A stretch of 46,559 nucleotides of DNA. It comes from Verrucomicrobiota bacterium (GTDB lineage Bacteria > Verrucomicrobiota > Verrucomicrobiia > Chthoniobacterales > JAFAMB01). Below are positions 1 through 46,559 of this stretch, in pieces. The notes under the pieces are model-generated. The model searched no databases. It was not told the origin of the DNA and worked only from the letters and a program-made list of their open reading frames with translations. Every line of letters starts with the position of its first letter. Position 1 is the stretch's first letter. The position numbers and the translations under genes are program-made. The stretch is from NCBI GenBank assembly GCA_019243005.1, contig JAFAUY010000332.1:1-46559 (forward strand). The letters run 5' to 3'.

Positions 1-744
1 CAGGATCCCTTGGCGAAAGCGTCTGGCCTTTCCTATCTTCAATCCTGCAAGGCTGAGCAGCAAAAGATCAACAAGCTGAAGCGCGACCTCGAGCAAGCGG
101 CGCGAGATAAAGAGCGTGGGCGGCTTCAAGCAATCGAGAGAGATCTGAAGGACTCGATGGGCCGCCTTGGCGGGTACATGGCGCGGCTGTTTGACTTCCT
201 GCCGGAAAACCAAATAGCCGACTTCCCGGTTAAGCCCGGCCAGTTTGTAACCGTTCCATACAAAGGAACAGAAAGAAAGGGCGAAATCCTGTTCGTCAGT
301 GGCCCACGTGTCTACTATAAGGTGGACGCGATCTCCGGCAAGCTGGACATGCCCACCTCGGAATTTAGAGACAAATGGAAAAGTGGTGAAATTCGAGAAT
401 ATGTGGAAGGCTCGTTACGGGAGAAATACCTGGGTGGCACTCCCGGCAAAGCTTCCAACACGGGAAAAGACGTGATAAAGAGGTATAATGTCCGAACCGT
501 GGGAACCGTGGTAGAAGTAGAATGGAAACCAGGGATGTGGCATCCGTTGGCAGACTGCGACATGAGCCATGAACCAATCGACGCTGTCGATTACTGGAAC
601 AGCACGGGAAGACATACCGGACCGAAGTCAGACGAAGTCAGGAAATGGATGCTGGACCCTGCGAATTACATTCTGGAACCCTCCGCAATCAACCGGAGTC
701 GAGGATCAAGGACAAAAAGCAATTATCTCCCACCCACCGCTTAG
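1..744 (+). CDS. C-terminal part of a larger polymorphic-toxin-like protein ending in a GH-E-like HNH/EndoVII nuclease domain; gene continues past the left window edge
   Basis: The frame of ORF 10..744 has no stop back to base 1. The N part is coiled-coil-like (QQKINKLKRDLEQAARDKERGRLQAIERDLKD). The last ~60 aa, CDMSHEPIDAVDYWNSTGRHTGPKSDEVRKWMLDPANYILEPSAINRSRGS, fit the GH-E nuclease pattern (G/S-H-E ... W ... DP-x-N-Y-x-x-E ... N-R-S). Confidence 0.6.
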   Translation, partial: QDPLAKASGLSYLQSCKAEQQKINKLKRDLEQAARDKERGRLQAIERDLKDSMGRLGGYMARLFDFLPENQIADFPVKPGQFVTVPYKGTERKGEILFVSGPRVYYKVDAISGKLDMPTSEFRDKWKSGEIREYVEGSLREKYLGGTPGKASNTGKDVIKRYNVRTVGTVVEVEWKPGMWHPLADCDMSHEPIDAVDYWNSTGRHTGPKSDEVRKWMLDPANYILEPSAINRSRGSRTKSNYLPPTA

Positions 745-754
745 AGGCAAGCCG

Positions 755-1378
755 ATGCAAGATTATTTTTCCTACTTCAGAGCGCAGTCCCGTTCACAGC
801 CGTCTTGTGAAATTGTTCATCTCGGCCGGCTATACCTGCCGTCCGGGAAAATAATCTGTTCGGATCCTTTTCGAACCTCTGAAGTATCTTTTCTACGGCA
901 AACCGTTCGGGCAGGGAATTACGACGTAAACCTCTGCCTGGTTACGCTTGCAGATTGGGGTAGACGAGTGGCGCTCGCATCATTGACGTTCGAAGATCGA
1001 GAGCCAGCGCAGTGGTTGATCGCGGACTACGTCGTCGGTGGTGAAGTCTTCACCACGTTTCAAGTCGAATCCGGCCTGGCTTGCTTTATGGATCTGCAAA
1101 CCGCCGAACTCTTCGAAATGGTGATTGCTGAATATTACCGGGTTAACGCTGAGGGAAACTATTACGATGATGTTTTAGCTGCGGAGTTTAGCCGGCATGT
1201 ACCTGCAGGTTGGTCACGAAAAAGCGGTGATTGGGATCTGCACCACCCACTCAGGAATGATTCGCGAAACATCGCGATATTCGCGAGTGGCTTAGGTGAT
1301 GGAGCTTACTCGGCGTTTTGGGGTATCACGCGAGATGGCCAACCGGCAATGCTGGTCGTGGATTTCCAGCTGCTGTAA
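755..1378 (+). CDS. DUF4241 family protein, candidate immunity partner of the upstream nuclease toxin
   Basis: ATG at 755 lies 11 nt after the toxin stop, with GAGG just upstream. The 207-aa product carries DUF4241-typical blocks: SGKIICSDPF, FQVESGLACFMD, FASGLGDGAYSAFWGITRDGQPAMLVVDF. The 569 start in the ORF track overlaps the toxin gene and adds non-protein-like sequence. Confidence 0.75.
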   Translation: MQDYFSYFRAQSRSQPSCEIVHLGRLYLPSGKIICSDPFRTSEVSFLRQTVRAGNYDVNLCLVTLADWGRRVALASLTFEDREPAQWLIADYVVGGEVFTTFQVESGLACFMDLQTAELFEMVIAEYYRVNAEGNYYDDVLAAEFSRHVPAGWSRKSGDWDLHHPLRNDSRNIAIFASGLGDGAYSAFWGITRDGQPAMLVVDFQLL

Positions 1379-1523
1379 GCCTCGGGCGGTGTGGCCGGAC
1401 GCCCTTTCTGGATTGTAACTTCAGAGGCGCATCTTAAGGGGGGGTTGACGGCCTTATGTTAGCCGGCCTCATTACCCCCGATCTCACGCATTTTCTAAGA
1501 GGGAAAGCTGCTGGAAGATAAGC

Positions 1524-3551
1524 TTGTATATGGAGCCTGATGCCGTCTACCTCGACTCTCTGCCGCTGATTTCACATACCGTTGGTTACGGCACCCTGGG
1601 TACCGCCGGCCAGCTGGGGTATGAAAATAAAATGGTGTCGGTCCGTGATCACTGCTACGACCACGCCTTCAGTGCGCACCCGCCGGCACGGCTGCGGTTC
1701 CAGCTGGATGGACGTTTTCGAGGCTTTCGCTGCGGCGTCGGGGTCAACGACGACGTGCCATCAGGGCGGTCCCACGCGGATTTTATCGTGCTTGCGGACG
1801 GACGCCAGGTGGCTGCGGCCAACTTTGTCGCAGCGGAGGAGGGGGCACGCGCGCTCTGTGCCGAGATCACCGGTGCACAGGTTTTGGAGTTGGTAACCCA
1901 TACCACCAGATGGGAATACTCACATGCGGTTTGGCTCGATCCCCAGGTTACTGGAATAGCCCCATCCCGGGGCTTGACGACAGGCGTTTTGGTCGACTGT
2001 CTTCAGCGCGCGGAGCTTAGCGTGCCTAGCAAACCGCTAAGCGCTGAGCGGTGTCTCGCGACGGTGGTGTCGCCGGGTTTCACCGAGCTGCTGGATGATA
2101 TGCTTGGATCGTTGTACGCGAATGGCTGTTGCCAGGACGCCTTGGTGGTTATCTTCGCGATCAACCCCGATGAGGCCTGCGCCGCAACGGCGGCGAAGTA
2201 TCGCGCCCAGCTTGTGCATTGTCGAGCACTTCGCGCGGTTAATGCCACGAGCAAAGCGTTACTTTACTCGGCTGCGCTGGCCATCGATTCCCGCCTGTTT
2301 CTCTGTCTCGACGCCGACATGCTCGTGCTGGGTGACCTTCGGCCTGTCTTTGCCGCTCTGGAAGCGTGTCCCGAAGGAGCGATCCTCGCCTGCCGTGAGG
2401 GCAATGGGTGTGGCTGGCACAATTTCACCAATCTCAATCATGCCCTTTGCTCAGTTTACGGAGGGCGGGAGTCTGATTGGTGCAAATTCCGGGGTGTCGC
2501 TGGAGGGGAGGGTACGTATACCCTTGTCGTGAACGACGGCCTATTCGCCGGCAGTCGTGCTGCGTTGCTGGCGTTGGATGGAGTGATCCGCGCTATGAAT
2601 GGAGCACCCGCGTGGATAGACGAGAGGCATGACATCTGGTGGCGCAACCAGTTCGTGTTTAATCTGGCGCTCGCCCGTCTCGGTTGCGGTATGGAGCTGG
2701 ACGGAATTTACAATGTTCAACTCAATTCCCATGACGTTGAATTCTCGGATGAGGACGGGCACTTGCAAGCGATTTGGGGCAATCGGCCAGCGCGACTGGT
2801 GCACTTCAACGGCCTGGGACGAAAAAAATACCCGGAGTGGCGTAACCGGTATGCCTGCATACCAGATCCGATGGTGGAGACGACTGCACGCGGCCATTAC
2901 GAGGATTTTTTGACGGCGTTACGGGCGTGGATTGGCCGATATGGGTTGAAGGCGTTGGCCTGGTCTTTCTGCGGCACATCAGACGCCCACACAGGCAAAG
3001 TGTTTGATCACTCGGGATTTCCACTATTTGCCCTGCTTCATTACGTGATCCGGGCCAACGGTTGCGTGCGAGTCCTGGAGACTGGCACCGCCCGTGGCGT
3101 TTCGGCGGCCTGTTTAGCGTCAGCAGTAGCGCATCGACCCAGCAGTCAGGTGGTTACGTTTGATCCCTTTCCTCACCCTGAACGAATACCGCTTTGGGCG
3201 GCGTTGCCCGCTGCAGTTCGTGCCTGCATCGAGCAACGTAGCGTCGACTCGCTTGAAGGAATGGCCGCAGCGCTTCAGGCCGGAGAGCAATACCAGGGGG
3301 CGTTGCTCGACTCCATCCACACAGAGGAGCATGTGTGGGCGGAGTTCCAGCTTGCGGTGCAACTCGTATGCCGTAGTGGCCTGATTCTCATCCACGATTC
3401 CTGTTATGCTGGTGGAACGGTTGAGAAGGCCCTCCGCCGAATCGAGTCAGCCGGTTACAACGTGTCACGGCTGTGGGCCGCGGAGAGTGGCGTCACAGAA
3501 GATGATCATCTCGGCTTGGCGTTGGTCGTTAACAGTCGAAGAGCGGCGTAG
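1524..3551 (+). CDS. Three-domain fusion: N-terminal NPCBM/NEW2 carbohydrate-binding module, GT8-like nucleotide-sugar glycosyltransferase, and C-terminal class I SAM-dependent methyltransferase
   Basis: NPCBM pattern: YLDSLPLISHTVGYGTLGTAGQLGYENKMVSV...FRCGVGVNDDVPSGRSHADFIVLADGRQV. GT-A DxD block: FLCLDADMLVLGDLRPVF, with VHFNGLGRKKYPEW. Methyltransferase block: VRVLETGTARGVSAACLA ... ALLDSIHTEEHVWAEF ... LILIHD. No signal peptide. TTG at 1524 or ATG at 1530. Confidence 0.8.
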   Translation: MYMEPDAVYLDSLPLISHTVGYGTLGTAGQLGYENKMVSVRDHCYDHAFSAHPPARLRFQLDGRFRGFRCGVGVNDDVPSGRSHADFIVLADGRQVAAANFVAAEEGARALCAEITGAQVLELVTHTTRWEYSHAVWLDPQVTGIAPSRGLTTGVLVDCLQRAELSVPSKPLSAERCLATVVSPGFTELLDDMLGSLYANGCCQDALVVIFAINPDEACAATAAKYRAQLVHCRALRAVNATSKALLYSAALAIDSRLFLCLDADMLVLGDLRPVFAALEACPEGAILACREGNGCGWHNFTNLNHALCSVYGGRESDWCKFRGVAGGEGTYTLVVNDGLFAGSRAALLALDGVIRAMNGAPAWIDERHDIWWRNQFVFNLALARLGCGMELDGIYNVQLNSHDVEFSDEDGHLQAIWGNRPARLVHFNGLGRKKYPEWRNRYACIPDPMVETTARGHYEDFLTALRAWIGRYGLKALAWSFCGTSDAHTGKVFDHSGFPLFALLHYVIRANGCVRVLETGTARGVSAACLASAVAHRPSSQVVTFDPFPHPERIPLWAALPAAVRACIEQRSVDSLEGMAAALQAGEQYQGALLDSIHTEEHVWAEFQLAVQLVCRSGLILIHDSCYAGGTVEKALRRIESAGYNVSRLWAAESGVTEDDHLGLALVVNSRRAA

Positions 3552-3562
3552 GACGTAGGATC

Positions 3563-5878
3563 ATGAAAGTCTGCATCGGCATCCATGTGCATGCCGAGCC
3601 GGAGCGACTCCTGGCCACGCTCGCCTCAGTACGGGCCAATACGAGCGGCCAATTTCAGCTTGTGCTGTTGCCCGATGGCCCGGACGCGGCCACTGCGGCT
3701 GCTCTGGCTGAATTAGGCGACCTCCCTCAATTGGCCACGGCCGAGCCCCGTGGCAGTGCCGCGTGTTTCAACCGCCTCGCACAGTTCGACGATGCCGGTG
3801 TCGTTGTGTTATTGGAGAGTGGTGCGTTGGTTGGACCGCACTGGCTCGATCATCTGCTGGCCGCACTCCAGACCGACCCGCGCAACGGTCTGGTTGGGCC
3901 ATCCACCAACCGTTCCTGGAACGAGCAGGCAATTTTCTCCTCGTCCGAACCCATTCCGGACGATGTGGGCCGCGCCACCGCGGAAGCGGTGCACCGTACC
4001 GGGAGCGGGGTGCGGACCTTGGGACCGCTTTACAGCCTCGCTGATTTCTGTTACGGTGTGCGGCGCGAGGTGATTGAAGCGATCGGTCTCGCCGATGAGG
4101 GTTACGGCCTGGGACCGTGTTGGGAAATGGACTACAACATCCGTGCCGCCCGGGCCGGTTGGTGCGGGGTGTGGGCCTGCGCGGCCTACGTTCACCGCGC
4201 GCCGTTCACTGCCCGCCAGCGACGGGATGAGGCCCGGTTCTTTGAAGCGAGCAAACGGCGCTACCAGGACAAGTTCTGCGGTGCCCGGCTGCGCGGCGAA
4301 AAGTCCGACTACCGTACCCACTGCCGGGGCGACGCCTGCCCGAACTTTGCCCCAGCCAGGTTGATCCGGATTCGCCACACGGATCCGCCTTCTCTCCTGT
4401 TGACATCGGCTTGCGGGGGAAATGCGGAGTCTGCTAACGTTCGGATCGCAACCGCAGAGCAACCGTTAGTGAGTTGCATCATGCCGACGTGCAACCGGCT
4501 CCGGTTTGTGCCGGAAGCGGTACGCTGTTTCCTGAGACAGGATTATCCGAATCTGGAACTCGTGATCGTGGACGACGGCACCGAGTCCGTCGAGCCCATG
4601 CTGCCAGGCGATCCGCGCCTGCGGCTCATCCGGCTGGCAGGCAAGGAGAATGTCGGCGCCAAGCGTAACCTTGCCTGCGGATCGGCGAACGGCGAGTTTG
4701 TCGTCCATTGGGACGACGACGATTGGTACCCGGCCGACCGCGTCCGGCGGCAGGTCGCTGCGCTGAGTGCCGGCCGAACGGAAATCTGCGGTACCAGCAC
4801 GTTATTCTACCATGATGCCACGTCCGGGCGGGCCTGGCGTTACCGGTACTTGAACGGCAGGCACCCTTGGGTGGCAGGCAATACGCTCGCCTATCGTAAG
4901 TCCTGGTGGACCAGGCATCCGTTCCCGGAAATCCAGGTAGGCGAAGATGCCCGGTTCATCTCGACTGCACCGCGAGAGGCGGTCTGCGATCTCCTTGCGC
5001 CGGACTTGTGCGTCGCACGCATCCACAGCGGCAACACCGGCTGCAAGGTAACCAGCGGTTACTACTGGCAGGAGTGTCCGGGCAGCGAACTACAGGCGCT
5101 CTTGGGCGAAGATTGGCCTCGATTCCTTAAGGCAGAACTGCCGGCCATGGCTGCACCGGCGACACCCATGGTCTCCTGCATCATGCCGACGTTTAATCGC
5201 CGGGCTTTTCTTCGTCTGGCACTGGAATCGTTCAGCCAGCAGGATTACCCGGCAAAAGAGTTGATCGTCGTCGACGACGGCACCGACGTTGTGCAAGACG
5301 TCTTCGACGGCATGCCGGGGGTGGTTTATGTGCGCCTGCCGGCTCGGAGCTCGATCGGCGAAAAACGTAATCGTGCCTGTGCCGTCGCCCGAGGCGCAAT
5401 CATCGCCCACTGGGACGATGACGACTGGTATGCGCCGTACCGTTTACGCCATCAGATTGCCCCGCTGTTGTCGGGCCAGGCTGATCTCACAGGTTTGGAG
5501 AACTCATGCCTGGTTGACCTTTCGACCGGCCGCTTCTGGCGCACCCGCGCCGATCTGCACCGGCGGATGTTCATGGGGGATGTCCATGGCGGTACACTCG
5601 TCTATTGGAAGCGGTTGGTCTCGGACGGCCTGCGCTATCCGCCCCTTAGCCTCGCCGAGGACGCCGCGTTTATTCTTGCCGCCCTTCGCACCGGCAAACG
5701 TCTCCTGCGCCTGGCCAATGACGGAGTCTTCGTTTACGTGCGGCACGGCAATAATGCGTGGCGGTTTCAACCGGGACAATTCCTCGACCCGGGCGGGTGG
5801 GACATGATCCAGGCCCCACCCGCATTTCCTACCGAACGACTCACCGCCTACCGGGAGGCGGCCGCCGGTTCTGCCTGA
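3563..5878 (+). CDS. Glycosyltransferase with three GT2 (GT-A) modules in one polypeptide
   Basis: Module 1: MKVCIGIHVHAEPERLLATLASVRANT...LLPDGPD. Module 2: VSCIMPTCNRLRFVPEAVRCFLRQDYPNLELVIVDDGT ... HWDDDDWYPADR. Module 3: VSCIMPTFNRRAFLRLALESFSQQDYPAKELIVVDDGT ... HWDDDDWYAPYR. Starts 11 nt after the previous stop. Confidence 0.85.
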   Translation: MKVCIGIHVHAEPERLLATLASVRANTSGQFQLVLLPDGPDAATAAALAELGDLPQLATAEPRGSAACFNRLAQFDDAGVVVLLESGALVGPHWLDHLLAALQTDPRNGLVGPSTNRSWNEQAIFSSSEPIPDDVGRATAEAVHRTGSGVRTLGPLYSLADFCYGVRREVIEAIGLADEGYGLGPCWEMDYNIRAARAGWCGVWACAAYVHRAPFTARQRRDEARFFEASKRRYQDKFCGARLRGEKSDYRTHCRGDACPNFAPARLIRIRHTDPPSLLLTSACGGNAESANVRIATAEQPLVSCIMPTCNRLRFVPEAVRCFLRQDYPNLELVIVDDGTESVEPMLPGDPRLRLIRLAGKENVGAKRNLACGSANGEFVVHWDDDDWYPADRVRRQVAALSAGRTEICGTSTLFYHDATSGRAWRYRYLNGRHPWVAGNTLAYRKSWWTRHPFPEIQVGEDARFISTAPREAVCDLLAPDLCVARIHSGNTGCKVTSGYYWQECPGSELQALLGEDWPRFLKAELPAMAAPATPMVSCIMPTFNRRAFLRLALESFSQQDYPAKELIVVDDGTDVVQDVFDGMPGVVYVRLPARSSIGEKRNRACAVARGAIIAHWDDDDWYAPYRLRHQIAPLLSGQADLTGLENSCLVDLSTGRFWRTRADLHRRMFMGDVHGGTLVYWKRLVSDGLRYPPLSLAEDAAFILAALRTGKRLLRLANDGVFVYVRHGNNAWRFQPGQFLDPGGWDMIQAPPAFPTERLTAYREAAAGSA

Positions 5879-5927
5879 ACTAATTACGTCTTTTCGGACA
5901 AATCCGTTGTGGCTGGTGAGGTGTAGC

Positions 5928-14562: not shown

Positions 14563-14764
14563 TCATTGCGGTGGACGAACCCATTTGCGGTCAACTTTAG
14601 GCTAGGCGAAGGCGGAGGATTGAAGAGTACCCATTCGTAGTATGGCGGCAGGGCGAGAAACCTTTTAGGAAAGGAGGCGCTAGAAACGGATCGGACCTTC
14701 CATTCTGATCGGGGTCCACTCGCAGCTATAACCAGTTACCAAAATTTTACTCAGGAGAACTACC

Positions 14765-16381
14765 ATGCCCATCTATATCCCCCTACCAGGAAGTAAGCGG
14801 AGACTGCTGCCGAATTCGCGGCCGGCCGGTCCGATTGATCCCTCAGCGATAGCGAGCGTGACGGTACGCGTGCGGTCGGCGGGAGATCCCGAGGCGCTCG
14901 CCAGGAAAGCCTATGAGCTGGCCAATACGCCGCTGGCCGAAAGGAAATACCTGACGCACGACGAGCTCGAGAAGCAGTACGGGGCCTCGCAGGAAGACCT
15001 CGACAAGATTGAGCATTTCGCGCAGGAGCACGACCTGATAGTGGTGCACCGCAACGCGGCGGAGCGCTCGGTGGTGCTTAAAGGAAAGTTGGGCGACTTG
15101 CTCGGGGCCTTTCACGCCGACGTGCAGATTTACCACCACGCCACGGGAACCTACCGTGGCCGGAAGGGCGAAATCACCGTGCCGGAAGAGTTGGGCAAAA
15201 TCGTGACGGGCGTCTTCGGGTTCGACACACGGCCGAAGCACCGGGTACCGCACCGTCAAAAAAGCACGGCCCATGACGGGCCTGGCGGCCAGAACGGCGT
15301 GGCGGCGACCGACTTCGCCACCCGGTACCACTTCCCGACCAACCTGAACGGCACGGCGCTGGATGGGACGGGCCAAACCATCGCGATCATCGAGCTCGGC
15401 GGGGGCTACCGCAGCAGCGACCTGAAGGTCTTCTTTAAGGAAATCGGGCTGACGGCCCCGAAAGTCTCGTCGATCTCCGTGGACCACGCGGGCAACGATC
15501 CGACGACGGCCGATTCGGCTGACGGCGAGGTGATGCTGGACATCGAAGTGGCGGGAGCGGTGGCGCCGAAAGCAACGTTCGCGGTCTACTTCGCACCGAA
15601 CAACGGTGACAAAGGGTTTATTGATGCGATCAGCGCAGCCGTCCACGACTCACAACGAAAGCCCGGTGTGATTTCGATCAGCTGGGGTGGCCCGGAAAGT
15701 TCCAACGATCAGCAGAGCATGCAGGCGTACCACGAGTTGTTCGCGGCCGCGGGAGCGCTCGGCATCACGGTATGCATCGCATCGGGCGACCACGGCACGG
15801 CCGATCTGGATGCAAGCGATTGGGATGGCCAGATCCACGTCGACTATCCCGCGTCCGACGACCTGGTACTGGGCTGCGGCGGAACCCAGATCGATTCCGG
15901 CATCGACGTGGTCTGGAACGACGGAACGCCGTTTGACGTGAACGCGCCGGGAGGCGGTGGCTGGGCGAGTGGCGGCGGGATCAGTGGGGTCTTCGCGGTG
16001 CCGTCGTATCAGGCAAACGCGGGCCTGCCGATGTCAATCGATACCGGAAAACCGGGCCGCGGCGTACCGGACATTGCGATGAGCGCGACGAATTATTTCA
16101 CGCGCGTCGACGGTTCAGAGGGAGCCTCGGGCGGAACAAGTGCCGTTGCACCGCTGATGGCGGCGCTGGTCGCGCGGCTGAACCAAGCCAAAAAGAAAAA
16201 CGTGGGCTTTTTAAACCCCTTCCTTTACGCGAACGCGTCGAAGGGCGTGGTGCGTGACGTCACGTCGGGGACGAACGCGATTAAAAACACGCTCAAGGGC
16301 TACGACGCCGGCCCGGGCTGGGACGCCTGCACCGGATTGGGAACACCGGACGGTATGACCATCCTGAATCACTTGGCGTAA
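14765..16381 (+). CDS. Sedolisin (peptidase S53, kumamolisin-like) with pro-enzyme activation domain
   Basis: N-terminal pro-domain: SVTVRVRS...YLTHDELEKQYGASQEDLDKIEHFAQEHDL. Catalytic blocks: GEVMLDIEV, ASGDHGTAD and GGTSAVAPLMAALVARL (S53 Ser). AGGAG lies upstream of the ATG. Confidence 0.9.
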   Translation: MPIYIPLPGSKRRLLPNSRPAGPIDPSAIASVTVRVRSAGDPEALARKAYELANTPLAERKYLTHDELEKQYGASQEDLDKIEHFAQEHDLIVVHRNAAERSVVLKGKLGDLLGAFHADVQIYHHATGTYRGRKGEITVPEELGKIVTGVFGFDTRPKHRVPHRQKSTAHDGPGGQNGVAATDFATRYHFPTNLNGTALDGTGQTIAIIELGGGYRSSDLKVFFKEIGLTAPKVSSISVDHAGNDPTTADSADGEVMLDIEVAGAVAPKATFAVYFAPNNGDKGFIDAISAAVHDSQRKPGVISISWGGPESSNDQQSMQAYHELFAAAGALGITVCIASGDHGTADLDASDWDGQIHVDYPASDDLVLGCGGTQIDSGIDVVWNDGTPFDVNAPGGGGWASGGGISGVFAVPSYQANAGLPMSIDTGKPGRGVPDIAMSATNYFTRVDGSEGASGGTSAVAPLMAALVARLNQAKKKNVGFLNPFLYANASKGVVRDVTSGTNAIKNTLKGYDAGPGWDACTGLGTPDGMTILNHLA

Positions 16382-16739
16382 GGGACGCACCGGCGCTGCT
16401 TCCGGCGCCAAAGGGGGCGAACGGCCGAACGCGTCCGCCGTGGTGATTACCCGGGCGGACGCGGAATGGGGCGCATTGCCGCTCGCCCTTTTGTTGGGCG
16501 CCCTGGCCGTCAGCCCACAGGCGATTGCCACTTATTTCGAACTGCGCGCGAAGCGGCACGGCTTTGATTCCGCGCAATAACGGCTAGGGGCGCTCCCTGC
16601 TTCCGTTATAAAAAATCAGCCAATAACGAAAATTAACTTTGTTTGACGTGATGATCGCTGTACCCAGATTCAATTTGGCGGCCGCTTTAAAACCGTTATG
16701 TGTTAGCCGCCGTGTTGAACGGTTTGCGGCGAAAAGAAT

Positions 16740-17290
16740 TAGGCTATCCAGCTCCGGAAACGGAGTTCACGCCCTTCGACCGGTGGGTCCTTCGGCAGGA
16801 GCCGGAGGGTGACTCGCGGCGGTAACACGGCCGTGAAACTCACAGGCGGCTCCAGAGCCATGTCGAAGCCATCGCGTAATGGTCAGGCTCAGATCTCTCT
16901 GTTTGTGCCCCATCCCCCAGACCCCGTTTTTCGTTTCCCGCAATCTTACCATCGGGCAGGGCTTTATCCCGGAGGGACGGTTGAGGTTAGCCAGGGACTC
17001 CAGCCCGCGGAACCCGTTCCCTTCGGCCCGCATCCCGACGGGACGCAACCCGTTTCTCAACACCCCACCCGGCACTGAACTGACCGGGCTGAAATCAGCT
17101 GCCCCTCCGGGGCAAAGCGGGTCGCCCGGCCTGGTTCGCATGGCCACGGCCAGTTGGCCTGCGTCGCGCGAAGTGGGTTGGTGCTCACGCCGCAGCGGTC
17201 CGGGCTTGAGGCTCGTTTCCACCGGGTGAGGCGTGTGGAACACCAAGCCAGGCTTGCCGGGCCTCACAGCGGACTGAGTTCGGCCTTTCC
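16740..17290. ncRNA. Candidate structured non-coding RNA or long structured leader of unknown class (strand unresolved)
   Basis: No protein-like ORF in any frame. Multi-tier hairpin at 16798-16853: 7 bp ggagccg/cggctcc, 4 bp guga/ucac, 7 bp ucgcggc/gccguga, 9-nt loop. GAAA-tetraloop hairpin cuccg-gaaa-cggag at 16752-16765. Long-range pairs guugag/cucaac (16980-16985/17056-17061) and gugaggc/gccucac (17226-17232/17261-17267) enclose two small hairpins. Confidence 0.2.
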
Positions 17291-17298
17291 TTACATCC

Positions 17299-18024
17299 AT
17301 GAAAGTGATCCATTCTGCTGGCTTATTGTTGATCGGTGTCCTCCTACTTGGTTTTGAAGGCTGCGCCTCTGTAAGCGTCAGGTCCGAGCGGTCCGGCCCG
17401 GCCCGGGCGCCATACCGCTGCCCTGTCGTGCTTTACGTCAAGAATTTTGGTTTTCCACCGCAGGCTTCCGTTCGCGCTGATCGTAGCGGTCAAGAACTCG
17501 TGGCCTTCGAGCAGGGACTCCAAACCAGGTTGCGCACCCAAACGGTGCGCGCGTTAGGGCGGTACGGCCTGCCGGTCGTACCCGTCACGAATCCGAGCGA
17601 ACTCAACAAGTTGCGCCGCCGGCAGCCGGCGTGGTTAATCACCGGACAGTTCACGCGCGTCAACCAGGGCAGCCGCGCGCTGCGGATCGCCTTTGGACTG
17701 GGCGCGGGTGGCACCAAGATGGAAACGGCCGTCCAGGTGTATGAGTTGGCGGAGCGGCAGGGGAAGAACCCGCTGTTTTCCTTTTCCACTTCGGGCGGCA
17801 GCAATGCCGAGCCCGGCATCATCACTTCGGTGGGCCCGCTGGCGCCCACGACCGTACCGGCCGTCGTGATCGCGATTGCGGGCAAAGCGGGGCACGGCGT
17901 CACCGAGGATGAAAAGCGCACGGGGCGGGTTATCGCTGCTAAGGTGTCTGAGGAGTTGGCGGCACGCGGGTGCCTGCCATCGGGGCACAAGCCCGGTAAA
18001 GCCAAGCGGCCAGGCCAGCTCTGA
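17299..18024 (+). CDS. DUF4410-like lipoprotein
   Basis: Lipoprotein signal peptide MKVIHSAGLLLIGVLLLGFEGC with lipobox Cys. The body resembles DUF4410: ITGQFTRVNQGSRALRIAFGLGAGGTKMETAVQVYEL. Confidence 0.75.
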   Translation: MKVIHSAGLLLIGVLLLGFEGCASVSVRSERSGPARAPYRCPVVLYVKNFGFPPQASVRADRSGQELVAFEQGLQTRLRTQTVRALGRYGLPVVPVTNPSELNKLRRRQPAWLITGQFTRVNQGSRALRIAFGLGAGGTKMETAVQVYELAERQGKNPLFSFSTSGGSNAEPGIITSVGPLAPTTVPAVVIAIAGKAGHGVTEDEKRTGRVIAAKVSEELAARGCLPSGHKPGKAKRPGQL

Positions 18025-18033
18025 GCGTCGCCG

Positions 18034-19434
18034 TCACACCGCTTCGCCGCCCACGTACGTACGGATCGCCCTTGCCAGGGCTCCCCTGAAGACCAGTTTG
18101 GAGAGCACAAGTTCGGCGTCGGTGCGCTCGGTCAACGGTTCCTCGAAGGCGTCTACGCGGTCGACATCCCATACCACCAGGTCGGCTTCAAATCCCGGTG
18201 CGATCTGGCCGAGTTTCCGTTCCGGCCAAAGAATTTCGGCGCCGCCCACCGTCGCGACCCGGAAAAGGTCTGCCAGGCTCGGTTCCGACCCGGTGCCGGT
18301 TAAGACCACGCGCAACTTGTGGCTGTAGCTGGCCCCCTTCATTACTTGCCAAGGATTCAGTTCCGGTCCGGCCCCCACGTCGCTTCCCAGTCCGATCGCA
18401 ACGCCTTCCGATCGCATCCGGCTCCAATCCATTACGCCGCTCCGGAGAAACAGATTTGCAGTCGGACAGTGAGCGACTTTGGTACCCGTTTCCCTTAAGG
18501 CCGCGTACTCACGATCGGAAAGGTAGATGGCGTGGCCTACGATGGTCTGCGGCCCCAGTAACCCGTGTTGTTCGTAAACGTGCGTGTAATCGATCGCTTT
18601 GGGAAATGATTTGCGCACGGCCACAAGTTCCGCCGGGTTTTCGGCCAGATGCGTTTGGATGAACGCCCCCGTCGCGCGTGCCAATTCTCCGGTGGCGCGC
18701 ATCAGTTCCGACGAACAGGTCAGCGCAAACCGCGGGCTGAAAGCGTACCGGATCCGGCCGCGCGCCGCGCCATGCCAGCGGCGGCAAAGGCGCTCGCCTT
18801 CCTCCAGCACACGCCGGGTCAGCGCCCGGGAATCCCGGGCGAGGTAGGAATTTACGTCCATCATCATCTGTCCCATCGCGATCCGTAACTTGCTCCGGCG
18901 CGCCGCCTGGAAACAAACTTCGGTACTCTCCGGGCAAGCCGTCACGTAAACCGCCGCCGAGGTGATCCCGTTGCGTTTGAGTTCTGCGAAAAACCGGGAT
19001 GCCTCCCGGGTGGCGCGCTCCGGCGTGAAATGTTTTTCGAGAGGAAAAATGTAGCGCTGCAACCACGGCAAGAGCTCAAGCCCGCCCTGAGCCACCGCCG
19101 GGTATTGCGGAAGGTGGCAGTGCACATCGACAAAACCAGGGGTGATCAGGCGCGAACGCCAATCTTCCCAGCTGATCGTCCGGGCGCGCGGCCTTTCCTG
19201 CCAGGAACCTGCGTAGGTGATGAGGCCGGAGCCATCCCAGACGATCGCGCCATCCTGATGCGCCGTGACTTTGCCGGGCCGCGGCGAATTCAGGAGGTAG
19301 CCGCGTAGGCCGCGCCGGGGCGCGCTGCTGCCCGGTTCGGAGCCGTCCGTCGATTTGGATAGCGGCTTCCGACTCGTTCGGTCAGCCGGTACAAAGTTCA
19401 AATTCCGGGTCAGCGCCATATGGTTTGCCATCAT
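18034..19434 (-). CDS. guaD: Guanine deaminase-like amidohydrolase
   Basis: LITPGFVDVHCHLPQYPAVAQGGLELLPWLQRYIFPLEKHF ... IQTHLAENPAE ... VGHAIYLSD ... VAHCPTANLFL ... GLGSDVGAG are metal-dependent amidohydrolase/guanine deaminase blocks. The first ~158 aa of the 624-aa ORF are Arg/Ser-rich and overlap uraD, so the start is set at the ATG pair 19434/19431 (19419 also possible). Confidence 0.85.
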   Translation of the reverse strand: MMANHMALTRNLNFVPADRTSRKPLSKSTDGSEPGSSAPRRGLRGYLLNSPRPGKVTAHQDGAIVWDGSGLITYAGSWQERPRARTISWEDWRSRLITPGFVDVHCHLPQYPAVAQGGLELLPWLQRYIFPLEKHFTPERATREASRFFAELKRNGITSAAVYVTACPESTEVCFQAARRSKLRIAMGQMMMDVNSYLARDSRALTRRVLEEGERLCRRWHGAARGRIRYAFSPRFALTCSSELMRATGELARATGAFIQTHLAENPAELVAVRKSFPKAIDYTHVYEQHGLLGPQTIVGHAIYLSDREYAALRETGTKVAHCPTANLFLRSGVMDWSRMRSEGVAIGLGSDVGAGPELNPWQVMKGASYSHKLRVVLTGTGSEPSLADLFRVATVGGAEILWPERKLGQIAPGFEADLVVWDVDRVDAFEEPLTERTDAELVLSKLVFRGALARAIRTYVGGEAV

Positions 19435-19609
19435 GCTCTCGATGGCGAACGATCCTATAGCAGGTCTGGTGCCGGTTGGGAAATCCTGGCCTGGAGGAGA
19501 AAACGGGCACGGAACACAACCTGGCGCTGATGCTCGCGCGAAAATTTTTCTGGCTGATGAGGGACTCTCCATGACCGGCAACGCAGGAAATTTGATCTGA
19601 TTGGATCCC

Positions 19610-20152
19610 ATGATTGCTCTCGAGGATCTTAACCCGCTGGACCGTGCTTCGTTTGTATCGGCGTTGGACGGCATTTTTGAGCATTCACCGTGGATCGCGG
19701 AGCAGGCCTGGGAACGGCGCCCGTTTGCGGATCTGCGCCAGTTGCACCAGACACTGGTAGAGGTGGTGCAAGCATCTTCAGAGGAGGACAAGCTGCGCCT
19801 GATTCGCGCCCATCCCGATCTCGTGGGTGCGGCGGCGCGTGCCGGCACCCTGACCAGGGAATCGACCGCCGAACAGGCGCGTATCGATGATTTAACGCCT
19901 GAGGACATCGCCCGTTTTGAGCGTGATAACGCGCGCTATTGGGAGCGGTTTGGGTTTCCCTTCGTGATCTGCGTCCGCGAAAATAAAAAGCAGGCGATCC
20001 TTGCCGGTTTTACGTCCCGTTTGCGGCATGACCCTGCCACCGAGCAGCGCAACGCGCTGGACGAGATTTCCAAGATCGCCTGGTACCGGCTTAAAGATCG
20101 TATCTGCGAACCACCTACGCACCCCGCGGACATGGACTACCGACATGGCTGA
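19610..20152 (+). CDS. uraD: OHCU decarboxylase (2-oxo-4-hydroxy-4-carboxy-5-ureidoimidazoline decarboxylase)
   Basis: FVSALDGIFEHSPWIAEQAWERRPFADLRQLHQTLVEVV...EDKLRLIRAHPDLVG ... FERDNARYWERFGFPFVICVRENKK is the canonical OHCU decarboxylase pattern. Confidence 0.9.
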   Translation: MIALEDLNPLDRASFVSALDGIFEHSPWIAEQAWERRPFADLRQLHQTLVEVVQASSEEDKLRLIRAHPDLVGAAARAGTLTRESTAEQARIDDLTPEDIARFERDNARYWERFGFPFVICVRENKKQAILAGFTSRLRHDPATEQRNALDEISKIAWYRLKDRICEPPTHPADMDYRHG

Positions 20153-20471
20153 ACTCACCACTCACGTGCTCGATATCCTGCGCGGCGTTCCCGCCGCCGG
20201 AATGAGGATCGATCTGGTAAGGGATGATCAAATCACCCGAACCTTTTGGACCAATGCAAACGGGCGTACCGATACCCCTTTGCTCACGAAGGACGAATTT
20301 CGGGCCGGGAGGTATCAGTTGATCTTTTACGTCGGTGACTACTTCCAGATAGAGGGAACTCCTTTTCTGGATCGGGTGCCGATCTGGTTCGGCGTAGCGG
20401 ATTCCACGCAGCACTACCACGTGCCTTTGGTCGTCTCGCCCTGGGCCTACCAAACCTACCGCGGCAGCTGA
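20145..20471 (+). CDS. uraH: 5-hydroxyisourate hydrolase (transthyretin-like)
   Basis: MAELTTHVLDILRGVPAAGMRIDL ... YHVPLVVSPWAYQTYRGS carries the characteristic YRGS C-terminus. Its ATG overlaps the uraD stop (atggctga). Confidence 0.9.
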   Translation: MAELTTHVLDILRGVPAAGMRIDLVRDDQITRTFWTNANGRTDTPLLTKDEFRAGRYQLIFYVGDYFQIEGTPFLDRVPIWFGVADSTQHYHVPLVVSPWAYQTYRGS

Positions 20472-20519
20472 GATAAAATGCTGGTCGCAAACCGCCGGAG
20501 CACGCAAACCAGAGGAGCG

Positions 20520-21389
20520 ATGAACGGAATTGAAATCATTTCTCAACGGTACGGAAAAAGACGCGTTCGTGTTTTGCGCGTCGTACGCGGGGCGGACAGC
20601 ACGCACACGGTCCATGAAGTCGAGGTCGCAGCCCTGTTGGATGGCGATTTTTCCGGCGCTTACCTCTCGGGTGACAACGGCCAGGTCGTGCCCACCGATA
20701 CCATTAAGAATACCATCCAGGTGCTGGCCCAAAAACACCTCGGCGCGGAGATCGAGGAGTTCGCGTTGACGTTAAGTGATCATTTCCTCAGCCGTTACAC
20801 GCAGGTGAGCCGGGTGTACGTCGAAATCTCGTCCCGTCCGTGGACCCGGTACACCCGCGCGGATGGAACGCCGCACCCGCACGTTTTCCTGGGAGGCGCC
20901 AAGCCAACGCCGTTTTCATGCGTGGAAATGACCCGCACGGGCGTGCAGGTGGTGTCCGGTGTCCGGGATTTACTCATCCTCAAGTCGACCGCATCCGCGT
21001 TCAAGGGCTACCCAAAATGCGAGTACACAACCTTACCGGAAACCGACGATCGCATCCTGTCTACACAGGTAGAGGGTAGTTGGACCTTTTTGGGGCGTGA
21101 CGTGAACTTCGCAAAAGCCAACGCCGCGATCGTTTCGGCAATGTTGGAGACCTTCGCGGAAACGTTCAGCCCGTCCGTACAGAACACCCTTTACCTCATG
21201 GCGGGCGCTGCGTTGCAAGCCGCCCCCGAGGTCACTGACATCTATCTCGCGCTGCCAAACAAGCACTACCTATCCGTCGATTTCACACCGTTCAGCCAGG
21301 AAAACCACAAGGAAATTTTTCTGCCGACCGATGAACCGCATGGCCAGATTGAGGCTCGCGTGAGCCGCTCCGCACCAAAGCGAGAGTAA
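20520..21389 (+). CDS. uox: Urate oxidase (cofactor-independent uricase)
   Basis: RYGKRRVRVLRVVR...HTVHEVEVAALLDGDF...SGDNGQVVPTDTIKNTI ... LILKSTASAFKGY. AGAGGAG lies upstream of the ATG at 20520. Confidence 0.9.
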   Translation: MNGIEIISQRYGKRRVRVLRVVRGADSTHTVHEVEVAALLDGDFSGAYLSGDNGQVVPTDTIKNTIQVLAQKHLGAEIEEFALTLSDHFLSRYTQVSRVYVEISSRPWTRYTRADGTPHPHVFLGGAKPTPFSCVEMTRTGVQVVSGVRDLLILKSTASAFKGYPKCEYTTLPETDDRILSTQVEGSWTFLGRDVNFAKANAAIVSAMLETFAETFSPSVQNTLYLMAGAALQAAPEVTDIYLALPNKHYLSVDFTPFSQENHKEIFLPTDEPHGQIEARVSRSAPKRE

Positions 21390-21539
21390 GCACCCTGTAG
21401 ATCAGGCCTCCGGCTGCGGGAAACGCGTGCGGAAACGCACCGGACCGGCGGCATGATCGCGGCCACCGCGTCGAAATCGACCGACGTCTCAAGACTTGAA
21501 GTCGGCAACAAACAAACCAACTTTTAGTGCCATTGACCA

Positions 21540-22298
21540 ATGAGGCAAGCTTCAACCCACGGCATTCGTATCAAGCTGATTAATCCGAACACGACGTTGA
21601 GCATGACCCGGAACATGACGGCATGCGCTGAGCGCATCGCCGGTTCCCGAACCGAGATCATCGGGGTTAGCCCGGACATGGGGCCGCCTTCGATTGAAGG
21701 GTACTACGACGAAGCGCTGGCGACGCCTGGACTGCTGGCTGAGGTGATTAAAGGCGAACGCGCCGGTTGCGATGGGTACGTAATCGCCTGTTTCGGTGAT
21801 CCCGGCCTGCAGGCCGCGCGCGAACTCGCGCGCGGTCCGGTCGTCGGCATTGCGGAGGCCGCGATGCACGTTGCCAGCTTCATTGCGCCGTCGTTCAGCG
21901 TCGTCACGACCCTGGGACGCACCTGCGGGATGGCGTGGCATTTGGCCGAACGCTACGGTCTGAAGCGCTTTTGCCGCAACGTGCGCGCCGTGGAAATCGC
22001 CGTCCTTGAACTGGAAGACCCCTCATCGGACGCACGCCGCCGCATCATTGAAGAATGCCAGCGGGCGCTCGACGAAGATGGGTCAACCGCCATCGTTCTC
22101 GGCTGTGCCGGCATGGTTGACCTCAGCTACGCCATCAGTGAAAAAATCAACGCACCGGTGGTGGAAGGCGTGACGGCGGCCGTGAAGCTGGTTGAAGCGT
22201 TGGTTACCCTCGGGCTGGTCACGGCCAAACGAGGGGAGTACGCCCTTCCCTTGCCGAAAACCTACGGCGGATTGCTATCGGGCTTCAGCCCGGTGTAG
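21540..22298 (+). CDS. hpxA: Asp/Glu/hydantoin racemase family protein, likely allantoin racemase
   Basis: IRIKLINPNTTLSMT ... GYVIACFGDPGLQAARE ... VVGIAEAAMH ... AIVLGCAGM. The allantoin substrate is inferred from its position between uricase and allantoinase genes. Confidence 0.75.
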   Translation: MRQASTHGIRIKLINPNTTLSMTRNMTACAERIAGSRTEIIGVSPDMGPPSIEGYYDEALATPGLLAEVIKGERAGCDGYVIACFGDPGLQAARELARGPVVGIAEAAMHVASFIAPSFSVVTTLGRTCGMAWHLAERYGLKRFCRNVRAVEIAVLELEDPSSDARRRIIEECQRALDEDGSTAIVLGCAGMVDLSYAISEKINAPVVEGVTAAVKLVEALVTLGLVTAKRGEYALPLPKTYGGLLSGFSPV

Positions 22299-22345
22299 GT
22301 TGGTTTCCTTCGAGCGGGCAAGGATGGGCCTCCCGGTGCGAGCAG

Positions 22346-23284
22346 ATGCCTTCTCAAAATAACTATCCGCGGGATTTGATCGGGTACGGCCGGAAGCAGG
22401 TATTTGCCGACTGGCCGGCGCAGGCACGGGTGGCCGTGCAGTTTGTTCTTAACTATGAGGAAGGCGGCGAAAACTGCGTGCTGCACGGCGATCCGGCTTC
22501 GGAGCGATTTCTCTCGGAGATCGTGGGTGCCGAGGCTTACCCGGCTCGCCACCTGAGCATGGAATCGATCTACGAATACGGATCGCGTGCGGGGGTCTGG
22601 CGAATTCTCCGGGAATTCGAAACGCGCCGGTTGCCGTTGACCATCTTCGGCGTGTCGATGGCGCTGGAGCGTAACCCGGAGGTCACCAACGCTTTCGTCG
22701 AACTTGGTCACGAAATTGCGTGTCACGGCTGGCGTTGGATTCATTACCAGAACGTCGATGAGGGCACCGAACGCGAACACATGCGCATCGGCATTGAGAT
22801 CATCGAGCGGCTCACGGGCGCTGCCCCCCTGGGCTGGTACACCGGGCGGGACAGCCCGAATACGCGGCGTCTCCTGGTCGAACGGGGCGGCTTCCTGTAC
22901 GACTCGGATTACTACGGGGATGACCTTCCCTTCTGGATGCAGGTCGAAGTGGGCCAGGGCGACTTCAGGCCGCACCTCGTGGTGCCTTACACGCTGGACG
23001 CCAATGACATGCGCTTTGCCACCCCGCAAGGTTTCAATACGGGAGACCATTTTTTCGCCTATCTGCGGGACGCGTTTGACGTCTTGTACGAGGAAGGTTC
23101 CGAAACCCCCAAGATGATGTCGATCGGCATGCATTGCCGGTTGCTCGGCCGTCCGGGGCGATTTCGCGGGCTCCAGCGTTTCCTGGATCATATCGAAAAA
23201 CATGACCGGGTATGGGTAGCGCGCCGCGTCGATATCGCCAGGCACTGGTGCCAGCGGCACCCCTACAAGGTCGCCCACGCATAA
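22346..23284 (+). CDS. puuE: Allantoinase PuuE (polysaccharide-deacetylase fold)
   Basis: YPRDLIGYGRKQVFADWPAQARVAVQFVLNYEEGGENCVLHGDPASERFLSE ... GHEIACHGWRWIHY ... MSIGMHCRLLGRPGR. Confidence 0.9.
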   Translation: MPSQNNYPRDLIGYGRKQVFADWPAQARVAVQFVLNYEEGGENCVLHGDPASERFLSEIVGAEAYPARHLSMESIYEYGSRAGVWRILREFETRRLPLTIFGVSMALERNPEVTNAFVELGHEIACHGWRWIHYQNVDEGTEREHMRIGIEIIERLTGAAPLGWYTGRDSPNTRRLLVERGGFLYDSDYYGDDLPFWMQVEVGQGDFRPHLVVPYTLDANDMRFATPQGFNTGDHFFAYLRDAFDVLYEEGSETPKMMSIGMHCRLLGRPGRFRGLQRFLDHIEKHDRVWVARRVDIARHWCQRHPYKVAHA

Positions 23285-23340
23285 GGGCCGTTGCGCGACG
23301 AGCGAACTAATGGAGAATGGTCGAGTAGCTTCCCATTCTC

Positions 23341-24399
23341 ATGATGATCCCATCGCCTGACCCGAACGCGCCCGAGTTTACACGCCGTTGCGTTAACCTC
23401 GCCGACCCGCGGTTGGGCGCCTGTGCGGTCGTGGCCAGCGACGAGTTCTTTGCCCCCAAAGACCGGATGCTGAATCCTGATCCACCCATCTTTATTCCGG
23501 GCAAGTACGACGATCACGGCAAATGGATGGATGGCTGGGAGACTCGGCGCAGACGAGAGCCGGGACACGATTGGTGCATCATCAAGCTCGCGCGGCCGGG
23601 AGCCATCCAGGGGGTTGAACTCGACACGACCCATTTCACCGGAAACTACCCGCCTGCCGCCTCAATCGATGCGTGCCGCCTGGATGACGGCGACCCCGAC
23701 GCGACGACCGAATGGGTGGAAGTGGTTTCCCCGACGACGTTGCAAGGTAACCGCCATCACTACGTGGAGGTCGACTCCAGCCGTGCGTTCTCGCACGTGC
23801 GGGTTAACCTTTACCCGGATGGCGGGCTCGCCCGGCTGCGCGTGTACGGTCAGCCGCGGGCCAGTTGGCACGGGGCCGGGGAAAACGTGCTGGCCGACCT
23901 GGCCGCCATGGTTAATGGCGCTTACGTCGTGGCCGCCAACGACCAGCATTTTGGGCTTGCCTCGTCTTTGTTATTGCCCGGCCGCGGAGTTAACATGGGC
24001 GACGGCTGGGAAACACGTCGCCGCCGCGAACCGGGTAACGACTGGTGCATCATCGCCTTGGCGCGCCCGGGAGTTATCCACGGAGTTGAGGTGGACACAG
24101 CCCACTTCAAAGGTAACTACCCTGACCGTTGCTCTCTGCAGGCGGCGACCGTAACGGCAGGGACTGACCGTTCGATCGTCACGCAAGCGATGTTCTGGCC
24201 GGTATTATTGCCCGAGCTGAAGTTGCAGATGGACCGGCAGCACCATTTTGAAGCCGAAGTCGTGCCGCTCGGGGTCGTGACTCACGTGCGTTTCAATATT
24301 TTTCCCGACGGAGGCGTGTCACGGCTGAGACTCTGGGGGCTGGTCGAGTCAACGAACGATCCCCAGCTCAAGCCATGGGCTTCTTCCCTTGCTCTGTGA
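23341..24399 (+). CDS. alc: Allantoicase (two tandem allantoicase repeats)
   Basis: Repeat 1: [46 protein letters not shown]. Repeat 2: [46 protein letters not shown]. Confidence 0.9.
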
Positions 24400-24905
24400 A
24401 GGTGCTGACGGTCAGACTCCTGACGCGCGAAGCGTTCGCCCCGTTCGGCGACGTGATCGACCTCGACGGTGCGCAGCATTTTCCCATCAACGAAGGAACC
24501 ACGGAACGCTACCATGACCTTGCCAACGTCGACGTGTGCGACCAAGGGGGCCGGCCGTTGATCAACGTTTTTCGTGGCCGGCCGCGCCGATTACCCTTTG
24601 AGGTAAAGATGGTGGAGCGGCATCCCCTCGGCAGCCAGGCATTTATTCCCTTGGACCAACGGCCGTATGCGGTGATCGTTGCACAAGGAGCTGAACCCCA
24701 CCCGGACGGGCTGAGGGCGTTCATCACGCGGGGATGGCAGGGCGTCAATTACGCAAAAGGCGTCTGGCACCACCCGCTCATCGCGCTGGAAGCCGTAAGC
24801 GATTTTGTGGTGGTGGATCGGGGTGGGGAAGGGCACAATTTGCAAGAACAGGTTTTGTCACAACCGGTGTGGCTGACTCAGGAAGCGTTATCCGCAGCCC
24901 AATGA
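24396..24905 (+). CDS. allA: Ureidoglycolate lyase
   Basis: [15 protein letters not shown]...[19 protein letters not shown]...FRGRP...[14 protein letters not shown]. The GTG start at 24396 overlaps the alc stop (gtga); the track's ATG at 24375 is an alternative. Confidence 0.88.
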
Positions 24906-24942
24906 TAAAGCGTGATCTGAATCGAAACCGGATTCTCCTGCC

Positions 24943-25839
24943 GTGAGCACCAATCACCTTCCGGATAACGATACCCCGGCCGGGCCCAACGGTCCGCAAT
25001 GGATCGAAGAGTTGCGCCTTGCGGTCGGCCGAGGCGAGCCTTGCGCTCTGGCCACCGTGGCAACCACCAAAGGATCCGTCCCGCGCCGGCCCGGTGCCAA
25101 GATGATCGTGGTCGCCGGCGGCTCGGCCCGCGGGACGATCGGTGGAGGAAAATTTGAAGCGCTCGTCATCGAGGATTGCCTGGCCGCGCTGGAAACGGGA
25201 AAAGTGCAACTCAAATCCTACACGTTGCGAGAAGGCACCCCCGAGTCGTTCGGCGCCATCTGCGGCGGCGAGGTAACCGTCCTGATCGAACCGTTCCTGC
25301 CGGCTGCCACGCTGTATTTGTTTGGCGCCGGACATTGCAGTCAGGCACTCGCCCCGCTCGCTCGTGCGTGTGGTTTCAAGGTGGTCGTGCTGGAGGACCG
25401 GGCCGAATACCTCAAAGCCTTTTCACCAGCCGGTGCCCAGGTGCTTACGCAGCCGGTCCGGGATTTTCTGGACGGGCAGAGTTTTCGGCCTTCAGACGCG
25501 GTGGTCCTGGTAAACCGGAACTACCTCATGGACCAGGAAACGTTGCACGCGCTGCTGACTCACCCCGTGGCCGGCGTTCAATTGGGCTACATCGGGATGA
25601 TCGGCAGCGAGCGCAAAGTGGCGCGCGTGTACGACGAACTTCTCAAACGAGGCGTTCCGGCTGAAACGCTCCGGCGGGTGCACGCACCCATCGGGTTGGA
25701 CATCGGTGCGGACTCACCGGCGGAAATCGCGGTCAGCGTCCTGGGTGAGATCCTGGCGGTGTTACGCGGGCGGCCGGGTGGCCCCCTGGCAAGCCAGCGG
25801 CAGCTACCGCCATCGACGACGCGCAACGACCGGCCCTGA
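24943..25839 (+). CDS. xdhC: XdhC-family xanthine dehydrogenase maturation (Moco insertion) protein
   Basis: ALATVATTKGSVPRRPGAKMIVVAGGSARGTIGGGKFEALV ... LYLFGAGHCSQALAPLARACGFKVVVLEDR ... GMIGSERKV ... APIGLDIGADSPAEIAVSVLGEILAV. GTG start. Confidence 0.85.
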   Translation: MSTNHLPDNDTPAGPNGPQWIEELRLAVGRGEPCALATVATTKGSVPRRPGAKMIVVAGGSARGTIGGGKFEALVIEDCLAALETGKVQLKSYTLREGTPESFGAICGGEVTVLIEPFLPAATLYLFGAGHCSQALAPLARACGFKVVVLEDRAEYLKAFSPAGAQVLTQPVRDFLDGQSFRPSDAVVLVNRNYLMDQETLHALLTHPVAGVQLGYIGMIGSERKVARVYDELLKRGVPAETLRRVHAPIGLDIGADSPAEIAVSVLGEILAVLRGRPGGPLASQRQLPPSTTRNDRP

Positions 25840-25899
25840 ATTTTTCGAACGGGACCGTAAGGCCCCGGCCTTCAGGGCTAGGCGTTACCCGCGGCTGGT

Positions 25900-28800
25900 T
25901 CACCGGATCGCCGTGTTAATTGCAGGTGCAGGCAGCCAGCCTTCGTCGCCGTTCCCGTTTGCTTGCCTCAGGTCGATGCGGTTGGCTCCGGTCCGTACCG
26001 CCTGGACCGCCCAGTAGATCGCTTCCGCGGTCGCAGGAAGCGGAAGGTCAACGCGGCTCACCGGGCCACCAAAGGATGCGACCGCGTCGCGGATCGCTTC
26101 ACGAACCGAGAGCGCGAGCATCAGCGGCGGTTCACCGACCGCTTTGCTCCCGTAGACGTTTCCGGGTTGCGCCGCATCGCTCAGGAACGTCACCCGGAAA
26201 TCGGCCGGCGTGTCGCTGAACGCGGGAATCTTGTAGCTGTCCGGCGAATGCGTTTGCAGGCGACCCTGCTCATCCCACACCAACTCCTCCGTGGTCAACC
26301 ATCCCATTCCTTGAACAAATCCGCCTTCGATCTGGCCCAGGTTCACCGCCGGGTTAATGGAACTGCCGACGTCATGCAAAATGTCCACCCGCCGGACCTG
26401 GTGCACGCCCGTCCTTCCATCGACCTCGACTTCACTGACCGCGGCGCCGACTGCGTAATAATGAAAGGGCTTGCCGCGTCCTTCAGCACGATTCCAATGG
26501 ATGCCGGGCGTGCGGTAGTGACCGGTCGCAGAGAGGCTGACCCGCTCCAGGTAGGCCCGGTGCACCACTTCGGGAAACGACACGGCGAGGGTGCAGTCGT
26601 CCCGATGCCGGAACACATCCCCGGACACTTCAAGGCTGGCCGGCGCCACCGGCCGGCCGCCGCGTTCGGTCAGGATCGTTACGGCGACTTCCGCCAGCCG
26701 TAAACGCAGTTCCGCGCAAGCGTTCCGCACGGCGGCTCCGTTCAGGTCCGTGCCGGAACTTGCCGCGGTTGCAGAGGTGTTGGGAACTTTATCGGTGCTC
26801 GTCGACATCACCCGGATCCGCCCGGGGGTGATCCCCAGTTCTCGCGCCGCGATGGCCAGAATATTCGTGTGAATGCCTTGTCCCATTTCGGTGCCGCCGT
26901 GATTAACCTGGACGCTGCCGTCCTGGTAGATCACCACCAGTGCCCCGGCTTGATTGCAGTGGGTAACGGTGAAAGCAATGCCGAACTTTACCGGGGTAAT
27001 GGCCAGCCCGCGCTTGCGATCAGCCTTTTTCCGGTTCCAATCGGCCAGGGCCCGGCGTCGCTCGGCGAAGTCGCTGGAAGCCAATAGCTCGCACCAAACC
27101 CGTTCGATCCGGTGGTCCTCGATCACCTGGCCGTAGTGGGTCGTCATGCTTGCGCCCTCGCCGTGGTACAGGTTGCGTTCGCGGACCACTTCCGGTGCCA
27201 GCCCGGCGGCACGCGCCACCCGGTCCATCACCTCCTCGATGACGGCCATTCCTTGCGGGCCGCCGAAACCGCGAAACGCGGTGTTGGAGGCGACGTTGGT
27301 CCGCGCGACCCGGCCACTGAACTCCACGTTCGGCAGGTAGTAGGCGTTGTCGAGGTGGAACAGCGCGCGGTCGGTCACCGCCGCCGAGAGGTCCAACGAC
27401 CACCCGCCGTTCGAGACCAACGCGATTCGCGCCGCCAGCGCCTTGCCCTGGTCATCGAAACCGACGTCGAACCTGGCCAGAAACGGGTGCCGTTTGCCGG
27501 TGATCATCATGTCCTGATCACGGTTGAAACGCATCCGGACGGCGCGGCCCAGTACGCCCGCCGCAACCGCTGCGAGTCCGGCGGTGATCACGCCCTGCGT
27601 TTCCTTACCGCCGAATCCTCCGCCCATGCGGGGACATTCGACGATGACCGAATTTGCGGCCACGTTGAGCAGCCTGGCCACTACCAACTGAACCTCACTG
27701 GGGTGCTGCGTGGACGACACGATCTTGATCGTGTTGCCTTCGCCCGGTTCGGCGTAAGCGGCGTGGGTCTCCAGGTAAAAATGGTCCTGGCCACCTAACT
27801 CAAATTCGCCGGAAAATCGTCGCGGTGCAGCCGCCAGGGCTTCGGCCGCGTCGCCGCGGCGCATGTAGTTAGGCTCCGTGTGAAACGATCCGGCCGCGAT
27901 CGCTTCCTGCAGGCTCAAAACCGGCGGCAAAGGCTCGTATTCGATTCCGACAAGCAGCGCAGCCTCGCGACAACGCTCCAAAGACTCGCCGACCACCAGC
28001 GCGACGATTTGGCCGTGGTAATACACTTCGCCGGCCGCCAGCAACGGTTCATCGTGCCGGAGCATGCCCACGTCGTTTTGGCCGGGTACGTCCTCGGCGA
28101 AAAGTACGGCCGCGATTCCCGGCGCCCGGCGCGCGGCGGTTCCGTCTTTGTGCAGGATGCGCGCCCGCGCATAAGGCGCGCAGACCGGCCACACGTCCAG
28201 GGCGCGCCGTTTCGCGGCCAGATCATCGACGTACTGCGCTTGTCCGGTAACATGTTTAGCGCCGCTCTCGTGCGGCCACGCGCCGGCAAACCGGGGCGAC
28301 GGCACGGTTGGCCACCGGTTGCCGAGTAACTCGGCGACGGGGGCGGCGCCGGTTTCGGCGTCGGCGAGAAAACGGCCAAATAATTCCAAAACCAGCGCGG
28401 CACGATATCCGGCGCTACCGCGCACATCGGAAATGGGTTGGTACGCTTTGGCCAGCCAGGGCCGTATTTCCGCTTCCAGGTCCGTCGAGAAGGTCTTGCC
28501 TGCCAATACCCGTTCAACTTCTTCAGCGCGCCGCGGCAGCGGGGCAACGCCGCCGTAAGCCACTCGCGCCGCCTCGATCCGGCCCTCGGGGCCCAACACC
28601 AGGGTGAAACCCGCGGCCACCGTGCTGATCGCCATCTCGCGCCGGCGCGCCACCTTATAAAACCGGGTGATCTGCCGGTGGCAGTCGTCGCCTTGCATCA
28701 GCCCCTTTGGGATGATCACCTGGCGCAGCACCTCCCCAGGCCGGAGCGCGTTGCGGCGGTAGCCGAGAAAAAACTCCCGCAACGGCAACAGCCGCTCTCC

Positions 28801-29787
28801 GGCCCCCGAAGCGAGCAGCACGGCCGCATCGACTGCCAGCAGCACGGGGGCGCAATCGCCGATGGGCGACGCCGTGCAGAGGTTACCGCCCAGGGTCGCG
28901 CGGTTGCGGATCTGGCGTGAACCGAACTGATCAAGCATTTCTTCAAATGCACCGAAGCGCCCCGCGAGGTATTCGCCAATTTCGGTCAAGGTAAGCGCCG
29001 CGCCGAGCTTCCAGCAACGCTCGTCCTCGGAGGCTTCGCGTAGTGCCGGGATGCCTTCAACCGAGATCAAGACCGGAAAACGCTCGTAATATTTGGTCAG
29101 ACGTAACCCAAGCTCAGTGGCGCCCGCCAGGATTCGTGCGTGCGGATGTTCAGCAAGAAGGCCGAACAGTTCCGGCAGGCTGGCCGGACGATAGAAATGT
29201 TCCTCTCCGGAAACGTACCGCACTGCCGTCGGGAACACGAGGCCAGGCGTCCGAAAATCGCGTTTGACCGCCGCGGGGGAACCGGAAGCCAACGCCTGCA
29301 ACGCGGCATCCCGAATCGACCGGTAGCCCGTGCAACGGCAAAGATTCCCGCAGAGTTGGCTCGCCAGCTTTGCTTCGGAATCGAGGTCACATCGCAAAAA
29401 GGCTTCCAGCATGGACATCACGATTCCCGGGGTACAGTAACCGCACTGTGAGGCGTGCTGGTCTATCATGGCCTGCTGAACGGGATGCAGACATTTCTCT
29501 CCGGCCTTGATTCCCTCTACCGTCAGGATCGCACGGCCGATCATGGCCGCGACCGGGACAAGGCAACTGTTGATGGCGCGATATCGCGCCTGCCCGGATG
29601 CATCCTGCTCAATAACCACCACCGAGCACGCCCCGCAGTCGCCTTCCGCACAACCTTCCTTTGCGCCGAGAAGATGTTTCAGGCGCAGGTATTGAAGCAA
29701 GGTGAGGTTCGGAGAAACTCCGGAAATCACGTGCGGTTCGCCGTTCAGCTCGAACCCTTGCTGCCCTAAAGCCGTCACCGTTTGCAC
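25900..29787 (-). CDS. xdh: Xanthine dehydrogenase with XdhA (2Fe-2S + FAD) and XdhB (molybdopterin) parts fused in one 1295-aa polypeptide
   Basis: 2Fe-2S blocks GCAEGDCGACSV and CGYCTPGIVMS...CRCTGYRSI. FAD block ILAGATELGL...RNRATLGGNL. Linker around aa 476-505. XdhB-like part: HESGAKHVTGQAQYVDDL ... GGGFGGKE ... HGGTEMGQG ... VGEPPL. Confidence 0.9.
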   Translation of the reverse strand: MQTVTALGQQGFELNGEPHVISGVSPNLTLLQYLRLKHLLGAKEGCAEGDCGACSVVVIEQDASGQARYRAINSCLVPVAAMIGRAILTVEGIKAGEKCLHPVQQAMIDQHASQCGYCTPGIVMSMLEAFLRCDLDSEAKLASQLCGNLCRCTGYRSIRDAALQALASGSPAAVKRDFRTPGLVFPTAVRYVSGEEHFYRPASLPELFGLLAEHPHARILAGATELGLRLTKYYERFPVLISVEGIPALREASEDERCWKLGAALTLTEIGEYLAGRFGAFEEMLDQFGSRQIRNRATLGGNLCTASPIGDCAPVLLAVDAAVLLASGAGERLLPLREFFLGYRRNALRPGEVLRQVIIPKGLMQGDDCHRQITRFYKVARRREMAISTVAAGFTLVLGPEGRIEAARVAYGGVAPLPRRAEEVERVLAGKTFSTDLEAEIRPWLAKAYQPISDVRGSAGYRAALVLELFGRFLADAETGAAPVAELLGNRWPTVPSPRFAGAWPHESGAKHVTGQAQYVDDLAAKRRALDVWPVCAPYARARILHKDGTAARRAPGIAAVLFAEDVPGQNDVGMLRHDEPLLAAGEVYYHGQIVALVVGESLERCREAALLVGIEYEPLPPVLSLQEAIAAGSFHTEPNYMRRGDAAEALAAAPRRFSGEFELGGQDHFYLETHAAYAEPGEGNTIKIVSSTQHPSEVQLVVARLLNVAANSVIVECPRMGGGFGGKETQGVITAGLAAVAAGVLGRAVRMRFNRDQDMMITGKRHPFLARFDVGFDDQGKALAARIALVSNGGWSLDLSAAVTDRALFHLDNAYYLPNVEFSGRVARTNVASNTAFRGFGGPQGMAVIEEVMDRVARAAGLAPEVVRERNLYHGEGASMTTHYGQVIEDHRIERVWCELLASSDFAERRRALADWNRKKADRKRGLAITPVKFGIAFTVTHCNQAGALVVIYQDGSVQVNHGGTEMGQGIHTNILAIAARELGITPGRIRVMSTSTDKVPNTSATAASSGTDLNGAAVRNACAELRLRLAEVAVTILTERGGRPVAPASLEVSGDVFRHRDDCTLAVSFPEVVHRAYLERVSLSATGHYRTPGIHWNRAEGRGKPFHYYAVGAAVSEVEVDGRTGVHQVRRVDILHDVGSSINPAVNLGQIEGGFVQGMGWLTTEELVWDEQGRLQTHSPDSYKIPAFSDTPADFRVTFLSDAAQPGNVYGSKAVGEPPLMLALSVREAIRDAVASFGGPVSRVDLPLPATAEAIYWAVQAVRTGANRIDLRQANGNGDEGWLPAPAINTAIR

Positions 29788-30045
29788 GGGAAGAAATCAT
29801 GCGCTCAGCTTCGGTTCCGCGCAAACAGTTTGCTGATTTGATCATCGCGGCCCATAAGGGGGCAGGACCTTCGGCCCCTTTTTGCCGGGCCGTTCGGCCG
29901 AACGGGTCGTGCGCCACGCGGCCTGCTCCGTCGTGGCGGCTCGCCACCCACCCAACGAACGAACGGACGCCGGTGGCTTAGCGCGAAGGCCGGCCGGCGG
30001 ACGGCCGGCAATTGAAACACCAGGCTGAACCGTCTAGCTTCCTGC

Positions 30046-30831
30046 GTGATTTGGGCCCGCGAGCTTACCAAGAACTTCGGCGCAATTTCTGCCGTCCAGG
30101 GTATTTCGTTTGAAGTCGCCAAAGGCGAGATCTTCGCTTTCCTCGGACCTAACGGAGCCGGCAAAACGACCACGATCAAGATGTTGACCACCCTGCTTAA
30201 ACCTTCCTCCGGCAGGGTGGAACTGGATGGGCTCGATCCTGCGACCCAGCAACAAGAAACGCGCAAACGTTTCGGTATCGTCTTTCAGGACTCCAGCATC
30301 GATGACGAGCTGACTGCCTACGAAAACATGGATTTCCACGGCGTCCTTTATAAAGTTCCGAAACGAATCCGCGCCGCACGCATCGAGGAACTCTTGAAGC
30401 TCTTTGAGCTGTGGGATCGCCGCGATCATCAAGTCAAACATTTTTCGGGCGGGATGCGGCGCCGCCTCGAGATTGCGCGCGGCTTTCTTCACACCCCCAA
30501 GATTCTGTTTCTCGATGAGCCGACGCTGGGCCTTGATCCTCAAACGCGCAACCAACTCTGGACCCATGTGAAAAGATTAAATGAAACGGAAAACGTCACC
30601 GTCTTTTTGACGACGCACTACATGGAGGAAGCGGAACGGGTGGCGCACCGAATCGCCATTATGGATCACGGCCGTATCGTCGCTCAAGGTTCTTCAGAAG
30701 AACTGAAACGCCAGACCGGTACCGATTCCCTTGAAGAGGCGTTTCTCGCATTGACCGGCACCTCCATCCGCGAGGAAGAGGGCGGTTCAATCGTTCGAAT
30801 GCGACGGATGGTAAAACTATTCAGACGGTAG
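30046..30831 (+). CDS. ABC transporter ATP-binding protein (ABC-2/DrrA-like exporter type)
   Basis: Walker A: LGPNGAGKTTTIKML. Signature: FSGGMRRRLEIARG. Walker B: ILFLDEPTLGLD. H-loop: FLTTHYMEEA. GTG start. Confidence 0.9.
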   Translation: MIWARELTKNFGAISAVQGISFEVAKGEIFAFLGPNGAGKTTTIKMLTTLLKPSSGRVELDGLDPATQQQETRKRFGIVFQDSSIDDELTAYENMDFHGVLYKVPKRIRAARIEELLKLFELWDRRDHQVKHFSGGMRRRLEIARGFLHTPKILFLDEPTLGLDPQTRNQLWTHVKRLNETENVTVFLTTHYMEEAERVAHRIAIMDHGRIVAQGSSEELKRQTGTDSLEEAFLALTGTSIREEEGGSIVRMRRMVKLFRR

Positions 30832-30835
30832 GTTG

Positions 30836-30935
30836 ATTGACCCGCGCATCGAAAACGCGGCATCACCTCTGAAAATAACGGCTCTGGAAGCGCTGCCGCG
30901 CGGCGCCATGTTGCATTTTCAATGCGCGGGTCAAT
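30836..30935 (+). repeat. 20-nt inverted repeat (19/20) bracketing a 60-nt spacer between the ABC ATPase and permease genes
   Basis: attgacccgcgcatcgaaaa (30836-30855) versus the reverse complement of ttttcaatgcgcgggtcaat (30916-30935). The right arm ends 15 nt before the permease ATG. Confidence 0.8.
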
Positions 30936-30950
30936 AATCGACACATTTGC

Positions 30951-31697
30951 ATGAATGCCGTCTATATCCTCTGGCTGCGACAGTTGAAGCGATACACCCG
31001 TTCCAGAGCCCGCGTTACCGCATCCCTGGCGCAACCATTGCTTTTTCTGTTCGCCCTCGGGTTCGGGCTGGGACCAACTTTTCAAAAAGCTGGGCACGGT
31101 AATTATATCCAGTTCATCTCCCCCGGCGTCATCGGGATGACCGTTTTATTCAATTCCATGTTCTCCGGGATTGAGTTGATTTGGGATCGGCAATTCGGCT
31201 TTCTTAAAGAGACGCTCGTCGCCCCGGTGTCACGTCTCTCCATCATGATTGGACGCACGCTGGGCGGGGCCACCACCGCCCTGATTCAGGGTGTGATCAT
31301 CATGGGAGTCTGCACCGTGGCCGGCTTTCGAGTCCAAAACCTGAGTCTATTGCCGGTCGCGTTCTTGTTCATGGCACTGATTGCCACAACCTTTACGGCG
31401 CTCGGAACCGGGATCGCCTCCCTTCTAACTGATTTTCAGGGTTTTCAGCTGGTCATGAATCTGGTTGTCATGCCCGCTTTTTTCTTATCGGGTGCACTAT
31501 TTCCGCTGGGTGAGGCACCGGCGCCGATTCAGTTCATCGCCAGCTTCGATCCGCTCTCCTTCGGCGTAGACGGATTGCGAACGGCCTTGATCGGCGTGGC
31601 GCATTTTGGGATTCCGACCGATCTGGGCGTGCTTGCGACGTTTACCACGTTATTTCTTGGCTTCGGCGGTTATCTCTTCTCAAGAATTCAGCTCTAA
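30951..31697 (+). CDS. ABC-2 type transporter permease
   Basis: Six predicted hydrophobic spans. YILWLRQLKRYTRSRARVTASLAQPLLFLFALGFG and LVAPVSRLSIMIGRTLGG are typical of ABC-2 permeases. It directly follows the ATPase gene. Confidence 0.85.
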   Translation: MNAVYILWLRQLKRYTRSRARVTASLAQPLLFLFALGFGLGPTFQKAGHGNYIQFISPGVIGMTVLFNSMFSGIELIWDRQFGFLKETLVAPVSRLSIMIGRTLGGATTALIQGVIIMGVCTVAGFRVQNLSLLPVAFLFMALIATTFTALGTGIASLLTDFQGFQLVMNLVVMPAFFLSGALFPLGEAPAPIQFIASFDPLSFGVDGLRTALIGVAHFGIPTDLGVLATFTTLFLGFGGYLFSRIQL

Positions 31698-31749
31698 AAA
31701 AGTGCGTACCAGGCAGACCATCGGCTGGCGTTTGCACCGGGGATTCGAA

Positions 31750-32832
31750 TCACTCCAGGTGAGGCTGCCAGACTTGGCTGGCGCTGGCCAGCACCTTGCC
31801 GCTTCGGGCGGCCTCTTCAATGACCATCGCCAGGTAATGGTCTTGCGAGCCCTCGGCTAAACTGTAAAAGGATTTCCCGGTCTCAAGGTAGCGCCCCATC
31901 CGGTCAAGACAGGTAGCAACCGCAACCTCGTCGTCGGACAAGCGCGCCGGGATGAAGGGGTTTTGATACCACCACGTCTCCCCTGCGGTGTACCCCTTGT
32001 GGTAATAGCCCTCCAGATTCCCGGTCTGCCCCGCATCCTGTCGCTCGAAGCGAACGCGGATGGGCGTTTGAAAATCTTTTAGGTAACTCGCCTCAAGGTC
32101 GTTGAGTTCGCCTCGGTCCCCGCGAACCAGCAAACGGTTGGATCGAATCCAGGAAAAGTATTGGTCCGGCGTAAAATCAAACACGGCCCGCTTGCCGTTA
32201 AACTGCAGGTAGGCGATGACCTGGTGAGATTCTTTCCTGCGCTCCTGCAATGGTGGACCGGAACGATCCGGGCCCGCGATTAACGATGAATCAAATTCCG
32301 AGGCCCGGATGACGGCATCCTCGAAGCCGACGTTCAGAAACCGCCGGATCAGGGCCATGCCGTGATAACCGTGTGCGATGGAGACCTGAACCTGGGTGAT
32401 GTCACCCAGTCTGCCCGAACGAGCGAAGGCCAGACGGGCGGCGTGCAAGGGCACGAGTGGGTACTGTTCGGCAACCTGAATCCGGGCGTTGGTGGGAAGC
32501 TCTTTCCACATCTGATTCAAGGCCGCGAGATCCGCCGCGGGCGGCGTCTCGGCCAGCACCGGCATGTTTTTGGATGCCAGTTCGACCAGCAATGGGCCGG
32601 AAACAGCCCGGGGCACGGAAGTGACTACAAATTGCGGTTGCTCATCCAAGAGGGCGTCCAGGGTCTCGAAAACCGGAATCTTCCATTCGGCTTTGACCCG
32701 AGCCCGGGTTGCTTCCGTTTTGGTCACGCATCCGGCAATCCGGAACCGGTCCGGCAGCGCTCGAGCCACGCGAAAGAAAAACTCAGCCCGCCAGGCACCG
32801 CCGATGACACCGAATGTGATTGCTTTGGCCAT
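31750..32832 (-). CDS. Gfo/Idh/MocA family oxidoreductase
   Basis: N-terminal Rossmann block MAKAITFGVIGGAWRAEFFFRVA ... FVVTSVPR ... MPVLAETPP. Confidence 0.8.
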   Translation of the reverse strand: MAKAITFGVIGGAWRAEFFFRVARALPDRFRIAGCVTKTEATRARVKAEWKIPVFETLDALLDEQPQFVVTSVPRAVSGPLLVELASKNMPVLAETPPAADLAALNQMWKELPTNARIQVAEQYPLVPLHAARLAFARSGRLGDITQVQVSIAHGYHGMALIRRFLNVGFEDAVIRASEFDSSLIAGPDRSGPPLQERRKESHQVIAYLQFNGKRAVFDFTPDQYFSWIRSNRLLVRGDRGELNDLEASYLKDFQTPIRVRFERQDAGQTGNLEGYYHKGYTAGETWWYQNPFIPARLSDDEVAVATCLDRMGRYLETGKSFYSLAEGSQDHYLAMVIEEAARSGKVLASASQVWQPHLE

Positions 32833-32973
32833 GAGCGATTGGTTCGGTTTCCCGTGCCGGATGGGCCCTTCGCCTTTTGAAGGGCTCGGCCGCCAACCTA
32901 AACCATATAAAGGCTGTGATCCCGATCGACGTGGTGACCCCCAAGAGGCCGCTGAGCAGTTTTGGGTTGAAAC

Positions 32974-33741
32974 CTACAACCCAGGGCTGCTTTGCATGAT
33001 GCCGCCGTCGGCGAAGATGGTCGTTGCCGTGATGTAGCGCGCACCATCGCCGGCCAGAAAGGCTACCACGCTCCCAATTTCCTCCGGCTGCGCCATGCGC
33101 CCCAGCGGGATGGCCGCGTCGAGCTTTTTCATGAGCGCCGGATCTTTCATGGTTGAGAGATTAATTGGCGTCGCCACCGCGCCGGGACCCACGCCAACGA
33201 CCAGGATATTATGCGGCGCGAGTTCAACGCCGGCAGTGCGTGTGAGCATGCGCATGCCGCCCTTGGATAAACAATACGGGGTGTTGCCCGGCATCGGCCA
33301 ATCCTCGTGTACCGAACTGATGTTGATGATGCGCCCGCCGCCCCCTTGCTTGACCATTTGTTTCGCAGCGAGTTGGGTGCCGAAGAATGCGCTCTTGAGG
33401 TTGATGGCGAGCACCTTCTCGTATTGCTCTTCGGTCGTGTCGAGCACGGATGTACGCGTCTCGACGCCGGCGTTATTGACCATGATGTCGAGGCGGCCGA
33501 AACGCTGGACCGCGGCCTCGATCAGGTTTTGCAGATCGTCGACTTTGCTCACGTCGGCCTCGACGCCGATGGCTTGGTCTCCCAGGTCGGCAACCTGCTT
33601 CTCCAAAGCTTCGGTAGCCTCCGGATGCGAGACGTAGTCAATTACGATATTCGCACCTTGTTTGGCCAGTTCCAGTACGATGGCCAAACCGATCCCACTG
33701 TTTCCCCCGGTGACGATGGCGACTTTACCTTTTAAGTTCAT
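32974..33741 (-). CDS. Short-chain dehydrogenase/reductase, glucose 1-dehydrogenase-like
   Basis: MNLKGKVAIVTGGNSGIGLA ... MVNNAG ... NISSVHEDWPMPGNTPYCLSKGGMRMLTRTAGVELAPHNILVVGVGPGAVATPIN ... FADGG. An upstream ATG at 33765 is also possible. Confidence 0.9.
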   Translation of the reverse strand: MNLKGKVAIVTGGNSGIGLAIVLELAKQGANIVIDYVSHPEATEALEKQVADLGDQAIGVEADVSKVDDLQNLIEAAVQRFGRLDIMVNNAGVETRTSVLDTTEEQYEKVLAINLKSAFFGTQLAAKQMVKQGGGGRIINISSVHEDWPMPGNTPYCLSKGGMRMLTRTAGVELAPHNILVVGVGPGAVATPINLSTMKDPALMKKLDAAIPLGRMAQPEEIGSVVAFLAGDGARYITATTIFADGGIMQSSPGL

Positions 33742-33982
33742 GGTGTTCTCTTCTCGATCGTTCATGATTGAGGGGTGGTTTGGATAATGGTGTGACTGAC
33801 CGCCCGGTGCGCCGGTACCCTGATGAGGGGCTCACCAACGCGTGGCACCGGCCCGATACGCCCGCAAGGCGTTCAGTAGCACACTTTCCGGCGCAAGAAC
33901 CACCCGTGCCGTTTGCAGTTTCATCGTTCGAGCAGCACCGTTTTCCCGATCGGAAAATTGCAACCCCGCCTTCAACCCGCCT

Positions 33983-34768
33983 TCAATACAGGCGGGCGAA
34001 GAAATACGCCGTCATCAGGGCGCCGACGGCCGTCACGAAACGGCGCACCCAAGCCTGAGGCAGTCTCTGCGCGACCCACGCGCCCCCGTAGCCGCCTCCG
34101 ATCGTAGCCAAGCCCATCAACAGGCCTTGCGGCCAGAAAACTTTGCCCACCGTGATGAAAATCACTAATGCCAGCACGTTAAACGCGGTGGTCAGAATCA
34201 CTTTGAGCGCGTTAGCCAAGTGAATGTTCTCTAAGCCAAGCAGGTCGAGGACCGCCAGTTCCAGGATGCCGGCCCCCGCTCCGTAAAAACCCCCGTACAG
34301 GCCAATCACGAACTGAAGGGCGGCCGCTTTGAGCAAGGGGGTCCAGCCGATCTCACCGCCAGAAGCCTCCACCAGCCGCCAGCCCAAATGTTCGCGTAGG
34401 GTTTTACCGTACGCAAACAACAGGGTCGCAAACAGCAACAGCCAAGGCACCAGCCGGTCGAACGCCGCGCTGGAAGTGCGCAGCAGCACGAGCGCGCCCA
34501 GGCAGCCGCCGAAGAGGCTCGTCACGCCTAGCACCAGCACGGTTCGCTTCTCGGCCGCCAGGATTCTCCGGTAGGCCCAAAAGCTGGCCACCTGGCCAGG
34601 AAACACGGCAATGGTGCTGGTCTGATTGGCCACCACCGACGGTAGCCCAATGAACACCAAGGCGGGAAACGTCAGGAAGGTGCCGCCCCCCGCCACTGCA
34701 TTCATGATGCCCGCCAGAAAGCCTGCGGTGAGCAAAATCGGAGCCTCGACAAAAGAGATCGGTTGCAT
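33983..34768 (-). CDS. TauE/SafE family sulfite/anion exporter
   Basis: ILLTAGFLAGIMNAVAGGGTFLTFPALVFIGLPSVVANQTSTIAVFPG, with a second-half repeat GLYGGFYGAGAGILELAVL. ATG at 34768 preferred over 34807. Confidence 0.85.
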   Translation of the reverse strand: MQPISFVEAPILLTAGFLAGIMNAVAGGGTFLTFPALVFIGLPSVVANQTSTIAVFPGQVASFWAYRRILAAEKRTVLVLGVTSLFGGCLGALVLLRTSSAAFDRLVPWLLLFATLLFAYGKTLREHLGWRLVEASGGEIGWTPLLKAAALQFVIGLYGGFYGAGAGILELAVLDLLGLENIHLANALKVILTTAFNVLALVIFITVGKVFWPQGLLMGLATIGGGYGGAWVAQRLPQAWVRRFVTAVGALMTAYFFARLY

Positions 34769-34967
34769 ATGGGCGCAAGTGGCTGAACCGCGTACTCTTA
34801 AACTCACCAGTGCACCTCGAGCAAGCTGAGTTCGTCTGGAGAAGCCTGCAACAGAAGGAGCGTGCCGTCACTCCATAAACTTTCAAACCGCGGCAGGCCG
34901 ACGCGGGTAAGGAATAAAACGAATCTGCTGCCCGTATAGGAAGGCAGAAACACCACGGAAACTTCAT

Positions 34968-35237
34968 ATGAAAATTAACCATTACACGAGAAGTGAGCCA
35001 TACGTCCCGACCGTCAAACGGTCCGGACGACGCTTAAAGGGTGTAGATCGGCCGGTGCTGCTATTGAGCATAGCCGGCTTAACCATCGCCTTCGGAACCG
35101 GATGTTCTTCGACCGGGGGCTTCAGGGCGCACCTGACCGCTCCAGCCGCTTCCAGCAGCCAGCAGCTGAACCCGACCGGCGATGGTTGGTACCATCCGCC
35201 GGAGAGTCCCGGTGTGGCGCCATTTGGGGAGGCCTGA
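34968..35237 (+). CDS. Hypothetical small lipoprotein (weak call)
   Basis: Contains a lipoprotein-type signal PVLLLSIAGLTIAFGTGCSS. No family recognised and the start is uncertain. Confidence 0.3.
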   Translation: MKINHYTRSEPYVPTVKRSGRRLKGVDRPVLLLSIAGLTIAFGTGCSSTGGFRAHLTAPAASSSQQLNPTGDGWYHPPESPGVAPFGEA

Positions 35238-35424
35238 TGACCACAAATTCACTCGGCGGAAACGAGCGATGGTCTCAGCACGAAGACGTCACGTACGGCG
35301 GTAACATGATGAACGCCATTGCCTTGATGACGCCGGACCCCGCCAAATGGCTGCTGATTCCGGTGATCGCGCATCTACCTGGACACGGGGTGTGACATCC
35401 CGCGCTGCCTTTGTCTGGTCGCGT

Positions 35425-36705
35425 ATGCAAAAAACACAAGCCTCATCCAGCTTTTCAGCCCTGGCCAGCGGTCCCTTCTTCCGGCTGTGGGCGGCCGCCC
35501 TGGCCAGCGGCACGGCCGTCGTGGCCGACCAGACCGCGGCGCGCTGGGCGCTTAACCACCTCTCGGCCTCGGCCTTCGTGCTTTCCCTGTTGTCGAGTAC
35601 CGCAGCGATTCCTTTCCTACTCTTCACCCTGCCGGCGGGATATTTAGCCGACGCGGTCGACCGGCGACTCTTGCTGCGGGCGACCAGCATCTGGCAGGCA
35701 CTGGTGGCCGGCACGCTCGCTTTCCTGGGCTTCCGTGGCGCGCTCTCTCCAGCCGCGCTTTTGGCGGGTTCTCTCGCCTCGGGAGTGGGTTTCGCCTTCG
35801 GCGCCCCCGTCTGGACCGCGCTGATCCCGGACGTGGTCCCTGCGGAGGAGTTGCCCTCAACGGTCACCTTGGGTTCGCTGCAGATGAACCTCTCCAGCGT
35901 CATCGGCCCCGCTTTGGGCGGCTGGTTGCTTGCCGTGAGTGGTCCCCCGGTCGTCTTCAGCCTGAACGCCTTGGGCTTCCTGGGAGTGGTAGCTGCCCTG
36001 GGCCATGACCGTCATGACCGAAGCCCGGCCAAGCCTCCATCCGGTGCAGGCGACCTAGGGCGTTCGCTGGCCGAAGCGTTCCACTACGCGCTAGGCTCGG
36101 CTGCGGTGCGTGCCGTGCTGGCCCGCAACCTTCTCTTTGCGCTGTTTGTGTCGGCTATCCCAGCTTTGATGCCCGTCATCGCCCTTAAAGAGCTTCGACT
36201 TGATCCGGCGATGCTGGGGCTCCTGTTCACCTGCATGGGCACCGGCTCGGTCCTGGGCGGCCTGGCCCTGCACGGCTGGGCCCGCCGATACTTCTCGACC
36301 AACCGCCTGACGTTTGCCGGCAGTGCGCTCCTGGCAGCCATCTACCTTTGGCTGGCGCTTATCCAGCACAACCCGACTTGTTTGCTGGTGGCGGCGATGG
36401 CCGGCGCGGCCTGGACCCTGGCAGCCTCCGAGTTGTGGCTGGCTGCCCAACGGGCGATCGCCCCGTGGGCGCGGGGTCGCCTCAACGCCGCGGTGCTCAT
36501 GCTGTCACAGGGTGCCATGGGCGCAGGCGGTATCGTCTGGGGGGCGGCGGCCCAGGGATTCGGCACGCGGGCGACCCTGCTGGTCATTGGCGGGCTGTTC
36601 GTCGCCTCCTTGGCGCTCGCCCGCCGCTGGTCACTTGACCCGCTGGGCCTTCCCACGACACCGCCCTCAGAAGAAAGGTCCTTTCCCTTATGTCGGAACG
36701 TGTAA
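35425..36705 (+). CDS. MFS transporter (EntS/MFS_3-like)
   Basis: MQKTQASSSFSALASGPFFRLWAAALASGTAVVADQTAARWAL ... LPAGYLADAVDRR. About 12 hydrophobic spans. ATG at 35425 chosen over the 35347 ORF start. Confidence 0.85.
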   Translation: MQKTQASSSFSALASGPFFRLWAAALASGTAVVADQTAARWALNHLSASAFVLSLLSSTAAIPFLLFTLPAGYLADAVDRRLLLRATSIWQALVAGTLAFLGFRGALSPAALLAGSLASGVGFAFGAPVWTALIPDVVPAEELPSTVTLGSLQMNLSSVIGPALGGWLLAVSGPPVVFSLNALGFLGVVAALGHDRHDRSPAKPPSGAGDLGRSLAEAFHYALGSAAVRAVLARNLLFALFVSAIPALMPVIALKELRLDPAMLGLLFTCMGTGSVLGGLALHGWARRYFSTNRLTFAGSALLAAIYLWLALIQHNPTCLLVAAMAGAAWTLAASELWLAAQRAIAPWARGRLNAAVLMLSQGAMGAGGIVWGAAAQGFGTRATLLVIGGLFVASLALARRWSLDPLGLPTTPPSEERSFPLCRNV

Positions 36706-36779
36706 CTTTGGAAAGCGGTATATACAGAAACGCGTCCACCCTTTCCATTGCAGACGAAACCCTCTGAGGCAAGATCCCC

Positions 36780-37892
36780 ATGCGCCCGATTCTGTCCTTG
36801 TTCGTGGCTTGGTGCCTCCAGCTTTCCCTCACCTTTGCTCAGGAGGCATCCATCAAAAAGGTCGCTGATCAAAATCCGGTAGTCACCCGTGAAAGCGATT
36901 ATGTCCTTAAAGACTTTCGTTTTTCCGATGGCGGATCTTCGCCCGAACTGAAACTCCATTACCGGACAATCGGCCAGCCTGCGCGCAATCCCGCTACCGG
37001 CGAGGTTCAGAATGCCGTTCTGTTAATCCACGGCACGACCAGTACAGGAAAGATGTTCCTGACCAGGAGCTTTCAAGAGGCGATGTTCCAACCCGGCCAA
37101 CCGCTCGACTCAACCAAGTACTACCTTATCCTACCCGACGCGATCGGGCTTGGTGGTTCGAGTAAGCCCAGCGACGGGCTGCACGATCGTTTCCCGCATT
37201 ATGGCTACAAAGATATGGTTGTCGCTGAGCAGCGACTCGTTACCGAAGGCCTCGGCATCAAACACCTGCGGGCAGTGTTTGGCACCAGCATGGGCGGCAT
37301 GCACGCATGGCTTTGGGGCGAACAATACCCGACGTTAATGGACGCAATCATCCCGGTGGCTTGCCAGCCGGACAAAATTGCTGGCCGCAACCTGTTTTGG
37401 CGTCGCATCATTACCACCGCAATCCGGTCCGACCCTCAATGGAACGGCGGCGATTATCATCAACCGCCTCCATCGTTGGCGCGGGTCTATCCGGTTTTTC
37501 AGTTGATGACCAGCAACGCGGCCCGGCTTCAGAAGGAATTGACGAACGTTGAACAGGTGAACGCCTTATTGCAAAACATCGCCGAGTTTTGCCAAAGCGG
37601 CCAAATCGATGCCAATGATCTGGTGCATCGCTTGGAGGCAAGCGCCGATTACGATCCTGCTCCAGATCTGGAAAAAATCCAGGCGGCGGTGCTGGCTATC
37701 AATTTTGCCGATGACGAATTAAACCCGCCGGAACTCGGGAGCCTCGACCGCGCCAAGCAACGGGTTCGAAACGGGCAATTCGTGTTGATCCCCGGCAGCG
37801 GTGAGACTGATGGCCACATGACCCTTCTTAACGCATCCGTTTATGCCCCTTTCGTCGCCGATTTCCTGGCCAAACTTCCGGCGGCTCCTTAA
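36780..37892 (+). CDS. Secreted alpha/beta hydrolase (MetX/homoserine acetyltransferase-like fold)
   Basis: Signal peptide MRPILSLFVAWCLQLSLTFAQEA. Nucleophile elbow GTSMGGMHAW. Also NAVLLIHGTTSTG and FADDELNP...GHM. Confidence 0.85.
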   Translation: MRPILSLFVAWCLQLSLTFAQEASIKKVADQNPVVTRESDYVLKDFRFSDGGSSPELKLHYRTIGQPARNPATGEVQNAVLLIHGTTSTGKMFLTRSFQEAMFQPGQPLDSTKYYLILPDAIGLGGSSKPSDGLHDRFPHYGYKDMVVAEQRLVTEGLGIKHLRAVFGTSMGGMHAWLWGEQYPTLMDAIIPVACQPDKIAGRNLFWRRIITTAIRSDPQWNGGDYHQPPPSLARVYPVFQLMTSNAARLQKELTNVEQVNALLQNIAEFCQSGQIDANDLVHRLEASADYDPAPDLEKIQAAVLAINFADDELNPPELGSLDRAKQRVRNGQFVLIPGSGETDGHMTLLNASVYAPFVADFLAKLPAAP

Positions 37893-38032
37893 TCTTACGT
37901 TCGGGACGGCGTGCGGAAACGTGTCCTCGCGCATCGGGCGAAACGTCTCTGGCTCTCCCGATCATCGTTTGTCCTTGATCCGGTAGCCAGGGGAGCTCTC
38001 TGGTTTGCTGAGGTGCGGGCAGCAACACCGCT

Positions 38033-39001
38033 TCAGGGAATGAGGATAGGTTTCGTTTTGAGCTTGGACGCGGCAACATCTCGATAAAGGCCGGGCCCGG
38101 CTTCCAGCGGGAAGCTCTCCACCAACGGCGGCGGGATCGTGCCGGCCTCGATCCCCGGTGTGAGTTGGCCAAGAATGCCGGCGGCTTCTTCGAAGCTGAG
38201 CTTGAGCGAATCCACCCCGAGCCGCCTCGATTCATTGTGGTAGAAATCCACCAGGTTGAAGCTTACTCGGGGTTCCGGGCTTGAGCTGATCGCCACCTGG
38301 CGCCCGCGCCAGGCCAGGGCGGCGAGGCAGGGCTCAAACATCGCGCCGCCCACCACATCGAATACTACCTGCGCTCCGCGCCTGTCGGTCAGGTTTCGCA
38401 CCCCCGCCCCGAGCGCGGTGGTTTCAAGGTTAATCCACTCGTCGACGGGAACGGCGCCGGGTCCGGGCAGGTCGGCTGCTTTTCTGACGGTGCCGATCAC
38501 CCGAGCGCCGAGTTGATGGGCGATGTAGGCCGCCGCCCGCCCGACGGCGCCCGTCGTTCCAAGGATCAATACCGTTTCACCGAGTTGGAGGCGCGCGGCA
38601 TTGACGAGCGCCGCCCAGGCGGTCACGTGGGGGATACCGATGCCGGCTGCTTGCTCGAAACTCAAGTTCTTCGGCATCGGCCGCCCCGCGTTGGCCGGCA
38701 CGGCCAGATATTCCGCGTGGCTGCCGTCGCGTCCAAAGCCGAGATTGCCGCCTGAGCCAAAGACGGCTTGACCCGACCGCTCGCCCGCGTCGTCTACGAG
38801 CACGCCGGCGAAGTCGCGGCCCGGTGTGCGGGGCAGAGTGGTTTCATGCATTTTACCCAGCACGTTTTTGATGTCGCTGGGGTTGATGGCTGCCGCCTTG
38901 ATCTGTACCAGTACTTCGCCCGGCGCCGGCATTGGGATCGGCACGTCTCGGACGCTCAGCTCATCCAGAGAGCCGGTTTTCTCGAATCTTAACGCGCGCA
39001 T
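38033..39001 (-). CDS. Medium-chain (zinc-type) dehydrogenase family, quinone oxidoreductase-like
   Basis: MRALRFEKTGSLDELSVRDVPIPMPAPGEVLVQIKAAAINPSDIK ... ETVLILGTTGAVGRAAAYIAHQLGARVIGTV. Confidence 0.9.
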   Translation of the reverse strand: MRALRFEKTGSLDELSVRDVPIPMPAPGEVLVQIKAAAINPSDIKNVLGKMHETTLPRTPGRDFAGVLVDDAGERSGQAVFGSGGNLGFGRDGSHAEYLAVPANAGRPMPKNLSFEQAAGIGIPHVTAWAALVNAARLQLGETVLILGTTGAVGRAAAYIAHQLGARVIGTVRKAADLPGPGAVPVDEWINLETTALGAGVRNLTDRRGAQVVFDVVGGAMFEPCLAALAWRGRQVAISSSPEPRVSFNLVDFYHNESRRLGVDSLKLSFEEAAGILGQLTPGIEAGTIPPPLVESFPLEAGPGLYRDVAASKLKTKPILIP

Positions 39002-39326
39002 AGGATTGGAGGGATTTGCAGGAGGGATCGATGCTTAACACTTTACCTCAAATCGGCGTAAAACCAGTCGACGTATATTAGAGTCGCTTGGTCCGAAACC
39101 GGGAAGCGATCCCAACGGCGATGGTAGTGGTCAGTTGGGTAATTCGTCGGAGCAATGGTTGTCCTGGCCGGCTCACTGCCGGCAGGCCAGTGACACCGGG
39201 CAGCCAGGTAGACGCAGCCCATTGCTTACCGGGTGTTCGTGGCTCTTCACCGAAGCGGCGGCAGAACTGATTTAGCGCCAAGTGACAACCGTCTCGGTGG
39301 CCCGTAATGTGCTGCAGGATTCCGAT

Positions 39327-39488
39327 ATGGCGCTTCCCGCACAGACTCACGGCTTTTTGATCGATCTTGACGGCACCGTGCTGGACGGGCCGGATCTGGT
39401 TTCGGGCGTTCCGGAAGCGTTGGCCTTTCTGGCGGCCAGGAGCGTACCTTACCGTCTCGTCACCAATACGACCAGCAAATGCGAATAA
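39327..39488 (+). pseudogene. N-terminal 53-aa remnant of a HAD-IIA (NagD-like) phosphatase
   Basis: MALPAQTHGFLIDLDGTVLDGPDLVSGVPEALAFLAARSVPYRLVTNTTSK carries HAD motif I (DLDGT) and the TNTT block, then stops. Full-length family members are about 250 aa. Confidence 0.6.
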
Positions 39489-39997
39489 AGCCGGGCTTGA
39501 CGATTGCCACCGGTGGATTTCTGGGAGGCGTGGTCGCAACCGTTGCGCTACTCAGAATCCCGGTAAAGCGTGTCTTTTCGTCAATTCTCCATCCGCGCAT
39601 GCGCACCCCTGCCGGACCGGAGATCAAGCAGGTACTTGCGGTCGAGGCGATGCGCGTCCAAGCGTTGCTTGATGCCGATATTGCGGTTCTCGATCAGATC
39701 ACGGCTCAGGACTATGTTCATGTTGAGAGCAATGGCCGTCGTCGTTCGAAAACGGAGTTTCTGGATGGCCTCGCGCGTTCCGAATATCGGTTCGAAAGCT
39801 TCGTCATAGACGAGAACCGCGTCCGGATCGTCGGACCGGTGGCGATCGTCACGGGTCGCTATCACAATGACATTCGTACCCGCGACGGCTTGCAACCCAC
39901 CAAGTATGCACGGCACATTCGCGTTTACGTGAAGGATGGCGGCCGATGGCGAAACATCGCGCACCAGGCGACGCAGATTCCGCCTCACGCGCCTTAA
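39479..39997 (+). CDS. DUF4440 / NTF2-like (SnoaL-like) protein, possibly with N-terminal membrane anchor
   Basis: EIKQVLAVEAMRVQALLDADIAVLDQITAQDYVHVESNGRRRSKTEFLDGLARSEYRFESF ... IVTGRYHNDIRTRDG ... YVKDGGRWRNIAHQATQI. N-terminal hydrophobic stretch GLTIATGGFLGGVVATVALL. Alternative start at 39599. Confidence 0.8.
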   Translation: MRIKPGLTIATGGFLGGVVATVALLRIPVKRVFSSILHPRMRTPAGPEIKQVLAVEAMRVQALLDADIAVLDQITAQDYVHVESNGRRRSKTEFLDGLARSEYRFESFVIDENRVRIVGPVAIVTGRYHNDIRTRDGLQPTKYARHIRVYVKDGGRWRNIAHQATQIPPHAP

Positions 39998-40235
39998 CCG
40001 CCTTCAAGAGTCCGGAAGAGGAGACCGACGCCGGGTGTTGGAAGCAACCGCAAAGCATGCCCTCAATCAGCGATCAGTAACTCTCGCCGAAATGAGAGGC
40101 GGCGGCCGCTTTCACCAGGTGATCGAAGGTGCCTTGGCGGGCAAAATAAAGTTATTTCCACGAGGCATCTTGGTAAACCGCTGACTGCGCTGCGGCACAG
40201 AGGTCGCCTCCGCGGGCATCGTCCTCAGGCATCAG

Positions 40236-40676
40236 CTACCACTTCCGCAGCGGCTCCGAGAGCCGCGACCCGAGCGAATAAGCGCCGGCACCGGTAATGA
40301 GCAGCGCAAGGGCAATCAGCAGTTGCGTAAGCGCGTACTCGGTGCCGCCTTTGGTCACATCAAAACCGTGCGGCAGGTGCACCAGGAAGATGGCCCCGAG
40401 CATGACGACAATGATGCATACCGCCCCAAGGCGAATCAGCACGCCGCTCAGGATTGCCAGCCCGCCGGCAAAGTGCGCCAATCCAACCAGGTAGCCGACC
40501 ACGTCCGGCATGTGCATGAATGCGGCAAACCGCTGAGGGCCGGGGCCTCCAAAGGCGCCAAAGAGGATCGCGCTGCCGTGGTAGAGAAACGCGAGGGCGC
40601 TGGCGATTCGCAGGATCAACAGCGCGGCGTTGACCTGCGCTGGCCTGGGCGTGTCGGTCGGGGTTAGCGAGTCCAT
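40236..40676 (-). CDS. DoxX family membrane protein
   Basis: ALLILRIASALAFLYHGSAILFG ... GYLVGLAHFAGGLAILSGVLIRLGAVCIIVVMLGAIFLVHLPHGF. Confidence 0.85.
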   Translation of the reverse strand: MDSLTPTDTPRPAQVNAALLILRIASALAFLYHGSAILFGAFGGPGPQRFAAFMHMPDVVGYLVGLAHFAGGLAILSGVLIRLGAVCIIVVMLGAIFLVHLPHGFDVTKGGTEYALTQLLIALALLITGAGAYSLGSRLSEPLRKW

Positions 40677-40940
40677 TTCTCAGGCTTCTTAGCCCTCAAC
40701 CCTCCTGTTTGCCAGCGATCTTTCGTGGCGTCTTGGCCGAGCACCGGCCTTTAGCGCCGTTTCGATCGACGCCGGAGGTGCGCAGCCTTTTGGCCCTTGG
40801 GACGGAGAAGGGACCCGCGGCGCGATTCTTCTTTCCCTACCCAAGCCTCTAGCTTATAGGTCATTGGCTGATGGGGTTGTGCCCTCTTTCCTTGAAGAAA
40901 ACGCATCCTCGCCAATGACTCGTACCCGATCCTCAACCCG

Positions 40941-41852
40941 GTGGAGTTGCGCTTTATGAGCAGCGAAACCGGCTTTCCAGAAAAAATCGGCGGCATCGGC
41001 CACCTGCGCGAGCCCTTTCGGACCGCGTTCAGAAGTGAGATCGGTCAGGGCGAACCGGTCAAGGCTTTGATCTACAGCCCCCCGTTCTCGACGGCCTCCT
41101 TTAAAGCGGCGGCCTCCGTAATGGCGGTCACGGCCGACCGGTGGGTGATCGCTTGGGAACAGGACCGGCAGTTCCGGATGGAAGCCGCGGATTTTTCGGA
41201 CACCCTGCTCATCGAATTGACCATCATCCTTTTGTACGGGCAGCTCAAAGTGGATTTTGTGAAAGAGGGGACGCCCGTGTCGGTCGCCGTTTACTTCAAC
41301 ACGGTGAAGGAAAAGTACTACCAGGAGGCAATGGAGTCGCTGCTTGCCGGAATCGCGACCGAGTCCAAGGCAAGAAGGCAGGCCGGGGAGATAAACGCGC
41401 GGGTAATCAGGGACTGGCCCCTGAAGTTTCGTAACGTGGCGTTGATGTACTCACCCGCTGGACGGCAACTGATTGCCGGGTTGTATTGGGACGCGCTCTA
41501 CGGGAGCGGCAACCGTGAAATCTTCCCCGCTTGCGCTCTCTTGCGCACGGAAAAAGAGTTGCTTTTGATTACGGAGGAAAAGCTGTCCGGCCGGTTTCAT
41601 TTGCATCGTGATCAGAAACTGGGCGAGATCATCACGTACGTTCCGCTGGCGCATTTAGCCGGCTACCGCATCCTCGAACGCCCACGGGTGGACACCCTTT
41701 CGCTTCTGGTCCACGCCGGTTACGGCGGAGAAACCCTCGACATCGCGTTTCCGAAAGAACAGCGCGCGCGGGTACTCGACTTGATGCGGTCGATCATGCG
41801 CGCCTCGCCGTTGTCCGCCCGGGCTGCGGATGCTGATGGGTCGATCCGGTAG
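40941..41852 (+). CDS. Hypothetical protein, no family recognised
   Basis: 303-aa ORF with balanced, protein-like composition. There is weak internal similarity between halves (KALIYSPPF... versus VALMYSPAG...). GTG at 40941 or ATG at 40956. Confidence 0.6.
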   Translation: MELRFMSSETGFPEKIGGIGHLREPFRTAFRSEIGQGEPVKALIYSPPFSTASFKAAASVMAVTADRWVIAWEQDRQFRMEAADFSDTLLIELTIILLYGQLKVDFVKEGTPVSVAVYFNTVKEKYYQEAMESLLAGIATESKARRQAGEINARVIRDWPLKFRNVALMYSPAGRQLIAGLYWDALYGSGNREIFPACALLRTEKELLLITEEKLSGRFHLHRDQKLGEIITYVPLAHLAGYRILERPRVDTLSLLVHAGYGGETLDIAFPKEQRARVLDLMRSIMRASPLSARAADADGSIR

Positions 41853-42018
41853 GCCTGTCTTTCCTCCCTGCGGCTGAAGCCCTGAGTTTTACCCACCGCC
41901 GTAACAGGCACACCGGGCAGTCCACGGGGTCGACTCCCACGTCGTAGGGCGTGCCGCAGGCTGGACAGCAAGGCGACTCTGCGCCCGGGCCAGCTGCAGC
42001 GGGTACGTCGGATTCCAT
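41794..42018 (-). pseudogene. Short Zn-ribbon ORF resembling the N-terminus of Ser/Thr kinase or anti-sigma-type proteins; probable relic
   Basis: MESDVPAAAGPGAESPCCPACGTPYDVGVDPVDCPVCLLRR has the CPxCG-x(n)-CPxCLL motif. It is followed by Arg/Pro/Gly-rich sequence and overlaps the 3' end of the convergent 40941..41852 gene by 59 nt. Confidence 0.3.
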
Positions 42019-42228
42019 CAGCGAGAAAAATGCGGCAACCCGCCTTATAGCAGTTTTGGTGCAAGCTGAAAACACTCGGCTGGTCGGTGCGCCAAGCGAA
42101 AACGCAGGTCTGAACCGGTACCAAAAAGTTGCAACTTTTCCATTCCATCCCAGTGCGCGGCGCTTTTTATGACGCTTGCAACAGAACCTCATTTTTTCCC
42201 GTTGTATATGCTGGTCGAGTCAGAAAAC

Positions 42229-43935
42229 ATGGACCTGACCTCGACCTTTATGGCCAAATCTGTCGGATCACAGAAAGCAAGGGGAGCAGAGATCCTGCTC
42301 GATATCTTACGATCGGAGGGTACCCAATTCATCTTCGGCAACCCGGGTACCACGGAGCTTCCCTTGATCGACGCACTGACGGTAAACCCGGATTTTCACC
42401 ACGTGTGGGGCCTCCAGGAAGCGACCGCGGTGGGCATGGCCGACGGTTATGCGCAGGCTTCGGGCAAACCTGCTTTCGTGAATCTGCACACCTCCGGCGG
42501 CTTGGGCCACGGCATGGGGGCGATCGTGAATGCCAGGATTGCAAGGGTGCCCCTGATCATCACGGCGGGCCAACAGGATCTCCGGCACATCCTGGCCGAT
42601 CCGTTACTGGCGGCCGATCTCGTGGGTATGGCCGGCCCGGTGGCCAAATGGTGCTTCGAACCGAATTCGTTAGATGATCTACCCCTGATCCTTCGGCGGG
42701 CCTTTCATAGTTCCATCTCTCCGCCCCGCGGGCCGGTGTTTTTATCGCTCCCTATGAACATCCTGGACGAAATCGGCTCGCCTCCGGTCCTTCCGCCAAG
42801 CCGCATTGAACTCTCCAGCGTCGGGGCCGGCGTCAAGGAACTCGCCGCCGGCCTTCTGCGCTTTGACCGTTGTCGGACCGTGATCGTGGCAGGAAACGAC
42901 ATCGCCGAACCGGGCTTGGGCAAGGCCATCGCCCGGGTGGCCCAACTGATCGGCGCACCGGTTTACGGGGCGTCCTGGCCGTCGGTGAATAATTATGCTT
43001 CGGTTGATCCTTTCTGGCGCGGTTCCCTTCCGACCACCGCCAAGGGCATTGCGGAAATCCTGGGCCGTTACGATTGCCTGCTCGGCTTGGGCGGAAAAAG
43101 CCTGGTCTCGATCGTTTACACCATGCGCGATCCCATCCCGGCGTCGATCGAGTTTTATCACATCTCGGAGGACGCGCATGATCTGGGCTATAACGATGCG
43201 CCCAAGCTCGGCATTTTCGGCAACGTCCGGGCGACCTTGGAAGCGTTGGCGGAGGAACTGGAACCCAGGGTCCCGCTCACCCTCGTTAACCAAAACATTG
43301 AGGAGGCGCAGCAGAAGAAGGACACGCTCTGGCGTCAACTCATGGAGCGGGCGGATGCGGCGATTCGTGCCGATAGTCGGGTTGAGCCCATCATCGCCGT
43401 CAGGGAGATTTTGCGTCCGCTTCCGGACGGGTTTTTGCTGGTCGATGAGGCGCCCTGTGCAAATCTCTTTACCCAGCCGATGCACCGGTCGACGGGAGCG
43501 CGCCAATATTTTCACAACCGGGGCGGAGTATTGGGTTGGGGCATGCCCGCGGCTATCGGCGTGTCGCTGGCGCACGATTATGCGCCGGTCCTTTGCATCG
43601 TCGGCGACGGGTCCGCGATGTATTCGCCCCAAGCACTCTGGAGTGCCGTTCATGAAGCCGTTCCGGTGGTTTTCGTTGTTCTAAACAATCTTGAGTACGG
43701 AATTCTGAAGCACTTCCTGCTCAGCCAGTCGCAGTACAACGCGGGTGAGCACGGTTTTCTCGCCATGGACATTTGCCGCCCGAAAGTTGATTTCCAATCA
43801 CTGGCACGATCGATGGGCGTCGAGTCCACCTTTGTAAACTCTTACCGGGAAATCGGTGAGGTAGTTGAAACCGCTCTCAACGGCGGCAAACCACATCTGA
43901 TCGAGATCCCCGTTACGGGCGTTGCCGGGAAGTGA
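42229..43935 (+). CDS. Thiamine-diphosphate enzyme, benzoylformate decarboxylase-like
   Basis: GAEILLDILRSEGTQFIFGNPGTTELPLIDAL ... LQEATAVGMADGYAQASGKPAFVNLHTSGGLGHGMGAIVNARIARVPLIITAGQQD ... ThDP motif IVGDGSAMYSPQALWSAVHEAVPVVFVVLNN. Start ambiguous (42169, 42229 or 42250). Confidence 0.9.
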   Translation: MDLTSTFMAKSVGSQKARGAEILLDILRSEGTQFIFGNPGTTELPLIDALTVNPDFHHVWGLQEATAVGMADGYAQASGKPAFVNLHTSGGLGHGMGAIVNARIARVPLIITAGQQDLRHILADPLLAADLVGMAGPVAKWCFEPNSLDDLPLILRRAFHSSISPPRGPVFLSLPMNILDEIGSPPVLPPSRIELSSVGAGVKELAAGLLRFDRCRTVIVAGNDIAEPGLGKAIARVAQLIGAPVYGASWPSVNNYASVDPFWRGSLPTTAKGIAEILGRYDCLLGLGGKSLVSIVYTMRDPIPASIEFYHISEDAHDLGYNDAPKLGIFGNVRATLEALAEELEPRVPLTLVNQNIEEAQQKKDTLWRQLMERADAAIRADSRVEPIIAVREILRPLPDGFLLVDEAPCANLFTQPMHRSTGARQYFHNRGGVLGWGMPAAIGVSLAHDYAPVLCIVGDGSAMYSPQALWSAVHEAVPVVFVVLNNLEYGILKHFLLSQSQYNAGEHGFLAMDICRPKVDFQSLARSMGVESTFVNSYREIGEVVETALNGGKPHLIEIPVTGVAGK

Positions 43936-44121
43936 ATCAAGGACGAGCGCACCATGTGCGACCTCGATCGGTTAAGTTCTGGTACAAATGTAGACAAGAG
44001 CGGAAACGGGCGCCAGGGCCCCCCGCGCTGACACGGAGAGCAAGCCACCGTTAAAAAATGGCAAGCCAATGGAAGCGGAACTTTGAGGCTCCCGTCATTC
44101 TCCATCCCCGTGAACTTACGA

Positions 44122-45012
44122 ATGAAGGCTTTGACCCGCCCCTTGGCCGTGCTGTACGCAGCCGTAATGGCAGTCACGGCGACTCGCGCCGGTTCGACGC
44201 CGGATGCTCCGGCCCCGACCGTTGAAAGCACCCGCTATGGGCTTTTCAACCTGCTGGATCAACGCAGCGCGTATGGTGAAGGGGTCTTCCCGGAGCCTTT
44301 CCTGGTGGATGACTCGGATCTGGAGGTCAATGAGGCCCGCCTGGATTGGTTGCACACCAGCGCAAACGGTCAGCACAGTGACTTCGTGACGACGGAAGTG
44401 GAGAAAGGTTTCGGGCCACTGACCGTGGAATTGGAGGTTCCCTTCGAACGCGACGTAAGCGCGGGGTCAGTCTCCGAAGGCTTCGATAACCTCGACTTGG
44501 GGGTGCGCTGCCCCATTTACCAATTCGTCTCGGCAAACCGGTTTATCGACACCACCTTCGGTACGGCCGTTGAGGTCGGTATTCCGGTCAACTCGTCGGT
44601 GAGCAAGAATGCCGAACTCGTTCCCAAGGTGTTCAACGATCTAAGGCTGGGCGAGCACTTCACGCTCCAATCCATCTTCGGGTATTCGACGCTCTTTGGT
44701 GGCGGGGAAGATGGCGGCTTGCAAACGTTCGAGTACGGCTTCGTCTTTGGCTATACGCTCCAGCACAAAGAACTGCCTTTGCCCGGCGTGCAACAGTTCA
44801 TCCCGGTTTTCGAGTTGCAAGGCGAAACGGAGCTTAACAAACATGAGCGCGGGCATGACAGCCTGCTTGGTAACCTCGCGTTCCGTGCCAATCTTAAAAC
44901 GATCGGTTCGGTCCAACCGCGGCTCGGGTTGGGGTTCGTTTTCCCGATCGATGCGGGGGCGCGCCAGGACGTGCATTGGGGCGTGATTACCAGCTTGGTG
45001 TTTGAGTACTGA
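44122..45012 (+). CDS. Putative outer-membrane beta-barrel protein (MetA/phenol-degradation-like transporter family suspected)
   Basis: Signal peptide MKALTRPLAVLYAAVMAVTATRA. Alternating hydrophobic beta-strand-like pattern. C-terminus ...WGVITSLVFEY ends in an aromatic residue, as in many OM barrels. Confidence 0.55.
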   Translation: MKALTRPLAVLYAAVMAVTATRAGSTPDAPAPTVESTRYGLFNLLDQRSAYGEGVFPEPFLVDDSDLEVNEARLDWLHTSANGQHSDFVTTEVEKGFGPLTVELEVPFERDVSAGSVSEGFDNLDLGVRCPIYQFVSANRFIDTTFGTAVEVGIPVNSSVSKNAELVPKVFNDLRLGEHFTLQSIFGYSTLFGGGEDGGLQTFEYGFVFGYTLQHKELPLPGVQQFIPVFELQGETELNKHERGHDSLLGNLAFRANLKTIGSVQPRLGLGFVFPIDAGARQDVHWGVITSLVFEY

Positions 45013-45044
45013 AATGGCGATAGGATTGGAAATACCCACGTAAT

Positions 45045-45434
45045 ATGAATGGAAGCATGAGTCGTAGGCAATTCCTGAGTCTGGCCGCAGCCATTCTCGC
45101 CGGCCCTAACGCACTCGACGCTTCCACGGGACGCGTCGTGGACGCCGGTCCTGTAAGCACCTACGGTCCGGAAGGAGTGTATGACCGTTTCCGTGACCAG
45201 GGCTTCTTCGTGATCCGTAACGGTAAGCGGCTCCTGGCCCTTTCGGCCTTTTGCACCCACCGCAAATGCAAGCTGGCCGCACAGCCTGACCGTTCATTCT
45301 ACTGCCCGTGTCATGGGTCGACCTTCGACCCCAACGGCAAGGTCACCGCCGGGCCGGCAAAACGGGATCTGCCGCTGTTCCCTGTCGTTGTAAACGAAAG
45401 CGGGCATTTGCTTGTAGAGTTACCCGGCAGGTGA
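45045..45434 (+). CDS. Small Tat-exported Rieske [2Fe-2S] protein
   Basis: Twin-arginine signal MSRRQFLSLAAAILAG. Rieske ligands CTHRKC ... CPCHGSTFD. Confidence 0.85.
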   Translation: MNGSMSRRQFLSLAAAILAGPNALDASTGRVVDAGPVSTYGPEGVYDRFRDQGFFVIRNGKRLLALSAFCTHRKCKLAAQPDRSFYCPCHGSTFDPNGKVTAGPAKRDLPLFPVVVNESGHLLVELPGR

Positions 45435-45440
45435 AAGCCC

Positions 45441-46460
45441 TCAGCGGCCGTTCCGGCTTGCGGGCCGCCCGCGAAATCGCTCCACCAACGCACGCGCGCC
45501 GGGAAACAACGCCGGACAACAGCCAATCTCCTCGCAAAAGGATTTGCTAAAGTGACCCAGGCTGGAATAGCCCACCGCAAAAGCCGCCTCAGTCACGTTA
45601 TAACCGCCGCTTGAAAGCAACTCCGCCGCTTGCTCCATCCGCACTCGACGAAGGTATTGCGGGATCGTGCAGCCGGTGTGTTGTGAAAAGATGCGGCTTA
45701 AATAAAATGGGCTGCACCCGACCCGCCGCGCGAGCTCCTCGAGCGGGGGCGGTTCTTGCAAGGTATCGCGCAAAATCAGCATCGCGGCGTCAACGCGTTC
45801 GCGTGCCAGCCGCCTTTGTCGAGCGCAAAAGAATTCGGGCCGGGCCGGCTCCGGCGTAAAGAACACTTGAGCCGCAAGCTCCAGCGCCTTGCTTTGAAAC
45901 CAGAGGCCCTGCGCGCCCAACGAAACCGGCGGCTCGCGCAGTTGAAAGACCAGCGCCTCCTGACCGGCCGTCATCGCCGTGACCGTTCCGATCACCCCTT
46001 CATGCGATTTGGTTTTCCCATCGAGCAAAGCTTGAGCGGTTGGCTTGAGCCCATAAGGCCTCTTGCCGTCAACGGTTAGGCACCTGAGCAAGAAATCTCG
46101 CGAAAACTTGACTATGGCGAAACGATGTCGCTGCTTGGCGGGCCGCCGAACCTGAAAGCGATTGCCCAAGGTGGCCAGGACCGCATGGTGCCCAAGGGTG
46201 CGGGCAGAATAGCGCGTCTGCCATTTTCCGAATCGCACTTCGCCCTCACTGGATAAATTCAAACAGATTTCTAAGCGGCTGGAATGGAGGTCGGCTCCCC
46301 ACTGGTGATCGCTTTCTGAGGTGAAATCATGTTCTTCGATGCTTAAGCCGAGCTGCGCAAGGTTGCCAAAAACCTGCGGTTCAGTGCCGATACCGTGCGC
46401 CAGCGTAAGGGTAGGCTTTCGAAGGCTGAAGTTGGTTGAGCGGCCGGATTGCGTTGCCAT
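45441..46460 (-). CDS. AraC/XylS family transcriptional regulator
   Basis: C-terminal double HTH: LEELARRVGCSPFYLSRIFSQHTGCTIPQYLRRVRMEQAAELLSSGGYNVTEAAFAVGYSSLGHFSKSFCEEIGCCP. Confidence 0.9.
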   Translation of the reverse strand: MATQSGRSTNFSLRKPTLTLAHGIGTEPQVFGNLAQLGLSIEEHDFTSESDHQWGADLHSSRLEICLNLSSEGEVRFGKWQTRYSARTLGHHAVLATLGNRFQVRRPAKQRHRFAIVKFSRDFLLRCLTVDGKRPYGLKPTAQALLDGKTKSHEGVIGTVTAMTAGQEALVFQLREPPVSLGAQGLWFQSKALELAAQVFFTPEPARPEFFCARQRRLARERVDAAMLILRDTLQEPPPLEELARRVGCSPFYLSRIFSQHTGCTIPQYLRRVRMEQAAELLSSGGYNVTEAAFAVGYSSLGHFSKSFCEEIGCCPALFPGARALVERFRGRPASRNGR

Positions 46461-46559
46461 CTTTACTGAGAACCATTCTCAATAAGTGAAACATGGGCGT
46501 CGCTTCAAATTTAAAACGCTGATCCGTAGGCATTGTTTCGAGTCAAATCGCCGTCTGGC

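Follow-up and report, generated by a model that had tools for sequence, protein, structure and literature searches.

The window analysed here is a 46,559-bp stretch of DNA that makes up an entire contig, and near its left end three large genes (G1, G2 and G3) lie head to tail on the plus strand. An open reading frame check placed them at 1524/1530–3551, 3563–5878 and 5907/5928–8333, with intergenic gaps of 11 nt between G1 and G2 and 49 nt between G2 and G3 if the ATG at 5928 starts G3, so the compact same-strand layout described in an earlier sequence-only reading (gaps of 11 nt and about 50 nt) is correct. Sequence prediction found neither a signal peptide nor a membrane segment in G1, G2 or G3. 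In the domain annotation of the window, no flippase, polymerase, sugar-nucleotide or transporter gene lies near G1–G3, which bears out the earlier statement on the first three of these; an ABC-2 permease is encoded at 30951–31697, 25 kb from the cluster. The features of the locus are collected in Table 1.

Table 1. Features of the three-gene cluster and its surroundings (window coordinates).
Feature	Position	Strand	Evidence
C-terminal 247 aa of a larger protein; putative polymorphic-toxin C-terminus, HNH/GH-E-like	1..744	+	Frame open from base 1; cut by contig end
DUF4241 protein, putative immunity protein for the upstream toxin	755..1378	+	Pfam DUF4241, E 2.1e-31
G1, soluble three-domain enzyme: CBM51/NPCBM, GT8-like GT-A glycosyltransferase, O-methyltransferase	1530..3551	+	Domain searches and model; without membrane segment
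G1 NPCBM/CBM51 carbohydrate-binding domain	1545..1949	+	Pfam NPCBM, E 1.8e-18; PDB profile; Foldseek
G1 GT-A domain, GT8-like, with invariant DxD (D261/D263) and H425	2022..2879	+	Foldseek fold matches; invariant columns
G1 SAM O-methyltransferase domain, class I, cation-dependent type	3012..3539	+	Pfam; PDB profile; Foldseek
G2, soluble triple-GT2 enzyme, conserved anchor of the module	3563..5878	+	Pfam, three GT2 stretches, E 5.6e-51
G2 GT2 domain 1, divergent	3575..4084	+	Pfam Glycos_transf_2, E 1.6e-6 on the isolated fragment
G2 conserved Cys/His cluster (C239, H253, C254, C259); possible zinc-binding linker	4277..4354	+	15-sequence alignment
G2 GT2 domain 2, DDDD motif	4472..4867	+	Best Pfam stretch, aa 304–435
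G2 GT2 domain 3, DDDD motif	5168..5554	+	Glyco_tranf_2_3 at aa 536–664
G3, mosaic DUF4157 (eCIS_core) cargo/effector protein	5928..8333	+	Pfam eCIS_core, E 1e-33
G3 N-terminal leader, G/A/P-rich, largely disordered, net charge +11 over the first 120 aa	5928..6287	+	AF2 pLDDT; composition
G3 DUF4157/eCIS_core zincin-like domain with HELVH	6333..6566	+	Pfam, E 1e-33
G3 middle alpha/beta module, predicted PD-(D/E)xK-type nuclease	6591..7157	+	Invariant E263, D289, E302-I-K304; AF2 fold
G3 Ala/Gln-rich long helix, apolipoprotein-like repeats	7158..7418	+	Sequence; AF2 helix 411–479
G3 C-terminal helical-bundle module	7455..8327	+	Shared with eight shorter DUF4157 proteins; AF2
Hairpin, possible operon-end terminator	8333..8393	+	MFE -27.2 kcal/mol, z -1.98; without T-run; directly 3' of the G3 stop

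Domain architecture of the encoded proteins

G1 had been read as a fusion of NPCBM, GT8 and methyltransferase domains. Pfam supports the two outer domains, and the middle one is GT8 by its AlphaFold/Foldseek fold and not by sequence. The CBM51 domain matches ZmpB and a GH95 CBM51 in PDB profile searches and 2vmi in Foldseek (TM 0.83); NPCBM/CBM51 domains are usually extracellular, which is a point against the cytoplasmic role favoured below. The methyltransferase domain matches Methyltransf_24 (E 3.5e-12) and CmcI (E 3.6e-5) in Pfam, SafC and COMT-like enzymes in PDB profile searches, and gives a TM of about 0.6 in Foldseek. For the region between them we obtained no Pfam match even at E 10 (Glyco_transf_8 included) and none from single-sequence or profile searches of the PDB, and 0 of 120 homologues carry a Pfam domain over it. 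Sequence methods thus failed, and the GT-A domain emerged from structure prediction alone. The AlphaFold model of G1 (pLDDT 89.8) has GlyE (5gvv/5gvw) as its best GT-A fold match, alongside LARGE1 (7ui6) and XXYLT1 (4wm0), with Foldseek E-values of about 1e-8, and alignments of G1 homologues show that the DxD motif (D261-A-D263) is invariant. Judged from the model, the domain is GT8-like by fold, without GT8 sequence membership. A structure search of a viral library also returned ‘Glycosyl transferase family 8’ models, and its top matches are GT-A/methyltransferase fusions from tailed phages and giant viruses. NCBIfam and PHROGs gave no matches for either G1 or G3.

The three GT2 stretches claimed for G2 were confirmed by Pfam, the first of them also as an isolated fragment. 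Domain 2 matches chondroitin and heparosan synthases in the PDB and domain 3 matches PglI (9jma, E 3e-11), and the DDDD motifs of G2 are invariant in the alignment. In sequence searches the GT2 domains come closest to PglI, WcaA, TuaG and chondroitin synthase, all below curated cut-offs; these act on lipid-linked or polysaccharide acceptors and not on proteins, an observation that counts against the protein acceptor considered below. NCBIfam returned generic GT2 matches with no model reaching its cut-off, and PHROG glycosyltransferase families match G2 weakly and sub-threshold. The four Cys/His columns between domains 1 and 2 are invariant among the 15 aligned sequences and would be consistent with a zinc-binding linker. 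Members of the G2 family share 45–77% identity across at least six phyla, and homologues are annotated at source as ‘O-antigen biosynthesis protein’.

The start of G3 is ambiguous, with a database gene call at 6084; homologues align from residues 7–41 of the 5928 reading, and the 5928 start is therefore favoured. In the AF2 model, residues 1–42, 64–75 and 113–119 have pLDDT values below 50. The DUF4157 domain that follows, proposed earlier and confirmed here, has an HELVH motif in which E203 and H206 are invariant and H202 is nearly so. The middle module adopts a confident alpha/beta fold (AF2) and conserves E263, D289 and E302-I-K304 in 21 of 21 sequences; it has no match in Pfam, the PDB or Foldseek, and its assignment as a probable PD-(D/E)xK nuclease therefore rests on the motif. 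Regions labelled ‘Apolipoprotein (weak)’ and similar to the long helix of G3 also occur in the cargo of relatives. The C-terminal module, which has no significant fold match, is 52–65% identical to eight shorter DUF4157 proteins (P0242–P0247, P0249 and P0263), and each module is common to a different subset of homologues, making G3 a mosaic. A Foldseek search with the whole model returned only non-significant helical-bundle matches (best E 0.075), and a pore-former of the ClyA/SmhA type was rejected (Foldseek probability 0.1 or less).

DUF4157 is a published core and cargo marker of phage-tail-like extracellular contractile injection systems (eCIS), as the sequence-only reading had correctly stated (PMC8213781, PMC8894135). 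With a disordered N-terminus, a central DUF4157 domain bearing HExxH and a C-terminal part that may be the variable toxin region, G3 resembles the published architecture of eCIS cargo (PMC8894135, PMC8213781, PMC11297309), as known from Afp, PVC and AlgoCIS (cargo Cgo1/Cgo2, EATs), and looks like a typical member of this cargo class.

The two frames upstream of G1 had been taken for a toxin/immunity pair. The DUF4241 assignment is solid (E 2e-31); the toxin frame is truncated, and its GH-E nuclease match (Pfam, E 0.14) is below threshold. In relatives, the place of the truncated frame is taken by the C-terminus of a DUF4157 toxin and the DUF4241 slot by small variable genes, including SUKH-1/SMI1_KNR4. 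From its position only, the DUF4241 protein is a putative immunity protein, and the two frames may form a second cargo/immunity cassette of the same eCIS. A literature search found no paper on DUF4241.

A transposase fragment and non-coding DNA follow G3. Our promoter and terminator scan of positions 1–10000 gave counts no higher than those of shuffled sequence, with no site between G1, G2 and G3, and the intergenic folds at 1375–1535 and 5870–5935 are unremarkable. The hairpin after G3 is a possible, weak candidate for an operon-end terminator.

Linkage of G2 to eCIS loci

We compared G2 neighbourhoods across 54 loci, taken at the level of GTDB species and each with at least 6 kb upstream of G2. 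In 47 of them G2 closes a same-strand operon that carries eCIS markers, and downstream markers were seen in just 2 of 55 loci; the binomial P for the linkage is below 1e-25 even with a chance expectation of 10–20%. Five to seven of the 54 loci have no eCIS marker within 10 kb. The upstream markers (Pfam) are Baseplate_J, the DUF6519 tail fibre, AAA, eCIS_core, Pvc16_N and WHD+AAA, and DUF6519 is a published tail-fibre anchor (PMC12923769). An AAA gene is found upstream of G2 in 20/54 loci, and 25/54 have same-strand DUF4157 genes no more than 10 kb away. G2 tracks the eCIS locus rather than the DUF4157 gene as such: 13 loci have Baseplate_J and DUF6519 directly upstream of the glycosyltransferase/methyltransferase (GT/MT) module and no DUF4157 gene upstream.

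A G1-like gene adjoins G2 in about 25 loci, frequently with a 4-nt overlap, and the pair is tightly coupled, its spacing of 11 nt here lying between -4 and 17 nt in 11 relatives. The synteny check that the sequence-only reading had proposed came out in favour of the cluster, as the full trio of G1, G2 and a DUF4157 gene recurs in at least 11 species. The partners of G2 vary, being either G1 or a GT2 together with FkbM, CmcI or Methyltransf_24 methyltransferases. A constant G2 with variable partners fits a conserved core glycan with a variable, always methylated, decoration. Among 80 loci seeded on the AAA ATPase of the L087 type only one has the module, which is thus rare among eCIS and therefore dispensable for eCIS function.

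The closest long relatives of the cluster (L087 and L088, 70–71% identity) carry Pvc16_N, AAA, GT/MT genes, G2 and two eCIS_core genes, and their order of G2 followed by DUF4157 matches the window. Pvc16_N and Pvc15-like AAA genes lie just upstream of the GT/MT module in both and in L085, and relatives of the cluster carry Baseplate_J, the DUF6519 fibre, Pvc16_N and the Pvc15-like AAA in canonical order. The F5 family, which precedes the AAA gene, was tried as a divergent Pvc16 and rejected when iterative searches found no link in either direction.

The 46.5-kb window itself contains no eCIS structural gene (sheath, tube, spike, gp25 or Baseplate_J baseplate), and a Pvc16/Afp16-type terminator and a Pvc15/Afp15-type AAA ATPase are absent from it. 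No structural gene is visible because the contig ends 1.5 kb upstream of G1, and exact-sequence look-ups of G1 and G2 found nothing extending it leftwards. G3 provides a DUF4157 (eCIS_core) gene of the kind found at the 3' end of eCIS loci. Through synteny in relatives, on which the link between the window and eCIS rests, we infer that the cluster would be the 3' end of an eCIS locus whose structural genes lie beyond the contig end, a conclusion that the sequence-only reading had not drawn.

Candidate roles of the glycosyltransferase module

Our interpretation starts from three observations: the domain content, the lack of signals for export and the operons that repeatedly join the module to eCIS genes. 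The best reading, which we judge evenly poised between right and wrong, is that an eCIS component or its cargo receives a methyl-capped glycan from a soluble cytoplasmic module before release. G1 and G2 would together form this conserved module. The three inverting GT2 domains of G2 would assemble a short glycan, which the CBM51 domain of G1 would bind, the retaining GT8-like domain would extend by a sugar and O-methylation would cap, in that presumed order. The acceptor would most likely be an eCIS particle protein (fibre, sheath or tube) or the cargo, modified in the cytoplasm; there eCIS particles are put together, to be freed later by lysis. G3 would be the cargo or effector, with a disordered basic leader for loading, DUF4157, a probable nuclease and a helical C-terminus. 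We count in favour of this reading that the fold matches of the G1 glycosyltransferase (GlyE, which acts on the PsrP adhesin, XXYLT1 and LARGE1) are enzymes elongating protein O-glycans, and that viral GT-A/methyltransferase fusions head the structural matches in the viral library. Against it weigh the window without eCIS structural genes, the five to seven G2 loci without an eCIS marker and the rarity of the module among eCIS loci. The sequence-only reading had suggested a methylated glycan on the effector or a target; a glycan on the particle itself seems at least as likely.

The module might instead build a lipid-linked or cell-surface glycan of the O-antigen or EPS type with a methyl cap, co-regulated with the eCIS and served by transporters encoded elsewhere; such a glycan could shield the receptor on the producer itself or change the envelope ahead of particle release. 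The resemblance of the GT2 domains, below curated cut-offs, to PglI, WcaA, TuaG and polysaccharide synthases points this way, as do the source annotations of homologues and the Lgt and outer-membrane beta-barrel genes that precede several type-A operons (F5, AAA, DUF4157, GT). The pairing of multiple glycosyltransferases with a methyltransferase terminator also follows the logic of WbdA/WbdD, the multi-GT enzyme and methyltransferase terminator of an ABC-transporter-dependent O-polysaccharide; here too there are a multi-domain glycosyltransferase, a capping SAM methyltransferase and a carbohydrate-binding module that would read the product. However, no Wzm/Wzt transporter or initiating enzyme lies within 10 kb in the window or related loci, and there is no kinase, coiled-coil ruler or envelope-gene context. 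Across about 90 loci no conserved transporter, flippase, initiating phosphoglycosyl transferase or polymerase gene was found, all of the enzymes are without membrane segments, and G2 sits inside eCIS operons, between ATPase or fibre and cargo genes, rather than in envelope-biogenesis clusters. We consider a surface glycan unlikely.

G1, G2 or both could also be injected glycosylating toxins, like the Afp18-related toxin glycosyltransferase domain of Yersinia ruckeri. Their position at the 3' end of eCIS operons is the usual one for effectors (PMC8213781), and a glycosyltransferase is known as an eCIS effector (Jank 2015, as cited in PMC10598620). Yet G2 is conserved between phyla to a degree that polymorphic effectors are not, G1 and G2 start with folded domains and have no disordered leader of the kind seen in G3, neither carries DUF4157, and three GT2 domains with methyltransferases point to stepwise glycan assembly rather than single-sugar toxin chemistry; this makes such a role very improbable. 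The least plausible account, to which we give almost no credence, is one the sequence-only reading had left open, that the DUF4157 gene has no relation to the GT/MT genes and adjoins them by chance in a variable region. The window without eCIS structural genes, the transposase fragment and non-coding DNA after G3 and the few G2 loci lacking eCIS markers would fit it. Against it stand the same-strand linkage in 47/54 loci from at least six phyla, the 4-nt overlaps and conserved order, and the asymmetry of upstream and downstream markers (47 versus 2), and the taxonomic spread argues against an artefact of a single clonal lineage. Comparative genomics thus favours functional coupling over chance adjacency.

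The reading of a cytoplasmic module that glycosylates eCIS components or cargo has parallels in other systems. GlyE, the best fold match of the G1 glycosyltransferase domain, is a soluble GT8 enzyme that extends an O-glycan on a protein before export in the O-glycosylation of serine-rich repeat adhesins. The likeness is one of fold only, as the locus has no serine-rich repeat protein, GtfA/B pair or accessory Sec. Phages Che8 and Corndog bear O-glycans on capsid and tail tube. Two putative glycosyltransferases of a mycobacteriophage suggest capsid glycosylation (PMC11256854), and in both cases glycosyltransferases are encoded alongside a structure of phage origin, with its structural proteins as their presumed targets. 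The phage enzymes are single-domain, whereas those described here are large fusions next to a tail-like injection device without a capsid. The chlorovirus PBCV-1 glycosylates its capsid protein in the cytoplasm before lysis with A064R (GT-GT-MT) and A111/114R (GT-GT-GT) (PMC7826918). Like G1 and G2, these are a soluble three-domain pair, one ending in a capping methyltransferase and one with three glycosyltransferase activities, and the structural matches to G1 include a 638-aa viral protein (M1IF74). The parallel is one of logic and architecture, with no sequence homology detected: PDB searches gave no A064R-type chains, the matches in the viral library are only to generic GT-A and methyltransferase folds, CBM51 takes the place in G1 of the first glycosyltransferase domain of A064R, and the hosts and particles are unrelated.

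Implications for eCIS biology

Particles of the eCIS type are under development as programmable protein-delivery devices, and to our knowledge their target recognition and cargo loading are still poorly understood. We found no description of a dedicated glycan-building module in the eCIS literature, including that on glycosylation, methyltransferases and Acidobacteria, nor of any system coupling a multi-GT/methyltransferase machine to a DUF4157 effector, in line with what the sequence-only reading had supposed. In a published Pfam enrichment analysis of eCIS, Glycos_transf_2 was depleted (odds ratio 0.28) and Methyltransf_24 was not significant. Cultured-genome surveys of eCIS-associated domains missed the module because it occurs almost entirely in uncultured soil lineages.

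The recurrence of the pairing across many uncultured soil bacteria suggests glycosylated particles or cargo. We tentatively propose, while thinking it somewhat more apt to fail than to hold, that a clade of eCIS in such bacteria (Acidobacteriota, Verrucomicrobiota, Chloroflexota and others) uses a cytoplasmic GT/MT module of its own to glycosylate its particles or toxin cargo. If so, particle or cargo proteins would be expected to give hexose-type mass ladders, with methyl steps of +14 Da, only when G1 and G2 are present. The methyl-capped glycan could adjust how targets are recognised or how stable the particles are or, more radically, keep DUF4157 toxins masked in the producer until delivery, which would explain why many of them, including G3, are without an immunity gene. 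The module would then count as the first protein-glycosylation system dedicated to a contractile injection machine, adding glycosylation as a new post-translational layer in eCIS biology and offering parts for engineering, such as glyco-decorated particles.

Gene layout of the window

The sequence-only reading had described three genes running head to tail on one strand, and their open reading frames were confirmed: G1, encoding an NPCBM/CBM51, glycosyltransferase (GT) 8-like and O-methyltransferase (MT) protein; G2, encoding a triple-GT2 protein; and G3, encoding a DUF4157 protein. The gaps are 11 nt (G1/G2) and 49 nt (G2/G3). The database gene call starts G3 at 6084, over which we prefer the longer reading from 5928, because homologues align from residues 7–41 of this reading. 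The window covers the contig fully (46,559 bp), and its left edge is therefore the point where the assembly broke off, within a toxin-like gene.

Coordinates of features in the window and in related loci (handles beginning with L)
Feature	Location	Strand	Remarks
Partial ORF, C-terminus of larger protein	1–744		frame open from base 1; weak GH-E nuclease match, E 0.14
DUF4241 protein	most likely 755–1378		Pfam, E 2e-31
G1	1524 (TTG) or 1530 (ATG) to 3551	+	ORF
G2	3563–5878	+	ORF
G2 Cys/His cluster	4277–4354		aa 239–264
G3	5907 (TTG) or 5928 (ATG) to 8333	+	ORF
Stretch 3' of G3	8334–9900		~1.6 kb, largely non-coding
DUF1360-like membrane protein	8796–9212	-	138 aa; Pfam, E 9e-5
IS200-like Y1 transposase fragment	9425–9700	+	Pfam Y1_Tnp, E 3e-5, partial profile
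CBM48 ORF	12546–13223	+
Alpha-amylase/isoamylase ORF	13054–14562	+
Purine-catabolism cluster	18034–29787
F5 protein	L008:267–2402		also in 16 loci
WD40 beta-propeller protein	L008:7712–8635		307 aa
Lgt or outer-membrane beta-barrel genes	L018:4540–5445, L048:472–1566; L042:1–1137, L063:322–2703, L084:2–1306		directly 5' of F5 operons, same strand
TIR/SEFIR and nSTAND NTPase genes	L003:18868–22277, L085:13435–19031		few kb 3' of G2

The remainder is ordinary chromosome (GH18 chitinase, sedolisin, purine catabolism, transporters and dehydrogenases), and this rest of the 46,559-bp window lacks genes for an injection system, a flippase, a polymerase or sugar-nucleotide synthesis, in agreement with the sequence-only reading for the last three. 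The transposase fragment downstream of G3 is truncated and broken across frames. The small DUF1360-like protein is 70% identical to the product of a plus-strand gene directly 3' of G2 in two related loci (L001 and L002); here the gene is inverted with G3 between it and G2, suggesting a local rearrangement or insertion of G3. The CBM48 and isoamylase ORFs overlap in different frames and look like one GlgX/isoamylase-type gene, frameshifted by sequencing error or as a pseudogene. The purine cluster encodes an amidohydrolase, uricase, Asp/Glu-type racemase, polysaccharide-deacetylase-like protein (possibly a PuuE-type allantoinase), allantoicase, ureidoglycolate lyase and XdhC, with a single fused xanthine dehydrogenase (1295 aa) on the opposite strand.

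Domain architecture of G1, G2 and G3

Pfam identifies NPCBM (E 1.8e-18) and Methyltransf_24/CmcI domains in G1, with 300 aa between them that have no Pfam match even at E 10, no PDB match by single sequence or 20-sequence profile, and no Pfam domain in any of 120 homologues. The AlphaFold model, built from 48 sequences, is confident (pLDDT 89.8), and a Foldseek comparison with PDB structures divides the protein into a CBM51 domain matching 2vmi (TM 0.83), a GT-A domain nearest to the GT8 enzymes GlyE, LARGE1 and XXYLT1 (E ~1e-8), and an O-methyltransferase of cation-dependent type (SafC/COMT-like). The GT8 label previously given to G1 is thus upheld at the level of fold and not as sequence-family membership. 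D261-A-D263 and H425 are invariant.

G2 contains three Glycos_transf_2 stretches (Pfam, E 5.6e-51) and is strongly conserved, with 46–100% identity among the best 120 homologues, 65% mean column identity across 15 sequences, and DDDD motifs in domains 2 and 3 that are invariant in these 15. Also invariant across 15 homologues are C239, H253-C254 and C259, lying between the first and second GT2 domains, which may form a zinc-binding linker. Matches to PglI, WcaA and the chondroitin and heparosan synthases (PDB/NCBIfam) fall far under curated cut-offs and amount to generic GT2 similarity. G1, G2 and G3 all lack hydrophobic stretches that would suit a membrane span or signal peptide.

G3 matches Pfam eCIS_core, the former DUF4157, at E 1e-33 and contains an HELVH motif; homologue alignment shows the protein to be a mosaic. 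A leader and DUF4157 (residues ~40–220) are common to all matches and residues ~220–420 to about 20, followed by an Ala/Gln-rich helix; residues ~510–800 recur at 52–65% identity in eight shorter DUF4157 proteins, of which one is encoded in a four-gene eCIS_core array adjoining a WHD/AAA gene. In the AlphaFold model (pLDDT 75) the N-terminus is disordered, DUF4157 and an alpha/beta domain are predicted with confidence, and the C-terminus forms a helical bundle. All 21 homologues compared keep E263, D289 and E302-I-K304 of the alpha/beta module, which the model places on one helix and two consecutive strands. Such an arrangement of acidic and ExK residues is the signature of PD-(D/E)xK nucleases, and the module is a predicted member, with nothing significant in Foldseek, Pfam or PDB searches. 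The architecture of G3 matches published cargo of extracellular contractile injection systems (eCIS), as Cgo1 and Cgo2 of AlgoCIS, located in the tube lumen (PMC8894135), likewise have a disordered N-terminal domain and central DUF4157. No other marker of eCIS-associated toxins is as strong as DUF4157 (PMC8213781, PMC11297309).

Genomic setting of G2 homologues

Scanning one genome per GTDB species gave 179 G2 relatives, of which the best 80 loci were kept, mostly from Acidobacteriota, with Verrucomicrobiota, Chloroflexota, Actinomycetota, Myxococcota and one alphaproteobacterium. ORFs were called mechanically (six-frame, longest non-overlapping), and the genes around G2 were analysed by iterative profiles and clustering. 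G2 is the final gene of a conserved same-strand operon with two versions. The first comprises, 5' to 3', F5 (~650 aa), an AAA ATPase, one or two DUF4157 proteins (1000–1400 aa), small variable gene(s), GT/MT gene(s) and G2; the second comprises Baseplate_J, a ~720-aa protein, a DUF6519 protein, GT/MT gene(s) and G2. Pfam confirmed the AAA, eCIS_core, Baseplate_J and DUF6519 assignments, and DUF6519 was recently defined as an eCIS tail-fibre baseplate-anchoring domain (PMC12923769). Same-strand eCIS markers lie upstream in 47 of the 54 loci with at least 6 kb before G2 (DUF4157 in 25, AAA in 20, DUF6519 in 13, Baseplate_J or its neighbour in 13), a lower bound because the profiles, built inside the fetched loci, can miss divergent markers. 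Just 2 of the 55 loci that extend at least 6 kb past G2 have markers on that side.

The trio of a G1-like gene, G2 and DUF4157, whose synteny elsewhere had been in question, recurs in at least 11 GTDB species, and G1-like/G2 spacing is -4 to 17 nt (11 related loci). The closest long-contig relatives, L087 and L088, have the 3' end that is canonical for eCIS loci. L087 runs DUF6519, two unannotated genes, Pvc16_N, WHD+AAA, a 70-aa gene, GT2, an FkbM methyltransferase and G2, then three short genes and two eCIS_core genes. L088 runs DUF6519, a 229-aa gene, Pvc16_N, WHD+AAA, a 52-aa gene, an NPCBM protein, three minus-strand genes (two of them GT34) and G2, then eCIS_core, a 66-aa gene and eCIS_core. 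Both thus place DUF4157 genes 3' of G2, as does the window. Other close relatives carry DUF4157 toxins and small genes 5' of G1-G2, a layout that the window's truncated toxin and DUF4241 gene fit. The contig breaks off upstream of G1, and so an eCIS link for the window itself is predicted from synteny.

G2 stays the same from locus to locus, and its partners differ: it is accompanied by G1 in about 25 loci, with split forms of G1 (NPCBM + GT, or GT + MT) also occurring, and elsewhere by a GT2 protein with FkbM-, CmcI- or Methyltransf_24-type methyltransferases. Every locus with annotatable partner genes has a methyltransferase. Among the small genes that lie between the toxin and GT genes is SUKH-1/SMI1_KNR4, from a classical immunity family, and its occupancy of this slot gives positional support for DUF4241 as a putative immunity protein. 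The slot, which elsewhere holds SUKH-1, DUF4241 or other small genes, is filled in L008 by a WD40 protein that could be an unusual immunity protein.

In the reverse direction, a metagenome scan seeded with the L087-type AAA ATPase gave 80 eCIS loci, with Pvc16 in 66, DUF4157 in 47, G2 in one and G1 in none. Nearly all G2 genes are therefore in eCIS loci, but the module occurs in a minority of eCIS loci. In several AAA-seeded loci (L090, L095, L123, L140 and others), Baseplate_J is 3' of Pvc16-AAA and of any DUF4157 genes, unlike the Afp/PVC canon; in L095, a G2 homologue is 5' of Pvc16. F5 (600–700 aa, with a long acidic/Pro-rich middle and no Pfam or NCBIfam match) always precedes the AAA ATPase in the first operon version and is missing from the 80 eCIS loci obtained with the other AAA clade as seed, in which Pvc16_N takes its position; F5 may be a replacement or a highly divergent cap protein. 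Lgt (prolipoprotein diacylglyceryl transferase) or outer-membrane beta-barrel genes precede F5-AAA-DUF4157 operons in several genomes, and two unrelated loci have defence-like genes beyond G2.

A putative glycan-building module in eCIS loci

What has to be explained is a set of soluble enzymes that together provide at least four GT domains and one or more O-methyltransferases, without export, priming or polymerase genes. As such enzymes sit within eCIS operons, the simplest explanation, to which we give about an even chance, is that a particle component or cargo would be glycosylated in the cytoplasm with a short, methyl-capped glycan. eCIS particles are assembled and loaded with cargo in the cytoplasm and released by lysis (PMC8213781). 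G2 would make a conserved core, which G1 would bind through CBM51, lengthen through its GT8-like domain and cap through its O-methyltransferase; the acceptor, sugars and order of action are inferred. Chlorovirus PBCV-1, whose capsid protein is glycosylated in the cytoplasm before lysis, offers a precedent for this logic in one GT-GT-MT protein (A064R, which methylates a terminal rhamnose) and one GT-GT-GT protein (A111/114R) (PMC7826918). Phages encode glycosyltransferases thought to decorate virions, a further precedent, and the viral structures that best match G1 are GT-A/methyltransferase fusions from tailed phages and giant viruses. The fold neighbours of the G1 GT domain, GlyE, LARGE1 and XXYLT1, extend protein O-glycans.

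Alternatively, the enzymes could make a glycan that is lipid-linked or displayed on the cell surface and is co-regulated with the eCIS, which we consider rather unlikely. The rest of the probability goes to functions outside the readings named here. That the GT proteins are themselves glycosylating effectors is improbable. Coincidental adjacency, set against upstream markers with a binomial P < 1e-25 at an assumed chance rate of 10–20%, is the least credible reading, and we regard it as highly improbable.

DUF4157 cargo and eCIS loci are both well known; a dedicated GT/MT module in such loci finds no mention in the papers searched. A published eCIS-operon domain-enrichment table lists Glycos_transf_2 as depleted (odds ratio 0.28) and gives no significant value for Methyltransf_24. 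The same table shows enrichment of NPCBM solely as a two-phylum 'cloud' domain, and the entries obtained for NPCBM were Parabacteroides proteins. The module was likely overlooked because all G2 loci found here are in metagenome-assembled genomes of uncultured lineages. The window cluster is best described as a predicted eCIS locus with a conserved accessory module, a putative glycan builder.
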